Below are positions 1 through 60,329 of a DNA stretch of 60,329 nt, piece after piece. Below the pieces are notes generated by a model. The model made no database searches and was not told where the DNA came from. It was given only the letters and a program-made list of their open reading frames with translations. How positions within the stretch are numbered: the first letter of the stretch is position 1; the number at the start of each line of letters is the position of its first letter. Made by a program: the position numbers and the translations under genes. This stretch comes from Lentisphaerae bacterium RIFOXYC12_FULL_60_16 (GTDB taxonomy: Bacteria > Verrucomicrobiota > Kiritimatiellia > UBA8416 > YA12-FULL-60-10), in the NCBI GenBank assembly GCA_001803315.1, contig MHBQ01000039.1:1-60329 (forward strand), given 5' to 3'.

Positions 1-1
1 T

Positions 2-112
2 TCCGATGCCCAGATTGCGGCCGTTATGAAGTGTACGCGGAAATCGGTCGAAGCGCGTCTGTACCGCGCGCGGCACTTCCTCCGCCGGCAACTTGCGGCC
101 CTGCTTGGTTAG
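2..112 (+). CDS. ECF RNA polymerase sigma factor, C-terminal fragment (truncated by window edge)
   Basis: Manual translation SDAQIAAVMKCTRKSVEARLYRARHFLRRQLAALLG* matches the sigma region 4.2 HTH pattern; followed by anti-sigma-like and metal-sensor genes. Confidence 0.85.
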   Translation, partial: SDAQIAAVMKCTRKSVEARLYRARHFLRRQLAALLG

Positions 113-167
113 ATCCCTATGGGTTCAAGGGGCAGGCGGGTGGCGAATTCTCTTTTTTGAGTTTCCT

Positions 168-196
168 GCGAGGGTTTTTCCGGGCGGCGGCGTTAC
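168..196 (+). promoter_or_regulatory. Possible ECF-sigma promoter
   Basis: GCGAGGG...CGTTAC spaced like -35/-10 boxes upstream of the anti-sigma gene; resemblance to ECF promoters is by eye. Confidence 0.3.
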
Positions 197-225
197 ACGA
201 GTTGGAGGGGAGGGTAGGAAAACAT

Positions 226-597
226 ATGAAAGGTCGACCTTTTAATCCGAAAAAAAGCCCTATTCAGGACGACGACTGTGGTCTAACCGCGTTGCTTCAC
301 GCTTGGAAAGGCATGGAACCGCACGCCGGCTTCGAAACGGCTGTCTGGCAACGTATTCACGCCGTTTCCGCCCCGAAATTGCCGGGTTTTTCGATATTAG
401 ACCGCCTGCGTGAATGGGTTGTGCCGTATCCGGCCTGGGCCAGTGCCATGGCCGCTGCCGCGGGAATTGTATTCGGTGTCGGCCTGGCGTTTTCCATGCC
501 GGCTATGCGCGACAGCCGTCATGCCGGCGAACCGTTGCTGCATTCGCAGACACTGGCTGGATCCTATCTCACCATGACGACCGGAGGGCCCCGATGA
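226..597 (+). CDS. Putative membrane anti-sigma factor
   Basis: ATG226 after a purine-rich SD; N-terminal LLHAW...FETAVWQRI, one TM helix; lies between sigma and sensor genes. Confidence 0.65.
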   Translation: MKGRPFNPKKSPIQDDDCGLTALLHAWKGMEPHAGFETAVWQRIHAVSAPKLPGFSILDRLREWVVPYPAWASAMAAAAGIVFGVGLAFSMPAMRDSRHAGEPLLHSQTLAGSYLTMTTGGPR

Positions 598-1067
598 ATA
601 AGCAAATAATCGGTTTTCTGGCCATCGCCCTGGCTGCGGCCTTCGTGGCGTACGGAGTTACAAGGAGGGCCGTTTGTGGACGGGACTGTTCGCCCCTCAA
701 CCGCTTGGAAGATGTGTCGTTCCTGATCCTGGAATTGGAGCTCAATGCTGAACAGGCTGCGGGAATCAAGCGGTTGCATGTGGATTTTGGCGCGACGATG
801 AACGATTGCTGTATGAACCATTGCGGGGCTCGCGCGCGCCTGGGACAGGCGTTGGCGAACGAGACCGCCGATAACCCCGCGCCGGCGGATGCCATGGTCG
901 CCGAGATGTGCCGCGCTTACGAGAACGGCGAATACGCCGCGCTTTCGCACATTCGCCGCGTCAGGGATTGGTTGAGCCCGGAACAGAAGGAGAAATTCAA
1001 CCGGTTGATTGCAGATACCGTGTGCCAGGCCTGCCCGGCCTGTGCGGCTCGTTCGCCGGCTCGTTGA
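594..1067 (+). CDS. Periplasmic heavy-metal sensor (CnrX/ZraP/Spy-CpxP-like)
   Basis: N-terminal TM; LELNAEQ and LSPEQKEKF LTxxQ-type repeats; Cys/His/Met-rich (NDCCMNHC, CQACPAC); ATGA overlap with upstream gene. Confidence 0.8.
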   Translation: MNKQIIGFLAIALAAAFVAYGVTRRAVCGRDCSPLNRLEDVSFLILELELNAEQAAGIKRLHVDFGATMNDCCMNHCGARARLGQALANETADNPAPADAMVAEMCRAYENGEYAALSHIRRVRDWLSPEQKEKFNRLIADTVCQACPACAARSPAR

Positions 1068-1206
1068 TATAAGATATTGCGTCATGGATAGTAGGGGTTT
1101 CCCCCATATACATTGGATGATGCATGTTCTACAAAGGCCTTTCGTTTCGTGTGATACGATGGTGGTAGGAATAAAGGAAAACGGGGTCACGGACCCAGGA
1201 AAGAAT

Positions 1207-1248
1207 ATGGAAAAAGATCCCATCTGCGGGATGAAGGTGGAGTCATGA
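1207..1248 (+). pseudogene. YHS-domain N-terminal remnant MEKDPICGMKVES*
   Basis: DPxCGM is the typical YHS start; its stop overlaps the TolC start (ATGA). Confidence 0.55.
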
Positions 1249-2705
1249 TCATGAAGAAGCCGGAAAATACCATCGGGTCCAGCGGAAGGCTGGAATCCGT
1301 CTTTTGTTCGTTCGGTTTCTGTCGGCTGGTTCTGACACTGGGCGGAGGACTGTGGTTGACCAGTTGTGTTTCTGTTCCCGAGCGGGACCTGCGTGCCAGA
1401 CACGATGAAGCGCATCGCATCATGTATGCGGCGCCGGACACCCCGGACGCAAAACCGCGGTTTAACGGGAATTCGACGCTCGATGACTATCTCCATCATG
1501 CCTTTTCGCATAATCCCGGGCTGCGCGCATCGTTCGACCGATGGGCGGCGGCCATGGAGCGAATTCCGCAGGCGCGATCGCTGGACGATCCGACGCTGTC
1601 GTTCGAGTATTTCATCGAGCAAATGGACACCCGCTACCAGGCGAGTCTGACGCAGATGTTCCCGGCGTTCGGAAAGCTGGATCTTCGCGAAAAAAGCGCG
1701 GCGGCGGAAACCGAGGCGGCCATGCATGCTTTCGAAGCGGAGCGCCTGGTCCTGTTCGATCACGTGGTTAAGGCGTTTCACGAATACCATTACCTGTCGC
1801 GAGCCACCCAGGTGACGGACGAAAACCACCAACTCCTCTCCGATCTTGAACAGGTCGTGACCATCCGTTACAAGGCCGGATTGGCGCCCTTCTCCGATCT
1901 CATCAAGACCCAGGTGGAGAAAGACCGACTCGCCAACGAATTGGGTACGCTACGTGATGAACGCGCATCGCGGTCGGCGGGACTTGCCGCTCTGCTCGGA
2001 CTTCCGGTGTATGACGTGCTTTCCTGGCCAAAGGCTTCCCCCTCCGGGCCGGCGATCGTGGACGTGGAGTCGCTCGACGACATGCTGGAGGACCTGAACC
2101 CGGAATTGAAGGCCGCGACAGCGATGATTGCCGCCGAGACCTATCGTGAGAAACTGGCGCGCAAGCGTGTTCTGCCGGACTTCATGCTCGGCGCGAGCTG
2201 GATGGTCATGCCCGGCATGGAGGGGAAAGGTGACGAGACCGATGTGGGTCTCATGGCGGGCATTACGATCCCCGTCTGGTGGGGAAGGTACCGCGCGGAA
2301 ATCCGGGAAGCCGAGGCCATGGTTCAGGCAGCGACCAGCGAGCGCGAGAACATGCGGAACATGCTCAAGGCCGAATTGAGCATGGCGGTCTTCAAGTTCC
2401 ACGACGCGGAGCGAAGGATCAATCTTTTCACAACCTCGCTGGTTCCCAAAGCCACGCAGGCGCTGGAGGTGGCCAAACAGGAATTTTCGACCGGAAAAGC
2501 GGAATTCATGACGCTGATCGATGCCCAGCGCACCCTGCTCGAATTCCGGCTGATGCTGGAACGGGCGACGGCGGACCGGGAAATCGCGATCGGGGAGACC
2601 GGACGCAGTGTCGGCAAGTATGATGTCGGAGTAAAGCTGGACGTTCCCGTGCCGGTAAAAAATAAAGACGCTTCGAATAAAGAAAGAGGAGAAAAAGATG
2701 ATTAG
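1245..2705 (+). CDS. TolC-family outer membrane efflux lipoprotein (CusC-like)
   Basis: Lipobox-like WLTSC, two OEP repeats (HNPGL, LNPEL), LIDAQRTLL; upstream of cusBA. Confidence 0.9.
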   Translation: MIMKKPENTIGSSGRLESVFCSFGFCRLVLTLGGGLWLTSCVSVPERDLRARHDEAHRIMYAAPDTPDAKPRFNGNSTLDDYLHHAFSHNPGLRASFDRWAAAMERIPQARSLDDPTLSFEYFIEQMDTRYQASLTQMFPAFGKLDLREKSAAAETEAAMHAFEAERLVLFDHVVKAFHEYHYLSRATQVTDENHQLLSDLEQVVTIRYKAGLAPFSDLIKTQVEKDRLANELGTLRDERASRSAGLAALLGLPVYDVLSWPKASPSGPAIVDVESLDDMLEDLNPELKAATAMIAAETYREKLARKRVLPDFMLGASWMVMPGMEGKGDETDVGLMAGITIPVWWGRYRAEIREAEAMVQAATSERENMRNMLKAELSMAVFKFHDAERRINLFTTSLVPKATQALEVAKQEFSTGKAEFMTLIDAQRTLLEFRLMLERATADREIAIGETGRSVGKYDVGVKLDVPVPVKNKDASNKERGEKDD

Positions 2706-2835
2706 AACGATTGCGATGATTGCTATGGTCTTTGTTATGAGCCTGGCGGCGGGCGGTTGCGCTTCCTACGGAGACTATGACGGTGCGCGAGCGCCTTACG
2801 GAACGGGTGGCGGTCATGGGGGAGGATGCCATTGA
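2698..2835 (+). CDS. 45-aa putative lipoprotein ending GHGGGCH
   Basis: MIRTIAMIAMVFVMSLAAGGCASYGDYDGARAPYGTGGGHGGGCH*; SD AGAGGAG; start overlaps the TolC end; not in ORF track. Confidence 0.65.
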   Translation: MIRTIAMIAMVFVMSLAAGGCASYGDYDGARAPYGTGGGHGGGCH

Positions 2836-2897
2836 GTCAACAATCGGACGGGTTGCGAACAGCGATCCGTCGCAGAGTCGGCAGAAAGGCGGTGAAG

Positions 2898-2969
2898 ATG
2901 CCGAGACTCATGATGTTGGTCTTTGCGTTGGCGGCGGCTGTGATCCTTGTGGGTTGTAACTGTCACTGA
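2898..2969 (+). CDS. 23-aa putative micro-lipoprotein (mature CNCH)
   Basis: MPRLMMLVFALAAAVILVGCNCH*; SD-like AAAGGCGGTG; n-region, h-region and LVGC lipobox; not in ORF track. Confidence 0.5.
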   Translation: MPRLMMLVFALAAAVILVGCNCH

Positions 2970-3030
2970 CGAGAAGCGTGGCGAGAGAAAACAGAAGCAA
3001 ATCGAAAAGTATAGAAAGGATTCGGTTATC

Positions 3031-3582
3031 ATGAAAAGCATGACATTAGGAATTGGTCTTTTGGTCGGCGGATTGTTGGCGGGATCGTCGGCGCTGGCGC
3101 AGGGTGGCGGACATGACCATCCGACGCACGCAGGCAAGCACGAGCCCGCGAGCCAGGAACAAAAAACGGAAATCAAATTGCAGACAACCTGTCCGGTCAT
3201 GGGCGGCGCGATCGACAAGCATCTGTATGTCGATCACGAGGGCAAACGCGTCTACATCTGTTGCAAGGGTTGTGAGGCGCCGCTAAAGAAGGATCCGGCC
3301 AAGTATATCAAGGCCCTCGAAGCCGAGGGCATTACCGTGGCCAAACTTCAAACCGAATGCCCGGTGATGGGCGGCGCGATCGATAAGGCGCTATACGTGG
3401 ATCACGCCGGCAAGCGAATCTACGTGTGTTGCCAGGGATGCATTGCCACGGTCCAGAAAGACCCCGCGAAAACCATCAAGTCAATGGAAGCGGCGGGGGT
3501 GGCTCTGCACCCTGCAGTCAAGGACGCCAAACCCGCCGAGCCGAAGAAAGAGGCCGTGGGCCACGAAGGGCATAAGCACTGA
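3031..3582 (+). CDS. Secreted His-rich protein with two YHS-like domains
   Basis: Signal peptide; two repeats QTxCPVMGGAIDK.LYVDH.GKR.Y.CC.GC; His-rich ends. Confidence 0.85.
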   Translation: MKSMTLGIGLLVGGLLAGSSALAQGGGHDHPTHAGKHEPASQEQKTEIKLQTTCPVMGGAIDKHLYVDHEGKRVYICCKGCEAPLKKDPAKYIKALEAEGITVAKLQTECPVMGGAIDKALYVDHAGKRIYVCCQGCIATVQKDPAKTIKSMEAAGVALHPAVKDAKPAEPKKEAVGHEGHKH

Positions 3583-3654
3583 TCAGAGGTGGCGGGTGGT
3601 GTTAGGCTCGCTTGACACCTATCCCCCAACACCTGACACCTGGAGGTATGGACT

Positions 3655-4161
3655 ATGAACATAGACCACAAAGATATGGCGTACAGGATTGTCGGCCTGG
3701 TCGGACTGGCGCTGTTGTTGGGGCTTGTCCTTTGGGCGCACCAGCCTCGCGGGTCAGCGACGCCGGCGCACGATCATGCCGATCCAGCGCATCACCGGCA
3801 TGCCGTATCTGGCAAACCGTTGGATGCGGAGCGCGCGGATACGCTGACACCCAGCGGCCAGGCAGAGAACGGTGTGCGAGTCGTTGACTACGACGCATTC
3901 CAGTACGGCTTCGACCCGGACCCCTTGGTCGTTCGCGCCGGGGAACGGGTGCGCCTGCAGTTAAAGAGCCGGGATGTCTCCCACGGCGTGATGATTCCCG
4001 AAGTGGACTTTTCGACGGATATCCCGACGGGTGAGCGCAAGGCGGCGGAATTCGTCGCGCCCGCTGAGCCGGGAGAATATCCGGTGTTCTGCAGTGTCTT
4101 TTGCGGTTCCGGCCACGGGGATATGACCGGGCGCATGGTTGTGTTGCCGGCCGAGCTATGA
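3655..4161 (+). CDS. Membrane-anchored cupredoxin with CuA-type site (COX2 C-terminal-like)
   Basis: DVSHG plus CSVFCGSGHGDM (H...CxxxCxxxHxxM); N-terminal TM, His-rich linker. Confidence 0.85.
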   Translation: MNIDHKDMAYRIVGLVGLALLLGLVLWAHQPRGSATPAHDHADPAHHRHAVSGKPLDAERADTLTPSGQAENGVRVVDYDAFQYGFDPDPLVVRAGERVRLQLKSRDVSHGVMIPEVDFSTDIPTGERKAAEFVAPAEPGEYPVFCSVFCGSGHGDMTGRMVVLPAEL

Positions 4162-4943
4162 ACCTGAATGAAATGAACGCCATCCGTAAACTAAAGAACC
4201 CCAAGACGCCATTGCTGATCCTGTTAGCGGCGCTGGCCATTTTCGGGCTTGTCGGCGGCCACGACGTTTCGCTGAAACTGGCGATTCTGGGGACTTCCCT
4301 GACGGCCGCCATGCTGGCCGAGTGGGCGCTTTTCGGCGCTGTGCCGCTCGCCGTCCTTCAGAGTGCGGCAATCAGCGGGGGAATCGTCGGCCTGTTGGTT
4401 GCGCCCGGCGCGGACCCACGCTTCGCATGGACGGCCGCCGTGCTTGCGATCGCGTCCAAGAAATTGCTCGTCTTTCATGAGGGCAAGCACATTTTCAATC
4501 CGGCGGCCTTCGGCCTGGTGGTCTCCATGATGATTTTCGGCAACCGGATCAACTGGTGGGGAAACACCTCAGCTGTGCTCGTGATCGTTGGCGGTGGATT
4601 GATCCTGATGCGACTACGGCGACTCTCACTGCCGTTCGCCTACTTCATCGCCAGAACGGCCGGCATTGTCCTGTTGACCAGCATTAACGCGGGACGCGCC
4701 GCCTTATTGCTACCGAACCTGTTTTTCGCTTTCATCATGCTGGTCGAGCCGAAAACATCCCCGGGCAAGCGCCCCGAACAATGGATATTTGGCGGGATAT
4801 GCGGCATTCTGGCAACAACATTTTATCACTTCGCGTCTGTATTCGAGGGCGATCTTCTGGCATTGTTAACCGTAAACCTACTGCGGCCGTGGCTGACCAT
4901 TCGGCTTGCGGCCTTGCAGGACAACAAGAGGACGAGTTCATGA
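4158..4943 (+). CDS. Stand-alone RnfD/NqrB-family membrane protein
   Basis: Multi-TM; IASKK...HIFNPAAFG and FAFIMLVEPKTSP motifs. Confidence 0.75.
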   Translation: MNLNEMNAIRKLKNPKTPLLILLAALAIFGLVGGHDVSLKLAILGTSLTAAMLAEWALFGAVPLAVLQSAAISGGIVGLLVAPGADPRFAWTAAVLAIASKKLLVFHEGKHIFNPAAFGLVVSMMIFGNRINWWGNTSAVLVIVGGGLILMRLRRLSLPFAYFIARTAGIVLLTSINAGRAALLLPNLFFAFIMLVEPKTSPGKRPEQWIFGGICGILATTFYHFASVFEGDLLALLTVNLLRPWLTIRLAALQDNKRTSS

Positions 4944-5134
4944 AAAGTCATTCCCTGTTGCGTTCACTGGCGGTGTTAGGCCTCTCCGCACTGATTGTGT
5001 TCGGGACTGCGGGCTGTATTTGCATGTTGCCGCATTTGTTCGGACACCGGTCGGACACGCATTTCAGCAAGGCCGGTCCTGGCACTGGAACAAACCATGT
5101 CCCCCACGTTCACGAACCGATTCCCAGCAATTAG
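4940..5134 (+). CDS. His-rich small lipoprotein
   Basis: MKSHSLL...GTAGC-ICMLPH...HVPHVH; ATGA overlap with upstream gene. Confidence 0.6.
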   Translation: MKSHSLLRSLAVLGLSALIVFGTAGCICMLPHLFGHRSDTHFSKAGPGTGTNHVPHVHEPIPSN

Positions 5135-5168
5135 CACTGGGGATGTTTAAGAGAAGAAGAAAGGGAGT

Positions 5169-7139
5169 ATGAGCATGAAGGAAGCCATGGAAGGATTAGC
5201 GCGCGGCAAAAGAACCCTTCTTGCCGTCGCCCTGGCGACATTTGCGTTGGGATTTGCGCTGAGAGGCTGCTTATTTTCGCGTCATGTGTCCGAAAAAACT
5301 GACGGAGCCGGGCCTACGGCCCGGGCCGCCGAAGTCTGGACCTGCTCCATGCATCCGCAGATTCGTCAGCCCAAGCCTGGGAAGTGCCCGATCTGCGCCA
5401 TGGATTTGATCCCCGTGGCGGGCGACTCCGGCTCGGAGGCGGGCGTGCCCCGCCAGATAACGCTTTCGCCATCCGCGCGCAAACGGGCGGAAGTCGTTGT
5501 GGCGCCGGTGGAACGTCTTGCCGTGGAGGTTGAAATTCGCATGGTTGGCAAGGTACAATTTGATGAGACCCGCCTGGCTTATATCGCTCCGCGTGTCGCG
5601 GGTCGGATTGACCGGCTATACGCGAATTTTGCCGGTATGCCGGTGAAGTCCGGCGACCATCTGGCTGACATGTACAGCCCCGAGATGGTGGCGGCCCAGC
5701 AGGAGCTGCTGCAGGCCGTACAATCGGCGGGCGGCGCGTCCGCTTCCGCGACGCTGCTCAACGCCACACGTGAGCGTCTGCGGCTTTGGGGCCTGACGGC
5801 CGAACAGATCGCGGAGATTGAACGTAGCGGCCAGGTGCGCGATCATGTGACGTTCTATTCGCCGATCGGCGGGATCGTGGTGGAAAAGGAGGCGCGGGAA
5901 GGCCAGTACGTAGAGACCGGAATGCGCCTGTTTACCGTGGCGGACCTGACCCGCGTATGGGTACAGCTCGACGCCTATGAGTCCGATCTGGCATGGCTGC
6001 GTTATGCCCAGGACGTTGAGTTTCAGGCGGAGGCGTATCCGGGTGAAACTTTCAAAGGCACGATTGCTTTTATTGACCCGATTCTCAACCCGATGACGCG
6101 AACGGTCAAGGTGCGTGTCATCGTGGCGAATGCCGACGGCCGGCTGAAACCGGAGATGTTTGTCCGTGCGGTGGTCAAAGCCGCCGTGGCCGGTGACGGC
6201 AAGGTGTTGCGGAGCGATCTGCGCGGCAAATGGATCAGCCCCATGCATCCGGAAATCGTCAAAGACGGTCCGGGCGCCTGCGACGTATGCGGAATGCCCC
6301 TCGTGCGAGCCGAGGAACTGGGGTATGTTGACGCGGATGAGACGGATGTCGTCCTGCCGCTGGTGGTTCCCGTGTCGGCGCCCCTGGTTACCGGTAAACG
6401 CGCCATGGTTTATGTCGCTTTGCCGAAGGAAGAAGGCGTCTATGAAGGGCGCGATGTGGTCCTGGGTCCGCGGGCGGGCGACTACTACCTTGTGAAAGAA
6501 GGCCTGAAAGCGGGTGAGCGGGTGGTGGTCCATGGCGCCTTCAAGCTCGACAGCTCCCTGCAAATCCAGGGCAAACCCAGCATGATGGCGCCCGATGGCG
6601 GATCTGCGCCGGTCGAACACCTGCCCGGCGAAGCCTCGCCGGCGGTTCTTCCGGTGGTTGCGGCACCGGAAGCGTTCCGGAAGCAGGTGGACCTTGTCCT
6701 GGACAGCGTTCTGACCATGGCCGATGCGTTGGCCGACGATAGTCTGGAAGCCGCGCGTACGAACGCTTCTCAAGCCAAGAAGGCCCTGGCGGAGGTGGAT
6801 ATGTCTCTTCTCGCCGGGGATGCCCATGCGCGCTGGATGCAGTCGTTAAAGGTTTTGAACCTGTCTTTGGACCAGTTGATCCCGGCAAAAGACATCGAAT
6901 CTTTCCGCACCGCATTTTCTTCGCTGTCGTCCGAGATGGCGCGCGTCGTCAAGACGTTCGGTCCGGTCCGAACCGAACCGATCTATGAAATACATTGTCC
7001 CATGGCGTTTGAGAATCGCGGCGCCAATTGGCTGCAGAAGGACCAGGCTGTCCGGAATCCCTATTTCGGAAAATCCATGCTGATGTGCGGCGAAGTAAGT
7101 GAGACGATTCCGTCCGGGGGAGGTCACAGCCATGAGTGA
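5169..7139 (+). CDS. cusB: RND periplasmic adaptor, CusB-like, with heavy-metal-binding domains and C-terminal DUF3347-like domain
   Basis: WTCSMHPQI...CPICAMDL, SPMHP...CDVCGM, LKPEMF, HCPMAF...NPYFG..MLMCG. Confidence 0.9.
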   Translation: MSMKEAMEGLARGKRTLLAVALATFALGFALRGCLFSRHVSEKTDGAGPTARAAEVWTCSMHPQIRQPKPGKCPICAMDLIPVAGDSGSEAGVPRQITLSPSARKRAEVVVAPVERLAVEVEIRMVGKVQFDETRLAYIAPRVAGRIDRLYANFAGMPVKSGDHLADMYSPEMVAAQQELLQAVQSAGGASASATLLNATRERLRLWGLTAEQIAEIERSGQVRDHVTFYSPIGGIVVEKEAREGQYVETGMRLFTVADLTRVWVQLDAYESDLAWLRYAQDVEFQAEAYPGETFKGTIAFIDPILNPMTRTVKVRVIVANADGRLKPEMFVRAVVKAAVAGDGKVLRSDLRGKWISPMHPEIVKDGPGACDVCGMPLVRAEELGYVDADETDVVLPLVVPVSAPLVTGKRAMVYVALPKEEGVYEGRDVVLGPRAGDYYLVKEGLKAGERVVVHGAFKLDSSLQIQGKPSMMAPDGGSAPVEHLPGEASPAVLPVVAAPEAFRKQVDLVLDSVLTMADALADDSLEAARTNASQAKKALAEVDMSLLAGDAHARWMQSLKVLNLSLDQLIPAKDIESFRTAFSSLSSEMARVVKTFGPVRTEPIYEIHCPMAFENRGANWLQKDQAVRNPYFGKSMLMCGEVSETIPSGGGHSHE

Positions 7140-10100
7140 GTTGCCTTCCTCACCGCCTCATCCCGTCAAGAATCCTTCGTTGCTGGACCGGGTGATACGA
7201 TTCTGTCTGGAGAACAAGCTGGTGGTCGTCCTGATCGTAATTGCCACGATGGTCTGGGGCGCCATGGTGGCGCCGTTCGACTGGGACGTGGGCGGTCTCA
7301 TCCGCGACCCGGTTCCGGTGGACGCCATCCCGGACATTGGCGAAAACCAGCAGATTGTGTTTACCGAATGGGAAGGCCGCTCGCCGCAGGACATCGAGAA
7401 CCAGATCACCTATCCGCTGACCGTCTCGCTCCTCGGTATTCCCAAGGTCAAAACGATCCGCAGTCGGTCCATGTTCGGATTCTCTAGCATTTTCATCATT
7501 TTCGAGGAAGACGCCGAGTTTTACTGGACGCGCAGTCGGGTGCTCGAGAAATTGAGCAGTCTTCCTGCCGGAGTGCTGCCGGAAGGCGTGCAGCCCACCC
7601 TTGGGCCGGATGCCACGGCGCTGGGCCAGGTCTTTTGGTACACCTTGGAAGGCCTGGATGAGGACGGCATCCCAACCGGCGGGTGGGGACTGGATGAATT
7701 GCGTGGCATCCAGGACTGGCATGTCCGTTTTGCGCTGCTTTCCGCCGAAGGCATCAGCGAAGTCGCTTCCGTGGGCGGCTACGTTCAGGAGTATCAGATT
7801 GACGTGGATCCCGACGCGCTCCGCGCGCACGATGTGACGCTGGACGATGTCTATCGCGCGGTGAAGGAGTGTAATCTGGATATTGGGGCCCGCTCCATCG
7901 AGATCAACAAGGTCGAATACCTTATCCGCGGCATCGGATTCATCAAAACGCTGGCCGACATTGAGGAGGCCGTTCTCCGTGTCCGGGATGGGGCGCCGCT
8001 GCAGGTGCGGCATGTAGCCAGAGTGTCCAAAGGGCCGGCATTTCGACAGGGTGCGCTCGACAAGGAAGGCGCCGAGGCGGTTGGCGGTGTGGTGGTCGTG
8101 CGATATGGCGCCAACCCGTTGAAATCCATTCAGAACGTCAAAGCCGAGATTGAGCGGATTGCGCCCGGTTTGCCGCGCAAAGCGATCATTGACTTTACCC
8201 GAACTACCCGGACGGAGGTCGAGGGGGTGGCGCGCGAGCAGGGCTTCGAAGCCTACTCCGGCGCCGAACTGAACCAGGACGCTTGGGTGAAATGGCTGCG
8301 GAGTGTCCCGAAAGCGCAACAGCCCGACTGGGTGAAGCTCAGTCAGGTGAAAATCGTGCCGTTTTACGATCGCACAGGGCTTATCTACGAAACGCTCGGC
8401 ACGCTCAGTAGTGCGCTGTACCTGCAAATCCTGGTTACCATCATTGTGGTTCTCGTCATGGTGACGCACCTGCGCAGTTCGGCGCTGATTTCGGCCGTGA
8501 TGCCGGTGGCGGTGGCCATGTGCTTCATCTTTATGAAGGTGTTTGGTGTGGACGCAAACATTGTGGCCCTCAGTGGTATTGCCATCGCCATCGGCACCGT
8601 GGTGGATATGGGAATTCTTGTGTGCGAGAACATCCTGCGCCATCTCGACGAGGCGACGCCGAATGAAAATCGCCTGGAGACGATTTATCGCGCCGCGAGC
8701 GAAGAGGGTAGCGCCGTGCTGACCGCCGTCTGCACCACCGTCGTCAGCTTCATGGCCGTCTTTGCCTTGGAAGGCGCCGAAGGAAAGCTGTTCAAGCCGT
8801 TGGCGTTCACCTACATCTTCGTGCTTGCCTCGTCGCTGGTGGTCGCACTCACCATTGTCCCTGCGTTGGCCCATGTGTTGATCGTCGGAAAGGGAGCCCC
8901 CCCCCGGCGGGGTATGCCGGGACGGCTGAAGACTTTGGGTCTGGCGTTGCTCTTCGGCACAGGGGTGGCGCTGGCCATCGTTGTGAACCGGTGGGTCGGG
9001 GCGCTGGTTGCGGCGTTTGCGGTCTGGCAATACAGTTCTGCCTGGATTCCCGAACGAATCCTGAAAGGCATGCATCGTTCGGGGATCTGGCTGGTCGTAT
9101 TCGCCGTGGCTGCATGGCTCACGACCCGATGGCTGCCGGTCGGACCGGAGAAAGGGTTTATCCGGAATTTTCTGTGGATGGGGGGCGCCATCGGTTCCAT
9201 TCTCGGCATCTTTCTTGGTTATCGCAAGCTGTATCCGCGCATGCTGCGCTGGTGCCTGGACCACAAACTGTTGTTTGCGGTCGTTCCGGCCATCGTTTAC
9301 GTTTTCGGTCTGCTGGCGTGGCTGGGCTTCGAACGGCTGTTCGGCTGGCTGCCGGAGCCGGTGAAGCGATTTGCGCCGGTCTCCTGTGTGCTGCACGCGT
9401 TTCCCGGTCTGGGCAAGGAATTCATGCCGCCGTTGGACGAGGGCTCCTACCTCTTTATGCCAACGACCATGCCGCATGCGAGCATCGGGGAAGCGCTCGA
9501 TGTGCTTCAGAAGCAGGATATGGCCATGCTCGGGGTGCCGGAGATTGATAGTGCGGTTGGAAAATTGGGCCGGGCCGACACGCCGCTGGATCCCGCGCCG
9601 ACCGAAATGTTCGAGACGGTGATCAACTATAAGCCGCAATTTCTGAGCGACCGCGACGGGCGACGGCTCCGGTTCAAGCATGATCCGGATGACACCGATC
9701 TGTTTCGGACGCCGGACGGCGCCCCGGTCGCCGCGCCTGACGGCGAACCTTACACCGTGCCGGGGCGGTTCGAGCGCGATGCCGATGGCCGCCTCATTCC
9801 CCATCCGCGAGGCAAACCGTTCCGTCTCTGGCGGCCCGCGCTGGATCCTGCCCTGAATCCGGGCCGTGTGGCCTGGGAGGGAATCCGTGAGCCCGACGAT
9901 ATCTGGAATGCCCTGGTCAAGGCGGTGGAATTGCCCGGCACCACCTCGGCGCCGCGCTTGCAACCGATTGCCGCGCGAATCGTCATGCTACAAAGCGGCA
10001 TGCGCGCGCCCATGGGTGTTAAAGTCAAAGGCCCCACGCTGGAGGCGATCGAGGAGACCGGCTTCCAGATCGAGAAATTCCTCAAGGACGTTCCGTCCGT

Positions 10101-11244
10101 GGAGGCCAATACCGTCATCGCCGATCGCGTTATCGGCAAGCCGTATCTTGAAATCCACATTAACCGGGAGTCTGCCGCACGTTACGGGGTTTCGATTGCC
10201 AGCGTGCAGGAGGCCATCGAGGTGGCCGTGGGCGGCAAGCGCATTACGACCACCGTGGAAGGCCGTGAGCGCTACCCGGTGCGTGTCCGGTATCCACGCG
10301 AGTTGCGGGATTCCGTCGAAACATTGCAGCGCATCCTGATTGCAGGCGAGGGCGGCGCACAGGTGCCGCTTGCGCAGGTGGCCGACATTGAGTACGTCCG
10401 CGGTCCGCAGGAGATCAAGAGTGAAGACACCTTCCTGACCGGCTATATTTTGTTCGACAAAAAGCCGGACCGGGCCGAAGTGGACGTGGTTGAGGAATGC
10501 GCCCGCTACCTGAACCACAAGATGGAGACCGGTGAATTCATCCTGCCGCCGAATGTGTCGTTCCGCTTCGCGGGGAGCTATGAAAATCAACTCCGATCCG
10601 AGAAAAAACTGATGGTTGTATTACCGATGTCGCTTTTCATCATTTTCCTCATCCTCTATCTCCAGTTCCGCGACATTCCGACGGCGATGCTGGTGTTCGT
10701 GGATATCGCGTCCTCATGGATGGCGGGGTTCATTATGCTGTGGCTGTATGCCCAGCCCTGGTTCCTCGATTTTGCTCCGTTCGGCGTGAATCTGCGCGAA
10801 CTGCTGCAGATCCACCCCGTCAACCTCAGCGTGGCGATCTGGGTGGGTTTTCTCGCCCTTTTCGGCATTGCCACCGACGATGGCGTCGTCTTGTCAACCT
10901 ATCTCAATGACTGCTTCGCCGGAACGGAAGTCGGATCCAAACACGATATCCGGGAGCTTACGGTTCAGGGCGCCAGCCGCCGTGTGCGCGCTTGCCTGAT
11001 GACCACCGCCACGACCGTGATTGCCTTTCTGCCAGTGTTCACGTCCACCGGTCGCGGTTCCGACGTCATGCGGCCCATGGCCATCCCGGTCTTCGCCGGC
11101 ATGATGATGGCCATTATCACGCCCATCTTTGTGCCCGTGCTCTATTGCCTGCTGAAGGAAATCAAGTTTGTCCTGCGGCTGCCGGACTGTGTTCTTCGCA
11201 TTGCCGTAGCACGGGAACCGGGGACTGAAGGGCGGGCGTCGTGA
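7132..11244 (+). CDS. cusA: Heavy-metal RND permease, CusA-like
   Basis: PVDAIPDIGENQQIVFTEW, GPDATALG, EFMPPLDEG; Met triad equivalents FMPTT, EMFET, VMLQSG indicate the Cu(I)/Ag(I) type. Confidence 0.95.
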   Translation: MSELPSSPPHPVKNPSLLDRVIRFCLENKLVVVLIVIATMVWGAMVAPFDWDVGGLIRDPVPVDAIPDIGENQQIVFTEWEGRSPQDIENQITYPLTVSLLGIPKVKTIRSRSMFGFSSIFIIFEEDAEFYWTRSRVLEKLSSLPAGVLPEGVQPTLGPDATALGQVFWYTLEGLDEDGIPTGGWGLDELRGIQDWHVRFALLSAEGISEVASVGGYVQEYQIDVDPDALRAHDVTLDDVYRAVKECNLDIGARSIEINKVEYLIRGIGFIKTLADIEEAVLRVRDGAPLQVRHVARVSKGPAFRQGALDKEGAEAVGGVVVVRYGANPLKSIQNVKAEIERIAPGLPRKAIIDFTRTTRTEVEGVAREQGFEAYSGAELNQDAWVKWLRSVPKAQQPDWVKLSQVKIVPFYDRTGLIYETLGTLSSALYLQILVTIIVVLVMVTHLRSSALISAVMPVAVAMCFIFMKVFGVDANIVALSGIAIAIGTVVDMGILVCENILRHLDEATPNENRLETIYRAASEEGSAVLTAVCTTVVSFMAVFALEGAEGKLFKPLAFTYIFVLASSLVVALTIVPALAHVLIVGKGAPPRRGMPGRLKTLGLALLFGTGVALAIVVNRWVGALVAAFAVWQYSSAWIPERILKGMHRSGIWLVVFAVAAWLTTRWLPVGPEKGFIRNFLWMGGAIGSILGIFLGYRKLYPRMLRWCLDHKLLFAVVPAIVYVFGLLAWLGFERLFGWLPEPVKRFAPVSCVLHAFPGLGKEFMPPLDEGSYLFMPTTMPHASIGEALDVLQKQDMAMLGVPEIDSAVGKLGRADTPLDPAPTEMFETVINYKPQFLSDRDGRRLRFKHDPDDTDLFRTPDGAPVAAPDGEPYTVPGRFERDADGRLIPHPRGKPFRLWRPALDPALNPGRVAWEGIREPDDIWNALVKAVELPGTTSAPRLQPIAARIVMLQSGMRAPMGVKVKGPTLEAIEETGFQIEKFLKDVPSVEANTVIADRVIGKPYLEIHINRESAARYGVSIASVQEAIEVAVGGKRITTTVEGRERYPVRVRYPRELRDSVETLQRILIAGEGGAQVPLAQVADIEYVRGPQEIKSEDTFLTGYILFDKKPDRAEVDVVEECARYLNHKMETGEFILPPNVSFRFAGSYENQLRSEKKLMVVLPMSLFIIFLILYLQFRDIPTAMLVFVDIASSWMAGFIMLWLYAQPWFLDFAPFGVNLRELLQIHPVNLSVAIWVGFLALFGIATDDGVVLSTYLNDCFAGTEVGSKHDIRELTVQGASRRVRACLMTTATTVIAFLPVFTSTGRGSDVMRPMAIPVFAGMMMAIITPIFVPVLYCLLKEIKFVLRLPDCVLRIAVAREPGTEGRAS

Positions 11245-11357
11245 ACGCCGTGGCTCGGGGACTTGGACGTCGATGTCGCTTCCCTGGAAGCGCGAAAAGG
11301 GGGGGGACGGGAAACGAGGAGTATATGTGTAGGACGGACGTAAAAGGAGGTGCGAGA

Positions 11358-11696
11358 ATGAGAGCGACGCATTGTGCAAGAGTATGGCTCGTTGCAGGCC
11401 TGTTGGTCTGCGGAACCGCCTTATCGGCGCTGGTCACCGGTTGCGGAACCGTCGGACAATCATCAACGGTCGAGTCCGGTGCTCTCTGCCCGACCTGTAA
11501 CCGGAAAGTCGCCCGGTTCCACCCGAAGCGGGGGACGACATACCGGAAAGTGGCCTGCCCGTCGTGCGGTACGGTCAGAGTACTCGACACGCAAGTGGGT
11601 ACGGACGAACTCGTCCATATGTGTGAGCGTTGCGGACAGCTTGTCGACAAGTGCCCGGAGTGCAGAAAACAGGCTGACCCATTAAAGCAACCGTAA
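11358..11696 (+). CDS. Lipoprotein with four CxxC motifs (double zinc-ribbon-like)
   Basis: SD AAAGGAGG; lipobox VTGC; CPTC, CPSC, CERC, CPEC. Confidence 0.7.
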   Translation: MRATHCARVWLVAGLLVCGTALSALVTGCGTVGQSSTVESGALCPTCNRKVARFHPKRGTTYRKVACPSCGTVRVLDTQVGTDELVHMCERCGQLVDKCPECRKQADPLKQP

Positions 11697-11712
11697 GCGG
11701 AGATAAACGAGG

Positions 11713-12474
11713 ATGCCGGACGCGCAAGAACATACATACGATCCCCTGCGCGCCCTGATTGCGCGATGGAAGGACGATCCGAATTCGACGTACCGCATCT
11801 GGTTTCTGTGGGAAGACCGCCTCAAGAACTTCCGGTCGATTCGCAGCGGCATCGCGCAAGTCGTCGCGGAGATCGAAACGGATACGTTCGGGAATGTGTA
11901 CAAACACTCGTCCCTGGAAACGGTGGTGGGCTCCATTGCCGAGCAACGGCAGATTTTCAAGGGTGCCGATCACACCCATTCGTAGGTACAGGGATGGCTC
12001 CGCGATTTGGGACGGGCGCTGGGCTTCCACGTATGGATTGCCGCTAATGATCGTGGCCGGGCCTATGGCGAAGGGCGATTGAGTGATGGCTGCCTCGACG
12101 CGTTGCCCGGGGCACTGACCGACGCGCCGGGCGGGGAGGCCGTGCGACTGATTGATGTGCTGTGGATCGAAAACGGCACGGGGCGCGTGAGCGGTGCGTT
12201 TGAGGTTGAGCATACCACCTCGATCTATTCCGGCATCGTGCGTCTGCTCGATCTGGCGCAGGGCGCCGCCGATTCGGCCCGGGGACTTTTCCTGGTCGCG
12301 CCCGATGACCGCGAGGCGCAGGTTCGCGCGCAACTGGCGAGGCCCGCGTTCAGCCGGATCGGCGATCTGCGCGTTCGTTTCCTGCCGTATGGCGAACTGG
12401 CCACACATCGCGAGGCCATGGCGCGATTCGGACAGGGAATGAAAGCTGTTGAGGCGGTGGCCCGCCGACTGTAA
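11713..12474 (+). pseudogene. Putative type II restriction endonuclease (PD-(D/E)xK), in-frame TAG and probable internal deletion
   Basis: ORFs 11713-11985 and 12007-12474 share a frame across TAG 11983-11985 (THS*VQGWLRDLG); IDVLW...AFEVEHTTSIYSG nuclease motif. Confidence 0.7.
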
Positions 12475-12509
12475 CCCATGCAGGAGACGGTGAACCGCGA
12501 AACGATAAA

Positions 12510-12719
12510 ACGATCCTTGCCTTGCTTCCCCTCCTGACGTCTGTAGGCCGTGGTGCGGACGTGATGAAGCCGATGGCGATTCCCTCAGTCGGTGGGATGG
12601 CGGTGAGTCTGATCACACTGTTCATCGTGCCGCGCGTGTTTTGTGCCGTGGAGGAATGGAAGTGGAAACGGGCGCATCAAACGGTTTCGGAGCCGCTCCG
12701 TGGAATGACTGACCGCTGA
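12510..12719 (+). pseudogene. Orphan 3' fragment of a second cusA-like gene
   Basis: TILALLPLLTSVGRGADVMKPMAIPSVGGM aligns with TVIAFLPVFTSTGRGSDVMRPMAIPVFAGM in the intact CusA C-terminus. Confidence 0.85.
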
Positions 12720-12735
12720 CCGGAATGGCGCTTAC

Positions 12736-12942
12736 TTAAGCACTTCCTTCGAACACGGCTCGCCGGACAATGCTTGTAACATGTCTTTGTAATCTTCGTT
12801 CAACATGATGGCGGTTGCTCAAGGATGTGACTTCCCGGGTAAGTGACCAGACCAGGTTGATCCGGTCGGCCGGAGAACCGGGAACAAAATCATCATTTCG
12901 CTTGTCAGACATCCGATGCCGTTCGGTGATGTTCCGATTCAT
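12736..12942 (-). CDS. Small hypothetical protein
   Basis: 68 aa, lower GC; ERRLQRHVT tail resembles small proteins usually paired with nucleotidyltransferases, but no partner is present. Confidence 0.45.
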   Translation of the reverse strand: MNRNITERHRMSDKRNDDFVPGSPADRINLVWSLTREVTSLSNRHHVERRLQRHVTSIVRRAVFEGSA

Positions 12943-13011
12943 GTAAGTATGTTAACATTGTATAGGCGGCATATCAATCAGATAGCATCGAATCACCTTA
13001 CGCCATGGAGA

Positions 13012-13677
13012 CTAACCTGGCGAACGGGTGAAGGTGACGATGCCGGGACCGACGCAGTCGACGGGCTTGCCGGGGATGGTGCGCAGGGCGGAAGGTGACG
13101 GGATGCCGTAACCGGTCTGTCCGGCGGGGAGGAGTTTCATTAAGGCATGCAGTTCTTCCCAGTCATCGGCTTCGGCATGGGTGTCGCAATAAACCGGGGC
13201 AATGCCGAGACAGGGGAAAAGTTCGGCGGTGGAGTCGTCCTGATGGTCCCGCCACCGGACCCAGCCTTTGGCCAGCATGATGCTGCCGGCCGACAATCCG
13301 ATGAATGCTTTTCCGGCAGCATGCAAACCGAGCAGAAACGCGATGAGATCATGGTTTGCCAGCACGGCCATGCCGGCCTCCACGTCGCCGCCGCTGACGA
13401 AAATGACATCGGCGCTTTTCAGCAGGGTTTCTGTGGTTTCGATCCGAACCCGTTTACCCACAGTCGGGGCAAGCGTGACTGCTCCGGCCCCGGCAGCCTG
13501 TAGCAGGTCCGCCATGCGTTTGAAGAAACCCGGATCGTCTTCGCTGGCGGAACCCAGGTAGGCAACCGAGGGGGAGTCCTGTCCGCTGTCGGACAAGGCC
13601 CGGGCCAGCAATTCAACCAGGTGTTTCCGGCTGGATCCCGGTCCGCCCGCCAACAGCCATGTGGGGTTACGTTTCAT
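13012..13677 (-). CDS. Peptidase E / S51 family (class I glutamine amidotransferase-like fold)
   Basis: DVIFVSGGD, nucleophile elbow GLSAGS, DTHAE. Confidence 0.85.
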   Translation of the reverse strand: MKRNPTWLLAGGPGSSRKHLVELLARALSDSGQDSPSVAYLGSASEDDPGFFKRMADLLQAAGAGAVTLAPTVGKRVRIETTETLLKSADVIFVSGGDVEAGMAVLANHDLIAFLLGLHAAGKAFIGLSAGSIMLAKGWVRWRDHQDDSTAELFPCLGIAPVYCDTHAEADDWEELHALMKLLPAGQTGYGIPSPSALRTIPGKPVDCVGPGIVTFTRSPG

Positions 13678-13752
13678 GTGGTTTCTTGCGAACGTGCCTG
13701 AGTGAGCAACATGGTGCATTGTTGGCCGATCATCCGGTGCCCGGAATCTTGA

Positions 13753-13816
13753 AAAATTCAGGGACAAACAAAATATTTGCAGAAATTTGTGGAAATTGCA
13801 CCTGCTGTTTCCTTTG
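13753..13816. repeat. Dispersed intergenic element, copy 1
   Basis: AAATATTTGCAGAAATTTGTGGAAATTGCACCTGCTGTTTCCTTTG, near-identical to the copy at about 25345-25390. Confidence 0.75.
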
Positions 13817-13959
13817 TGATACTACCACTGCATGTCACGGATCATCGAACGACGCTTCGTGCTGGTGCCCTTGGATTCCCTTGACGTCGCCAGGTCGTTC
13901 CCTGATTCTTAAAGCCGATGGTGCAAGCGAGAACAAAAAGCGCAGGAGAATTTCCCGTC

Positions 13960-16900
13960 ATGCAATCATCATTTCACCGACGAATCGGCGTGGTTCTTGG
14001 CCTTTGTCTACTTGGTGTGGCTATCGGGGGTCTGGCTGAAACGGGAAGGGCAGTAAGCTGGTGGAAGGCCGCGGACGGGAATCCGTCCCCGGAACTTGGC
14101 AGGATCCTGGGCGGAGATCTCGCTTCCTGGACCTTGGAGAACAGCCGCCGGCAACGGGTGTCAGGAACCGTAACGAACATCCTGGGCTGTCCGGCTCTCG
14201 TGGGGGACGCGAATGGCCTCCGATTGACACGACACACAGGGTACCCGGCAGGGACCGAGGTGGCGATCCGGTTCCAGTTTCATCCCAAGCTCCAGGAAAC
14301 CGTCTATTTTCGTCTTGCACTGGCGGTGCAGGATCCGTCCAGTGTCAACGAGCGGACGATCTTCTTTTCCTGTTCCATCCGCGGGGGGGCCGGGAACGCC
14401 CTTCAGTGCACGATCTCAGACCCGGTTATGGTCACGAGCGCCCCTCCCCAGGTTGTCCAGGCGGTACGACTGAACGAGATTTCCGAACGTAACCTTGGCT
14501 GGCCTGAACAACTCAGGAAGGAAATTGAACATGAATCCGCTTCCGTGCCTGCGTTGGAAGACCGCTGGTTTACCGTTCGCGCCCAGTTGAGAGAAGGTGG
14601 ATATCGTATCTACCTCGATGATCGTATCCTTCTTGACCGACAAGCTAAAGGCCTGGCGACCCGAGGAATGCTCCGTGTGGATACAACCGCGCATACAGCC
14701 ATCGGAGGATTCTCGGCGCGTTCCCTGGTGGATATCAGCCCCCTTTATGAACCGGTTCGATTGGACGGGTATGTGAATGCGGGAGCGCTGAACGGAGCGC
14801 CCGTGGACCACGCGGAATTACCGCCTGCCGGGGTTCCTGTGCCGGTGGATGGGGTTCCGTTTATCTTTGCCGAACCGGATGCACAATCGCGTGATCATCT
14901 GGATGTGGGGACAAGCTGGTTCCAGGGGGGATACCTGGAGGGACATCTCTACTCGCATAACGGCCCGTTCGGTGGCCGGTGGCCCGATGTGACGAGTGTG
15001 AATCCAGCCAGACTTCGGGTCAACCTTCCGTTTCGGCGATATCGGGCCATCCATCTTGTGGCTGCGGCTGACAATGAGCCAAACAGTGTGCCTGACGTGA
15101 CATTCCAATTCTACCGGCCACAGGCCGGGGCCCCGGTGAACGTGCCGGGTAAGGTCCCGGCATTTGACGGCAAGGCTTCCGGCACGACGGATCTTCCCGT
15201 ACGGTTAAAGGGGGGTCGCAAGGGAAACCTTCACCATGTCACGATCCCGATCGATCCCGGGGTGCTGGCGGACTTTGATGACCTGAAGACCCTGTCCGTG
15301 GAGATTACCAAAGCGGTCCGCCTGTTCCGTGGATATCCTGATCCTGCATTTTACAGTTACCATGCCGCCGGTTTGCCGAGCAGTGTGCATGTTTACGCGA
15401 TGACCTTTGAATCGGCTCCTGTCCAGATGGTGGTTGCCCCGGACACGATTGCACATGTATGGACGGCTCCCGCACAGCCGTCCTACACGATCGTACTGAG
15501 CAATCTGACCGCAAAACCGCGTCCGGTCAGCATCACCCTGTCGACCCGGAGCTATGACGGGGATGAAACGACGAAACAGGTGAAGGCAATCAGTGTGCCC
15601 GCGTCTGGAGGCACATCCTTCAAAATTCCGATTCCTTTGAAGCGATTTGGATATCACGAGGTAACCGTGGTCATGGATGATGCCGGTTCGTTGTGGACTG
15701 AATCGGTGAGTCTTGCCTACCTCCATCAGGACACCCGTGAACGCGGAAACTGGGAGCCCGGCAAGGGGATCTGTTTTGGTTCCTGGTTATGGGCCGGCGC
15801 ACATGGGACTCCGGGCCCGGAAGAGGAACTCCTGGTCCTGGCGCTCGCCGGTGGAGAGTGCCGGGGGGGCACCTTCCAGACATCGCCCGAGTCCGTCAAG
15901 GAGATCGCCCGCAAGTACGGCATGATCTCGCTCAAACAATTTGCGGGACAGGACCACTATGTGACTGCAGCACTGGCAGGAAACCTGACCAAGACCACCG
16001 AGACGGCTGCGGTGGAAATGTTCGTGAAGGCCCTTCGTGAAATCGAGACCCTTCCAAGCCCGATCACGCAGACACGATATGTATCGTTCTACCCGGAACC
16101 CCATATCGGTCCTTACACATCAGGGGCGTTGCCCGACTATTTCGGGGAACCGCCGGTTAAGTTGTCCGCCGCCGAGCAGGAACGGTTCGACTATTTCCTT
16201 CGCGGACTCAAGGTGGGGGTCCCGGTGGTTCGAAAGCTCTGGCCGGACGTCAAGATCATGTTCCCGCATGGAGACCCGATGTTCACGGCCCTGTTCCTCC
16301 GGATGAGCAAGGACGTTGCCCCGCTGATCGACGGGATAGCCGTGGATATCCCGGTATTTGAGCGGTTGCCCGAACAGCAGATTCACCAGGTAACATTGCA
16401 CCGTCTCTGGATGTGCAGGGAAGAATTCAGGAAGGCCGGAAAGACGAACATGGTTCTGCCCATCTATGAAGGGCCCTGCCTTCCGACACGGCCGGGCGCC
16501 CTGACCCAGGAAGCATGCGCGAACCAGATGTTGCGGTGTGCACTGATCCTGAGTGCGTACGGAGTCGACCAGTTTCCCGGCGCATGGAGTGTGTTTGAAT
16601 GCAGCGGATATTGGGGTGAACAGCACTACGGTGGCGGACTCATGCACCGGATTCCCCATCAACGGCCAAAACCAGTCTATGCGGCCCATGCCACGATGAC
16701 CCGTCAGTTGAACCGGTGCAATTTCCGGACATGGATACCAACCGGAAGTCTTTCGGCCTACTGCCTGCAGTATCAGCACTACCAACGGACCCAGGACCTT
16801 GTGCATGTGGTGTGGACCATTCGCGGCAGCCGACCGGTTACCCTCTCGCTCCCGGAAGGAAGTCGCCCGGCAGTCTTTGACGCCATGGATAATCCGGTTG

Positions 16901-18090
16901 CCAGTGTTCAAGCCAACGGAACACTCACGTTCACCATTGGGCCGGAACCCCGTTTTGTTCAGGGATTGACCAACGCACCGCAGATTACCCTGGGGCCGGC
17001 ATCACACGACGACGCGGTGCCGTTGCCGGATTCGCGGCGGTTGGTGTCTCTCGGTGACGGAAGCTGGTCAGTGTCCGACAAGCCGGACACTGATTACGCC
17101 GACAGTAACTTCCACCAGATACGACGGTTTCCCGGGAAGATGACGGTGAAACCAGCCGATGCCCCCGTGGCGATGGGGGGCAAAGCGTTGGCCATACACC
17201 TGGAAACGCAGGAGGTGGCCCGTTTTATTATGCCGTACTACACCGCGCTGGTCCCGCGAAAGGCCGTTGAAATTCCCGGTAAGGCCAGTCATCTCGGACT
17301 CTGGGTGCATGCCGACAGTGATTGGGGACGGGTGGTATATTCCCTGCGTGATGCAAAGGGAGAACGGTGGATCAGTGTCGGGACCCGGGATGAATGGAAT
17401 GCCGACGATATCCATAACTGGAGTGTCTTCTGTTTTGACGGCTGGCGTTATCTCCGGTTCGAGTTGCCTGCCAACAGTCCATACGACACCTTCAGGGAAC
17501 ACGGCAGTACCTGGTGGGGCCACTACGGCCCCGGGGACGGGATCGTGGATCTTCCGCTGCGTATCGAAAAGGTGTTTGTGGAACGGCGGACCCATGCCTT
17601 GTATGTGAATGACCCTCAACCGACCCGGCTGGACGATGTTCTTCTGGGCGATCTCTACGCCGAGTATGAGTATCCAGCCGATGAGGATCCGGAAACGGTG
17701 AGGTTATCCCGTCTGCGCATGCCGGTGCCCAAGGGGATACCCGAACTCGGGAATCCTGTCAGGGATCTTGAGGCCGCGGGGGTGGGGCCGGCAATCCGGA
17801 TACAGAAGACGACGCTTCCCGAGCAGGAGGCAGACGGGACGCGTTGTTACGTTCACTTCGATCCGGTTCCGGATGCCACCGGGTACGATATCTGGGTGAG
17901 CCCGTATGCGAGTGGTCAGGGTGCGCTTAAACTCGGGAAAGGCTGGAAGGCCTCCGGCCAGATGTTGCGGGGGCTCCGGCAGGGCACCGATTTCTTCCTG
18001 TTCCTTGTCTATACCGACAAAGACGGGAAACCCTCGAAACCGTCACCGGCATACAAGATCCACCTGAAAGACCTTTTTGCGATGAAATAG
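13960..18090 (+). CDS. Large secreted hypothetical protein, possibly a multi-domain glycoside hydrolase
   Basis: 1376-aa ORF with signal peptide; beta-rich ends; central YPEPH and IYEGP could be clan-A-like glutamates (weak). Confidence 0.6.
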   Translation: MQSSFHRRIGVVLGLCLLGVAIGGLAETGRAVSWWKAADGNPSPELGRILGGDLASWTLENSRRQRVSGTVTNILGCPALVGDANGLRLTRHTGYPAGTEVAIRFQFHPKLQETVYFRLALAVQDPSSVNERTIFFSCSIRGGAGNALQCTISDPVMVTSAPPQVVQAVRLNEISERNLGWPEQLRKEIEHESASVPALEDRWFTVRAQLREGGYRIYLDDRILLDRQAKGLATRGMLRVDTTAHTAIGGFSARSLVDISPLYEPVRLDGYVNAGALNGAPVDHAELPPAGVPVPVDGVPFIFAEPDAQSRDHLDVGTSWFQGGYLEGHLYSHNGPFGGRWPDVTSVNPARLRVNLPFRRYRAIHLVAAADNEPNSVPDVTFQFYRPQAGAPVNVPGKVPAFDGKASGTTDLPVRLKGGRKGNLHHVTIPIDPGVLADFDDLKTLSVEITKAVRLFRGYPDPAFYSYHAAGLPSSVHVYAMTFESAPVQMVVAPDTIAHVWTAPAQPSYTIVLSNLTAKPRPVSITLSTRSYDGDETTKQVKAISVPASGGTSFKIPIPLKRFGYHEVTVVMDDAGSLWTESVSLAYLHQDTRERGNWEPGKGICFGSWLWAGAHGTPGPEEELLVLALAGGECRGGTFQTSPESVKEIARKYGMISLKQFAGQDHYVTAALAGNLTKTTETAAVEMFVKALREIETLPSPITQTRYVSFYPEPHIGPYTSGALPDYFGEPPVKLSAAEQERFDYFLRGLKVGVPVVRKLWPDVKIMFPHGDPMFTALFLRMSKDVAPLIDGIAVDIPVFERLPEQQIHQVTLHRLWMCREEFRKAGKTNMVLPIYEGPCLPTRPGALTQEACANQMLRCALILSAYGVDQFPGAWSVFECSGYWGEQHYGGGLMHRIPHQRPKPVYAAHATMTRQLNRCNFRTWIPTGSLSAYCLQYQHYQRTQDLVHVVWTIRGSRPVTLSLPEGSRPAVFDAMDNPVASVQANGTLTFTIGPEPRFVQGLTNAPQITLGPASHDDAVPLPDSRRLVSLGDGSWSVSDKPDTDYADSNFHQIRRFPGKMTVKPADAPVAMGGKALAIHLETQEVARFIMPYYTALVPRKAVEIPGKASHLGLWVHADSDWGRVVYSLRDAKGERWISVGTRDEWNADDIHNWSVFCFDGWRYLRFELPANSPYDTFREHGSTWWGHYGPGDGIVDLPLRIEKVFVERRTHALYVNDPQPTRLDDVLLGDLYAEYEYPADEDPETVRLSRLRMPVPKGIPELGNPVRDLEAAGVGPAIRIQKTTLPEQEADGTRCYVHFDPVPDATGYDIWVSPYASGQGALKLGKGWKASGQMLRGLRQGTDFFLFLVYTDKDGKPSKPSPAYKIHLKDLFAMK

Positions 18091-18128
18091 CATTCCGTTG
18101 TCCTTGGATTCTCTGTGCATCAAGACGT

Positions 18129-20120
18129 TCACCCGGAATTTCCCAGGACATCCCTGACTTTGCCGGCCAGGTCCTTTTTTGAAACCGGCTTCTGGATGAA
18201 GTTCACGCCTTCTTCCAGAACACCTTGATGGGCGATCACGTTTGCCGTGTAGCCGGACATAAACAAACACTTAAGTTCCGGGAAAAGGCTCTGCAGCCGT
18301 ATGGACAAATCTCTGCCGTTCATCTTGGGCATCACCACGTCTGTGATAAGCAGATGAATTTTGCCGGCATGCTCCTCGGCCAGACGTATGGCCTCCTCTG
18401 GTGTATTCGCGGCCAGCACGGTGTAACCCAGCTCTTCTAAAATTCTTCGGGTGAGGTTCAGTATCGAAACGTCGTCTTCAACAACTAAAACAGACTCGCC
18501 ACTGCCATACGGGATTTCCGCGGTGTTTTTCTTCTGAAGGCTGTATGCCTTTCCCGCATGCCGGGACAAGTAGAGGCGAAAGGTTGTTCCAGTGCCCGGT
18601 TCACTATATACATTTATAAACCCGGCATTTTGCTTAACGATGCCATACACCGTGGCAAGGCCCAGGCCGGTCCCCTTGCCGGGCTGTTTTGTGGTAAAAA
18701 AGGGCTCGAAAATCTGGTCCTGGGTCTCCTGGTCCATACCAGAGCCATTATCGCTAACCGCCAGCATCACGTATTCCCCCGGAATAAACCCTGCATGGTC
18801 GGCGCAGTAGGCTTCGTCGAATATTGCATTTTTCGTTTCAATGGTGATCTTGCCGACATCGGTAATGGCGTCCCGGGAGTTAACACAGAGGTTGGCCAGG
18901 ATCTGGTCGATCTGAGAGGGGTCTGCTTTTATAGACCACAGGTCTGTTCCTGGGATCCAGGCCAGATCGATGTCTTCACCGATGAGCCGCTGGAGCATCT
19001 TGAGCATGTCTTTCATGATCGCGTTCAGGTCGAGCACTATGGGAGCAATGGCTTGTCGACGGGCAAAGGCCAGCAACTGCCGGGTAATGCCTGTGGCGCG
19101 TTCGGCGGCGTTCAAAACTTCTTTCAGGTTGTCACGTAGCGGACTCTCCGGTTCCAGTTTTTCTATAGATAACTCCGAGTATCCCATGATGATGCTGAGC
19201 ATGTTGTTGTAATCGTGTGCCACCCCACCGGCCAGACGTCCGACCGTTTCCATTTTTTGGGCTTGCATAAACTGAGCCCTGAGTTCTTCCGTTTCTTTTG
19301 CAGCCTGCTTGCGCCCGGTGATGTCCTGAATCTGGGCGATGAGAAATAATGGTTGTTCAGCACTATCACGGACCAATGACACATGAATCTCAGCCCATAC
19401 AAGGCTCCCCTCTTTGCGAAAGCCGCGCATCTCCATCTCGTAAGTGTCAATCTCGCCCACCAGCACCTGTTTGTTATTCGCAAGAATCGCTTCGATATCA
19501 TCCGGGTGTGTAAATTCCTGAAAGGTTTTCGTAAGCAGTTCTTCTTTGGAATAGCCCAACATCCGGCAAAGCGCGGTATTCACCTTCAGAAAAGACACGT
19601 CGGGGGCGACCAGTGCCTTCCCAATAGGCGAACAATCGAATGCATTTCTCAGAATTTCCTCTGCTTCGGCCAATTGCGCGGTGCGCTGCCGGATACGCGT
19701 TTCCAGCTCTGTATTTAGCTGTTCCAGCGCAACCTCGGCCTGTTTGCGGTCGCTGATGTCATGAGCCGTTTCCACTGCACCGAGGATGCGGCCTTTCGCG
19801 TCTTTAAGTGGCGCGCTCTTTGACAGCCACGAACCTTGCGAGATGGGCCAGCGATCCTGATTCTGCGGCGTCAACTCTGCTTCGTGTGGTTCTCCGTCCT
19901 GAATAGTTAGCGTCACCGGGCAGCCGCGGCATGGGTTATCAAGCCGCCAAGACGAGTAACACTTTTTTCCTTCGATCTCCTGAAGTGAAAATCCTGTCGC
20001 TTTGAGGTATGCCTTATTCGCCCACACAATGTTGTGATCAGTGTCGTGAACTGCGATAATCATAGGGGCCGCATCAAGAGCATCCACCTTCAAGTCGCTA
20101 TGAATCGGTGCTTGTAACAT
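18129..20120 (-). CDS. PAS-PAS hybrid histidine kinase/response regulator
   Basis: H-box GVAHDYNN, N-box NLCVNSRDA, DNGSGM, FFTTK, GTGLGL, receiver ITDVVMP. Confidence 0.95.
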   Translation of the reverse strand: MLQAPIHSDLKVDALDAAPMIIAVHDTDHNIVWANKAYLKATGFSLQEIEGKKCYSSWRLDNPCRGCPVTLTIQDGEPHEAELTPQNQDRWPISQGSWLSKSAPLKDAKGRILGAVETAHDISDRKQAEVALEQLNTELETRIRQRTAQLAEAEEILRNAFDCSPIGKALVAPDVSFLKVNTALCRMLGYSKEELLTKTFQEFTHPDDIEAILANNKQVLVGEIDTYEMEMRGFRKEGSLVWAEIHVSLVRDSAEQPLFLIAQIQDITGRKQAAKETEELRAQFMQAQKMETVGRLAGGVAHDYNNMLSIIMGYSELSIEKLEPESPLRDNLKEVLNAAERATGITRQLLAFARRQAIAPIVLDLNAIMKDMLKMLQRLIGEDIDLAWIPGTDLWSIKADPSQIDQILANLCVNSRDAITDVGKITIETKNAIFDEAYCADHAGFIPGEYVMLAVSDNGSGMDQETQDQIFEPFFTTKQPGKGTGLGLATVYGIVKQNAGFINVYSEPGTGTTFRLYLSRHAGKAYSLQKKNTAEIPYGSGESVLVVEDDVSILNLTRRILEELGYTVLAANTPEEAIRLAEEHAGKIHLLITDVVMPKMNGRDLSIRLQSLFPELKCLFMSGYTANVIAHQGVLEEGVNFIQKPVSKKDLAGKVRDVLGNSG

Positions 20121-20314
20121 ATTTTTCTCCCGTATGTCAGGAGTCTCCTGACAACTAATTCAGCATATCCTCGATGGTGCGAAACACAAGAAAGTTTCCA
20201 GATTAATCGCGTTATTGCCTGCACACCTTGGCGAATTTGCGGAGTTCCTGGTGTGTAAGGGAGATGGTGTATCTGTTTCTGTATTCTTCGGAATAGGACG
20301 GGAAGGGTTCCGGC

Positions 20315-20410
20315 CCTCGCCGAGACCGGCTACAGGAGGTGGGAGTATCCGGCTGTAGCCGCGGTCGACGTGCCACGCCGAAGCGTCCGTGCGAAGGCGG
20401 GTGACCGCGG
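20315..20410. repeat. REP-like palindromic cluster
   Basis: CGGCTACA/TGTAGCCG pair; CGAAGCGT...GCGAAGGCGGGTG shared with about 26565-26590. Confidence 0.5.
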
Positions 20411-20450
20411 ATGCGGCGGCAGGTTTGATAGTTTGTATGCCCCGTGGTAT

Positions 20451-21491
20451 TCAGATCTTCTTCAGAACATCCTGATCGATGATGCCAGCGTCTATCATTT
20501 GGCGGGCAACGGCGGACAGGTCGGCGGACGGAAATTCGCAGAGCTTGCGCCGTAACTGGCTTAGCCCGGGATTCTGCGTGATGAAGTCGCGCCATTCGTC
20601 GGTGGGCGACAGGACTCCGACAATCGGGACCCGTCCTTTCCCGTCCTTACGAAGCACCAGGCGATGCGACACGACTCCCGTGATCGCGGAGGCAACTAGG
20701 AAAGGTTCAAACCCCTGGTGTAGCATCCGTGAATAGACAGACGCGATATCCCCGGCATGGTACGTGGTAATGATCCGGTGTCCGGTCAGGGCTGCATCCA
20801 ACGTCACGCGGACAACATCAGGATCGCGCATTTCACCCACGACCAGGGTCTTAACATCCTGTCGAAGCGATGCGCGCAATGCCTGGGCATAACCCCACCC
20901 GTCACCTTCCCTGACGCTAACCTGGGTGATACCTTCTATTTCCGACTCAATGGGGTCTTCCAGCGTGATGATGGAGGCCGTATCCTGCTGTTGGCGTAAT
21001 AATTCGCGGACCAACGCATAGATGGTGGTTGTCTTGCCACAACCCGTTGGCCCGGTCAGGACAATCATCCCCGCCGGAGCGGCCAACATGGAGCGTAATG
21101 CGGCAACGGCGTCCGGCGGAAACTGCAGCGATTCCAGATACAAGGGGCCAGTTGCCTTCTGTAGAACGCGAATGGTAATGCGCTCGCCATAGCGGGAGGG
21201 CATGACGGCCACACGCAATTCAACCCGCTCATGGCCATTGCCTTCATGGATGACACCATCCTGTGAGATGCGGGTCCGATAGGTCAAGAGACCCGCCAGC
21301 ACTTTGACTCGCGTCACGCACTTCTCGCCGAACTCACACGGAACACGTGCGGCGTCACGTTGTATCCCGTTCACTTTGAACCGGACTTCCAGGTCCATTC
21401 TCGACGGCAGCAGGTAAATATCGCTCGCACCGGCCTGGATGGCTTCCTTCAGAATCCGCGCTATGAAGTCCTGTGGTTCTTCCTGTAACAT
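20451..21491 (-). CDS. GspE/PilB-family secretion ATPase, short form
   Basis: ASDIY, Walker A GPTGCGKTTT, TLEDPIE, LRQD...VGEMRD, ALTGH. Confidence 0.9.
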   Translation of the reverse strand: MLQEEPQDFIARILKEAIQAGASDIYLLPSRMDLEVRFKVNGIQRDAARVPCEFGEKCVTRVKVLAGLLTYRTRISQDGVIHEGNGHERVELRVAVMPSRYGERITIRVLQKATGPLYLESLQFPPDAVAALRSMLAAPAGMIVLTGPTGCGKTTTIYALVRELLRQQQDTASIITLEDPIESEIEGITQVSVREGDGWGYAQALRASLRQDVKTLVVGEMRDPDVVRVTLDAALTGHRIITTYHAGDIASVYSRMLHQGFEPFLVASAITGVVSHRLVLRKDGKGRVPIVGVLSPTDEWRDFITQNPGLSQLRRKLCEFPSADLSAVARQMIDAGIIDQDVLKKI

Positions 21492-21595
21492 GGCGGCCTC
21501 GAATTTCAGGGTGACACCTGGACAGGCTATCGCGTTGCCAGGGATGGCGCAAGGGCACAAGTCGTGCCGCCGCAGAAATACAGGCTGAAACGTAT

Positions 21596-21623
21596 TTGAC
21601 TACAAACCGCTTACTGCTAGAGT
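21596..21623 (+). promoter_or_regulatory. Possible sigma70 promoter for the gspF operon
   Basis: TTGACT-16 nt-TAGAGT with a TG extension. Confidence 0.4.
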
Positions 21624-21657
21624 TGAGTGGTCAGAAGCGTTGCAGTGATGGTGTATT

Positions 21658-22710
21658 ATGAAGGCAAGAGCCGCCACAATCGCTGACTTTTATCACCAGC
21701 TCGCCCTGCTCGTTCAATCAAACTTTCCCCTTCCGGACAGCCTCCGTCGACTGATCCAGTCGATCCCGGGTTCCGACGTACGCCGGATACTTAAGGAGAT
21801 TCGCGGCCGCACGAGCAACGGTGAAAAGCTTTCGGAAGTCCTGGCTGCCTATCCGCGGTATTTCGACCACTTCCATGTCCGGCTGATTGCCGTTGGAGAA
21901 TCAACGGATTCCCTGTCGGAGATCCTCTATGCGGTGGCGAGAGAGAGCCGGTTTGAACAATTCCTGGTCAGTAAGGCCCGTGAGATCATGACCTATCCCC
22001 TTTTTGTCCTCAACATGGCAGCTATACTCTTCCTGGGCATCGCCGTATACCTGATGCCTATCTTTGAGGATGCATACGCCCAGATGGCGTTCAGTGGTGC
22101 CACGGTACCGGTCTTCATCAACGCCAGCCTGAAAGTCAGCCACGCGGCGAGACAGTACTGGCCGGTACTGGCCGCCCTGCTTGTTCTGTGCTGGATCACG
22201 ACCGCCTGGTTGTACAGCGGCACGGTTTACGCACACCGGGCCATGGTCAGTCTTCTGGACCACCTGCCAGGCGCCGCAGGAGTTGGACGTGTTCTCGATT
22301 CCGCGCGAATCTGCAGCATGAACCGCATTTTCATGGAACGACACCAACCGATGCCGGAAGCCCTTCGCGCATCCGCACTCGTCGTCCAGCAATCTGAAAC
22401 ACAGGCGGCCTTGCGACGGGTGGCGGATCAGGCCGCACAGGGTGGCAACCTGGCCGAATTACTGTCCTGCGAGAAGGCTATCGATTCCCTGATTTCAGAC
22501 ACACTCAAGTTCAAACCGGAAGCGCAACTGGCGGATTCAATGGGAGACCTCCAGAAGCACTATGAAGAAGACGTCCTGGTGATGACGCGCAACGCCGCAG
22601 CCACATGGAGCATCATGGGTATCCTGATGATGACAACCGCCGCGCTGCTGATGGTCGTCCTGGTCTTTGCCCCGGTTGTCAGCGTGCACCGCGCAGTCAG
22701 CGGCCTGTGA
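21658..22710 (+). CDS. GspF/PilC-family platform protein
   Basis: FYHQLALLVQSNFPL, GEKLSEVL, LIAVGEST, TYP; three TM segments. Confidence 0.85.
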   Translation: MKARAATIADFYHQLALLVQSNFPLPDSLRRLIQSIPGSDVRRILKEIRGRTSNGEKLSEVLAAYPRYFDHFHVRLIAVGESTDSLSEILYAVARESRFEQFLVSKAREIMTYPLFVLNMAAILFLGIAVYLMPIFEDAYAQMAFSGATVPVFINASLKVSHAARQYWPVLAALLVLCWITTAWLYSGTVYAHRAMVSLLDHLPGAAGVGRVLDSARICSMNRIFMERHQPMPEALRASALVVQQSETQAALRRVADQAAQGGNLAELLSCEKAIDSLISDTLKFKPEAQLADSMGDLQKHYEEDVLVMTRNAAATWSIMGILMMTTAALLMVVLVFAPVVSVHRAVSGL

Positions 22711-22720
22711 GAGACATGAC

Positions 22721-23836
22721 ATGAACGAAATGATCGATAGGGAGGTGATTCCCTGGTTTGGCTATCGCCGCCGGCGACGGAGCGAGATGTATGCGCTGCA
22801 GATTGTAGAAACCCTGGCCTTGGCCGTGAAAATGCAGGTCCCGATTGTATCCATCCTGGGATGGCTCCTGGAGGATCTCAACCGGTCCAGCATCATGTCC
22901 AGGATGTGGGCCCAGGTCCGTTGGAGCAAAACACGCCGCTGGTCCAGTCGGTTGAAGCGCCTTATTCGCGATCTCTCAGAAGGCCAGTCGCTGGGCTTGT
23001 CCCTTGAACGCCACCTGGGATCCCAGCTCCCTCCATACTACTCAGTCGCCGTGCAGAAGGCGGAAGCCGAGGACCAGTTGGAAATCGTCTTGCCGCTCAT
23101 GGCGAAGCGAATCCAGTATCAGCAGGCGGTGGCTGACGACCGTTTTCCTTACATGCCACTACTCATTTTCCAGGTATCCGTGATCCTGTTGGTGTTACTA
23201 CTCCAGGAAAAGATAATCGTGCCGATCTTTTTCGCGATGGCTCGGGATTTCAATTCGGCACCGTCCCTTTGGACAGGGCTGATGCTGGCCTGGGTGAACA
23301 CGGTCCTCGCGGTGTGTTTTTTGGTTGGTATGTTGCTCCTCTTTGTATTGAAACGCGCATCCCTTCGGGAGGCGCTGCTCCCCTGGGTTCCGTTCATTGC
23401 CCGTGAGAAGCGGCGTCTGCTGGTCCGTGATCTAGCCCAAAGCATGGGCGTTTTCATGGCCTCCGGCGAGGATGTACTGGGTGCCGCGCGCTGGAGCCTG
23501 AATGCAACGGTTTCGCCCTGGTTGAAGACACGTCTGCAGACGTTTATTGACCGTGTCAGCGGCGGGGAACACTGGGCGCAGGCATGGGAAGGCATGGAGC
23601 TGGGTTCGTATACCTACCCCTGGCTTATGGCCAATGCGGCGGCACGGCAGGATCCGCAGGGCGGTTTTGAAACCCTCTCCGAGTGGCTGCACCAGGATAT
23701 CAGCCACACCACACGCACCTTGCGACGGTGGTTCACGCCCTGCGTGGTGATTGTCCTCGGAATGCTGGTGCTGACAATTGCCGGCACGTTATTCGGAATG
23801 ATGGGAGTCCAATGGGAACTCAACTTCACAAGGTGA
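22721..23836 (+). CDS. Second, divergent GspF/PilC-family protein
   Basis: GQSLGLSL, LAQSMGVFMASGEDV; similar TM layout. Confidence 0.75.
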   Translation: MNEMIDREVIPWFGYRRRRRSEMYALQIVETLALAVKMQVPIVSILGWLLEDLNRSSIMSRMWAQVRWSKTRRWSSRLKRLIRDLSEGQSLGLSLERHLGSQLPPYYSVAVQKAEAEDQLEIVLPLMAKRIQYQQAVADDRFPYMPLLIFQVSVILLVLLLQEKIIVPIFFAMARDFNSAPSLWTGLMLAWVNTVLAVCFLVGMLLLFVLKRASLREALLPWVPFIAREKRRLLVRDLAQSMGVFMASGEDVLGAARWSLNATVSPWLKTRLQTFIDRVSGGEHWAQAWEGMELGSYTYPWLMANAAARQDPQGGFETLSEWLHQDISHTTRTLRRWFTPCVVIVLGMLVLTIAGTLFGMMGVQWELNFTR

Positions 23837-24327
23837 TGCAGATATTGAAACAGGAAACACCTGCATCTGCAGGATGCCGCACACCACTGGTGCTTTGCCC
23901 TGCGTTCCGTCGCGCCGCAGCGATGGTAGAGGGGACATCCGGTTTTGCGCTTGTGGAGGTGGTCATCGCCCTCTGTGTGGTAACTGCGGCTTTCGTCAGT
24001 GTTTTCGCGCTGGCCTATCAGAGCATGCGCGTCGTGAACGATATGAAAAGCGAATTGCATGCGGCTTTGGCCGCCGAATCGGAGATGGAACGTATCCGCG
24101 CCATGCCCCGTGACCAATTCATGGAACTGAGCCCATCTATGGCCCTGGACCTCACCGTGCTGAGGAAGGGAAAAGGCGAAGTCAGAATCCTGCCGGTGAA
24201 CGACGAACCGGGAAATGAGGGAATCCGTGTTGTGTCTGTACGGATCGCGTGGGTGAACCGGAACGGCCGGGCGCAGGAACTGGCGTTTGCAACGTTGATG
24301 GCCAACCGCGGTAAGGAACGCCCATGA
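23836..24327 (+). CDS. Prepilin-type (PilV/GspI-like) protein
   Basis: G|FALVEV cleavage motif followed by a hydrophobic helix; start uncertain (23836 or 23923). Confidence 0.8.
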   Translation: MQILKQETPASAGCRTPLVLCPAFRRAAAMVEGTSGFALVEVVIALCVVTAAFVSVFALAYQSMRVVNDMKSELHAALAAESEMERIRAMPRDQFMELSPSMALDLTVLRKGKGEVRILPVNDEPGNEGIRVVSVRIAWVNRNGRAQELAFATLMANRGKERP

Positions 24328-24836
24328 CTTCAGCAAGACACTTCGCCAACTCCGGTTTCACGCTGTTGGAGGTCATGTTCGTGGTGGTGGTCATGGCACT
24401 GCTGTCGGCCACGGTTCTGACAACATTCGCCAGTCTGAATCGTGCCGCCACGGCCTTGACGGGATATCGGGGAAAACATGCGGGGGCCCGCTATGCACTG
24501 GCCGTCATTGCCAACGACATCCGGGAAGCACGAACCGTCTCGATGTCATCCCTGCCATCGAGTCCCCTGACCGTAGAGGGACTGGACGGCCAGGTGTTGT
24601 ACGTCCTCGAGGAAGGAGTTCTGAGTCGACACACCGCCGCCCCCTGCCGCCGCCTTTGTGCGGGTGTTACAGGCATACAGGTGGATCTACTGACGCGTGA
24701 TGGCGCGCCAGCGGCAGACGCCGGGAGTGTGGCGCTGATTCGCACGACGCTGCACCTTGCCGAAACCGGCCGGGGCCAACATTCCACCAACACCTTTTCG
24801 CTTGTCACCGCGAGGCGAAACAGAGGCGGGTCATGA
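24324..24836 (+). CDS. Prepilin-type (PilW/GspJ-like) protein
   Basis: G|FTLLEV motif; IANDIREA. Confidence 0.85.
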   Translation: MTSARHFANSGFTLLEVMFVVVVMALLSATVLTTFASLNRAATALTGYRGKHAGARYALAVIANDIREARTVSMSSLPSSPLTVEGLDGQVLYVLEEGVLSRHTAAPCRRLCAGVTGIQVDLLTRDGAPAADAGSVALIRTTLHLAETGRGQHSTNTFSLVTARRNRGGS

Positions 24837-25294
24837 ACACGGAAATCGTTAGATCCAAGCAGGGGTTCTCACTGGCGGCAGCCTTCCTTTATGTGGCCAC
24901 CATCACGGTTGTTTTTGCTTCCGTAACCAGTCTGGTTCTGACGGAGTACCGGATCACGAAGGATTCCACGGCTCGTACACAGGCCCTGTATGCCGCGGAG
25001 GCAGGGATAAATCTCGCCCTGCACGAGTTCAACAAGAAAGCTCAGGAGACCGCCTGGAACGGCTGGACTCAGGATGGGACAACGTACCACCTGGACTCAA
25101 CGCCGCCGATTCTTGCACAGGAATCCACCTTGAAACCGGAACTGAGCGTCACAGCCGAACCAACATCGCTGACTATCACAGCCACCGGTCGTGCGTTCTC
25201 TGCAGCACGATCGACCACCATCTCAAGATGTTTGGTGGTAACACTGAAACGCGAGCACAAGACCCATGTCATTCAGTCATGGGACGAGCTGTAG
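24833..25294 (+). CDS. PilX/GspK-like minor pilin
   Basis: G|FSLAA without Glu5; QALYAAEAGI. Confidence 0.75.
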   Translation: MNTEIVRSKQGFSLAAAFLYVATITVVFASVTSLVLTEYRITKDSTARTQALYAAEAGINLALHEFNKKAQETAWNGWTQDGTTYHLDSTPPILAQESTLKPELSVTAEPTSLTITATGRAFSAARSTTISRCLVVTLKREHKTHVIQSWDEL

Positions 25295-25325
25295 ACGGTG
25301 GGCCTTTCGGCACATCGGGAATAGC

Positions 25326-25390
25326 AAAAACCCGGGAACACGCGAAATATTTGCAGAAACGGGTGGAAATTGCACCTGGTGTTCTCTTTG
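25326..25390. repeat. Dispersed intergenic element, copy 2
   Basis: AAATATTTGCAGAAACGGGTGGAAATTGCACCTGGTGTTCTCTTTG. Confidence 0.75.
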
Positions 25391-25409
25391 ACCTCGTCTC
25401 ATCATCAGC

Positions 25410-25466
25410 ACCCGTACATAAGGTGGTGTGGGAGGGGGGCTCAGCGATGGGGCTTCCTATCCTGAT
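25410..25466 (+). mobile_element. Group II intron 3' remnant (3' half of domain V plus domain VI)
   Basis: ACCCGTACATAAGGTGGTGTGGGAGGGGGGCTCAGCGATGGGGCTTCCTATCCTGAT parallels ACCCGCATGCCAGGTGGTGTGGGA...ACCCGAT at 58.7 kb. Confidence 0.75.
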
Positions 25467-25819
25467 CGAGATCATGGTCATTTGGCACAAGATTAACAAC
25501 AGGTGCAATTCCGTGAGCGGTGCAAGAACGGTTCTCCCCAATCTTTCCGATCAGATACTTCCCCCCCAGAAGGACAAGATGGCAAACGTCTCTCTGGCAG
25601 ATACGGTATGACTACATCGACGTCTATCGCATGGCCTTCGGACCATCCCTTCACCATGGCCGTCGACTGGATCGTTGAATTTAGAAGCTGTAGGTTGTGG
25701 AGACAGGCATTCCGGTGTGACGTTCGACGAGCACGCAGAAACGATGGCATAAACACCAGAAGGACGATGATCAGAATTGCCGGCACAAATACGGTATTCG
25801 CAGTTAATTTCTTGTTCAT
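25441..25819 (-). pseudogene. Pilin-like (GspG/PilA-type) protein frameshifted in a G7 run; probable gene cassette
   Basis: PSFLRARRTS..NACLHNL; removing one G at 25561-25567 restores CPSGGKYLIGKIGENRSCTAHG. Confidence 0.65.
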
Positions 25820-25826
25820 CCGCTGG

Positions 25827-25904
25827 GTCTAATGTCAGCCTTTGTGCGCTGGGGAAGCCGCACCCGGCGCGGTTTCCGAAGTCGCATGCGAGGCTTGGTT
25901 CGAC
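25827..25904 (-). mobile_element. Integron attC site (R' mutated to ATT)
   Basis: Minus strand R'' GTCGAAC 17 nt after the toxin stop and R' ATTAGAC 8 nt before the next ATG; plus strand folds into a long hairpin with extrahelical C and T. Confidence 0.7.
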
Positions 25905-25920
25905 GGTCCTCGCTCCTCGG

Positions 25921-26202
25921 CTATTGGGTCCGTCTCAGTTGTTCGACTTTCTGGTCGTAGTGCTTGTGGGAACCAATCCAGAACCACACAATCATGTCAT
26001 CCCGTTTGACGCCAATGGCTCGCCAGTGCAGTCCGATACGAACGGAGTAGATGGGAAGGGTCTGGTGGATTGTCTTGAACTGCAGGGACGGGTGCCAAGG
26101 GTCCCTCATCCAGCGGGCGTACGCTCGCCTGGCGTATGCCCGGACATCAGGGGACAAGGCGGCAAGCCGACGACGGAACTCGCGAGTGGTGTCAGAAGTC
26201 AC
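25921..26202 (-). CDS. RelE/ParE-superfamily toxin
   Basis: DPWHPSLQFK, YSVRIG..WRA, WFWIGSH; GTG start overlapping the antitoxin end. Confidence 0.85.
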   Translation of the reverse strand: MTSDTTREFRRRLAALSPDVRAYARRAYARWMRDPWHPSLQFKTIHQTLPIYSVRIGLHWRAIGVKRDDMIVWFWIGSHKHYDQKVEQLRRTQ

Positions 26203-26413
26203 GCTTCGTGTCCAGCGGCTTCGTTTGGCCTGCGTCATATTCCGCCAAGGCTTCCCTCGCCATGCAGGTCAGTTCGTCCTGGGATGCGGCAAACGCCTCG
26301 TCCCAGACGGCCTCGGCCTCGATCTCGGCAATGAGAAACCGGCCAACCGCATCCTGTTCTGCTTCCGGCAGAGACGCCGCTTTGGCAAACGCTTCTTCGA
26401 GTACCTTCGTCAT
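26192..26413 (-). CDS. Cognate antitoxin
   Basis: Acidic 73-aa protein (LPEAEQD...WDEAF...EALAEYDAG) directly upstream of the toxin. Confidence 0.85.
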   Translation of the reverse strand: MTKVLEEAFAKAASLPEAEQDAVGRFLIAEIEAEAVWDEAFAASQDELTCMAREALAEYDAGQTKPLDTKRDF

Positions 26414-26559
26414 GGCACTATCCTAGAACGGCTGAGGTGCGATCTCAATTCCTTTCTTCCCTTCTCGTCGAACAGACGCGCCTTCGAGTTTCACCCGACG
26501 GCGCGGCAGAAGGAAGCGTGAGTTGACCGAATCGGGTATGGAATTGTATGTGGGAATAG

Positions 26560-26840
26560 CGCACACGAAGCGTTGGCGCGAAGGCGGGTGGGTGCGGATG
26601 TGGCGGGTGGGGAGGCGCTCGTAGAGCGCGGCTCCACCCGTAAAATGTAGCACCGCTCTACGAGCGGTCCCGATGAGGCAACGAAGAAACTGAAGGGGGG
26701 GACGGGAAACCGCGTTAGGGACCCTGTTTCGCCGAGGGCTTCGCAGGGCAAGCAACGCGGTCCACCGGGGGATGGCTCGCCAGGGACGACTCGCCCTACC
26801 AAGGGGAGGGGACGGCGTCGCGGGAGCTCTGCCCTCCAGG
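26560..26840. repeat. Cluster of REP-like palindromes
   Basis: CGCTCGTAGAGCG / TGTAGCACCGCTCTACGAGCGG, GGCTCGCCAGGGACGACTCGCCCTACC, GGCGTCGCGGGAGCTCTGCCCTCCA with GTAG/GGAG ends. Confidence 0.65.
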
Positions 26841-26895
26841 GGAAGGGGAGGGATTGTGGAACGTTAAACGTTGAATGTGGTGGCGAGTGTAGGGG

Positions 26896-27750
26896 TCAGG
26901 CCAGGGTGCGGCGCATGGCGAGACGGTAGCGGCGGGGGGTCTGGTTGCAAAAGCGCTGGAAGGCAATATACAGGCGGCAGACGGTATGAAATCCACTTTG
27001 CCGCGCGATCTCGGATATCTTCAGGTCACTGGTGACCAGCAGGCGCTGGGCGGAGGAAACCCGGATGCGGGTCAGGTAGTCAATGATACTCATGCCGCTG
27101 GTACGTTTGAACAACCGCATGCCGTAACCGGGACTCAACCCGGCGGCGGCAGTCACTTCCCGGACCGTCAGGGGAGATTCGCTGTGTTGGGCAATGGTCT
27201 TGGCCATGGTTTCAAAGGCTTCCGCATGGTCATCGACATCATGACCGGGATGATGGCGGGATGCGGTGATGGATTGCGCCATCAGGCGGAGCCGCCGCTG
27301 GATGTCGAGCAGGATGATCTCGCGCGAATCAGCCGAATTACCATCCATGAGTTCCTGCCAGTGGTGCATCAGGGCGGTATCGGTGCAGGGGGTTGTCCGG
27401 GGTTTGTCCTGCACGATCTCTCCGCGCAACAACGGATCAAGCAGGGGTGCGGGCAACTGCCACTGGAGTACCCACGGGAGGGGGATGTGGAGTGACCGTG
27501 ACAGCATGGAGCGGGATGCCGACAGAATGCCGTGCGGCTGGGTGCCCCACAATACGGCCAGGCCACCGGGAAGCAGCGGGTAACGGCGTTGCCCCAACAA
27601 CACGGTGACTTTGCCGCGTTCCAGCAGGACCAGTTCCACTTCGTTGTGCCAGTGCAACGGGCGGTGGCGGGGCGACCAGGCCGGTTCCATGAAGAAGCCG
27701 GGTTCCCAGAAATTCACCGTTGAATCATGGCTGGATGCCGGTCGTTTCAT
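26896..27750 (-). CDS. AraC-family transcriptional regulator
   Basis: Cupin HWHNEVE...PHG; C-terminal double HTH (ISEIARQSGF...TPRRYR). Confidence 0.95.
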   Translation of the reverse strand: MKRPASSHDSTVNFWEPGFFMEPAWSPRHRPLHWHNEVELVLLERGKVTVLLGQRRYPLLPGGLAVLWGTQPHGILSASRSMLSRSLHIPLPWVLQWQLPAPLLDPLLRGEIVQDKPRTTPCTDTALMHHWQELMDGNSADSREIILLDIQRRLRLMAQSITASRHHPGHDVDDHAEAFETMAKTIAQHSESPLTVREVTAAAGLSPGYGMRLFKRTSGMSIIDYLTRIRVSSAQRLLVTSDLKISEIARQSGFHTVCRLYIAFQRFCNQTPRRYRLAMRRTLA

Positions 27751-27958
27751 GTAGGCAGGATAGTATATAATATTGGCAGGATACAGCAGTTAATTTTATA
27801 AACAGGTTTTTGGATGGCGTGGTAAGGTTGGGTCGTCGTTGTCGGGATTTATCTTTTGGAGATCAGGAACGGGGCTCCAGAAGCAGGTGTGAAAGGTTTC
27901 TCTGGTGGAGCCGGCCTGAGTTCGGGCTGGTCCGGAAATGGAAACAGGGAGGAAACTT

Positions 27959-30310
27959 ATGAAGCGGAGCAAGTTGCCGGAACCGGATTACCAGGCTGCA
28001 TGCGGTTGGTGGGCGGATCTGCCGAATATCTGGACGCCGGTCGGCTGGCGGGAACACATGTTCCGTTTCAATGTCCTCTATAACGGCACCTTGTTGGCCC
28101 AACCGAACATGAACCGCCGCACCTCGTCGTATGATGGGCAGGGCCTGCAGTTGGGATTTGCACCCCATTGGACCAACTGGTTCACCGAATGGCCGCATTC
28201 ATATCTCCGGCATGATGACGGGCAGGTATTGCAGGGATGGACCGAAGATCAGGCGCCGGTCCTGTGGACCGAATGGGCACGGGATGGCGTGGTGTTGCGG
28301 CAATATGTTTTTGCGCATGTTCCCGGCGGACAGGAAACCCAGACCGGGACCGAGCCGTTGTTTGCATGGGTCCGCCTGACGGTTCATGCGGTGTGTCCCG
28401 CCCTGCCGGTCGAGGAGCGCCATGGGTTCAACCTGGTCTTTCATCGTCCGCATATCAGCGCCGGGATGAGTACCCGCGATAACATCCAGGTCTGGGCGCA
28501 CCAGTACAGGAAAGAGGATGGCATCCAGACGGAACCGGATCGACGGCGCAGACTGTTCACCTATCCCCGTGAACTCAAGCCGGAAATGGCCGGGTATGAT
28601 CCCAAGCAGGCCTATCGGATCCTGGAACCGGATGGAAAGGTCCGGCTGGCGGTGGCCGCCGGCGGGCGGGATGTGACCGCGGAATGGAAGGACGTGGATA
28701 CGGAACTCAGTCGCCCGGCAAACCGCCTGTACCTTCAGTTTCCGGCGAGGAAGGGCGCGAGTATCGACTTGCTGGTTCCGATGTTGCCGGTGGATCGGGA
28801 AACGATGGACCGGGAACTGGCTGTCGGCCGGGACAAGGCGCTGGCGGAATCGGCGGCATTCTGGAAGCGGATCAACGCGACATCGAGCCGGATTGAGGTT
28901 CCTGAACCGGCTGTTGGCGAGGTCATCCGGCACAGTACGCGTTTCAGCCAGATCCTGTCGGAACGGAATCCGGAAACGAAGAAAGTCTGTAAACTCAGCG
29001 GGGCCTGGGTCTATGCGGACTTGTGGACGACGCCCGGCGCAATGGACCTGGTGATGATGATGGATGTGTTGGGGCACCACGATACGGTGGTACGGTATCT
29101 CGACATATTCCGGGAGGAGCAGGGGACCGTGGTTCCCCCGGGCGCCGCCTACGAGATGCATCCGGGTTACCTCAGCACACCGGCCCTGTACAAGTCCATT
29201 GACTGGTTGTCCGACAACGGGGCGGTTCTCTGGACGATCTGCATGCATTACCTGCTGTCCGGTGACCGGGAATATCTGGCGCGTTTCACGGACTGCATTG
29301 TGAAGAGCTGTGACTGGATCAAGGCCATGCGGGCCAAGACCGGCCACGGCGGCTACGAGGGGGTTCTGCCTCCGGCGGTTGCCACCGATGCCCAGACCAA
29401 GATCCAGGCGGTCTGGTCGATCGGATGGAACTACAAGGGATTGTGCGCCGCGGTGCGGATCCTGAAGGAAATCGGTCATCCGCGCGCCGCTGAGTTCGAG
29501 GCGGAAGCCGCCGATTACCAGTCAGCCTATGTGAAAGCCCTGCGCGACAAGTGCCGCAAGATGCCGGTGTGGACGGATGCGCGCGGGCAGAAACGGCGGT
29601 TTGTCCCGACGGCCTTGGCCGGAGACGAGAAGGCGGAAAGCCGGCATGCCTTCTATCTCGATACCGGACCGCTGTTCCATGTGTTCGCCGGATTATTGCC
29701 TGCCGAAGACCCCCTGATGAAGGACACGATTGCCTGGTTTCGGGAAGGGCCGCAACGGGCCTTCTACCGGCGGGATTCGAACTGCTGGCAGGTGCCGGTA
29801 CTCGACCACGAGATGTCGAGTTGCGAGCCGTGCTACTCGTGGAACGTGTTTTTTTCATGGCAGACGGGGGATCGGGACCGGTTCATGGAAGGGATGTACA
29901 GCCTGTTCGCGGGATCGGTCTCGCGCAAGACGGGGATTTCCTGCGAAACGCGGGGCGGCATCACCGGCACGGTCTTTTCGGCGCCGCTGGCCATCTACCT
30001 GGCGCGCCTGGCCGTGGTGGACGACCAGATCCGGCCGGACGAACTGCATCTCCTGAGGCTGATGCCGCTGGCGTGGTTGAAGCCGGGCGCTGAAAGCCGG
30101 TTTGACGCGATGCCGACGGAATATGGTCCGGTCAGTCTGCATACCCGCTGCTCGCGCAAGGGGAAGAAGCTCTGGATCACCTGGGAGCCGGCATTCCGGA
30201 CCTCGCCGGCGCGTGTATGGCTGCATATTCCGCCGGTTCCGGGGTTGGAACAGGTCATTGTGAACGGGGTCCCGGCCCGTATCGGGAAGAAGCCCCTGCG
30301 GCTGGGGTGA
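27959..30310 (+). CDS. Hypothetical protein, probable (alpha/alpha)6 glycosidase-like fold
   Basis: DNGAVLW..CMHYLLSGDREYL, GVLPP, PTEYGPVS pattern; no signal peptide; first gene of the sugar cluster. Confidence 0.55.
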   Translation: MKRSKLPEPDYQAACGWWADLPNIWTPVGWREHMFRFNVLYNGTLLAQPNMNRRTSSYDGQGLQLGFAPHWTNWFTEWPHSYLRHDDGQVLQGWTEDQAPVLWTEWARDGVVLRQYVFAHVPGGQETQTGTEPLFAWVRLTVHAVCPALPVEERHGFNLVFHRPHISAGMSTRDNIQVWAHQYRKEDGIQTEPDRRRRLFTYPRELKPEMAGYDPKQAYRILEPDGKVRLAVAAGGRDVTAEWKDVDTELSRPANRLYLQFPARKGASIDLLVPMLPVDRETMDRELAVGRDKALAESAAFWKRINATSSRIEVPEPAVGEVIRHSTRFSQILSERNPETKKVCKLSGAWVYADLWTTPGAMDLVMMMDVLGHHDTVVRYLDIFREEQGTVVPPGAAYEMHPGYLSTPALYKSIDWLSDNGAVLWTICMHYLLSGDREYLARFTDCIVKSCDWIKAMRAKTGHGGYEGVLPPAVATDAQTKIQAVWSIGWNYKGLCAAVRILKEIGHPRAAEFEAEAADYQSAYVKALRDKCRKMPVWTDARGQKRRFVPTALAGDEKAESRHAFYLDTGPLFHVFAGLLPAEDPLMKDTIAWFREGPQRAFYRRDSNCWQVPVLDHEMSSCEPCYSWNVFFSWQTGDRDRFMEGMYSLFAGSVSRKTGISCETRGGITGTVFSAPLAIYLARLAVVDDQIRPDELHLLRLMPLAWLKPGAESRFDAMPTEYGPVSLHTRCSRKGKKLWITWEPAFRTSPARVWLHIPPVPGLEQVIVNGVPARIGKKPLRLG

Positions 30311-30325
30311 GCGGGGGGATCCGGA

Positions 30326-30493
30326 CGGCTCACGTGGACGCTCGCCCTCCATGGGGCGGACGGGTGGGATGGGAGCGGCGGTGACAGTGCGCCGCCCTCC
30401 ATGGGGCGGACGGGTGGCGTGGGTGAGTTAAGGACGGGCGTGGTGAGTATGTGTTGTGCGAAGCGCCTGGAGGGCGAGCGTCCACGCGAGCCG
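30326..30493. repeat. REPIN-like inverted REP pair with internal direct repeat
   Basis: 30326-30351 is the inverted copy of 30468-30493 (one mismatch); 25-bp direct repeat at 30343 and 30393. Confidence 0.8.
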
Positions 30494-30531
30494 TTCCGGG
30501 ATTTCGGCTGTTGACCAAAAGGGGAATTGTC

Positions 30532-31239
30532 ATGCATGTCGTATCGATCATGGCGCACCAGGATGACGAGATGCGGTGTCTGGGCACGATGCTCAAATGC
30601 CGGGATCGCGGGGATACCCTGCATTTCGTCACCGTGACCGACGGGTCCGGCGGGTTTGTGCAACAACCGGATATTTCACGGGAAGACGGCGCCCGCATCC
30701 GGCATGAGGAGATGACCGCGCTGGCGAAGGCGGCCGGGGCCGATTATCTCAACCTGCGGGAACATGACGAATATCTCTACGATACGCCGGAGGTCCGGCA
30801 CGCGATCATCGAGGCGTTGCGCCGGACGCGCGCCGACCTGGTGTTCACGCATTACGCGGACGACTACAACCTCGACCACACCACGACCTATCAGCTGGTC
30901 CGGCACTGCGCGATGCATGCCTGCCTGCCGATGGTGCGGACCGAGTCGCCGCCCTTGAAGGCGCATCCGGCGGTGTTCTGCGTGGAACCGCACGGACCGA
31001 TCCCGTTCCCGGCCACCCACTTTGTGGACATCACGGCATACGAGGACCGCAAGATCGGGTTGCTCCAGCATCACGTGTCGCAGGAAACGGCGATGCAACT
31101 GGCGGTCAAGGCGGGGTTCGACAAGTTGTGCCGCCGTCCGGACGCCTACTGGGGTGAGAAGCTGGGGTGTGATTACGCGGAATGTTTCTCGGCCATGCCG
31201 GCGCGCGGGGCGGTGAAACCGTTCGCCGTTCTACCGTAA
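30532..31239 (+). CDS. PIG-L/LmbE-family N-deacetylase
   Basis: AHQDDE, R..E, DYNLDH, HVSQ. Confidence 0.9.
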   Translation: MHVVSIMAHQDDEMRCLGTMLKCRDRGDTLHFVTVTDGSGGFVQQPDISREDGARIRHEEMTALAKAAGADYLNLREHDEYLYDTPEVRHAIIEALRRTRADLVFTHYADDYNLDHTTTYQLVRHCAMHACLPMVRTESPPLKAHPAVFCVEPHGPIPFPATHFVDITAYEDRKIGLLQHHVSQETAMQLAVKAGFDKLCRRPDAYWGEKLGCDYAECFSAMPARGAVKPFAVLP

Positions 31240-31258
31240 CCGCCGGATACCGGAGGGG

Positions 31259-32317
31259 ATGATGAAGCAGAAGGCCAGGATACGGATCGGGTTGATCGGT
31301 GCGGGGTGGATGGGGCGGCATCATGCGGGGAATATCATGCGGAACCCGGATGCCGAGTTGGCGGGGGTGGCCGACGTGAACGAGGTCAACATCGCCCACC
31401 TGCGGCAGGATGCCGGCTGGGACGGCCCGGTATACAAGGACCACCAGTCCCTGCTGGAATCGGCCGTGGATGCCGTGGTGATTGCCTCGCCCAACAGCCA
31501 TCATGCGGCGATGTGCCTGGATGCAGCCCATGCCGGCAAGCACCTCTACTGTGAGAAACCGATGGCTATCACGCTGGAGGATTGCCGCCGGATACGCGAT
31601 GCGGTGCGCAAGGCGCGGGTAAAATACCTGATCGGTTACCACCGGCGGTTGAATCCCCTCTACCAATACGCCCATCAGCTGGTGCGGGAAGGCCGGTTGG
31701 GTGATGTGTTCATGGTGGAGTCGGATTACCTGCACCATATTCCGGGTGACTGGGATATCTGGTCCTGGCTGGGCAAGGAGGGTGTGGCCGGCAGTTTGTT
31801 CCATGCCGGCAGCGGGCATAACGTGGACCTGATCCGGTTCTTCGGCGGGGATATCGCCGAGGTGTCCTGCATGAAGGGAACCTTCCTGCCGCGCAAGCAG
31901 CAGGTGGAAACCGAAGATACCGCGCTGGCGATGTTCCGGTTCGCCAGCGGGGCCGTCGGCAAGGTGCAGTTTTGTGTCGGTCCCATCCTTCCGTTCCAGT
32001 TCAACCTGCGGCTTTACGGCACCCGCGGATCGGTGCTCAACAACCGGGTCTGGCTGGATTCGATTCCGAAATTCGCCGATCCGGGCCATGAACGCGACTG
32101 TGTCGAACTGCCTGCCAGCTGGGTCCCGGACAATGTCCAGGGTGGCATTTCCGAGCCGTGGGGCAAGTTGATGGATCATTTTGTGGACATGATGGTGCGC
32201 GAGGTTCCGTGCCTGAATGATGTGGACAGCGCTTTCCAGACATCGGCGGCATGTTTTGCAGCCATGGAGGCGGCCAAACGCAACACGGTGATCAACCTCA
32301 AGGAGATGATGCAATGA
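31259..32317 (+). CDS. Gfo/Idh/MocA oxidoreductase
   Basis: GLIGAGWMG, CEKPM, GHNVD. Confidence 0.95.
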   Translation: MMKQKARIRIGLIGAGWMGRHHAGNIMRNPDAELAGVADVNEVNIAHLRQDAGWDGPVYKDHQSLLESAVDAVVIASPNSHHAAMCLDAAHAGKHLYCEKPMAITLEDCRRIRDAVRKARVKYLIGYHRRLNPLYQYAHQLVREGRLGDVFMVESDYLHHIPGDWDIWSWLGKEGVAGSLFHAGSGHNVDLIRFFGGDIAEVSCMKGTFLPRKQQVETEDTALAMFRFASGAVGKVQFCVGPILPFQFNLRLYGTRGSVLNNRVWLDSIPKFADPGHERDCVELPASWVPDNVQGGISEPWGKLMDHFVDMMVREVPCLNDVDSAFQTSAACFAAMEAAKRNTVINLKEMMQ

Positions 32318-33504
32318 ACTATGGACCTTTTGCCCGTGAATTACGGACGCTGGGTGAAACCGAGCTGTCCTACCTGCGCGAGATCTTCGAGCGCGGGCGC
32401 ATGAGTATCTTCTTCAATGAAGGCGGCTTTGTGGAACGGTTCCAGAATGCCTTTGCGCATTACACCGGCGCCAAGCGCGCCCTGGCCCGTTGCAACGGCA
32501 TGTGCGCCCTGGCCGAGGCCGTGAGCGTGAGCGGGGCCAAGGCCGGCAACGAGATCATCTGCGACCCCGTGGTACATTTCGGCGGGCTGGCTGCGCTGTA
32601 TTGGAACTGTATTCCACGGTTCGCTGACATTGAAACTGACACCTATTGCATGGATCCCGCCTCGCTTGAAGCCAACATCACCGACAACACCAAGGCGGTG
32701 ATTGTCACCCACCTGTGGGGGTTGCCGGCGCGAATCGACACGATCCGGGACATCTGCCGGAAACGCGGGCTGTTCCTGATCGAGGATTGCGCCCACGCCG
32801 TGGGAGCCCGGTGGAACGGACAGCATGTCGGAACCTTCGGCAACATGGGGATGTTCAGCTTCCAGGAATTCAAGCAATTGTCCACCGGTGACGGCGCCAT
32901 GAATACGGTCAACGACGAGAAGCTCGCCTGGAACATGGAGAATGTCTGGCGGTTCTCGGGCGAGAGCCCGGCCATGATGACGCTGAACTGGCGGATGAAC
33001 GAGATGACCGCGGCCGTTGGCCTGGCGCAGTTGGAGAAGGTGGATGACATTATCGGATCCACCTACAACGCCACGCTCCGGATGTTCAACGAGGCCATCC
33101 GGGGCTGTGACTGGTTGAAACTGCGCCACGTTCCGGCGGAAGCGACGCAGGCCGGGTACTGGTTTGCCTGCACGTGGCAGGGGGACCGGTGCGGGTTGGA
33201 TTACGCCCGATTCAAGCAATTGAACGAGACCCTGGGACTCGGGTTGCGGTTTGGCTTCAACGAGACGGCGCCTTACCAGTTTGATTTCTTCCGCAAGGGG
33301 GACATTTACGGGAACGGGGTTCCCTACCATACGCCGCCGTTCACCCAGTTGAGCCAGTACCGGTACCGGGACGGGCTGTGTCCGGTGGTGGAGGATGTCA
33401 TGCCACGCCTGGTAACGGTGAATCTGATCTTCCTGTCCAGGGAAGATGCCGCCCGGCAGGCGGACAAACTGCATGAGGCGATTGCCGTCATGAACCGCGG
33501 GTGA
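32314..33504 (+). CDS. DegT/DnrJ/EryC1/StrS sugar aminotransferase
   Basis: IEDCAHAVG, FSFQEFKQLSTGDG (PLP lysine), NWRMNE. Confidence 0.95.
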   Translation: MNYGPFARELRTLGETELSYLREIFERGRMSIFFNEGGFVERFQNAFAHYTGAKRALARCNGMCALAEAVSVSGAKAGNEIICDPVVHFGGLAALYWNCIPRFADIETDTYCMDPASLEANITDNTKAVIVTHLWGLPARIDTIRDICRKRGLFLIEDCAHAVGARWNGQHVGTFGNMGMFSFQEFKQLSTGDGAMNTVNDEKLAWNMENVWRFSGESPAMMTLNWRMNEMTAAVGLAQLEKVDDIIGSTYNATLRMFNEAIRGCDWLKLRHVPAEATQAGYWFACTWQGDRCGLDYARFKQLNETLGLGLRFGFNETAPYQFDFFRKGDIYGNGVPYHTPPFTQLSQYRYRDGLCPVVEDVMPRLVTVNLIFLSREDAARQADKLHEAIAVMNRG

Positions 33505-33509
33505 GCCGG

Positions 33510-34271
33510 ATGTCGGAGCAACGGGATTGTCGGGAGGATCCGGGCGGGATCCGGATGGAATCGCTCGGGCGGTTCAGCCTGGGGTTTGAACGGGGCGGTA
33601 AACTGCTTGGTTTGAGCCATGAAGCGCTGGGTGGATTGTTGAACCAGGCGGATTACCGGTTCGATTGCGGCGATGGCCGGGTGTTTGTTCCGGCGGGCTG
33701 GGACGAGTGTTTCCCGACCATTGAACCTTTCGATGCCAGCCCGGTCATGGGTGATTTGATCGGGGTTGAGCCCTGCATCCAGCGTGACCGGCATTCGGTG
33801 CGGCAGACGTGGACCTTTCCCCGATACGACGTGGAGCGGGTCTTTTCCGGTTCCGGCACAGACCGGATGAAGGTTGAATTCACCGTGCGGAACCGGACCG
33901 CCGTTCCGATTCCGTTCCTGTGGGCCAGCCATGCCTTGTTTTCCGTCGAGGGACTGAGCCGGGTTGAGTTGCCGGACGGGACTTCGCTGGATCAATTTGC
34001 CCGGGATGGAACCTGCCGCAAATGGTTTGTGCAGAACCGGGCGCCCGTTATAATGCACCGCGATTCGGGTCGGGTGTCGATCCGGAGTGACCAGCCATAC
34101 TGGGGTCTCTGGTTGAACCGCGGCGGCTGGCCGGCCTCGGGGCACGCCGGGGTGGTATGTTTGGGGGTGGAAGCCACCACGACAGCCGGGGAAATCCCGG
34201 CGGGTCGCCATCTTGCCCCGGGGGAATCCTTCACGGGTCAGGTTGAGGTGGATGTGGAACTGACTCGCTAG
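33510..34271 (+). CDS. Aldose epimerase/galactose mutarotase-like protein
   Basis: GWDECFPT, FLWASH, LWLNRGGW, LGVE. Confidence 0.7.
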   Translation: MSEQRDCREDPGGIRMESLGRFSLGFERGGKLLGLSHEALGGLLNQADYRFDCGDGRVFVPAGWDECFPTIEPFDASPVMGDLIGVEPCIQRDRHSVRQTWTFPRYDVERVFSGSGTDRMKVEFTVRNRTAVPIPFLWASHALFSVEGLSRVELPDGTSLDQFARDGTCRKWFVQNRAPVIMHRDSGRVSIRSDQPYWGLWLNRGGWPASGHAGVVCLGVEATTTAGEIPAGRHLAPGESFTGQVEVDVELTR

Positions 34272-34296
34272 GGGTGTGGAAAGGGATTCGGGAACG

Positions 34297-35823
34297 ATGG
34301 AATTTCGTGCGGTCAAACGATCGTTGGTTGATTTGCTGGGTTCGGATTACCTGGATGCCGTATGCCGGGCGCAGGCATTGCTTTCGGGATGTCCGGAATC
34401 CGACCTGCAGGCGTTGAGTCGGGAACCGGTTGATTTCTGGCCGACGGATATGCAGCGGCACCTGCACACCCTCCTGCCGCACGTGGGGGGACGGGTGGCG
34501 GCCCCGTTGGCGGTTTCACCGGCGGGAGCCGGTACGGCGGCGTTTTGTGCTGTCAGCAAGTCCGCCATGGCACCGGTATCCGGACTCGGTTATTACCGGA
34601 TTTCGGAAGACGGCCGGTTGTTCGTTATTGCCAAGAGCGAGCACTACCACGTCTTGCTGGGCCATGGGTTTCCGGGTTACCGCCTGCTGGAACATGCCCG
34701 GCGGCTGGGCATACCCAATGCCACGCATAACAACACCCGTGGTCCGGTTGTCCGGAAGCTCGAGGAATCGTTGATCCGCCTGGCCAACGGAATGGGTGAG
34801 CAGGATCCTTTGACGGCGCTTGTCCCGGATCAGCTCAGCCGTGTGATCAACATTGAGACGGGGAGCCTGGCGGCGGAAACCGCGCTCAAGCTGGCGCTGG
34901 TCCGGTTCTATGATACCGAGGCGGGTGGTCCGGCCGCGCCGTATGCGGACCGGGTGCCGGTGATCCTGGTGGTGGGCAATGACGCGGGCGGTTTGCAGGG
35001 GAATTACCATGGCACCACCCTGATGCCGCAACTGATGCGCGGCATGTGGCCGGGATTGCTTGGCCGGATGGCGCCGGGAACCTTCCGCGTGGTGGCCGTG
35101 CGCCCGAATTCCATGGAGGACCTGGAGGCCGCTTTCCGGGAGCATGAACGCGCCCCGGCAAAGATTGCGGCGTTCTTCCATGAAATGGTCATGATGAACT
35201 ATGGCGCGCTTGTCATGACGCCGGAATTTTTGGAACGGGCCTATGCCCTGTGCCGGGAACATGACGTGCCGACCGTGGCGGATGAAATCCAGTCCTGCAT
35301 GTGGTATCCGGAAGGATTCCTGTACCGCCGGTACGGGCTGGCGCCCTCGATCGTGGTCGTGGGCAAGGGGTTTTCTGGCGGTGAATATGCGGCGTCCCGG
35401 GTGCTGGTCACGGAGGCGTTCGACCGGTTATCCCAGTTCGGCGCCCTGGTGACCAACGGGCAGGAAGAACTGGCGTCCCTGGCGTACCTGATCACGATGA
35501 CCTGGGTGCGCGAAAACCGGCCGGCCGTTGAAGCCATGGGCCGGGTTATCGAGGCCGGTATCCGGTCCCTGACCGGGGAATTCCCCGGTGTTTTGGCGGG
35601 AGCCTCAGGATGCGGGCACCTGATGGGGTTGCGGTTCCGTGACATCGATACCGGCAAACGGTTTGCGGAGGCCATGGTGCAGCGGGGATATGACATCAGT
35701 GTGCAGTCGTACAAGGCGGTTTGTCCGCCGGTCGCCCTGATCAAGCTTCCGCTGGTTGCCGATGAGCCGGTGGTTGAAAACATGGTTGGTCGCATGTGCG
35801 ATGTCCTGCAACGGCTTGCATGA
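34297..35823 (+). CDS. Class III PLP aminotransferase
   Basis: TGSLAAE, NYHG, ADEIQS, VVGKGFSGG. Confidence 0.85.
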   Translation: MEFRAVKRSLVDLLGSDYLDAVCRAQALLSGCPESDLQALSREPVDFWPTDMQRHLHTLLPHVGGRVAAPLAVSPAGAGTAAFCAVSKSAMAPVSGLGYYRISEDGRLFVIAKSEHYHVLLGHGFPGYRLLEHARRLGIPNATHNNTRGPVVRKLEESLIRLANGMGEQDPLTALVPDQLSRVINIETGSLAAETALKLALVRFYDTEAGGPAAPYADRVPVILVVGNDAGGLQGNYHGTTLMPQLMRGMWPGLLGRMAPGTFRVVAVRPNSMEDLEAAFREHERAPAKIAAFFHEMVMMNYGALVMTPEFLERAYALCREHDVPTVADEIQSCMWYPEGFLYRRYGLAPSIVVVGKGFSGGEYAASRVLVTEAFDRLSQFGALVTNGQEELASLAYLITMTWVRENRPAVEAMGRVIEAGIRSLTGEFPGVLAGASGCGHLMGLRFRDIDTGKRFAEAMVQRGYDISVQSYKAVCPPVALIKLPLVADEPVVENMVGRMCDVLQRLA

Positions 35824-35873
35824 ACCGGCAAAAAATGATTCCGTATTTTCCTCCGAAAAGGTACATATAAGGC

Positions 35874-37145
35874 ATGGTTAAACAACATGATAGTGGTGCG
35901 GGTGGACGGGTGATACGGGTTGAGTTCTCCCGGCCTGCCTTTTTTCTTATCCTGGTGTGCCTGGTTGCCTCCCCGATCGTGGTATGGCGGATGGCGGGGC
36001 GGGGGATGCCGGACCCGATGGATCCGGTCAAGGCTCCCGGTGTGGGGACGGAAGGACAGCGGGTGACCGGTCCCTGGGGGACGGTGCTGATCCGGCAGAC
36101 CGTGCTGGAACCGCCCCGTACCTCGTTTACCTATGTTGTGGAGCCGGGGTATCGTACCCGGTGGTGCTTCCGGGATATGGATCGCGACACCCTGCGCACC
36201 CGGTTGGTCAATGTGGGGATTGGTGAACGGGATGCCGACCTGCTGGTGCAGACCGCGGTTGCGGAAGCGCAGATCCGGGGATATCTTGTCTATCCTCCGG
36301 ATGATCTGGTGATCAATCTGCACCCTGACATCCGGGCCCGCGTGTATGCGCTCCTGGCGTTGGACCCGATCAACCCGTCGTATTGTTATCCGCACTCGTT
36401 CCGGTGCGACTCGGTCGACGAATGGTTGCAGGGCGCGACGATTCCCGATGCGGCCATGGAACGCCTGCGCAAGCTGGTATACCGGCGTGGTAAACGCCTG
36501 TGCCTGTCGGATATGCCGCTGGTGCTTCCGTTGATCGACTACCCGCTGGATGCCATCAATTTCAAACGCGCCCTTCAACGCGATATGGCGGTTACGATGC
36601 ACCTGGTGGTGGATGCCGGCGTCCCGGTTGACATGATGGTCGGTTACTGGGGGACGGGTGGTCGCGATGACCAGGTGGAGCCGATCATAGAATCCTTCCG
36701 GCGGGAAAAAGGCGGATTGCTGGACATCGTTTACCTGCTCCCCGGTTTTCCGGGCAGCCGGCTCAACCGGTTTCCCCTTCCGACGGCTCCCGACCAGGTG
36801 GTGCGCGATTGCCACTGGGCCAGCTTCAATTTCATGAACGCGGAACCGGATGACCGGTATGGCGCCTCACGGGAAGCGGTTCGGGACACCATTCATGAGC
36901 ATTTTATACAGGTCCGGCCGCCGGTGCGATTCGGTGACGTGGTGTTGTTGATCAACCGTGACAACGGGGCGGTGATCCATTCCTGCGTGTATGTGGCGGC
37001 GGATGTGGTGTATACCAAGGATGGGCCGACCCACCGGACCCCGTACGCGCTTAAACGGCTGGAAAACGTCGTGGATTATTACAAGGCCATTGCACCGGTC
37101 CAGGTGGAGTATTTCCGGCGACGAAACACCGATGAAACACCGTGA
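35874..37145 (+). CDS. Membrane-anchored hypothetical protein with possible papain-like C-terminal domain
   Basis: N-terminal TM; DCHW...FGDVV...HSCVY. Confidence 0.6.
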   Translation: MVKQHDSGAGGRVIRVEFSRPAFFLILVCLVASPIVVWRMAGRGMPDPMDPVKAPGVGTEGQRVTGPWGTVLIRQTVLEPPRTSFTYVVEPGYRTRWCFRDMDRDTLRTRLVNVGIGERDADLLVQTAVAEAQIRGYLVYPPDDLVINLHPDIRARVYALLALDPINPSYCYPHSFRCDSVDEWLQGATIPDAAMERLRKLVYRRGKRLCLSDMPLVLPLIDYPLDAINFKRALQRDMAVTMHLVVDAGVPVDMMVGYWGTGGRDDQVEPIIESFRREKGGLLDIVYLLPGFPGSRLNRFPLPTAPDQVVRDCHWASFNFMNAEPDDRYGASREAVRDTIHEHFIQVRPPVRFGDVVLLINRDNGAVIHSCVYVAADVVYTKDGPTHRTPYALKRLENVVDYYKAIAPVQVEYFRRRNTDETP

Positions 37146-37151
37146 GCGGTC

Positions 37152-37739
37152 CTATCGGTTGCCGATCCGGCGGTATTCCTGCTCGAACTGCCGGGCGACT
37201 TCCGGCGCGCGGATGAGGATGAGGTTCTCGTCGTTGCCGGTGACGGCGGCGGTGGTGTAATTGAAGGAGCCGGTGAGAACCCGGGCCTGGTCGATGATGG
37301 TGAACTTGTGGTGCATTTTCTGATCGGCGCGGGTGAACGTGACGGGGATGAGCGGAATGCCGGATTTTTGCAACCGGTGGAGTATGTCGGCCATCCCTTT
37401 CCAGTCGGCGGATGTCTGATCATACTTGATTTCCACGGACACGCCGCGGCGGGCGGCATCCATGAGGGCCTGGGCGATATTCCGGCGGGTAAAGCTGTAG
37501 ATGGCCATATGGATGGATGTCCGGGCGGCGGCGATTTCCCGGATCAAGAGTGTTTCACAGGTGGCGCCGAAAGCCGTTTCGATGCGTCCCGCCACGGCGC
37601 TTTCCGGCCGGAGTTCCGGGGAGGGCCGGGTGCGCCCGGCACCGGCATGATGGCTGGCCATGAACAGGAGGAGCATTCCGGCGACAAGTCCGACACCGAC
37701 CCGGACGTTGCGCGGGGATCCAAGAAATCGGTTGTACAT
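37152..37739 (-). CDS. Phospholipase D-like (Nuc-type) protein
   Basis: Single HKD motif HHKFTIID...TGSFN...NDEN; signal anchor. Confidence 0.9.
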   Translation of the reverse strand: MYNRFLGSPRNVRVGVGLVAGMLLLFMASHHAGAGRTRPSPELRPESAVAGRIETAFGATCETLLIREIAAARTSIHMAIYSFTRRNIAQALMDAARRGVSVEIKYDQTSADWKGMADILHRLQKSGIPLIPVTFTRADQKMHHKFTIIDQARVLTGSFNYTTAAVTGNDENLILIRAPEVARQFEQEYRRIGNR

Positions 37740-37771
37740 GGCACCCCTTTTTCCTAGAGTACGAACTCCCT

Positions 37772-38590
37772 ATGAAAAAGTCATTGAAATACCGTGAAAT
37801 GATCGCCGATGTGCGCCGGGTTGTCGTAAAGATCGGAAGCCGGGTCCTGATCCAGAAGACCGGTCGGCCGGATGTCCGGCGCATACGGGAACTGGTTGCG
37901 GACCTGGCCCGTATCCGGCGGTCGGGACGTGAGGTTGCGGTGGTCACCTCGGGGGCGATCGGCGCCGGCATGGAAGCGCTCGGGATGAAGGAACGGCCGA
38001 CCGCGTTGCCGGATCTCCAGATGGCGGCGGCGGTGGGGCAATGCCGCCTGATGTCGCGGTATGCGGAACTGTTCGGCAAACAGGGATTCAAGGTGGGGCA
38101 GATCCTCCTGACCCACTCGGATTTCCAGCACAAGATTCGTCTGACCAATGCGCGCCGGACGATGGAAACCCTGATGCGTAACCGCGTGATTCCGATCATC
38201 AACGAGAATGATGCGGTGGCGGACGAGGAGATCCGGGCCGACCTGGCGCTTGGGGATAATGATTTCCTGGCATCCCTGGTGGTGAAGTTGATCCGTGCTG
38301 ACCTGATGGTCCTGCTGACGACTGTCGACGGGTTGCGGGAGCACCTTCCGGATGGCCGGACGCGCCGGGTCCGGTACGTGGAGACGATCAACGAAAAGGC
38401 GCTTGGGCTGGTCAAGGGCGGCGCCTCCCCGTTGTCCAAGGGCGGGATGCAGTCCAAGCTTAAGGCTGCCGGCAATGTGGCCGAGGCCGGATGCATGACG
38501 GTGATTGCCAACGGTCGGGAGACCGGGGTGTTGACGCAGATCATGGCGGGTACGGATGTCGGCACGGTGGTGTTGGCGTCGGGGGTTTGA
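37772..38590 (+). CDS. proB: Glutamate 5-kinase (no PUA domain)
   Basis: VVKIGS, TSGA, AAVGQ, NEND, GDND, GGMQSK. Confidence 0.95.
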   Translation: MKKSLKYREMIADVRRVVVKIGSRVLIQKTGRPDVRRIRELVADLARIRRSGREVAVVTSGAIGAGMEALGMKERPTALPDLQMAAAVGQCRLMSRYAELFGKQGFKVGQILLTHSDFQHKIRLTNARRTMETLMRNRVIPIINENDAVADEEIRADLALGDNDFLASLVVKLIRADLMVLLTTVDGLREHLPDGRTRRVRYVETINEKALGLVKGGASPLSKGGMQSKLKAAGNVAEAGCMTVIANGRETGVLTQIMAGTDVGTVVLASGV

Positions 38591-38594
38591 TCCC

Positions 38595-39851
38595 ATGGGG
38601 CTTCATGAAGACATGCTTTTGATGGGCGATCGTGCGCTGGCCGCCTCGCGCCAGTTGTCGGAACTCAGCGCCCGCCGGAAGCATACGATCCTGGAAGCCA
38701 TGGCGGATGGGATTGAACAGCGGCGCAAGATGGTCCTGGAGGCCAACGCACGTGATGTGGATGCCGGCACCAATGCCGGTCTGACGGCTGCCCTGCTGGA
38801 CCGCCTGCGGCTGAACGACAGCCGGGTGGACGGCATGATCAAGTCGCTCCGGGCCGTGGCTGGTTTGAAGGATCCCATCGGGACGCGGCTCAGCCGCTGG
38901 ATCCGGCCCAACGGCCTGGTTATCGTCAAGCGCCGGGTCCCCATCGGGGTGATCGGCATCATTTATGAATCGCGACCGAATGTCACGGCCGATACGGCCG
39001 GCCTGTGCATCAAGACATCCAATGCGGTGATTTTGCGCGGGGGGCGTGAATCCCTTTATTCCAACATGGCCCTTACCGATGCCATGATCGCCGGCGGACG
39101 AACCAAGGGGTTGCCGGAACATGCCGTTCAACTTATCCAGACCACGGACCGGGATGCGGTTCGGGAACTGGTGCAGATGGAGGGACGGGTGGACCTGGTT
39201 ATTCCGCGGGGCGGCGAGTCGCTGATTCGTGCCGTGGTGGAACTGGCCCGGGTGCCCGTGCTCAAGCATTACAAGGGGGTTTGCCACGTCTATGTGGATT
39301 CCGCGGCGAACCTGGACATGGCCATGGCCATCGTCGAGAATGCCAAGTGTCAGCGTCCGGGCGTGTGCAACGCCATGGAAACCCTGCTGGTGCATGAATC
39401 CGTGGCCGCGACTTTCGTGCCGCGCATGGCAGCCCGGTTGACCGAACTCAAGGTGGAACTGCGCGGGGATGAAGCCTGCCGCGGGCTGGTCCCGTCGATA
39501 AAGGAGGCCACGGAACAGGATTGGCATGCGGAATATCTCGACATGATCCTGTCGGTCCGGATCGTGCCATCCCTGGAAGCGGCCATTGAACACATCAATC
39601 GTTACGGCACGCGGCATTCCGATGCCATCGTGACCGAAGATGAAGCGGCGGCGGAGCGGTTCACCGGGCAGGTGGATTCCGCAGCGGTATATGTCAACGC
39701 TTCAACCCGGTTTACCGACGGCGGTGAATTCGGGATGGGCGCTGAGATCGGGATCAGCACCGACAAATTTCATGCCCGTGGCCCCATGGGTCTCGAAGAG
39801 CTGACCAGCTACAAGTACGTGGTGTACGGGACCGGCCAGGTCCGGAAATAA
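38595..39851 (+). CDS. proA: Gamma-glutamyl phosphate reductase
   Basis: YESRPNVT, PGVCNA, NASTRFTDG, HARGPMG. Confidence 0.97.
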   Translation: MGLHEDMLLMGDRALAASRQLSELSARRKHTILEAMADGIEQRRKMVLEANARDVDAGTNAGLTAALLDRLRLNDSRVDGMIKSLRAVAGLKDPIGTRLSRWIRPNGLVIVKRRVPIGVIGIIYESRPNVTADTAGLCIKTSNAVILRGGRESLYSNMALTDAMIAGGRTKGLPEHAVQLIQTTDRDAVRELVQMEGRVDLVIPRGGESLIRAVVELARVPVLKHYKGVCHVYVDSAANLDMAMAIVENAKCQRPGVCNAMETLLVHESVAATFVPRMAARLTELKVELRGDEACRGLVPSIKEATEQDWHAEYLDMILSVRIVPSLEAAIEHINRYGTRHSDAIVTEDEAAAERFTGQVDSAAVYVNASTRFTDGGEFGMGAEIGISTDKFHARGPMGLEELTSYKYVVYGTGQVRK

Positions 39852-39960
39852 ACCGGTTGAGGCTCCCGCAAAACCCCGCAGGAGGTTTTACAGGCACCCT
39901 GGGGAGAAGGCGGACGAATCCCTGTTATTGCCCTGGAGTCTGTACTTGTCGGACAGCCGG

Positions 39961-40683
39961 TTACTTGTCCATGGCGGGGATATCAATGGGCGGGACGTTG
40001 GCGTCTGCGGCAGGCGCCGGGCCGGGGGCGGGCGACGGTGTCGGCAGGGGAACCTGAACAGATGGGGTATCGAGGGGAACCATCTTGACCGATTCCCCTT
40101 CGGACGGTGCAGACGGTGCGGGAGTCACGGAGTGCGGCGATTCTCCGCCTGGTTTTCCGTAGCGGCCGAACCGGCGGCGTTCCTCGTTGAGGTCCGTGAT
40201 TTGCAACTGGTGCCGCTCCGCCAGCCAGGACCATTCCCCTTTCTTGAATTTCAGGGATTCATGCAGGGTGTTCAGGATGATCGCCATACTCATGCTGGGG
40301 ATCGATTTTACGTCCGGGCAGAAGGCGGTTGCCGTCGGCAATACGCCGGGTACATCACTTTCGTTGCCGATGATAAAGGCGCGGGTGGGTGCGACGGCAA
40401 ACAACCGGCCGGCCGCATAGGTGTCGAGATCGGTCCGCATCCAGTCATTCGCCGTCTTGTTCCACACATGCAGGATGGGACTTTCCGGAATCTTTCCTTT
40501 TTCGAACGACACCAGGTAGGAATCGCGGATGCTGGCAAGATCGAACCCGAGTTTGACCAAGGTATAACGGGCCGGGAAGACAAACAGGATCGGGCCCTCA
40601 CCTGCGCGTGCGCACGGCATGAACATCGATGTCAACAGTGCAATACCAAGTACAACAAATCCGAACCGAAACTGTTTACGCAT
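39961..40683 (-). CDS. Secreted hypothetical protein with Pro-rich tail
   Basis: Signal peptide ending ARA; low-complexity C-terminus. Confidence 0.65.
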   Translation of the reverse strand: MRKQFRFGFVVLGIALLTSMFMPCARAGEGPILFVFPARYTLVKLGFDLASIRDSYLVSFEKGKIPESPILHVWNKTANDWMRTDLDTYAAGRLFAVAPTRAFIIGNESDVPGVLPTATAFCPDVKSIPSMSMAIILNTLHESLKFKKGEWSWLAERHQLQITDLNEERRRFGRYGKPGGESPHSVTPAPSAPSEGESVKMVPLDTPSVQVPLPTPSPAPGPAPAADANVPPIDIPAMDK

Positions 40684-40776
40684 GGGTGACCCCCGTTGCT
40701 GCGGCGTTTGGACGCCTTGCCAGACCTTTGCCATACATCGAGTCGAAATGTCCTATCACCAGCCCGGAAAGTCAAC

Positions 40777-41985
40777 TCATTTCCCGAGCATCTTGCGGAA
40801 CTCCGCGGTGAGCATGGGGACGATTTTGAGCGCATCGCCGACGATTCCGTAGGTGGCCACCTTGAAAATCGGGGCGTCGGGATCCTTGTTGATGGCCACG
40901 ATGATGTCCGCGGCGGACATGCCCACCAGATGCTGGATCTGGCCGCTGATGCCGCAGGCAAAATAGATTTTCGGGCATACGGTTTTACCGGTCTGTCCCA
41001 CCTGGTGGGAGTAGGGCATCCAGTTGGCATCCACCGCGGCGCGCGACGCGCCTACGGCGGCGCCGATGACCGACGCCAGATCCTGCAGGAGGGAGAAGTT
41101 TTCAGGTTTCTGCATGCCGCGGCCGCCGGAAACGATGATGTCGGCTTCCGCAAGTTTGACCACGTTCCCGGTTTCCGCCACGAGATTGAGGCGGCGGGTA
41201 CGGCTCTTGAGCAGGGCGTCGGCTACGGCTTCCACCACGGTTTCGCCGGTGCGGGAGGGGTCGGCCACCGCCTCCTTCATCACCTTGTGGCGCACGGTAG
41301 CCATCTGGGGTCGGGTGGCCGGGGAGATGATGGTGGCCATGATGTTGCCGCCAAACGCGGGACGGGTCTGCAGGAGGTTCCTGGTTTCGGGGTCGATGGC
41401 CAGTCCGGTGCAGTCGGCGGTAAGGCCTGTCCGGACCGCCACGGCCACCCGTGATACCAGGCTGCGTCCGATGGTGGTGGCGCCGCACAGGAAAATGGCC
41501 GGCTTATGGCGGCGGACCAGGTCGGTCAGAACGGCGGCATAGGGCTCGTCCTGGAAATAGGCCAGTTCGGGACGATCCGCCACGTAGACCCGGTCGGCGC
41601 CGCGGGCAATCAGTTCGGCGGATTGTTTGCCGATGCCGGAACCCAGCAGGACGGCACAGAGCTTCATGCCGAGCTGATCGGCCAGTTTGCGGCCTTCGCC
41701 CAGCAGTTCGTGGGTGATGGATTCGATGTGGCCGTCCACCTGTTCGACGAATACCCACACATCATGGTACTGGCTGAGGTCGGCGGTTGTTTCAACGGCC
41801 TTTTTCAGGTCGATGGCGTCAAACCGGCAGGCTTCCACGCAGGCTCCGCACAGGGTGCATTTGAGCAGGTCGATCTGAGCCAGCTGGTCCTCCACGGCAA
41901 TCGCACCGAACGGGCACGCCTTGACGCACAGTTTGCAACCGACGCATTTGTCTTCGATGATCCGGATACTGGATTCTGCTGCCAT
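40777..41985 (-). CDS. etfA: Electron transfer flavoprotein alpha with N-terminal 2x[4Fe-4S] domain
   Basis: CVGCKLCVKACP, CTLCGACVEAC; GLTADCT, QVGQTGK, GISGQIQH. Confidence 0.95.
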   Translation of the reverse strand: MAAESSIRIIEDKCVGCKLCVKACPFGAIAVEDQLAQIDLLKCTLCGACVEACRFDAIDLKKAVETTADLSQYHDVWVFVEQVDGHIESITHELLGEGRKLADQLGMKLCAVLLGSGIGKQSAELIARGADRVYVADRPELAYFQDEPYAAVLTDLVRRHKPAIFLCGATTIGRSLVSRVAVAVRTGLTADCTGLAIDPETRNLLQTRPAFGGNIMATIISPATRPQMATVRHKVMKEAVADPSRTGETVVEAVADALLKSRTRRLNLVAETGNVVKLAEADIIVSGGRGMQKPENFSLLQDLASVIGAAVGASRAAVDANWMPYSHQVGQTGKTVCPKIYFACGISGQIQHLVGMSAADIIVAINKDPDAPIFKVATYGIVGDALKIVPMLTAEFRKMLGK

Positions 41986-41994
41986 GACAACTCC

Positions 41995-42789
41995 TCAGGA
42001 AGCGGTGCCTAAAACGACGGATTTGAGTTCCTTGACCAGTTCCGCCACGACCTGGTCGGGTTCCCCCTCGAGACGCTTGCCGCCCTGGCGGGGCGGCGGG
42101 GTGAAGATGCGCACCACCTTGGTGGGGGAACCGTTCAGCCCGGTCTTGTCGGCGGTGGCCCCGATGTCGTTGGCGGTCCATTTGACCAGTTCCGCCTTGC
42201 GGGCGGCCATTTTCCCCTTGAGCGACGGCAGGCGGGGTTCGTTGATTTCCTTGACGACGGTCAGGAGGCACGGGATCGGGATGTCGATCACCTCGTAGCC
42301 GGATTCGAGCAGGCGTTCGGCGACCAGGTGATGCTCGTCGATGGTCTCGATCTTGCGGACGTAGGTGACCTGGGGGAGGTCCAGGTGGGTGGCGATGCCG
42401 GGGCCGACCTGGGCCGTGTCGCCGTCGGAGGCCTGCTTGCCGCACAGCACCACGCCGAACTCGCCCAGCTTGCGGATCGCGCAGGCGAGGGTGTAGCTGG
42501 TGGCCCAGGTGTCGCTGCCGGCGAAGGCGCGATCAGAAACCAGGACCCCGGTATCCACGCCCATGGCAATGGCTTCACGGAGGGCCGCTTCAGCCTGCGG
42601 GGGGCCCATGGTGACGGCGGTAACCTTGCCCCCCAGACGTTCCTTGAGCCGGATAGCCTCCTCGATGGCGTACATGTCGAACGGGTTGATGATGGCGGCG
42701 ACTCCTTCACGCATCAGCGTGTTGGTTTCGGCGTTGATCTTGACGTCCGTTGTTTCCGGCACCTGTTTGATGCAAACAATGAAATGCAT
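41995..42789 (-). CDS. etfB: Electron transfer flavoprotein beta
   Basis: VCIKQVP, INPFD, GSDTWAT, DGDTAQVG. Confidence 0.95.
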   Translation of the reverse strand: MHFIVCIKQVPETTDVKINAETNTLMREGVAAIINPFDMYAIEEAIRLKERLGGKVTAVTMGPPQAEAALREAIAMGVDTGVLVSDRAFAGSDTWATSYTLACAIRKLGEFGVVLCGKQASDGDTAQVGPGIATHLDLPQVTYVRKIETIDEHHLVAERLLESGYEVIDIPIPCLLTVVKEINEPRLPSLKGKMAARKAELVKWTANDIGATADKTGLNGSPTKVVRIFTPPPRQGGKRLEGEPDQVVAELVKELKSVVLGTAS

Positions 42790-42972
42790 ACGCAAATCCC
42801 CTGTACCACCCGTTTTCGTTTTTCGACGGAGGCGGTACCCTACACAACCCGGGCCGGTTCCGACAAGCGGAAATCAGGGACGGGTTTCCGGCGGTTCTTG
42901 ACGCCTTCATACATGGGAGGGTATGGTGTCCGGCAGGTGTGCTGAACAACGGATGAACGGGAGGGAAAAGCC

Positions 42973-43560
42973 ATGATTACAGGATTTGTCACGCTGGCGG
43001 TTGTGGTCGTGCTGGCCATGTTCGTGGTTGGTATTTATAACCGGCTGGTGACGTTACGGAACCATTTCCGCAATGCCTACAGCCAGATCGATGTGCAGTT
43101 GAAGCGCCGGTATGACCTGATCCCCAACCTGGTGGAAAGCGCCAAAGCCTATATGTCGCATGAACGCGGTACACTGGAAGCGGTGATCCAGGCGCGGAAC
43201 CAGGCGGCTGCGGCCAACCAGGCTGCCGCGGCCAATCCGGGCAATGCCCAGGCCATGCAGGGGCTGATGGGCGCCGAAGCTGCCCTGACCGGTTCGGTCG
43301 GCAAGCTGTTTGCCCTGATGGAAAATTACCCGGATCTCAAGGCCAACCAGTCCATTGCCCAGTTGATGGAGGAACTGACCTCCACCGAGAACCGGATCGC
43401 CTTTGCCCGGCAGGCGTTCAATGATTCCGTCATGGGGTACAATACGGCCCGCGAGGTGTTTCCCAACGTGATCATCGCCAACACCTTCGGTTTCCAGCCC
43501 GCCACCTTGTTTGAAATCACCAACGTGGCTGAGCGCGAAGGGGTTAAGGTCAAGTTCTAG
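42973..43560 (+). CDS. lemA: LemA family protein
   Basis: YNRLV, IDVQLKRRYDLIPNLV, ENYPDLKAN. Confidence 0.95.
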   Translation: MITGFVTLAVVVVLAMFVVGIYNRLVTLRNHFRNAYSQIDVQLKRRYDLIPNLVESAKAYMSHERGTLEAVIQARNQAAAANQAAAANPGNAQAMQGLMGAEAALTGSVGKLFALMENYPDLKANQSIAQLMEELTSTENRIAFARQAFNDSVMGYNTAREVFPNVIIANTFGFQPATLFEITNVAEREGVKVKF

Positions 43561-43597
43561 TCCCCGGCGTGCGGTTTAAAAAGGTGCGAGGTGGCCC

Positions 43598-45562
43598 ATG
43601 GCCATGAATTTCTTCGAGCACCAGGAGCGTGCCCGGCGCAAGAGTGGTTTGCTCGTCGGGTATTACTTCCTGGCGGTGGCGATGATCATCCTCCTGGTTT
43701 ACTTGGTCCTGGTCGGGCTCTGGAGCACGACCATCAAGGATGTGCCGGATGGCCGGGCCCTGTCGTTTGCCGACCTGTGGCGTGCGGATCTTTTCTTCTG
43801 GGTGGCGGGCGTGACCACGATGATTGTGGTGCTTGGGTCCTGGTATAAGATCCATCAGTTGTCCCGGGGGGGTGCGGCCGTTGCGGAATTACTGGGAGGG
43901 CGTGCCCTTAATCCGGCCTCTACCGACCCGTTGGAACGTAAGATCATGAACGTGGTGGAGGAGGTGGCCATTGCGGCCGGGACGCAGGTGCCGACCGTTT
44001 ACCTGCTCGATGGGGAGGATTCCATCAACGCCTTTGCCGCGGGATTCAATCCCGGGGATGCGGTGGTGGGCCTCACGCGCGGGGCGGCGGTCCAGTTGAC
44101 GCGGGACGAATTGCAGGGCGTGATCGCGCATGAATTCAGCCATATTTTCAACGGCGACATGCGCCTGAACATCCGGCTGATGGGGGTCTTGAACGGGATA
44201 CTGATCATCGCCATGATGGGGTACTGGGTGATGCGGTCCACCTTGCGGTCCGGGCGGACGCGGAGCCGCCGGGGCGGCAAAGGGGATATCACGCCGTTGA
44301 TCGCGCTTGGCGGGTTCCTGGTGATGGTGGTGGGATATGTCGGGGTTTTCTTCGGCAAGCTGATCAAAAGTGCCGTATCGCGTCAGCGGGAATTTTTGGC
44401 GGATGCCTCGGCGGTGCAGTTCACGCGGAACCCGGACGGGATCGGTGGGGCGCTGGCCAAGATCGGCGGTTTCAAGGGGGACTCCGCACTGGCCTCCCCC
44501 AACGCGGAGGAAGCGAGCCATTTCTTTTTCAGCAACGGGTTAAGTGCCGCCTGGTTCGGGTTGATGGCCACGCATCCGCCCCTCAAGGAGCGGATCCGGC
44601 GTATTGATCCGGGGTTGTTGGATGCCGGTGCACGAGCGAAACCCGTATCCCCGGTGGGGGGGAATGTTGAACGGGTGGCGCCCGGGGCGGCCGGTATGGC
44701 CGGACTTTCCGGATTCACGGGGACTGGTGGGGGTGCCGGCGGGGTGGTGGAGCAGGTGGGGCAACTGACGGCGGATCACCTGGCCTATGCCGGACATCTG
44801 CTGGAATCCATTCCAGGTCCGGTACGCGACCGGTTGCATGACGTATCCGGGGCGCAGGCCGTGGTGGCGATATTGCTGCTGGATCGTGAACATCCTGAGG
44901 TGCGTGAGAAGCAGATTGCGATGCTCAAGGCCCAGGCGGATACGGCCGTGTGGCGGGAGGTTGAGCAGCAACGGGAGGCCATTGAGAAACTGGGCTCGCC
45001 CTATCGCCTGGTGCTGGCGGATCTGGCCATGCCGGCGTTGCGCCGGATGGGGCGTGATGCCTTTGGCCGGTTTTCCGCCTGGATGGCGGCCCTGGTGGCG
45101 GCGGACAACCTGGTGGACCTGTTCGAATATGCCCTGCAGCGGATGGTGCGACGGCACGTCAGCCGTGAGTTGGGGTTGGAAAAACCGCCGGCCTTGTCGG
45201 CTTCCGGGATCCAGGCGTATGCAGATTCCGTTACTTCCCTGTTGTCCTGCCTGGCGGTCTGGGGCCATCGTGACGATGCCCGTGCCCGCACGGCCTACCA
45301 GCGGGGGGCGGATCAATTGCCGCTGGAAGCCCGACGGGCGGCCATGATGGAACGTTCCGGATGCGGGCTGGATGCCCTTGATGCGGCCCTTGGGCAACTT
45401 GAACGCGCTTCATCCAGGGTCAAGCAGGCGGTGCTGGCCGCCTGTGCAACCGTGGTGATCTCGGATCAGGACGTGACAACGGAAGAAGCGGAGATGTTGC
45501 GCGCCGTGGCCGATGCCCTGGATTGCCCGCTCCCGCCGTTGATGGTGAAGCCGGTGGCCTGA
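43598..45562 (+). CDS. M48 (HtpX-like) zinc metalloprotease with C-terminal extension
   Basis: INAFAAG, AHEFSH, SRQREFLADA, THPPL. Confidence 0.92.
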   Translation: MAMNFFEHQERARRKSGLLVGYYFLAVAMIILLVYLVLVGLWSTTIKDVPDGRALSFADLWRADLFFWVAGVTTMIVVLGSWYKIHQLSRGGAAVAELLGGRALNPASTDPLERKIMNVVEEVAIAAGTQVPTVYLLDGEDSINAFAAGFNPGDAVVGLTRGAAVQLTRDELQGVIAHEFSHIFNGDMRLNIRLMGVLNGILIIAMMGYWVMRSTLRSGRTRSRRGGKGDITPLIALGGFLVMVVGYVGVFFGKLIKSAVSRQREFLADASAVQFTRNPDGIGGALAKIGGFKGDSALASPNAEEASHFFFSNGLSAAWFGLMATHPPLKERIRRIDPGLLDAGARAKPVSPVGGNVERVAPGAAGMAGLSGFTGTGGGAGGVVEQVGQLTADHLAYAGHLLESIPGPVRDRLHDVSGAQAVVAILLLDREHPEVREKQIAMLKAQADTAVWREVEQQREAIEKLGSPYRLVLADLAMPALRRMGRDAFGRFSAWMAALVAADNLVDLFEYALQRMVRRHVSRELGLEKPPALSASGIQAYADSVTSLLSCLAVWGHRDDARARTAYQRGADQLPLEARRAAMMERSGCGLDALDAALGQLERASSRVKQAVLAACATVVISDQDVTTEEAEMLRAVADALDCPLPPLMVKPVA

Positions 45563-45712
45563 CCCATGGGCGGGGTGCCGGCAGGCGCCCGCTTCCGGCG
45601 TTGGGGTGGTATAAAATTGAAATCGAGTGGGGCTTGAAATAGGTCGGTTGGTTTGCGAAGATTCCGGCTTCGTTCCGGCGGAATTCGTCGGGACGGGAAG
45701 GAGTGCTGTGAC

Positions 45713-46819
45713 GTGACACGAACTGCATTGCCACATTTGGAGGAATCTTTGCGACGGGGACTGGACCTGTTGCAGGAGAAATTGCTGGAGATGGCGACGC
45801 GCGCCGAACAGGCGCATTGGGATGCACTCGATGCCCTCAAGCGGATGGATCGCCAGGCGGCGTATCTCGTGATTTTCCGGGACCAGCACATTGACCGGCT
45901 GGAGACGGAGTTGGACCGCCTGTGCATCGAGTTTTTGGTCCGGCAGCAGCCGGCCGGCCGTCATTTGCGGTTCGTGTTTTCGGTGGTCAAGATCACCAAG
46001 GAACTTGAACGCGTGGGCGATTATGCCGAAAGCGTGGCCCGGCAGGTGTTGAACCTGGCGGTGGCCCCGGCGCCGGAACTGGTTGCCCGCCTTGAACAGC
46101 TTGCGGGTATTTCCCTGCCCATGTTCAAGCAGGCGGTGCAGGCTTTCCTGGAAAGCGACCCCAGCCTTGCCCGTTCGCTGATTCACGAGGAAATCCGGGC
46201 GGACCGGGTACGCCGGGACTTCGATTGTGAAGTGACCGCGTTATGCCGGATTCAGAAAGTGCCAACCGATGCATATGCCCCGTTGCTGACGGTAGCCCGG
46301 CGCCTTGAGCGGGTGTCGGATCAGGCCCGGAACATCTGCGAAGAGACCTTGTATGCTTCGGTTGGGGAATATGTGAAACATCAGGATAGCGGGGTTTTTA
46401 ACGTGCTGTTTGTCGATGACGACACGGCGACCCGCGCCGCCTTGGCGGAACGGATAGCCGGGAAGCTCCAGATCCCTGGATTCACGTTTCATGGGGTGGG
46501 CGTACAGACCGCTCCGCTGGATGTTGCCGTTGCAACCTTTATGCGTGACAAGGGGCTTGATGTCCAGGGGTATCGGGGGCAAACCATGAGTTCCCTTGAT
46601 GCAACGGTCGATCCGCACGTCGTGGTGGTTCTGTCTTCCGGTGTCAAAGATGTCGTGGACCAGCAATTTCGCCGGAGCCTGATCATTGAGTGGCGGATAC
46701 CGCCAGTTGCGGGACAGGTGCCGGCGTGCGAGGAAGCCTGTCGGATTATCGAAGGGCATGTACGGGATCTTGTGGCGGCCATACAGGGAAGTCGAAAGGA
46801 GACGATCAGTGACGTTTAG
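45713..46819 (+). CDS. phoU: PhoU fused to a degenerate LMW-PTP/ArsC-like domain
   Basis: ELERVGDYA, LERVSDQARNICE; C-terminal NVLFVDDDTATRAALAE. Confidence 0.88.
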   Translation: MTRTALPHLEESLRRGLDLLQEKLLEMATRAEQAHWDALDALKRMDRQAAYLVIFRDQHIDRLETELDRLCIEFLVRQQPAGRHLRFVFSVVKITKELERVGDYAESVARQVLNLAVAPAPELVARLEQLAGISLPMFKQAVQAFLESDPSLARSLIHEEIRADRVRRDFDCEVTALCRIQKVPTDAYAPLLTVARRLERVSDQARNICEETLYASVGEYVKHQDSGVFNVLFVDDDTATRAALAERIAGKLQIPGFTFHGVGVQTAPLDVAVATFMRDKGLDVQGYRGQTMSSLDATVDPHVVVVLSSGVKDVVDQQFRRSLIIEWRIPPVAGQVPACEEACRIIEGHVRDLVAAIQGSRKETISDV

Positions 46820-47777
46820 ACAAGCAGGACAGCCGGGATGGGTTGCGGGGCACGTGGTGGTGAGCATGCTGGTGGCGTTGGGGCTTTTCGTTCCAGGCTG
46901 TCGGCGGGGGTCGTCCGATGGCGTGGGCAATCCGACCGATAATGCCGATGCGCGAACCGTGCAGAATGCAGGCTCCGACACGATGGTGAATGTCGCCCAA
47001 GCCTGGGCGGAACGGTATGCCGAAGTCAACAAGGAGGTGTCGATCGAGGTGTCGGGTGGTGGATCGGGAACTGGTATTGCCGGATTGATCAATGGGACGG
47101 TTGATATCGCCAACTGTAGCCGGACCATGTCCGATGATGAGCGGCAACGGATTCAGCAGGTCTACGGAGCGGAACCCACCGAATATGTGGTGGGATATGA
47201 TGCGATGGAGATTTTTGTTCATCCCGACAATCCGATCGAGGAGATAACGATTCAACAGCTTGCCGAGATTTTCGGGGAAAATGGCAAAGTGACCAAGTGG
47301 TCCGATATGGGGGTTGCCCTGACAGGTAATTCCAAGGCAGACGATCCGATTGTTGTGGTCAGTCGACAGTCCAATTCCGGGACGTATTTCTATTTCCGGG
47401 AACATGTGCTGGGTAAAGGGCGTGATTTCAGGCTTGGCACGCTGGACATGCATGGATCCAAGGATGTAGTGGAACTGGTGGCCCGGACGCCCAATGCCAT
47501 CGGATACAGCGGCATGGGGTATGCAACCCCGCAGGTCAAGGGGTTGCGGATCCGCAAGGATGCGGACAGTCCCGGGGTGGCTCCCAGCGTGACAACCACG
47601 CTGGATGGAACCTATCCGATTGCCCGTCCGCTGCTCATGTATGTACGGGGCAAGGCATCGGATCCGGTGCAACATTACCTGGATTGGATTCGTTCACCGG
47701 TTGGCCAGGAGGTGCTCGCGGCGAGTGGTTATGTGCCCCTGCAGCAGGCCATCACCCCGGAGAAGGGCAAGGATTGA
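46809..47777 (+). CDS. pstS: Phosphate ABC transporter substrate-binding lipoprotein
   Basis: GSDTM, GGGSGTG, SRQSNSGT, YPIARPL; start uncertain. Confidence 0.95.
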   Translation: MTFRQAGQPGWVAGHVVVSMLVALGLFVPGCRRGSSDGVGNPTDNADARTVQNAGSDTMVNVAQAWAERYAEVNKEVSIEVSGGGSGTGIAGLINGTVDIANCSRTMSDDERQRIQQVYGAEPTEYVVGYDAMEIFVHPDNPIEEITIQQLAEIFGENGKVTKWSDMGVALTGNSKADDPIVVVSRQSNSGTYFYFREHVLGKGRDFRLGTLDMHGSKDVVELVARTPNAIGYSGMGYATPQVKGLRIRKDADSPGVAPSVTTTLDGTYPIARPLLMYVRGKASDPVQHYLDWIRSPVGQEVLAASGYVPLQQAITPEKGKD

Positions 47778-48670
47778 TGCGGCGGTTTCTGAATCGCTGG
47801 ATGGAGCACGGCATTGAGACGCTGATCCGGTTATGCGGGATCAGCGCCGTGCTGTTTGTGTTCGGGATTTTCTATTTCGTGTTCCGGGAAGGGGCCGGAT
47901 ACCTCTTTAACGGGCTCAATCTGAAGGAATTCTTCTTCAGCATCGCGTGGCATCCCACGTCGGTAACCCATGTCCGGTATGGTATTCTCGCCTTGCTGGC
48001 CGGTACGTTCAGCGTCACGGTGCTGGCCATGGTCTTGGCGGTTCCGTTTGGACTGGGGGCGGCGATCTTTATCAGTGAGTTCTGTAATCCCCGGGTGCGG
48101 GAGCTGCTCAAGATTGTCATTGAATTGCTGGCGGCGATTCCGTCCGTGGTCTGGGGTTTCATCGGGTTGACCATCATGAATTCGCTGATCATCCGCTGGT
48201 TCAATACCCCGATCGGGTTGACCCTGCTCAATGGCGGGTTGATCCTGGCGCTGATGAGCGTTCCGATCATTGTCTCCATCGGGGAGGATGCGCTCAAGGC
48301 GGTTCCGGATTCCTACCGTGAGGCGGCATTGGCCATGGGAGCTACCCGGTGGCAGCTGGTGTACCGGGTGCTTTTCCCGGCCGCCCGGAACGGCCTGCTG
48401 GCGGCTGTTCTGCTGGGGGTCGGACGGGCGGTGGGTGAGACCATGGCCGTCTTGATGGCGACGGGCCATTCCGTTCGTATCCCGACCAGTCTGCTGGACC
48501 CCGTCCGGACCTTGACGGCCACGATTGCGGCGGAGCTGGGGGAGGCGCCGGTCCGGTCCGACCATTACCAGGTTCTGTTCATCATTGGCATTGTGCTTTT
48601 CACGATTACCTTTTGTGTCAACCTTACCGCGGACCTGATGGTGCGCGGGATTCGTAAACGGCAGGCGTAA
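47777..48670 (+). CDS. pstC: Phosphate ABC permease
   Basis: ELLAAIPSVVWG, GRAVGETMAV. Confidence 0.95.
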   Translation: MRRFLNRWMEHGIETLIRLCGISAVLFVFGIFYFVFREGAGYLFNGLNLKEFFFSIAWHPTSVTHVRYGILALLAGTFSVTVLAMVLAVPFGLGAAIFISEFCNPRVRELLKIVIELLAAIPSVVWGFIGLTIMNSLIIRWFNTPIGLTLLNGGLILALMSVPIIVSIGEDALKAVPDSYREAALAMGATRWQLVYRVLFPAARNGLLAAVLLGVGRAVGETMAVLMATGHSVRIPTSLLDPVRTLTATIAAELGEAPVRSDHYQVLFIIGIVLFTITFCVNLTADLMVRGIRKRQA

Positions 48671-48681
48671 GGAATATCCGC

Positions 48682-49566
48682 GTGTTTGAAATCACGGCAC
48701 ATGTCCGGAAGAAGCAGCGGGTTGAGCAGGGGGTCAAATTCCTGTTCCTGGGTATGACCCTCCTGATGATTCTGCCCTTGCTGCTGATTGTGGGGCATCT
48801 GGTGTATAAGGCTTGGCCGGTCCTCTCGATGGATTTTCTGTTAACCAATCCCATTCGGGGGATGCGGGCCGGGGGGATCTGGGCTCCCCTGCTGGGGACC
48901 CTCTACCTCGTGATTATCTCACTTGCGGTTTCGGCCCCGGTCGGTGTCATGGCTGCCATCTACCTGAATGAATATGCGCAGGATAACGGGTTCACCCGGG
49001 TGGTGAACCTGGCGGTGGTGAATCTGGCCGGAGTCCCCAGTATTGTGCATGCCCTGTTCGGGTTGGGGGCGTTTGTCTTGTTTGCGGGCATGGGGCGGTC
49101 CATTCTGGCGGCAGCACTGACGCTGGCCGTGATGACCCTGCCCGTGATCATTGCCAGCACGAAGGAAGCCTTATCCGCGGTTCCCCGTTCGTTCCGGGAA
49201 GCCTGCTGGAACGTGGGGGCTTCCCGCTGGCAGACCATCCGGCACATCGTGCTGCCGAATTCCATCAGTGGAATCCTGACCGGGGTGATCCTCCAGGTTT
49301 CCCGGGCAGCCGGCGAGACGGCACCGGTCATGTTTACGGGGGCGGTCTTCTACAAGGCAATCAAGGAGGGAGACCTGTTTGCCTATGGGCTGATGGACCA
49401 ATGCATGGCCTTGTCCATGCACCTGTTTACGATAGCGACCCAGGTGCCGGGGGTTCCGGAAAGCCTTCCGTATGCCACCGCCGTGGTGTTGCTGGGGGTG
49501 GTGTTGACCGTTAATGCAACCGCTATTGGCCTGCGTGTATGGCTTCGATCGAGGAAGAAATGGTGA
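48682..49566 (+). CDS. pstA: Phosphate ABC permease
   Basis: NLAGVPSIV, RAAGETAP. Confidence 0.95.
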   Translation: MFEITAHVRKKQRVEQGVKFLFLGMTLLMILPLLLIVGHLVYKAWPVLSMDFLLTNPIRGMRAGGIWAPLLGTLYLVIISLAVSAPVGVMAAIYLNEYAQDNGFTRVVNLAVVNLAGVPSIVHALFGLGAFVLFAGMGRSILAAALTLAVMTLPVIIASTKEALSAVPRSFREACWNVGASRWQTIRHIVLPNSISGILTGVILQVSRAAGETAPVMFTGAVFYKAIKEGDLFAYGLMDQCMALSMHLFTIATQVPGVPESLPYATAVVLLGVVLTVNATAIGLRVWLRSRKKW

Positions 49567-50320
49567 CTGCAATTCCACGGGTTGATATCCGCAATCTCCG
49601 GATCCGCTATGGATCCAAGGAGATCCTGCATGGTGTCTCGCTGGACGTCCGGTCCAACGAGATCCTGGGAATTATTGGTCCCGCGCATTCCGGCAAGAGC
49701 AGTCTGCTCCGGGTCATCAACCGGACGCTGGAGTTTATCCCGGAAGCCCGGTACGAGGGGACGGTCTGCATTGACGGGGAGGATATCCGGTCAATGTCCG
49801 ATGTGTATGCCCTTCGCCGGCGGGTGGGCATGGTTTCTCCGCTTCCCGTCGGGTTGCCCATGACGATATTTGATAACGTGGCGTTTGCGCCCCGCATGGC
49901 GGGTGTCCGGGACAGGCATCAGCTGGGGGAGACGGTCGAGGAATGTCTGCGGCAGGCTGCGCTCTGGGACGAGGTCAAGGACCGGCTCCACATGCTGGGA
50001 ACCAAACTGTCCGGCGGCCAGCAACAGCGCTTGACGATTGCGCGCGCCCTGTCCCACAAGCCGGATGTCCTCTGCCTGGATGAGTTTTCCATTGCGATTG
50101 ATCCGGTGACCACCATGCGAATTGAGGATGTCCTCAAGTCGTTGAAGGCGAAGATGTCCATCATTTTGGTGACCAACCTGGTCCAGCAGTCCAGGCGGTT
50201 GGCGGACCGGACGGCATTTTTTTATAACGGGGAACTGGTGGAACTGGATCAGACCGAAGTCCTGTTCTCGGATTCACCGGCGAGCCGAAAGACGTATGAA
50301 TACATCAATGGGCTTTTTGG

Positions 50321-50324
<4 letters not shown>
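49560..50324 (+). CDS. pstB: Phosphate ABC ATPase 1 (intact signature, H-switch lost)
   Basis: GPAHSGKS, LSGGQQQR, LDEFS, VTNL. Confidence 0.9.
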
Positions 50325-51097
<773 letters not shown>

Positions 51098-51128
51098 CGC
51101 CGATGCGTGGGTCGGGAGGGGTAGAACC

Positions 51129-53009
51129 ATGACCGTGCTGGCAATCATCCTGCTATCGGCGCTGATCCTGGGGTTTGGTGGGTGGGGATATTCACGTCTG
51201 TTGGGACGATGGTGGGGGGAGGTGGCGGACCGGGTTACGCCGGCCGTCAGCCGGAATGACGGGCGGGATTTTGTTCCGACCCCCACGGGGGTGGTGTTTG
51301 CGCATCATTTTGCGTCGATTGCCGGGGCGGGACCCATCATTGGCCCGGTGATCGCCCTCTGTTACGGCTGGTTGCCGGCCCTGATCTGGATCCTGGTGGG
51401 CGGTTTGCTGGTTGGCGCCGTGCATGATTACCTGGCCACCTTCATGGCGGTCCGGGCCGGCGGTTGTTCGGTTGCCACGGTGGCCCGGCAGCTGCTGGGA
51501 CGAGGGCCATTCGTGGCGCTGGTGTTGTTCCTTGTGCTGACGTTGGCGCTGGTATGCGCGACATTTCTTAATTTATCCGCCCAGGCGTTGGTCAGTATGT
51601 TGCCGTTTGACCGCATCGGGTTGACGCCGGAGCAGACCTGGTTCCGGGTGATCGACCTGGCGGGTGTCCCCCACGTGGTGATCGGCGGGATTGCCTCGAC
51701 CAGCGTGATCGTAATCACCATCCTGGCGCCGCTGGTCGGATGGCTGTACATACGCCGGCAGGTAGCCGTCTGGAAATGCTCGTTGCTGGCGCTGGCCATT
51801 TGTGCCGTCAGCATCAGCATCGGGTTTCGATGGCCGGTGGTATTCACCCCGACGGTCTGGAAATGGTGCCTGGCCGGGTATGTCCTGGTGGCGGCGGGAT
51901 TGCCGGTGTGGATGTTCCTGCAAAGCCGGGATTTCATCAATGTGCACATCCTGTATGTCGGGTTGACGGCACTGGTCGTTACCCTGGTGGTGGCGTCCCT
52001 GCGGGGGGGAGCCGCTGTCGCGGGTATACCGGTGATGGATCTGGAGTCCGGCCGGCAGGCCATCGGTCCCTGGTGGCCGATGTTGTTCATCACGATAGCC
52101 TGTGGTGCGGTCAGCGGGTTTCACAGCCTGTGTGCGGGTGGGACCACCTGTAAGCAAATCCAGAACGAATCGGCGATACGGCGTGTGGGATATGGCGGCA
52201 TGCTGTTGGAAAGCTTCCTGGCGGTGTGTGTGGTGGCGGTCCTGCTGGTGGGACTGGACCGGGCGCATTATCTGGCGGATGTGCATCCGGCGCTGATCCC
52301 GGGTGCAATCGGGAAATCCAATCCCATTCTGGGATTTGCCGCTGCGGTCGGGCAGGCGGTTCATCGGGCATTTGGCATACCCGTGGCGGCTGGCGCCGTG
52401 GGCGGCATGATCCTGTTGGAAGGGTTTCTGGTCACTACGCTGGATACGGCCGTACGATTGATGCGGTATCTGCTGGAAGAAGTCTGGAAGGCGTTGTTCG
52501 GCCTGCCGGAAGATGGCTGTTTAAGGGCCGGTTCCGAAATGTCCGGTTCAGACGGGTTGCCGGCCGGGATGGTGGCGACGGTGGGAGGGCACCTGCCGGC
52601 CGGTAGTCTGCCCGCCCGCATACTGGGCCACTACTGGGTCAATTCCGCCTTGGCGGTTGGCCTGACCCTGTGGTTTGCGTTTTCCGGCGGCATCCTGGCC
52701 CTGTGGGCGATCTTTGCGACCGCCAACCAGTTGCTGGCGGCCTTCGTGCTGGGATTGGGCACCCTGTGGCTGATCCGGCAGGGCCGGCGTGCGTGGTACG
52801 TACTGGTTCCGGCGGTATTCATGCTGGCCACCACGGTTGCCAGCCTGGTGATGCTGTTCACGAAGTTCAGGCTTGATGCGAATCGGACCTTGTTGTCGGC
52901 TACCGTGGTGTTGATGGCCCTGACCCTCTATCTGGTGGTGTCGGGTGTCATGGTGTATGGCAGGGGAAAGAAAAGAGAGGATGAAGGTCATGAAGCGAAA
53001 GCCGTTTAA
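51129..53009 (+). CDS. cstA: Carbon starvation CstA-family transporter
   Basis: HHFASIAGAGPIIGP, ITIACGAVSGFHSL, TTLDTAVRL, ANQLLA. Confidence 0.93.
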   Translation: MTVLAIILLSALILGFGGWGYSRLLGRWWGEVADRVTPAVSRNDGRDFVPTPTGVVFAHHFASIAGAGPIIGPVIALCYGWLPALIWILVGGLLVGAVHDYLATFMAVRAGGCSVATVARQLLGRGPFVALVLFLVLTLALVCATFLNLSAQALVSMLPFDRIGLTPEQTWFRVIDLAGVPHVVIGGIASTSVIVITILAPLVGWLYIRRQVAVWKCSLLALAICAVSISIGFRWPVVFTPTVWKWCLAGYVLVAAGLPVWMFLQSRDFINVHILYVGLTALVVTLVVASLRGGAAVAGIPVMDLESGRQAIGPWWPMLFITIACGAVSGFHSLCAGGTTCKQIQNESAIRRVGYGGMLLESFLAVCVVAVLLVGLDRAHYLADVHPALIPGAIGKSNPILGFAAAVGQAVHRAFGIPVAAGAVGGMILLEGFLVTTLDTAVRLMRYLLEEVWKALFGLPEDGCLRAGSEMSGSDGLPAGMVATVGGHLPAGSLPARILGHYWVNSALAVGLTLWFAFSGGILALWAIFATANQLLAAFVLGLGTLWLIRQGRRAWYVLVPAVFMLATTVASLVMLFTKFRLDANRTLLSATVVLMALTLYLVVSGVMVYGRGKKREDEGHEAKAV

Positions 53010-54138
53010 CCGGGGTCCGGTCACTGTCCGATCGATGCCTTTCTGGTGTGTGGGGAATCCCCTGGGAGATCCGTTCGGCAGCGCGGTGCTGCCGAAAATC
53101 GATTCCATCCAGGTGGCCGGGATCCTGTCGGACATGGCGGACGAGGGATGGATTGAAGCCACCAGCTTCCATGATGATGACCTGGTGCCCTGGAATCCGG
53201 ACCTGCCCGAAGATGATCTCGATCCGCGCAGTCCCGTGTATGCCACCTTGCGCCGGATCCGGACCATCCTGCGCCGGGCCGGCTTGTCGATCAATACGGC
53301 CACCTGCAGCCTGCACGGCAATCCGTTGTTCCGCCGGGGCGGTCTGACCAATCCGGATCCCGCGATCCGGAAACTGGCACGGTTGAAAGTGGAGCGGACG
53401 CTCCGGATCGGAGCGTTGCTGGGCGCCCGACACTATACGTACTGGGTGGCACGGGATGGGTTTGAAGTGCCGGTCTCGGTGGACTGGAAGCACGTTTACG
53501 GATGGCTGGCGGAAGGCCTGGATCATGTGGTGGACTATATCCGAGCCAAGCGGTTCCGCAATTACCGCGGCGCCACGATCGAGCCCAAGCCGAACGAACC
53601 GCGTGGGCACATGTTCCTGCCCACGGCCGGGCATGCCGCGGGGTTCATTTGCGGGCGGCTGAAGCATCCGGATTTCTGGGGGGTCAATCCGGAACTGCTC
53701 CAGCATGAGAGCATGGCCCTGTTGAACGGTGTCCATACGCTCGGTTACCTGGTCAGCCTCAAGAAGTTGTTCTTCCTGCATTTTGGGAGCCAGATCAAGG
53801 CGCAGTTCGACAATGACTTCCCGCCGCTGGTGGGGCCGGAAGGCCTCAAGGAAACCGTGCAATTGTTCTGGGTGCTGGAAGCCATGGGATGGAAAGGCGT
53901 GGTGGAATACGATTGCCACATGCTGCGCACGGAGGCGGACCCGGCGCGTTCGATCGAGTGCCGCAAGGCGTTTGTCCGGAATTGCAGCCTGGCGCTGACC
54001 TTGGCGTTGGACCTGGCGAAACGGCTGGGGCAACGCCAGCCGGTGATCGGCAGTGAAACGGAACAGGATCTGGCCGCGACCCTGCGGATGACTGGTATCC
54101 GGCCGGGCGAATTGCGGGCCCGGACCGTACGCCGGTAA
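52990..54138 (+). CDS. Xylose isomerase-family protein, divergent
   Basis: GDPFG, FHDDD, IEPKPNEPRGH, GVNPE. Confidence 0.8.
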   Translation: MKRKPFNRGPVTVRSMPFWCVGNPLGDPFGSAVLPKIDSIQVAGILSDMADEGWIEATSFHDDDLVPWNPDLPEDDLDPRSPVYATLRRIRTILRRAGLSINTATCSLHGNPLFRRGGLTNPDPAIRKLARLKVERTLRIGALLGARHYTYWVARDGFEVPVSVDWKHVYGWLAEGLDHVVDYIRAKRFRNYRGATIEPKPNEPRGHMFLPTAGHAAGFICGRLKHPDFWGVNPELLQHESMALLNGVHTLGYLVSLKKLFFLHFGSQIKAQFDNDFPPLVGPEGLKETVQLFWVLEAMGWKGVVEYDCHMLRTEADPARSIECRKAFVRNCSLALTLALDLAKRLGQRQPVIGSETEQDLAATLRMTGIRPGELRARTVRR

Positions 54139-54171
54139 TCAGACCGGCGGTTGGGGGACGAAGGGAAGGCG

Positions 54172-55116
54172 ATGCCCGTGAAGGAACCACGCGGTGCGAT
54201 CCCGGTGAGGGGCCCCTGGCGCAAGGTGCTGGTATTGGTCAACCCGAAATCCGGTCTCGGGATTCCATTCCGGTCCCTGCGTGCAGGTGTCGACAAATAC
54301 TGGGATCTTCCCGGATGTTCCGTGAGCTACCAGTTCAGTCGTTCCATCGCGGATGGCGCCGTCAAGGCCCGGCAGGCGCTGGCGGATGGCGTTCAGGTTG
54401 TGCTGGTGGCCGGTGGGGACGGGACGGTCAATTCCGTGGGTCGTGAACTGATCGGATCCGATGCCATCCTGGGCGTGATTCCCGCCGACAGCGGCAACGG
54501 GTTTGCCCGCCATTTCAACATTCCGCTGGATCCCAAACGCGCCGTGGAGGCCCTGGCCGGGGGTGCGGTCCGCCGGATCGATGTGGGCACCGTGGATGGG
54601 GTGCCGTTCCTGGTGACGTGCAGCATGGCGTGGGATGCCTCGATCGCGAATGCGTTCCAGCGGTCACCGGTACGCGGGGTCATTCCGTATATTTTTGCCG
54701 GGTTCCAGGGATTGCTGGACTATGAGCCGCAAATCATACGCGTTGAACTGGATGGTGAACGTCAGGAGCGGTTCGTCCACCCCCTGGTGTTGACGGTGGC
54801 CAACCTCACGCAGTACGGGGGCGGGGCACGGATTGCCCCGCATGCCCGTGAGGATGACGGCCAGCTGGAACTCGTGGTGGCGCTCCGGCAGGATGCGCTG
54901 AAGCTGGCGGTCAACCTCGGGCGGTTGTTCGATGGGACGGTGAACCGGTTGCCGGAAGTCATTTCCCACCGGTTTCGCCGGCTGGTGGTTGAACGCGAAT
55001 ATCCGGCCGCCATCCAGATCGACGGGGAGGTAGCGGAGGCGGGGGCACGGGTGGTGGTGGAGGTGCATCCGAAGGTGTTGAACGTGCTGGTGCCGTCCGG
55101 GCATGTCGACGGCTAA
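54172..55116 (+). CDS. Diacylglycerol/lipid kinase family protein
   Basis: NPKSG, AGGDGT, SGNGFAR, QYGGG, IDGE. Confidence 0.92.
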   Translation: MPVKEPRGAIPVRGPWRKVLVLVNPKSGLGIPFRSLRAGVDKYWDLPGCSVSYQFSRSIADGAVKARQALADGVQVVLVAGGDGTVNSVGRELIGSDAILGVIPADSGNGFARHFNIPLDPKRAVEALAGGAVRRIDVGTVDGVPFLVTCSMAWDASIANAFQRSPVRGVIPYIFAGFQGLLDYEPQIIRVELDGERQERFVHPLVLTVANLTQYGGGARIAPHAREDDGQLELVVALRQDALKLAVNLGRLFDGTVNRLPEVISHRFRRLVVEREYPAAIQIDGEVAEAGARVVVEVHPKVLNVLVPSGHVDG

Positions 55117-55147
55117 GCGCACGACGGGGCGCATATAAGGACCGGGT

Positions 55148-56026
55148 ATGCAAATCGAGCGAACGGCAAAATCAACCCTGACCGTAGTGGAAATGGATCC
55201 CGGTGATGAATGGCGGTTCTCCACGGTGGATGGGGTGGTCCACCGGATACGACTGGAGCAGACCTGTGCCTGCCGGTTGTCCGAGATTTACGGCGCCAGT
55301 GGAATCATGCCGATGGCGGCGCAGGGCGCCTATCGGTTCTGGTGCCGGCTGAATGTGGATGGTGCGGAACTGCAGTTGAACCGGTTCGTGGGACTGCAGG
55401 ACAGTTTTTACGAGCCGTGGGTATTCAACGGCCTGCGGATATGGTTCGATGCGGTGGATGAGATCTTCCAGATCATGGAAGAGACGCATGGGGCCTGCCG
55501 GCCGCGGAAACGGGCCCGGTTTGCCGTACAGGACGCCACCCGGCGGATTTGCCCGACACCGCTCCACCCGTGGTGTCCCCTGCCTGCGGGCGGATTACGC
55601 ATCACCGATTGTTACCGGGGGGAGGATTGCTGGATGGGGCCGTATGACGGCCACGTGGCACATGGCGGGCTGGATATCAATCATCCGGCCGGTACGCCGC
55701 TCTGGACCCCCATCGCGTTTGATGACCACGGGTTGGTTGACGTCAAGGCCCGTGGCGATTCCAACAATCGCTGGCAGGGGAGCAGAACCTGGGAAGACGG
55801 GTCGACTTGGATCCTGAAATCCGCCCATGTGATCCGGTTGCTGGTGCCTGAGCACACGCCATTGCCGGCCGGCCTGCAATATGCCGACAGCGCGGGCGTG
55901 TCGGTCTGTTACCGCGAGCATACGCATTTCGGTTTTGAAGTACGGGAATATGGCGAAGCCTATACCATCGATCCCTGGATCCTGTTCTGGCAGATGTACC
56001 GCGACCGGGAGGGGACGATCGCTTAA
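55148..56026 (+). CDS. Hypothetical protein with M23 peptidase-like motifs
   Basis: HGGLDINHPAGTPL and HTHFG. Confidence 0.55.
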   Translation: MQIERTAKSTLTVVEMDPGDEWRFSTVDGVVHRIRLEQTCACRLSEIYGASGIMPMAAQGAYRFWCRLNVDGAELQLNRFVGLQDSFYEPWVFNGLRIWFDAVDEIFQIMEETHGACRPRKRARFAVQDATRRICPTPLHPWCPLPAGGLRITDCYRGEDCWMGPYDGHVAHGGLDINHPAGTPLWTPIAFDDHGLVDVKARGDSNNRWQGSRTWEDGSTWILKSAHVIRLLVPEHTPLPAGLQYADSAGVSVCYREHTHFGFEVREYGEAYTIDPWILFWQMYRDREGTIA

Positions 56027-56274
56027 AAGGTTTTCTCGTATTCGCCTTTGCCCACCTTTTTGAGTTGGTGGAATCCGGCTTTCTTGGCGCGATCGTTGAA
56101 TGACGATTTGGACGCGCCGACGGCGGGGGCGGAGATCAGGCGTATCACGTCCTTATCGCATTGCGGGCAGCGGGTTAGCGGTGGATCGGACAGGCGTTGG
56201 ATTCGTTCAAAAGGGTGTTTGCACAGCGTGCATCCGCTGGCGGGATCCCGGGCTTCGTATTCGTAGATGGGCAT
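56023..56274 (-). CDS. FmdB-family zinc-ribbon protein
   Basis: MPIYEY...CTLC...CPQC...RLISAP. Confidence 0.85.
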   Translation of the reverse strand: MPIYEYEARDPASGCTLCKHPFERIQRLSDPPLTRCPQCDKDVIRLISAPAVGASKSSFNDRAKKAGFHQLKKVGKGEYEKTF

Positions 56275-56503
56275 GATCATCGCTCCTTGTGGAAGGATGC
56301 CCCCATGATACCGGATGGGATGTTGATGACAAGTAACAATGCAGCTCCGGCGTGGTGTCTGCCATGGGTGATGCCGGTGGTGTGTTAAAAAAGTCCAATA
56401 AAACGCGTAAAACGTTGTTGCTATCCAAACGGAAAACATCTATTTTCCCCGCTAATACGTGATTTTTGGGCGAACCAAAAACCGTAACAAGGAGATTAAT
56501 GCA

Positions 56504-56788
56504 ATGGGCAAACCGATGAGCAAGAGCGAGATCGTGGCGGGCGTGGCGGATGCGGTAGAGATCAGCAAGAAGCAGGCGAAGGCAGCGATTGAAGCCCTCG
56601 TGGCGATGGCTTACAAAGGCGCCCCGAACGGATTCATGATTCCCGGGCTCGGCAAGCTGGTGAAGGTCCGTCGGAAGGCTCGCGCGGGACGCAACCCGGC
56701 GACCGGTCAGACCATTCAGATCCCGGCCAAGACCGTCCTGAAGTTCCGTATTGCCAAGGCGGCGAAGGATGCGGTCCTGAGCAAGTAG
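56504..56788 (+). CDS. hup: HU DNA-binding protein
   Basis: MSKSEI, GLGKL, GRNPATG, FRIAKAAKD. Confidence 0.95.
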   Translation: MGKPMSKSEIVAGVADAVEISKKQAKAAIEALVAMAYKGAPNGFMIPGLGKLVKVRRKARAGRNPATGQTIQIPAKTVLKFRIAKAAKDAVLSK

Positions 56789-56820
56789 GACGGCGAATCC
56801 AGTAGTTGTGAGTTTTAAAC

Positions 56821-56861
56821 CAACGGCCGCACTCCGTGAAGGAATGCGGCCGTTGGTTTTT
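56821..56861 (+). terminator. Probable intrinsic terminator after hup
   Basis: CAACGGCCGC...GCGGCCGTTG stem followed by a T run. Confidence 0.6.
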
Positions 56862-56873
56862 CGGAGCAGCGAC

Positions 56874-58448
56874 ATGTCAAAATCGGATGAGGCGTCCAAG
56901 CCTGAATCAACCCCCAGCCTGGAGGAACAGATCAAGGAGATGTTCCGGGCTGCCAACCTGTCGTTTACCGGCGTCCCGCAGGCGGCTGAAGCCGCACCGG
57001 CTGCAGCGTCCGCCGCCGAGGATGCGGCCGCCGAGGACCGCCTGCGCCGGATCCGTGATTTTCGTCTGAAACCCCGTGATATTTGCGACTATCTCGCCCG
57101 GTTTGTGATCCGGCAGGACGATGCGAAGAAGGTGCTCGCCGTGGCGGTGTGCGATCACTACAACCATGTGCGGCGGTGCCTGGAAAATCCGGATGTCGCC
57201 CAGCGCGATTATTCCAAACATAACATCCTGATGCTTGGTCCCACCGGTGTGGGCAAAACCTATCTGGTCCGTTGTCTCGCGCAGTTGATCGGGGTGCCGT
57301 TCGTCAAGGCGGATGCCACCAAGTTCAGTGAGACCGGATATGTCGGGCGCGATGTGGAGGATCTGGTGCGGGACCTGGTGCAGGCGGCCAACGGGGATGT
57401 GAACCTGGCCCAGTACGGGATCGTCTACCTGGACGAGATCGACAAGATCGCCGGGCAGTCGGGGGCCGGCGGGCGTGACGTGTCGGGCCGTGGGGTCCAG
57501 GTGAACCTGCTCAAGCTCATGGAGGAGATGGATGTCAATCTCTTCAGCCAGACCGATCTCATCGGCCAGATGCGGGCGATCATGGATATGCAGCGGGGAC
57601 GGGACTCCGGCCGGCGCACCATCAATACGCGCCACATCCTGTTCATTGCCAGCGGCGCATTCGGTCCGTTGGCTGAGAAGGTCCGTGCCCGGGTGCGCAA
57701 CAGCCGGATCGGATTTTCCGAACGGGAGGCTCCGGAAGGGGATGAAGGCGAATACCTGCGGCAGGCCAGGACCCAGGATTTCATCGATTACGGATTCGAG
57801 CCGGAGTTCATCGGACGTCTGCCGGTCCGGGTGGTGTGTGATGCGCTTACGATGGAGGATTTACAGACCATCCTGTTGAAGTCGGAAGGCAGCATTCTCA
57901 ACCAGTACACGGATGATTTTACAGGATACGGGATCGAGCTGCAGGTTGAGCCGGAGGCGGTAGCGGCCATTGCCCGTTCCGCCGCGTCGGAAAAAACCGG
58001 GGCGCGGGGCTTGATGACCGTGCTGGAACGGCTGTTCCGGGATTTCAAATTTGAACTGCCGTCCTCCTCGGCGAGTTCCCTCGTGGTTACGCCGGCGCTG
58101 GTGGAGGAACCGTTGAAGGCCCTGGCCGCCTGCCTGGAGGAAAATGATATCCAGCGCCGTGACCAGCGCCTGGACACTGTGCATCAATATGCCGGCGCCT
58201 TCCAGTCGGAGCACGGCATCCAGCTGGTGTTCAGGCGTGAAACGGCCGAGTATGTCGTTTCGCTTGCTGAAGCCGGCAAACGGCCGGTTGCCGACTTCTG
58301 CCGGGATCATTTCCGGGACTTCGAATACGGGCTCAAGCTGATCAGCGGCAATACCGGCCAGATGCGGTTCACCGTCACACGGAAAATGGCGGAGGATCCG
58401 CGCGGAGAACTGTCGCGGCTGGTTGCCGCCAGTTTCCGCAAGGTGTGA
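56874..58448 (+). CDS. clpX: ClpX-like AAA+ ATPase without N-terminal zinc-binding domain, with C-terminal extension
   Basis: GPTGVGKT, GYVG, DEIDKI, DVSGRGVQ, IGF loop, TGARGL. Confidence 0.75.
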   Translation: MSKSDEASKPESTPSLEEQIKEMFRAANLSFTGVPQAAEAAPAAASAAEDAAAEDRLRRIRDFRLKPRDICDYLARFVIRQDDAKKVLAVAVCDHYNHVRRCLENPDVAQRDYSKHNILMLGPTGVGKTYLVRCLAQLIGVPFVKADATKFSETGYVGRDVEDLVRDLVQAANGDVNLAQYGIVYLDEIDKIAGQSGAGGRDVSGRGVQVNLLKLMEEMDVNLFSQTDLIGQMRAIMDMQRGRDSGRRTINTRHILFIASGAFGPLAEKVRARVRNSRIGFSEREAPEGDEGEYLRQARTQDFIDYGFEPEFIGRLPVRVVCDALTMEDLQTILLKSEGSILNQYTDDFTGYGIELQVEPEAVAAIARSAASEKTGARGLMTVLERLFRDFKFELPSSSASSLVVTPALVEEPLKALAACLEENDIQRRDQRLDTVHQYAGAFQSEHGIQLVFRRETAEYVVSLAEAGKRPVADFCRDHFRDFEYGLKLISGNTGQMRFTVTRKMAEDPRGELSRLVAASFRKV

Positions 58449-58713
58449 TCCCGTTTCTGCGGGTTGAGAAAACCGGCATGCAAGGTGCCGGTGAATCGGG
58501 GTTGCGGTAACGGACGGGCAATCGCTGGTCCAGGAATTACCCATCAGGGGCGAGAAGGGCGTTGATCAGCCGATGGGGGCGATAGTTTGTCTGTCCTCGG
58601 TGGGCACTGAGTTTCCTCGCCATGCCCCAGAGACTACCACTCCTACACGCTCAGCCTCACCACTCTTCTGTATTCTGCGGTCTGACCCCGTGATTCCGCT
58701 GACCGTCTGACCG

Positions 58714-58798
58714 GAACCGCCTGGTGCGGACCCGCATGCCAGGTGGTGTGGGACTCGTGGCTGGCTGAGTGACCCTCAGTCAGTCACGGGGACCCGAT
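58714..58798 (+). mobile_element. Group IIC intron 3' remnant (domains V and VI)
   Basis: GAACCGCCTGGTGCGGACCCGCATGCCAGGTGGTGTGG domain V; domain VI hairpin ending ACCCGAT. Confidence 0.9.
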
Positions 58799-58822
58799 TA
58801 GCCGATTTTCATCATTTCCAGA

Positions 58823-60163
58823 TCATATCGTGTCTTCATCAACATCTTCCTCTGGTACCAAGCCAGCAATTTGCTCGTCTGCCTGGGTAAATTGAATCTT
58901 CCCTTTCACAATCAATATCTTTACCAATGTGGGCACCGGGACGGTCGTCAGAACAGAAAGACAAACTATTGCATTGAAAAACGTCGCACTGATCATTTGA
59001 AGTTGCAAGGCTACGGCTGCGGCAGCCAGTGTGGCCGACAACTGGGGCACGGTCATCAACCCTGCACAAAGACCTTTCTTGTTTCCGAACCCGGACAGGC
59101 GCATCGCCAGCCAGCCGGAGGCAACCTTGCTTATTATCAAGCCAAACAACGTCGCACCGACAATCGCCGCATTTTCCCATGCTGACAATAGAATGCGAAG
59201 GTCGGTCTTCATTCCAATGGTAAGAAAAAGAAACGGAATGACAAAGCCGTAGCCGATCCCTTCTATCTTGCGATGAAGTACGTGACCTTGCTCCTGAAAC
59301 GCCCGAACCTCGACCATGGCCATGCCTGCAACGAAAGCGCTCACGATAATGCTTATGCCGATCAGTTCGCCGATAAAGACGATAGCCAGCAGCCCTGCTA
59401 GAAAGAAGGCTATACGCGCATCGTCATTGGGATGAAAACGGGAAAGAACCCGCCTCATGGCTTTGGGCAGAAGCCAAAGAGACAATGCAATGAAAGAGGC
59501 TATGACTGCTAAAAAGAGAACTGGAAACCATTTCCCTAAAACTTCGGGGCCGATATGGTCGAAGATCGAAATGCTTCCGGCGACTCGGCCCGGAATGGCA
59601 TGGCGTTTGAATTGGATACAGATCGCCAACAGAACCAAACTGGCAATATCCGTAATGACTGTTGATGCCAGGACAGCCACGCCGAAGCGGGTGTGGGTAA
59701 CTCTGAGTTCACGAATGACTGGAAACACGATGCCGACCGAGTGTGAAGCGAAAAGCGAGGCAAAAACCCATTTGCCTATGGTGTCTGAGGGCTCAAACAA
59801 TGCGTATACAGCAAAGCCGGCAGTGGCAGGAATGACAAAGGTGAGAAAGCTCAACCAGCCGACCGCCCGTTTCTCGGATTTAACAATCCGGATGTTGACC
59901 TCCATTCCCGCCAAGGCCATAAGAAAAATCAACCCGAGCAGCCCGAGCGCATCCAACACGACATAAATCTGCTCGGTCGGATAACCGCGCCCAAGAAAGC
60001 GGTTCAGATGTCTGATCAAGTCCAGTGAATTGGGGCCGATCACAATGCCAGTAAGCATTATGGCGACAACGGCAGGAATGTGCCATCTGCGAAGCAGTTG
60101 AGGCACAATCGCCACCAAAACCATCAGTACGAGAAAAATTATCAGAAACGTAAGACCTGCCAT
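58823..60163 (-). CDS. Cation:proton antiporter (CPA2), integron gene cassette
   Basis: GIVIGP, GLIFLMALAGME, AFVAG, PFLFLTIGM; lower GC; bounded by R' GTTCGCC and split R'' GGCTA|AC. Confidence 0.9.
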   Translation of the reverse strand: MAGLTFLIIFLVLMVLVAIVPQLLRRWHIPAVVAIMLTGIVIGPNSLDLIRHLNRFLGRGYPTEQIYVVLDALGLLGLIFLMALAGMEVNIRIVKSEKRAVGWLSFLTFVIPATAGFAVYALFEPSDTIGKWVFASLFASHSVGIVFPVIRELRVTHTRFGVAVLASTVITDIASLVLLAICIQFKRHAIPGRVAGSISIFDHIGPEVLGKWFPVLFLAVIASFIALSLWLLPKAMRRVLSRFHPNDDARIAFFLAGLLAIVFIGELIGISIIVSAFVAGMAMVEVRAFQEQGHVLHRKIEGIGYGFVIPFLFLTIGMKTDLRILLSAWENAAIVGATLFGLIISKVASGWLAMRLSGFGNKKGLCAGLMTVPQLSATLAAAAVALQLQMISATFFNAIVCLSVLTTVPVPTLVKILIVKGKIQFTQADEQIAGLVPEEDVDEDTI

Positions 60164-60186
60164 TACTAAATATCCTTTCTTTCACT

Positions 60187-60240
60187 GGCGAACTCCCGGC
60201 GTGTCCGGCGCGGGTCACCGCGTGCGGACGACGCCGTTGT
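60187..60240 (-). mobile_element. Integron attC site interrupted in R'' by a group II intron
   Basis: Plus strand GGCGAAC...CGGCGT/GTCCG/GCGCGG pairs with CCGCGT-G-CGGAC-G-ACGCCG (two extrahelical G) and ends TTGT|. Confidence 0.88.
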
Positions 60241-60329
60241 GTGCGCCCAGCATGGGCGCGTTGTAAATGGGGTGCAAGTCCCCGGTAGGAGGACCGACAC
60301 ATGAAAATGTGAAATAACTACCACTTGAA
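60241..60329 (+). mobile_element. Group IIC(-attC) intron 5' end (runs off window)
   Basis: GTGCGCCCAGCATGGGCGCG start directly after TTGT of the attC bottom-strand hairpin. Confidence 0.85.

What the first reader, a model, noticed from the sequence alone, without database searches (positions are those of the whole stretch)
2..11696. Extended Cu/Ag efflux locus with an embedded redox module and four small metal-ligand lipoproteins
Seen: between TolC and CusB lie two micro-lipoproteins, a double-YHS protein, a CuA-motif cupredoxin, a stand-alone RnfD-like protein and a His-rich lipoprotein, several with overlapping start/stop codons; a 4xCxxC lipoprotein follows cusA; a sigma/anti-sigma/sensor trio lies upstream. 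Known: cusCFBA has only CusF as accessory, and CnrYXH-type trios control Ni/Co RND pumps. Inference: a possibly undescribed copper system coupling periplasmic capture and redox change to CusA export under ECF control.
Basis: partly seen in the sequence, partly recalled or inferred. Interest (0 to 1): 0.75.

Follow-up and report, generated by a model that had tools for sequence, protein, structure and literature searches.

The report
Copper pump with CuA–RnfD-like module
A copper/silver efflux operon from an oxidase-less groundwater bacterium carries a conserved, apparently undescribed gene pair, a membrane-anchored CuA copper protein and a stripped-down RnfD-type membrane protein, that probably form a complex helping anaerobes handle copper.

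Summary
Bases 2-11696 encode an ECF sigma tail, a putative anti-sigma, a Metal_resist-like protein, an outer-membrane factor, two micro-lipoprotein ORFs, a double YHS/TRASH protein, a CuA cupredoxin, a lone RnfD-like protein, a His-rich lipoprotein, CusB, CusA and a 4xCxxC lipoprotein.

The pump is a true Cu(I)/Ag(I) CusA type: the three metal-binding Met align with E. coli CusA.

The new part is the cupredoxin/RnfD-like pair.
- The two genes are joined by an ATGA overlap.
- The cupredoxin lies directly upstream of the RnfD-like gene in 23 of 80 genome loci and 10 of 10 metagenome loci, across several phyla.
- Most of these loci also hold Cus-type pumps, YHS proteins, Cu-type P-ATPases or CsoR repressors.
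- The cupredoxin is most like Thermus ba3 oxidase subunit II, with all CuA ligands invariant. Yet 10 of 11 host genomes show no oxidase subunit I.
- The RnfD-like protein lacks the flavinylation loop.
- A complex model passes its controls (0.71 against 0.09). It puts the CuA loop on the loop that replaces the FMN site.

Best reading: an oxygen-independent periplasmic copper redox or handling complex serving Cus export.

The micro-lipoproteins, the His-rich lipoprotein and ECF control are not conserved. No expression data exist.

The parts
2..112 (+). C-terminal 36 residues of an ECF/sigma-70 factor (region 4), cut by the contig start
   Evidence: Frame-2 translation. NCBIfam sigma-factor models, E 2.5e-4 to 6e-3. 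The window is C39:1-60329.
226..597 (+). Putative anti-sigma factor, 123 aa with one TM segment
   Evidence: ORF. No Pfam or NCBIfam hit. The role is inferred only from its position between the sigma tail and the Metal_resist-like gene.
594..1067 (+). Periplasmic Metal_resist/LTXXQ-like (CnrX/Spy-type) protein, Cys-rich
   Evidence: PF13801 24.5 bits (cut-off 29.2) and PF07813 23.3 bits (cut-off 24.3). Both are below cut-off.
1245..2705 (+). Outer-membrane factor (TolC/CusC type)
   Evidence: PF02321 E 2.6e-45. TolC/NodT subfamily hits.
2698..2835 (+). Micro-lipoprotein ORF 1 (45 aa). The mature part is Gly-rich and ends in Cys-His.
   Evidence: AGAGGAG lies 6 nt upstream of the ATG, and the ORF overlaps the OMF stop. 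Not found in relatives.
2898..2969 (+). Micro-lipoprotein ORF 2 (23 aa). Lipobox LVGC; the predicted mature peptide is only Cys-Asn-Cys-His.
   Evidence: Not found in relatives. Its status as a gene is unproven.
3031..3582 (+). Secreted double YHS/TRASH protein with His-rich N- and C-termini. Likely the soluble periplasmic metallochaperone, in place of CusF.
   Evidence: YHS, TRASH and ATPase-cat_bd hits, all below cut-off. Two repeated C...CCxxC units are visible. Homologues occur in 11 of 23 paired genome loci by tblastn, plus L075 by Pfam. No CusF in the genome.
3655..4161 (+). Single-TM-anchored CuA cupredoxin (168 aa) with a His-rich linker
   Evidence: PF13473 and PF00116 above cut-off. 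Best solved relative is Thermus ba3 oxidase subunit II, E 8.5e-22. H110, C146, C150, H154 and M157 are invariant in 17 of 17.
4158..4943 (+). Stand-alone short RnfD/NqrB homologue (261 aa, about 10 TM) without the flavinylation loop
   Evidence: PF03116 53.2 bits. Two-block alignment to RnfD with about 43 residues missing between the blocks. 0 of 39 family members carry [ST]GA[TS]. AF2 pLDDT 93.4. Foldseek hits RnfD/NqrB at TM about 0.7.
4940..5134 (+). His-rich lipoprotein (64 aa). The mature part starts Cys-Ile-Cys-Met.
   Evidence: ATGA overlap with the RnfD-like stop, and AAGAGGA upstream. Not found in relatives. Other lineages have different small secreted Cys/Met/His proteins at this position.
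5169..7139 (+). CusB-type membrane-fusion protein with HMBD (2 matched stretches) and a C-terminal DUF3347
   Evidence: PF16576 E 2.1e-79, PF19335 E 1.6e-23 (2 stretches), PF11827 E 8.4e-17. CusB subfamily NF007303 E 3.9e-38.
7132..11244 (+). CusA-type Cu(I)/Ag(I) RND pump, long form (1370 aa)
   Evidence: TIGR00914 700.2 bits against cut-off 701.45. Aligns to E. coli CusA with Met at all three triad positions. The TM4 motif A-x5-D-x6-E is visible.
11358..11696 (+). Lipoprotein with four CxxC motifs (two zinc-ribbon-like knuckle pairs)
   Evidence: Weak zinc-ribbon hits. Strong SD (AAAGGAGGTG) before the ATG at 11358. Homologue just after cusA in L109 (E 7e-14) and L105 (E 2e-4).

Best explanation
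The locus is a genuine Cu(I)/Ag(I) CusCBA-type RND efflux operon, probably acquired by gene transfer, in a bacterium that shows no haem-copper oxidase, no multicopper oxidase and no CusF.

A conserved accessory set is built into it:
(i) a secreted double YHS/TRASH protein that most likely does the CusF job, soluble periplasmic capture and hand-over;
(ii) a two-protein inner-membrane complex.

The complex has two parts. One is a ba3-subunit-II-like protein with one TM helix, a His-rich linker and a complete binuclear CuA site. The other is a 10-TM RnfD/NqrB homologue whose flavin-carrying loop has been replaced by a short Asn-Trp-Trp-Gly loop. In the model the cupredoxin's TM helix packs against the RnfD-like helices. 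Its CuA loop sits on the periplasmic Trp-Trp loop, where RnfD would hold its FMN.

Most likely mechanism (inferred, not shown): the pair is a small, oxygen-independent one-electron relay between the membrane and periplasmic copper. The membrane side would be the quinone pool or a non-covalently bound flavin in the RnfD-like subunit. His-rich segments would catch Cu(II). The CuA centre would set the redox state, most plausibly Cu(II) to Cu(I), the only form CusBA exports. The reverse, anaerobic Cu(I) oxidation, is also possible. The ion is then passed to YHS/CusB/CusA.

Shown here: gene content, conservation of the pair and of its copper context, intact CuA ligands, loss of the flavinylation loop, and a complex model that passes its controls.
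Inferred: the cofactor in the RnfD-like subunit, the direction of electron flow, and the hand-over to Cus.

The small lipoproteins are lineage-specific additions, if they are genes at all.
For: The pump is Cu(I)/Ag(I) type.
- It aligns to E. coli CusA (E 4.5e-26) with Met at all three triad positions.
- TIGR00914 scores 700.2 bits.

The pair is conserved.
- A cupredoxin lies directly upstream of the RnfD-like gene in 23 of 80 genome loci and 10 of 10 metagenome loci.
- On the RnfD-like tree the window sits in a clade of 12 rows (SH-aLRT 98), all paired. It spans Lentisphaerota, Planctomycetota and a gammaproteobacterium.
- The pairing label needs 5 changes on the tree, against 20.9 in shuffles (0 of 500 as low).

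The context is copper.
- A CusA/CzcA-type pump is in 15 of the 23 paired loci.
- A YHS-fused P-type ATPase is next to the pair in L028, and the C-terminal end of a P-type ATPase (HAD hydrolase domain) in L075.
- CsoR-family repressors precede it in L058 and L109.

The cupredoxin looks like a real CuA subunit.
- H110, C146, C150, H154 and M157 are invariant in 17 of 17.
- Its best solved relative is ba3 oxidase subunit II, E 8.5e-22, the same 166-168 aa size. NosZ comes next.

It is an orphan.
- No COX1 in the window's genome (85.75% complete).
- No COX1 in 9 of 10 other genomes with the pair; the tenth has one 40-bit fragment with a stop.
- It is the only COX2 or Cupredoxin_1 hit in the genome.
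- No CusF and no multicopper oxidase.

The RnfD-like protein is an RnfD/NqrB homologue without the flavin site.
- RnfD fold: pLDDT 93.4, Foldseek TM about 0.7 to RnfD/NqrB.
- About 43 RnfD residues between the two aligned blocks are missing.
- 0 of 39 members have [ST]GA[TS].

The complex model passes.
- ipSAE 0.71 (runs 0.70, 0.71, 0.72). Best of 3 controls 0.09.
- This mark was reached by 58 of 80 solved complexes and by 2 of 110 mismatched pairs.
- The runs share at least 61% of contacts, and the partner pLDDT is at least 76.
- The interface joins the cupredoxin TM (3-29) and CuA loop (145-158) to RnfD-like residues 46-62, 82-95, 128-139 (including invariant W133 and W134) and 184-190.

Translational coupling: ATGA overlaps at both ends of the RnfD-like gene.

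Precedent: RnfD/NqrB-like subunits without the flavinylated Thr that dock a membrane-anchored extracytosolic redox domain are described as NQR/RNF-like systems (10.1101/2024.03.13.584918, section 8 read; 10.1101/2021.01.07.425746, passages).
Against: - No expression or metal-induction data: every sequence is from a metagenome, and no RNA run holds the stretch.
- The complex is a prediction only.
- The RnfD-like protein has no recognisable cofactor site, no NAD-binding domain and no cytoplasmic partner in the operon. A route for electrons is therefore not visible.
- Its invariant residues (K101, N114, P115, W133, M194, P198 and others) are shared with subfamilies that have no cupredoxin. They reflect a general property of the membrane protein, not CuA docking.
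- 5 of the 23 paired genome loci (L003, L004, L016, L017, L018) show no copper gene in the DNA held. Some sit on short contigs.
- In several loci the RND pump is only 34-48% identical and could export another metal.
- Pfam PF13473 also contains CupA, a membrane-anchored Cu(I) chaperone. A cupredoxin in a copper operon therefore need not be redox-active.
- Making more Cu(I) in the periplasm is risky unless export is tightly coupled.
Confidence: 0.5

Rival explanations
1. Copper trafficking, not electron transfer. The cupredoxin uses its Cys2His2Met binuclear site and His-rich linker as a membrane-tethered Cu(I) chaperone, like CupA or CusF. The RnfD-like protein, whose fold is related to Amt and urea channels, would be its anchor or a copper (or counter-ion) channel. 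That would be analogous to the periplasmic CopC plus membrane CopD pair of cop/pco operons.
For: - PF13473 includes CupA, a TM-anchored Cu(I) chaperone with a cupredoxin fold (PMC5552934, two passages).
- M. xanthus has a His-rich PF13473 protein in a copper-tolerance operon (PMC3707914, Table 1 passage).
- The RnfD-like protein has lost its flavin site. Weaker Foldseek rows are Amt/Rh/urea channels, TM 0.37-0.54.
- Distant short RnfD-like genes sit beside ArsP_1 (some YHS-fused) and CitMHS/ArsB-like permeases.
- Conserved polar residues H111, E197 and M194 lie in the two most conserved motifs.
Against: - The full canonical CuA ligand set, including both His, is invariant in 17 of 17.
- The profile's best solved relatives are oxidase subunit II and NosZ. 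CupA is not among the 60 best shown of 123 hits.
- A buried CuA centre is a poor exchange site (established knowledge, recalled).
- Passive Cu+ exit through a channel would run against the membrane potential.
Confidence: 0.25
2. The pair has nothing to do with detoxification. It would be a copper-dependent respiratory or other electron-transfer device. It sits in copper islands only because it needs copper for its own CuA site, or because it travels with them by gene transfer.
For: - CuA centres are otherwise known only in terminal oxidases and N2O reductase (one search hit list; general knowledge).
- The module looks horizontally mobile. No close homologue occurs in the 63 other genomes of the window's order (best other hit E 1e-8, which are true RnfD/NqrB).
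- 5 of the 23 paired loci show no copper gene.
Against: - The pair lies inside the operon, between the OMF and CusB, with overlapping stop and start codons.
- The same internal position recurs in L002, L008, L013, L105 and L109.
- Copper regulators (CsoR) and copper ATPases flank it where Cus is absent.
- No catalytic subunit (COX1) was found in 10 of 11 genomes. NosZ was not searched for.
Confidence: 0.1
3. The two micro-lipoprotein ORFs (2698-2835, 2898-2969), and perhaps the His-rich lipoprotein, are not genes. They would be chance ORFs in a 326-nt spacer between the OMF and the YHS gene, so the 'four small lipoproteins' shrink to one or two.
For: - No homologue in any of the 90 related loci, by tblastn at E up to 1 in the 10 metagenome loci and by a lipobox pattern scan in 15 loci.
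- The nearest full relatives have no room for them (L109, L008).
- A loose lipoprotein filter also picks 8 other small ORFs in the window that look like chance.
Against: - All three have SD-like sequences at the right distance. Two overlap the stop of the gene before them.
- The two micro-ORFs are adjacent, both have clean hydrophobic signal regions, and both end in Cys-His, unlike the other 8.
- Other lineages carry different small secreted Cys/His/Met-rich ORFs after the RnfD-like gene. Variable small metal binders therefore seem to be a feature of these operons.
Confidence: 0.35

Closest known systems
E. coli CusCFBA copper/silver efflux system
   Same: OMF, CusB-type adaptor and CusA-type RND pump in one operon. 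The three Met of the CusA metal site align. The TM4 pattern is A-x5-D-x6-E (sequence; the motif's meaning is recalled).
   Different: - No CusF anywhere in the genome.
- CusB carries HMBD (2 matched stretches) plus DUF3347.
- CusA is about 1370 aa, with an insert of about 83 aa in the periplasmic domain and extra hydrophobic segments.
- Six extra genes lie between OMF and CusB, and one follows CusA.
- The upstream regulator is an ECF trio, not CusRS.
Subunit II of ba3-type cytochrome c oxidase (Thermus thermophilus) and other CuA domains
   Same: Best solved relative, E 8.5e-22 over the whole domain. Chain length 166-168 aa. Complete CuA ligand set. The single N-terminal TM helix of ba3 subunit II is recalled.
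   Different: - No subunit I in the genome or in 9 of 10 other carriers.
- The predicted partner is an RnfD homologue.
- It has a His-rich linker.
- It sits in a copper-efflux operon.
NQR/RNF-like two-subunit systems (Meheust et al. 2021; 2024 preprint 10.1101/2024.03.13.584918)
   Same: An NqrB/RnfD-like membrane subunit that has lost the flavinylated Thr is predicted to bind a membrane-anchored extracytosolic redox domain directly. Structural neighbours of the window protein in the ESM Atlas include such NAD_binding_1 and FMN_bind fusions.
   Different: - Those systems are defined by a fused cytosolic NAD-binding domain (PF00175) and an FMN_bind partner in a flavinylation cluster. Here both are absent.
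- The partner here is a CuA cupredoxin.
- Those papers do not mention copper or cupredoxin: 0 occurrences in the two main texts.
CupA of Streptococcus pneumoniae (PF13473 Cu(I) chaperone)
   Same: Same Pfam family, an N-terminal TM anchor, a cupredoxin fold, and a role in copper resistance (PMC5552934 passages).
   Different: [quoted passage not shown] That its soluble domain faces the cytoplasm is recalled.
- The window protein keeps the canonical CuA H...C-x3-C-x3-H-x2-M site.
- It is modelled on the periplasmic face of its partner.
- It scores best against oxidase subunit II.
CopC/CopD (PcoC/PcoD) of cop/pco operons
   Same: A periplasmic beta-sandwich copper protein paired with a polytopic inner-membrane protein inside a copper-resistance locus. 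This is an analogy in layout, recalled.
   Different: No sequence or family relation. No CopC or CopD family was listed for any of the operon proteins scanned (Pfam/NCBIfam tables).
CnrYXH / ECF sigma, anti-sigma and periplasmic sensor trios
   Same: The same gene order of sigma tail, one-TM protein and Metal_resist-like periplasmic protein lies upstream of an HME-RND operon.
   Different: - The sensor scores below the Pfam cut-off.
- The anti-sigma has no family hit.
- The sigma gene is cut by the contig end.
- The pump is Cu(I) type rather than Ni/Co.
- The trio is not conserved with the module.

Membership tests
CusCBA (HME-RND, Cu(I)/Ag(I) class) | RND permease of the CusA/CzcA family | tested here: met
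   PF00873 E 2.3e-158. TIGR00914 scores 700.2 bits, 1.25 bits under its cut-off of 701.45. Best solved relative is E. coli CusA, E 4.5e-26 for a 260-aa part.
CusCBA (HME-RND, Cu(I)/Ag(I) class) | Three-methionine metal site of CusA (M573, M623, M672; numbering recalled) | tested here: met
   In the alignment, Met stands at chain positions 580, 630 and 679 of 4dnt_A (native numbering minus 7). The window protein has Met at all three.
CusCBA (HME-RND, Cu(I)/Ag(I) class) | CusB-type adaptor and an outer-membrane factor in the operon | tested here: met
   PF16576 E 2.1e-79 and NF007303 E 3.9e-38 for the adaptor. PF02321 E 2.6e-45 for the OMF.
CusCFBA | CusF periplasmic chaperone | tested here: not met
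   PF11604 finds nothing in the genome (85.75% complete). The control rings in E. coli.
CuA domain / COX2 (PF00116) | Binuclear-site ligands H...C-x3-C-x3-H-x2-M | tested here: met
   H110, C146, C150, H154 and M157 are invariant in 17 of 17. PF00116 scores 23.8 bits against cut-off 22.
Haem-copper oxidase subunit II | Partner subunit I (PF00115) in the genome | tested here: not met
   0 matches in G000. 0 matches in 9 of 10 other carriers; the tenth has a 40-bit fragment with a stop.
RnfD/NqrB (PF03116) | Family profile above the gathering score, and the RnfD fold | tested here: met
   53.2 bits against 27.7. RnfD 7zc6_D, E 1.8e-16. Foldseek TM 0.70-0.72 to RnfD.
RnfD/NqrB (PF03116) | Flavinylated Thr in the [ST]GAT loop | tested here: not met
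   About 43 RnfD residues between the aligned blocks are replaced by about 4. 0 of 39 family members carry [ST]GA[TS]. That the missing stretch holds the Thr is recalled. It fits NqrB T236 lying before the aligned block that starts at 275.
Rnf or Nqr complex | Neighbouring rnfABCEG or nqrACDEF genes | tested here: not met
   The flanking genes are the cupredoxin and a lipoprotein. Three full-length RnfD/NqrB genes lie on other contigs.
NQR/RNF-like system (Meheust et al.) | RnfD-like domain fused to an NAD-binding domain (PF00175), plus an FMN_bind or ApbE neighbour | tested here: not met
   The protein is 261 aa with PF03116 only. No FMN_bind, ApbE or PF00175 hit among the operon proteins. 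The definition is read.
CupA-type Cu(I) chaperone | [quoted passage not shown] | tested here: not met
   The loop reads C-x3-C-x3-H-x2-M. CupA is not among the 60 best solved hits shown.
CnrYXH-type ECF trio | ECF sigma, membrane anti-sigma and CnrX-like sensor | tested here: inconclusive
   Only a 36-aa sigma tail is present. The anti-sigma has no hit. The sensor is below cut-off (24.5 against 29.2 bits).

The most novel reading that the evidence does not exclude
The cupredoxin/RnfD-like pair would be a new kind of minimal two-subunit membrane oxidoreductase. In it a CuA centre takes the place of the covalent flavins of RnfG/RnfD. This would give strict anaerobes an oxygen-independent way to change the redox state of periplasmic copper, wired directly to a Cus pump.

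More broadly, the short flavin-loop-less RnfD family would be a general membrane dock for periplasmic beta-sandwich metal-centre proteins. It pairs with a CuA cupredoxin in 24 of 81 rows. In 36 of 80 loci it lies near an unrelated secreted Ig-like protein of about 115 aa with invariant His-His-His-Cys.
Probability: 0.35. Interest if true: 0.85.

Novelty: new variant of a known kind. Interest (0 to 1): 0.65.

Why it matters
Copper defence is well understood only in aerobes and facultative model bacteria. There CueO or PcoA need oxygen, and CusF feeds the pump. How strict anaerobes manage periplasmic copper is largely open, even though Cu(I) dominates there and is most toxic.

A conserved CuA protein in organisms without any oxidase, docked on an RnfD homologue that has lost its flavin, would be two things. 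It would be a new use of the CuA centre, and a new branch of the Rnf/Nqr membrane-subunit family. It would also name a testable candidate for oxygen-independent copper redox handling.

The pair, together with the YHS protein, is a practical genomic marker for copper/silver resistance islands in PVC-group bacteria, Omnitrophota and related uncultured lineages.

Tried and rejected
- **Expression.** The look-up of sequencing runs listed 8 DNA holders (groundwater metagenomes) and no RNA holder. Nothing can be said on expression, and read laying was not used.
- **Earlier notes of the scan.** Nothing was found by place or by words.
- **Close kin.** The 63 other genomes of the window's order gave no close homologue of the RnfD-like protein, only true RnfD/NqrB at E 1e-8 or weaker. 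Synteny in near relatives could therefore not be read. The contigs of the 76-99% identical proteins P0001-P0005 could not be fetched.
- **Micro-lipoproteins and His-lipoprotein in relatives.** tblastn found nothing credible, at E up to 1e-3 in 80 loci and up to 1 in 10 loci. The one row was lipo2 against L101, 16 aa at E 0.2, inside the RnfD-like gene. A lipobox pattern scan of 15 loci found none. That pattern was strict enough to miss the window's own His-lipoprotein.
- **RnfD-like protein as part of an Rnf/Nqr operon.** Rejected.
- **Cupredoxin as a stray oxidase subunit.** Rejected.
- **Cupredoxin as a CupA-type chaperone by membership.** Rejected. It is kept as a functional rival.
- **Small secreted partner protein of the Omnitrophota subfamily.** It gave no Pfam hit and no solved relative by profile at E up to 10. 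Foldseek gave no row at E 0.001 or better. Superoxide reductases (TM 0.44-0.59 by query) and SoxYZ stand among generic Ig-fold rows. The superoxide-reductase likeness is only a lead.
- **Literature.** Five searches were run: cupredoxin / RnfD / copper resistance; Lentisphaerae / copper / cusA / cupredoxin; YHS domain / CusB / periplasmic; RnfD-like and variants; PF03116 / PF13473. None of the 15 papers listed from the 80 matches contains 'RnfD' (0 occurrences each), and no listed paper holds both PF03116 and PF13473. No paper seen describes the pair.
- **Supplements.** These are closed. Supplementary File 1 of Meheust et al., which holds gene-cluster annotations, could contain such neighbours and was not seen.
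- **Model coordinates.** They were not available to scripts. Where the conserved residues lie in 3D could not be measured. The TM topology given in the report is my reading of the DSSP string and the positive-inside rule.

Full report
**1. What is there**

The window is the first 60,329 bases of contig C39 of a 4.09-Mb genome bin that is 85.75% complete. All runs that hold the stretch are groundwater metagenomes.

Reading the + strand from base 2, the genes are as follows.

| Coordinates | Product | Evidence |
|---|---|---|
| 2-112 | last 36 residues of an ECF-type sigma factor | NCBIfam sigma models, E about 2e-4 |
| 226-597 | one-TM protein in the anti-sigma position | no family hit |
| 594-1067 | Cys-rich periplasmic protein | Metal_resist 24.5 bits and LTXXQ 23.3 bits, both just under cut-off |
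| 1245-2705 | outer-membrane factor | PF02321, E 2.6e-45 |
| 2698-2835 and 2898-2969 | two micro-lipoprotein ORFs, 45 and 23 aa | both end in Cys-His; the second leaves a mature peptide of only four residues |
| 3031-3582 | secreted protein with two YHS/TRASH units and His-rich ends | |
| 3655-4161 | one-TM cupredoxin with the CuA motif | |
| 4158-4943 | 261-aa RnfD-family membrane protein | PF03116, |
| 4940-5134 | His-rich lipoprotein | |
| 5169-7139 | CusB with HMBD (2 matched stretches) and DUF3347 | |
| 7132-11244 | CusA, 1370 aa | |
| 11358-11696 | lipoprotein with four CxxC motifs | |

The cupredoxin/RnfD-like junction and the RnfD-like/His-lipoprotein junction are both ATGA overlaps. 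Every gene except the RnfD-like one has an SD-like sequence upstream. The one caveat is that the sigma gene is only a stump, because the contig ends there.

**2. The pump is a real copper/silver pump**

A 260-residue part of the periplasmic domain aligns to E. coli CusA (E 4.5e-26). Met stands at each of the three positions of the CusA metal site: chain positions 580, 630 and 679 of 4dnt_A, which are native 573, 623 and 672 by my recalled numbering. TM4 reads A-x5-D-x6-E, the monovalent-cation pattern as I recall it from Nies' classification, rather than D-x5-D-x6-E.

TIGR00914 scores 700.2 bits against a cut-off of 701.45. The small shortfall fits the extra length: an insert of about 83 aa is visible.

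The genome shows no CusF, no multicopper oxidase and no haem-copper oxidase subunit I. It does hold three ordinary RnfD/NqrB genes on other contigs.

**3. The conserved novelty is a gene pair**

*Family size.* The RnfD-like protein has about 66 close relatives of 235-278 aa at 45-99% identity. The few that carry names come from Lentisphaeria and Victivallaceae bins, plus one labelled only 'bacterium'.

*Genome loci.* A scan of one genome per species found 339 relatives, and the best 80 loci were kept. tblastn with all window proteins showed a cupredoxin directly upstream of the RnfD-like gene in 23 of the 80. Of these, 16 of 16 full ORFs aligned with the window protein carry the CuA motif.

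*Tree.* On a tree of the 81 RnfD-like proteins, the window lies in a clade of 12 (SH-aLRT 98). All 12 are cupredoxin-paired. They come from Lentisphaerota, a Planctomycetota bin (the nearest, L003), an unclassified bin (L002) and a gammaproteobacterial bin. The pairing label needs 5 changes, against 20.9 in shuffles (0 of 500 as low). Other paired groups come from Omnitrophota, Elusimicrobiota, Myxococcota and a Clostridia bin.

*Metagenome loci.* A metagenome scan added 10 loci, all 10 with the pair. At least five of them look like the same or nearly the same loci as genome loci. L106 has ORFs identical to L007. L104, L105, L107 and L108 give tblastn patterns almost the same as L005, L008, L009 and L011. 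They are not independent.

**4. The context is copper**

- Of the 23 paired genome loci, 15 hold a CusB and/or CusA/CzcA-type gene.
- Eleven hold a YHS protein by tblastn, and L075 adds a twelfth by Pfam.
- L109 and L105 repeat the window's order: OMF, YHS, cupredoxin, RnfD-like, CusB, CusA, CxxC protein. The CxxC match is E 7e-14 in L109 and 2e-4 in L105.
- L002, L008 and L013 also have the pair between the OMF (or YHS) gene and CusB.
- Where no Cus pump is seen, the pair follows a YHS-fused P-type ATPase (L028) or the C-terminal end of a P-type ATPase (L075, HAD hydrolase domain only).
- It follows a CsoR-family repressor in L058. L109 also has a CsoR-family gene just before its OMF.
- Five paired loci (L003, L004, L016, L017, L018) show no copper gene in the DNA held.
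- The ECF trio, the two micro-lipoproteins and the His-lipoprotein were found in no relative. Other lineages have different small secreted Cys/Met/His-rich ORFs, or extra YHS or HMBD proteins, after the RnfD-like gene.

**5. The two proteins**

*Cupredoxin.* Its profile scores best against subunit II of the Thermus ba3 oxidase (E 8.5e-22, whole domain, chains of 166-168 aa). Other COX2 chains, N2O reductase and nitrosocyanin follow. H110, C146, C150, H154 and M157 are invariant in 17 of 17. The 12-clade also keeps an HDHxxPxxHG-like linker.

The cupredoxin is an orphan. It is the only COX2 or Cupredoxin_1 hit in the genome. COX1 is missing in 9 of 10 other carrier genomes; the tenth has a 40-bit fragment with a stop. 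The completeness of those genomes is unknown.

*RnfD-like protein.* It folds with high confidence (pLDDT 93.4) into the RnfD/NqrB fold (TM about 0.7). Its profile aligns to RnfD in two blocks, and about 43 RnfD residues between them are replaced by about four. None of 39 family members has an [ST]GA[TS] motif. It has no NAD-binding domain.

From the DSSP string and the positive-inside rule, I read ten TM helices with the N-terminus inside and the Asn-Trp-Trp-Gly loop (128-138) outside. This topology is inference.

**6. Do they bind?**

The complex model gives ipSAE 0.71 (three runs: 0.70, 0.71, 0.72). The best of three controls is 0.09. This mark was reached by 58 of 80 solved complexes and by 2 of 110 mismatched pairs. 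The runs share at least 61% of contacts, and the partner pLDDT is at least 76. My own alignments were used, so those counts hold only roughly.

The cupredoxin TM helix (3-29) packs on RnfD-like residues 46-62 and 82-95. The CuA loop (145-158) touches residues 128-139, which include the invariant W133 and W134, and also 184-190. All contacts on the RnfD-like side lie on the face I read as periplasmic.

No cupredoxin/RnfD complex is among the solved structures seen, so a pass from memory is unlikely. It remains a prediction.

**7. How it most likely works**

The layout resembles two known arrangements. One is oxidase subunit II sitting on subunit I. The other is the published NQR/RNF-like systems, in which an RnfD-like subunit without the flavinylated Thr is predicted to hold a membrane-anchored extracytosolic FMN domain over an apparent non-covalent flavin site (section 8 of 10.1101/2024.03.13.584918; definition in 10.1101/2021.01.07.425746). 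Here the FMN domain is replaced by a CuA domain, and the fused NAD-binding domain is absent.

An intact, invariant CuA ligand set argues for electron transfer rather than metal hand-over. The operon position argues that periplasmic copper is the partner.

I therefore favour a small oxygen-independent copper redox relay. It would use the quinone pool, or a bound flavin in the RnfD-like subunit, on the membrane side. It would feed Cu(I) to YHS/CusB/CusA, or run in the reverse direction. The many His-rich segments suit Cu(II) capture: in the YHS protein, the cupredoxin linker, the His-lipoprotein and the CusB tail.

The cofactor, the direction and the hand-over are all inferred. The main rival is a CupA/CopCD-like trafficking pair, and it cannot be excluded.

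**8. A wider pattern, noticed**

In the large Omnitrophota-rich clade the cupredoxin is absent. Instead, 36 of 80 loci have a secreted protein of about 115 aa within 3.5 kb of the RnfD-like gene, often overlapping its stop. Its invariant residues include H23, H45, H53 and C102. Its model is an Ig-like sandwich (pLDDT 90.9). It has only weak, non-significant likeness to superoxide reductases and SoxYZ.

Neighbours there include ArsP_1 permeases (one YHS-fused), CitMHS/ArsB-like carriers, a thioredoxin-reductase-like flavoprotein and a Flavodoxin_2 protein. This suggests that short RnfD-like proteins generally partner small periplasmic metal-centre proteins in metal(loid) stress loci.

**9. Comparison, novelty and verdict**

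The efflux core is a member of the CusCBA kind. The cupredoxin meets the CuA-domain definition but not that of an oxidase subunit. The membrane protein meets the PF03116 definition, but not those of RnfD/NqrB proper, of an Rnf/Nqr complex, or of the published NQR/RNF-like systems.

Five literature searches and the passages read turned up no description of a cupredoxin/RnfD-like pair. Supplements were closed and could hold relevant gene tables.

I rate the finding a new variant of a known kind: a Cus-type locus with a conserved, undescribed accessory complex. Interest is 0.65. The synteny prediction is met. The redox role is plausible but unproven. ECF control and the small lipoproteins are local features.

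Noticed in passing
window 12522-12719 (+), with 11713-11985 and 12007-12474 (+): Just downstream of the operon lies a 65-aa ORF. Its first 48 residues are 50% identical to the C-terminus of the operon's CusA (E 2e-14; PF00873 positions 977-1020). It looks like a remnant of a second RND gene. Before it sits an ORF matching the C-terminal part of a type II restriction enzyme model (PADLOC REase_II, E 1.1e-10). No other genome of the order holds a close RnfD-like homologue. Together these points suggest the operon arrived by gene transfer or rearrangement into or beside an older RND locus.
   Followed up: partly
L019:8726-9073, L044:1901-2323 and 34 further loci (Omnitrophota-rich clade): A secreted protein of about 115 aa lies within 3.5 kb of a short RnfD-like gene in 36 of 80 loci, often overlapping its stop codon. 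Its invariant residues include H23, H45, H53 and C102. It has no Pfam hit and no solved relative by profile. The AF2 model is an Ig-like sandwich with only weak likeness to superoxide reductases and SoxYZ. It may be the counterpart of the cupredoxin in that subfamily.
   Followed up: partly
L044:260-2323; L019, L024, L037, L056 around base 8000: Distant short RnfD-like genes sit beside a thioredoxin-reductase-like flavoprotein whose ORF ends 2 nt before the RnfD-like ORF (L044), ArsP_1 permeases (one fused to a YHS domain), CitMHS/ArsB-like carriers and a Flavodoxin_2 protein. This is a metal(loid)/redox context without Cus.
   Followed up: partly
L018:4002-4991: An Elusimicrobiota locus has a second RnfD-like paralogue right after the paired one. 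It is fused to a C-terminal Cys-rich DUF2769 domain.
   Followed up: no
window 7132-11244: This CusA is about 320 aa longer than E. coli CusA. An insert of about 83 aa lies in the periplasmic domain between the second and third Met of the triad. Extra hydrophobic segments follow TM6. Relatives in L008, L010, L012, L104, L105 and L109 align over 1331-1356 residues, so the long form is a lineage trait.
   Followed up: no
L075:1901-3901: In one Omnitrophota locus the pair is followed by a YHS protein, a NIR_SIR/4Fe-4S protein and a DsbD_TM protein. These are further redox genes next to the module.
   Followed up: no
window 594-1067: The Metal_resist-like protein is unusually Cys-rich, with CGRDC, CC..HC and C.AC.AC runs. 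This would suit a thiophilic metal (Cu/Ag) sensor rather than the His-based Ni/Co site that I recall for CnrX.
   Followed up: no

Follow-up and report, generated by a model that had tools for sequence, protein, structure and literature searches.

An antisense antiporter cassette between the ends of group IIC-attC introns at the edge of a probable chromosomal cassette array

How does an intact gene cassette come to lie between the 3' end of one intron and the 5' end of another? The question is raised by the last 1.6 kb of a contig of Lentisphaerae bacterium RIFOXYC12_FULL_60_16, of which the whole stretch of 60,329 nucleotides (the window) was analysed. On the plus strand the order is intron 3' end, antisense antiporter cassette, attC, and 5' end of the next intron, inside whose repeat the contig stops at 60329. 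The earlier note on this DNA had offered two alternatives: either two successive attC sites were each invaded by an intron, or a circular, intron-bearing cassette was opened inside its intron. In our judgement the region is probably the distal edge of a chromosomal attC cassette array, integron-like and much invaded by introns of a single group IIC-attC family, with each of the attC sites that bound the antiporter cassette separately invaded. The features on which this reading is built are listed in Table 1.

Table 1. Features at the right-hand end of the window (coordinates of the whole stretch).
Feature	Position	Strand	Details
ClpX-like AAA+ ATPase gene, chromosomal flank	56808..58448	+	Pfam AAA_2 6.9e-29 and ClpB_D2-small
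Dispersed repeat, ~135 nt	58470..58605	+	ends in GTCTGTCC; outside both intron and attC
Last flank bases before the stump	58676..58698	+	motif ATTCTG(C)GGTCTGACCCCGTGATT
Putative 5'-truncated group IIC-attC intron stump	58699..58798	+	15-nt linker, domain V 58716-58747, domain VI 58749-58796, terminal AT
Cassette 3' end, 24-nt spacer	58799..58822	-	ends in first 5 nt of its own R'' (GGCTA|AC, top strand)
Na+/H+ (CPA2-type) antiporter gene, 446 aa, intact	58823..60163	-	PF00999 Na_H_Exchanger E 2e-52
attC, bottom-strand reading	60187..60240	+	R' complement GGCGAAC 60187-60193; crossover after 60192; IBS1 TTGT 60237-60240
First 89 nt of putative group IIC-attC intron	60241..60329	+	100% identical to C152 2797->2709 and 90->2, and to L052 418-506

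The right-hand intron is visible for 89 nt, or 119 nt with a Logan unitig that reaches 30 nt further (depth 54.1). The window itself holds no reverse transcriptase (RT), and the identity of the intron derives from a full-length copy of 1928 nt on contig C152 of the same genome. This copy carries an RT ORF, together with an Rfam match of its domains I to IV to RF02001 at 96.3 bits. Its RT, composed of RVT_1 and GIIM domains and devoid of an endonuclease domain, scores 394.5 bits with TIGR04416, above the cut-off of 300. An ORF-less intron on metagenome contig L052, identical at its 5' end to the same 89 nt, matches RF02001 at 100.9 bits. The call of an intron downstream of 60241, with IIC-attC ends at TTGT/T, is thereby borne out: what follows TTGT is the beginning of the RT-bearing intron of C152, without a single difference.

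Both intron ends agree with the 5' GUGYG and 3' AY termini (GTGCG from 60241, ...CCCGAT up to 58798), and so do 9 relative 5' ends and 12 relative 3' ends. According to PMC7923331, IIC-attC introns go into the bottom-strand R'' at TTGT/T. In the family examined here, 5' exons end in GT in 8 of 9 cases and contain an NNNNAAC box in 7 of 9; 7 of 11 fold as hairpins at z <= -2.4, and all 12 of the 3' exons begin with T. The exceptions are the truncated 5' fragments on contigs C42 and C45, which show no good hairpin and no AAC box. The sequences thus support the assignment of both ends to a multi-copy family of group IIC-attC introns, lying in the attC bottom strand at TTGT/T and directed opposite to the cassette gene. 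No sigma-70-like site was predicted on the minus strand of the 89 visible intron nucleotides.

The left-hand intron is reduced to a stump of 100 nt, with neither an RT nor a 5' half, cut 15 nt before domain V. Its homology to every intron copy begins exactly at 58699. The segment 58716-58796 is predicted to fold as domain V, a helix bulged by 2 nt, and then domain VI (-57.3 kcal/mol, z -5.71, matched by 0 of 200 shuffles), the latter with an unpaired A at 58792, 7 nt from the end. When 12 related 3' ends are aligned, 10 of the 24 predicted pairs have compensatory changes. Rfam gave no family at gathering score anywhere in the window and, for 58300-60329, no group II match even at E 10, only chance-level matches; the call of domains V and VI therefore draws on homology and covariation. 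The stump agrees with the 3' ends of ORF-less introns from other metagenomes (106/106 nt in L055, 99% in L054, 98% of 108 nt in L052), and only at 80% with the C152 copy. A 5'-truncated IIC-attC copy is already on record (PMC7923331).

Between the two ends lies the antiporter gene, which scores 126.5 bits with TIGR00932, under the cut-off of 238. The intron 3' end ...GGGGACCCGAT is followed directly by TAGCC (58799-58803), and the minus-strand stop codon occupies 58823-58825, exactly the junction ACCCGAT|TAGCC at 24 nt from the stop that had been read from the letters alone. The antiporter would be an ordinary minus-strand cassette, starting with TTCGCC just past the crossover G of the preceding attC and ending in its own R'' at 24 nt past the stop codon. 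Beyond GGCTA the remainder of its attC is missing, so that it would stand as the last cassette, with excision on the 3' side no longer possible. Integron introns mostly occur in last cassettes, according to PMC3001079.

Two observations mark the cassette, by its composition and its relatives, as foreign DNA: GC drops from ~0.61 in the flank to ~0.50 in the cassette, and near-identical genes are scattered over several phyla (full-length homologues, 64-85% amino-acid identity). Homology at the DNA level to non-cassette genes extends from just past R' up to the antiporter stop codon. An attC 3' of the stop codon was sought in 18 loci with antiporter relatives and found in 0 of 18, which makes these relatives ordinary chromosomal genes.

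Upstream of the gene, the attC piece folds as a bulged hairpin (predicted -20 kcal/mol, z -2.45, equalled by 4 of 200 shuffles), in accord with the canonical attC hairpin previously recognised up to TTGT|GTGCG. Its bulge pattern is like that of the 5' exons of G014, G023 and G029, and by normal cassette structure the stem would belong to the next cassette rightward. Similar attC sites are present on contigs C152, C184, C2 and C9 of the genome; a scan of the whole genome for attC returned 119 candidates, a figure that includes many false ones, misses invaded sites and serves as a pointer only.

On its other side the cassette borders the chromosomal flank, which is kept at 67-73% nucleotide identity in genomes of the same order, its ClpX-like gene being read toward the array, in the direction of the intron sense. 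The dispersed repeat that follows this gene has copies of 85-90% identity on contigs C150 (two), C71, C9 and C152 and a partial one on C42; in Logan it reaches a depth of 66.6, where the flank has 11.8. The motif of the last flank bases reappears, a 17-nt exact match included, on L052, ~300 nt ahead of the ORF-less intron there. As for an integrase, a TIGR02249 profile search of the genome, which is 85.75% complete, found no canonical integron integrase (IntI). The top scores were 198.8 (C159) and 123.9 (C184, adjoining an array, with model positions 174-232 unmatched), for a cut-off of 265. Of the things that the earlier note said to look for, the RT (on C152) and more cassettes are present elsewhere in the genome, and a canonical intI was not found.

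The same arrangement of intron, cassette, attC and intron is found again on C152, on L026 from the genome of a relative, and on plasmid pLNU-11 (L057). The best fit to these data, ahead of an opened circle, is separate invasion of two successive attC sites: the layout recurs elsewhere with complete introns, and the complementarity between the outer ends of the cassette, discussed below, is generic to cassettes.

We propose the following course of events. The two attC sites bounding the antiporter cassette would be hit separately, each insertion entering the bottom strand at GT|T directly past the bulged stem-loop, antisense to the cassettes. By analogy with the S.ma.I2 literature, insertion likely occurs through reverse splicing into the folded single strand, and a full-length copy, for instance that of C152, would then supply the RT for reverse transcription. 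Afterwards the left copy would have lost everything upstream of domain V plus the rest of the antiporter attC, through a deletion or through abortive, 5'-truncated retrohoming. Of the right copy only the first 89 nt are seen, as the assembly breaks in the repeat.

An assembly error is an unlikely competitor. In that case the contig is chimeric across the 101-nt repeat 58699-58799: the flank leads to the stump and then to a different cassette, the antiporter being placed elsewhere in the array, preceded by a complete ORF-less intron. The repeat indeed forms its own 101-nt Logan unitig, with a depth (39.4 in run X1, 50.5 in X3, versus 11.8 and 12.2 on either side) about three times that of the genome, and no record bridges it. 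The join of flank and stump is present in Logan contigs of three runs; as no Logan contig spans 58698-58800, the adjacency of flank and antiporter is owed to the genome's own assembler alone. Moreover, at least one other exit from the repeat is seen at genome-like depth, the joint 58799->60234 (10.9 in X1, 5.84 in X3; side 25), and another entry is seen with 255 nt of ORF-less intron body. Together with a second joint, 58740->60239 (X3, side 27), this exit may reflect another cassette between the same intron ends. Yet the assembler broke at the longer 5' repeat and not here, suggesting that reads or k-mers spanned the 101 nt; besides, this 3' end occurs on no other contig of the genome, and in four runs flank and cassette have matching depths, a weak argument.

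Also improbable, in our view, is a single intron that was later split. A circular antiporter cassette bearing an intron would have entered by recombination inside that intron, either homologous, with a resident intron copy, or by an illegitimate break. In that case the stem 60194-60236 would belong to the antiporter itself, the intron pieces being two halves of one element. L052 combines the 5' end of the right copy, exact at 93/93, with the 3' end of the left one, and one contig in run X7 holds both ends as well (joint 60329->58699, side 32). The earlier note held that a different intron with a different exon downstream would refute the circle, and by that test it is not refuted; as the L052 type carries both ends, two separate insertions and one intron later split are not distinguishable by them. 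However, both ends are multi-copy in the sample (depths 39 and 54, compared with 12), hence shared ends do not imply one molecule. On C152 and pLNU-11 complete introns stand on both sides, where no opening of an intron is needed. Finally, had the intron simply been opened, one would expect a complementary, truncated 5' piece to its right; the genome has no such contig.

One argument for the circle was the rebuilt attC. Rejoining the exon ends does yield a well-formed site of 59 nt, in which GGCGAAC and the rebuilt GTTAGCC form 6 of 7 pairs, the one mismatch included as announced; read on the top strand, GGCTAAC ... GTTCGCC, each box deviates once from the R'' RYYYAAC and R' GTTRRRY consensus. 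But such pairing is equally expected of any cassette, in which R'' invariably pairs with the TTRRRY where that cassette itself begins. For the antiporter cassette and four others, the cognate ends score 6, 7, 7, 5 and 7 of 7 (the others thus 5-7), compared with 3-6 for non-cognate ends. The GTTAGCC/GGCGAAC pairing is a generic cassette property that reflects the cassette's own ends and not a split intron, and therefore gives the circle no support. Of the two original alternatives, invasion of both sites is strengthened by the recurrence of the layout; the opened circle is less favoured, and the hint once taken from the rebuilt site is withdrawn.

Very improbable, lastly, is a working permuted intron, in which the upstream domains V-VI and domains I-IV of the next copy meet on one plus-strand transcript and back-splice, releasing the 1442 nt of 58799-60240 as an RNA circle with the rebuilt attC bottom strand. 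In its favour, natural circularly permuted group II RNAs also run D5-D6 ... D1 (PMC8637638), the stump appears structurally intact by predicted fold and covariation, and the ClpX-like gene reads into the region, where no terminator-like plus-strand site is predicted; but each piece is identical to an end of ordinary introns, a whole protein gene fills the gap, and domains V-VI are presumably present in the downstream copy too, where they would prevail in cis. Just as remote is the general form of this idea: around any cassette bounded by two same-sense IIC-attC introns, or by a V-VI stump and the next intron, a read-through transcript could back-splice, here 60240|60241 to 58798|58799, to give a cassette-length RNA circle. 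If true, such a circle, with its perfectly rebuilt attC bottom strand and copied by the intron RT, would be an integrase-independent route to cassette circles.

Returning to separate invasion of the two sites, the locus would be a clear natural example of IIC-attC introns in successive attC sites, in an uncultivated groundwater lineage that has full-length, ORF-less and stump copies. It contrasts with the published remark that such introns are few in integrons: there are many copies per genome here, for "only a few" in PMC3001079. In addition, the fact that an attC can be rebuilt around a cassette with introns on both sides does not speak for a split intron, which should be useful when such loci are read as intermediates of cassette formation. 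No new mechanism is established. By title, we found no paper on ORF-less attC introns.

Among known systems, a class 1 integron on plasmid NZ_CP071026.1 (L058) has between dfrA14 and arr-2 an intron of the S.ma.I2 / E.c.I7 type that is, as here, antisense to the cassettes. With its termini TTGT|GTACGCCCAGCATGGG and ACCCGAT|TAACC, this intron shares with our locus the bottom-strand TTGT|T, the 5' GT(G/A)CGCCCAGCATGGG and the 3' ACCCGAT. Its RT and that of C152 have in common a maturase domain, the lack of an endonuclease and ~50% amino-acid identity; it is one of the top plasmid relatives of the latter (401-404 bits, 50-52% identity). The best bit scores among plasmid RTs belong to integron-borne introns, but Burkholderia and Caballeronia copies show similar identity. 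Compared with introns of this type, the locus described here differs by its uncultivated groundwater host, an array with no canonical IntI and a left copy reduced to a stump.

Citrobacter freundii plasmid pLNU-11 (NZ_KX863568.1) has the same architecture: an intron 3' end, an antisense cassette of 651 nt, an attC with TTGT and the next 5' end. Its rebuilt R''/R' pairing is 7/7, and a 554-nt ORF-less copy lies beside a full-length one. In contrast to our locus, it is plasmid-borne and both flanking introns are complete; the conserved intron ends are only ~80% alike. The soda-lake array of UHB.F1, as described in PMC7923331, also has a 5'-truncated, antisense IIC-attC intron, and the RT of UHB.F1 reportedly has its nearest counterpart in an uncultivated Verrucomicrobia bacterium. 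Most of the RT ORF is kept in UHB.F1, whereas only domains V-VI remain here.

The compact, ORF-less permuted group II RNAs of PMC8637638 likewise place D5-D6 before D1, with their halves adjacent; at our locus a gene-bearing stretch of 1442 nt separates the halves, and D5-D6 is not directly followed by D1-D4. The cassette-formation model of Léon and Roy (cited in PMC7923331 and PMC3001079) has IIC-attC introns on both sides of a gene, which is also the position of the antiporter. A further likeness is that the homologues of the antiporter are non-cassette genes whose homology stops at the cassette borders. The model differs from what we see in that the locus shows no terminator-targeted copy and no recombination intermediate: the antiporter cassette already possesses a normal R' and R''.

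The Na+/H+ exchanger gene at the right end of the window, which is a whole contig, is bounded on one side by an intron 3′ end and on the other by an attC-like hairpin followed by an intron 5′ end. The flank has a GC content of about 0.61, this cassette one of about 0.50. The position read-out agrees with the layout in the earlier note, including the 24 nt from the junction of intron and TAGCC to the antiporter stop codon and the 59-nt attC rebuilt by joining TTGT to TAGCC.

Features of the antiporter cassette, its surroundings and related intron copies
Feature	Contig	Position	Strand	Remark
ClpX-like gene	window	ends 58448
Dispersed repeat, ~135 nt	window	58470-58605
Intron-like 3′ end, ...GGGGACCCGAT	window	last base 58798
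TAGCC	window	58799-58803		directly after the intron-like 3′ end
Na+/H+ exchanger ORF, 446 aa	window	58823-60163	minus	PF00999 Na_H_Exchanger, E 2e-52
GGCGAAC	window	60187-60193		upstream of antiporter ATG
Bulged hairpin	window	between GGCGAAC and TTGT		upstream of antiporter ATG
TTGT	window	60237-60240		3′ side of bulged hairpin
Intron 5′ end, GTGCG	window	starts 60241		contig ends 60329
~135-nt repeat, other copies	C150 (two), C71, C9, C152, C42	C152 3663-3552; C42 7932-7897
Second repeat family	C160, C20, C58, C34, C126, C157, C167, L052	C160 1-89; C20 687-596; C58 1-62; C34, C126, C157 and C167 ends; L052 22-117
Intron 5′ fragment	C42	7184 to ~7020
Intron 5′ fragment	C45	4296 to ~4130
Tyrosine recombinase, 394 aa	C184	3358-4542	minus	adjoins array, same orientation as cassettes
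ORF-less derivative	L052	418-1062		metagenome
ORF-less derivative	L054	~152-745		metagenome
ORF-less derivative	L025	2763-3406		related genome G014
ORF-less derivative	L026	2501 to 1964		related genome G023
ORF-less derivative	pLNU-11	1762-2315		554 nt
Cassette, 651 nt	pLNU-11			between the two copies
Full intron copy, 1914 nt	pLNU-11	2967-4880
ORF-less derivative, mini form	L027	1705 to 1484		related genome G003

Rfam gives no match at gathering score anywhere in the window, and no group II match even at E 10 over 58300-60329. On the right, 60237-60329 is 100% identical to two places on C152, another contig of the same genome. One of these opens a 1928-nt element (C152 2797 to 870) that matches RF02001 (96.3 bits) and RF01998 (37 bits) and encodes a 431-aa protein that has RVT_1 and GIIM domains but lacks an endonuclease domain (TIGR04416, 394.5 bits; cut-off 300). 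On the left, 58716-58796 folds as a domain V helix bearing a 2-nt bulge and then a domain VI, whose unpaired A at 58792 lies 7 nt from the intron end (z -5.71; 0 of 200 shuffles equally good). Among 12 aligned 3′ ends (from this genome, six relatives, two plasmids and one metagenome contig), 10 of the 24 predicted pairs carry compensatory changes. Identity, fold and covariation thus establish both borders as real intron ends.

Nine 5′ junctions, five from this genome and four from relatives, were compared with twelve 3′ junctions. The 5′ exon ends in GT in eight of the nine, an NNNNAAC box lies 54-71 nt upstream in seven, and every 3′ exon starts with T. Folded as DNA, 7 of 11 5′ exons form hairpins at z ≤ -2.4, several with the bulge pattern of the window's own (z -2.45; 4 of 200 shuffles as good); no hairpin at this threshold occurs at the C42 and C45 fragments, the G003 copy or the short piece of the class 1 site. 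These features match those described for group IIC-attC introns; two studies state that such introns insert at TTGT/T within bottom-strand R″ and run against the transcription of the cassettes (PMC7923331, PMC3001079). The earlier note was right to assign the window introns to this group and to read both borders as intron ends.

The left copy (58699-58798) is incomplete. The window contains no intron sequence 5′ of 58699: homology to every intron copy begins there, 15 nt before domain V, and 58606-58698 has no match to the intron. Its attC partner, stem plus TTGT, is missing. When public metagenome contigs were searched with a 39-nt piece of domain VI, five matched. L055 is identical over 58699-58804 (106/106) and then enters another cassette; identity to this stump is 99% for L054 and, over 108 nt, 98% for L052. 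The last two are ORF-less introns of ~600 and ~645 nt that keep domains I-III (RF02001, 89 and 100.9 bits). Given this near-identity, we regard the stump as a recent, undecayed piece of an ORF-less intron of the L052/L054 type. It would have arisen by deletion, or by abortive 5′-truncated retrohoming and subsequent repair; a 5′-truncated IIC-attC intron is already mentioned in a passage of PMC7923331. A stretch resembling the final 23 nt of the flank (58676-58698), and identical to them over a 17-nt core, lies ~300 nt 5′ of the intact L052 intron. The resemblance hints at deletion, in which a small cassette and the 5′ part of the intron were apparently lost.

Six ORF-less IIC-attC derivatives are listed in the table, five of them of 538-645 nt. 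L025 also keeps domains I-III (RF02001, 89-101 bits across it, L052 and L054), and in the 222-nt mini form domain V follows the first 124 nt almost without a gap. Besides an IncP plasmid, several families belonging to one order carry such derivatives; ORF-less group II introns have been called rare in bacteria (PMC4424553). Two 3′-truncated 5′ fragments of ~150-165 nt (79-84% identity) lie on C42 and C45, and their upstream exons have neither an AAC box nor a good hairpin; on C45 the fragment passes directly into GTTCGTCTGTCTCTGG sequence resembling the end of the ~135-nt repeat. That repeat ends in GATAGTTTGTCTGTCCC and has a Logan depth of 66 versus 12; on C150 and C152, decayed IS200-like (HUH-motif) ORFs have it as their 3′ end. 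It was not found in 30 relatives of the order. A second family ends in TTAGTGCCATTC, then GTCTGTCCC or its complement, and in this genome lies mostly at contig ends; on C58 it adjoins the end of the ~135-nt repeat, there in inverted orientation. Both families may represent termini of a single mobile element.

The order seen here, in which an intron 3′ end is followed by an antisense cassette, an attC and the 5′ end of the next intron, is found in three other places: on C152, on contig C269 of G023, and on the Citrobacter freundii plasmid pLNU-11. On C152, in the intron sense, an attC-like site precedes a RelB/YafQ cassette encoded on the opposite strand. Next come an invaded attC with the full-length intron, a second cassette, also antisense (PIN-like, weak match), and another invaded attC with a further intron copy, 91 nt into which the contig ends. 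On pLNU-11 a third intron 5′ end follows at 6636. Serial invasion of attC sites is thus a recurrent state and the simplest reading of the window. We favour two invaded attC sites, the left copy being cut to a stump.

The earlier note also proposed a circular intron-bearing cassette opened inside the intron, citing the rebuilt attC. In a cassette integrated at G/TT, the first bases are the TTRRRY left from its former R′ and the last are those of its R″, so that the two ends of any cassette are complementary. In five cassettes with an intron end at R″, cognate ends match at 7 of 7 positions on C152, pLNU-11 and C184, at 6 of 7 for the antiporter and at 5 of 7 in G023; non-cognate combinations give 3-6 of 7. 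The rebuilt attC is therefore no argument for a circle. By the same logic (own R′ remnant first, own R″ last), the stem at 60194-60236 belongs to the next cassette to the right, and the antiporter's own stem is expected left of its intron. In the circle's favour, the right copy may be of the same type as the source of the stump's 3′ end, since TTGT and the first 89 intron nt of L052 (93 nt in all) agree at every position with 60237-60329 and its intron first departs from that of C152 at intron position 150. With this identity, the check set out in the earlier note, by which a different intron on the right would refute the circle, fails to refute it; the circle, unsupported by the evidence put forward for it, stays a less probable reading than the favoured two invaded sites.

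Logan contigs of four groundwater runs were placed on 57800-60329. In run X1 the depth is 11.8 in the flank and 12.2 in the cassette, 39.4 over 58699-58799 (a separate 101-nt unitig) and 54.1 over 60239-60329 plus 30 nt (a 121-nt unitig). Flank-stump and stump-cassette joins are each real, taken singly; for placing the two on the same molecule, the genome's assembler is the source. A mis-join across the stump is improbable, even with this repeat at multiple depth, no record bridging 58698 to 58800 in the four runs, and other entries (255 nt of ORF-less intron body) and exits (one at depth 10.9), and the attC sites on both sides of the cassette would still be read as invaded. One Logan contig of genome-like depth (10.9 in X1, 5.84 in run X3) passes from 58799 to 60234, joining the stump's last 25 nt to CCGTTGT and an intron 5′ end. 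It represents either a further cassette that shares this attC end or a pair of introns only 8 nt apart.

The antiporter gene is widely transferred, and is here in cassette form. Full-length relatives (64-85% amino acid identity) occur in MAGs labelled Peribacteria, Victivallales, Kiritimatiellales, Riflebacteria, Desulfobacteraceae and Phycisphaerae; none of those examined has an attC downstream of the stop codon. DNA homology with the closest complete relatives extends from 29 nt 5′ of the ATG, just past R′, to the stop codon. A truncated copy in a Victivallales MAG (L049 3001-3731; 91.7% nucleotide identity) ends after codon 244 into AT-rich sequence and looks like an insertion or truncation.

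C184 begins within the 3′ end of a variant intron and continues with antisense cassettes, separated by NNNNAAC...GTTNNNN hairpins, up to the tyrosine recombinase gene. Its product reaches 123.9 bits against TIGR02249 (cut-off 265), with no match at model positions 174-232, and lacks the IntI-model stretch holding the integron-specific insertion; its best match is XerA-type NF040815 (144 bits, below cut-off). The genome's top TIGR02249 recombinase, on C159, scores 198.8 bits. As no recombinase in the genome (188 contigs, 4.09 Mb, 85.75% complete) attains the TIGR02249 cut-off, we call the locus an attC cassette array, an integron in the strict sense not being demonstrated. The attC stems at C184 2603-2665 and L025 2700-2762, GGCGTTCACCCTGAGCCGCG...GGCGATAGGGTGCGACGCC, are nearly identical in genomes from different families of one order; this likeness suggests that they have one homogeneous attC type in common, as in large chromosomal arrays.

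Structures, copy relations and insertion rule are established by these comparisons. For the steps behind them, the S.ma.I2 and class C intron literature points to reverse splicing into the folded bottom strand and priming at replication forks, and ORF-less copies would use the RT of full-length copies in trans. Integron-borne copies are said, in a passage of PMC3001079, to be without sense transcription. Here the ClpX-like gene points towards the array in the same sense as the introns, on a strand that has no predicted terminator-like site; its read-through could supply such transcription, a possible reason for the heavy intron colonisation.

When the RT was compared with plasmids by tblastn, the top bit scores (401-404) fell on enterobacterial and Pseudomonas plasmids, with 50-52% identity over 90% of the RT. 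One of these top-scoring introns lies in a class 1 integron, between dfrA14 and arr-2 and antisense to the cassettes. Its borders, TTGT/GTACGCCCAGCATGGG and ACCCGAT/TAACC, have the same intron termini as those of the window.
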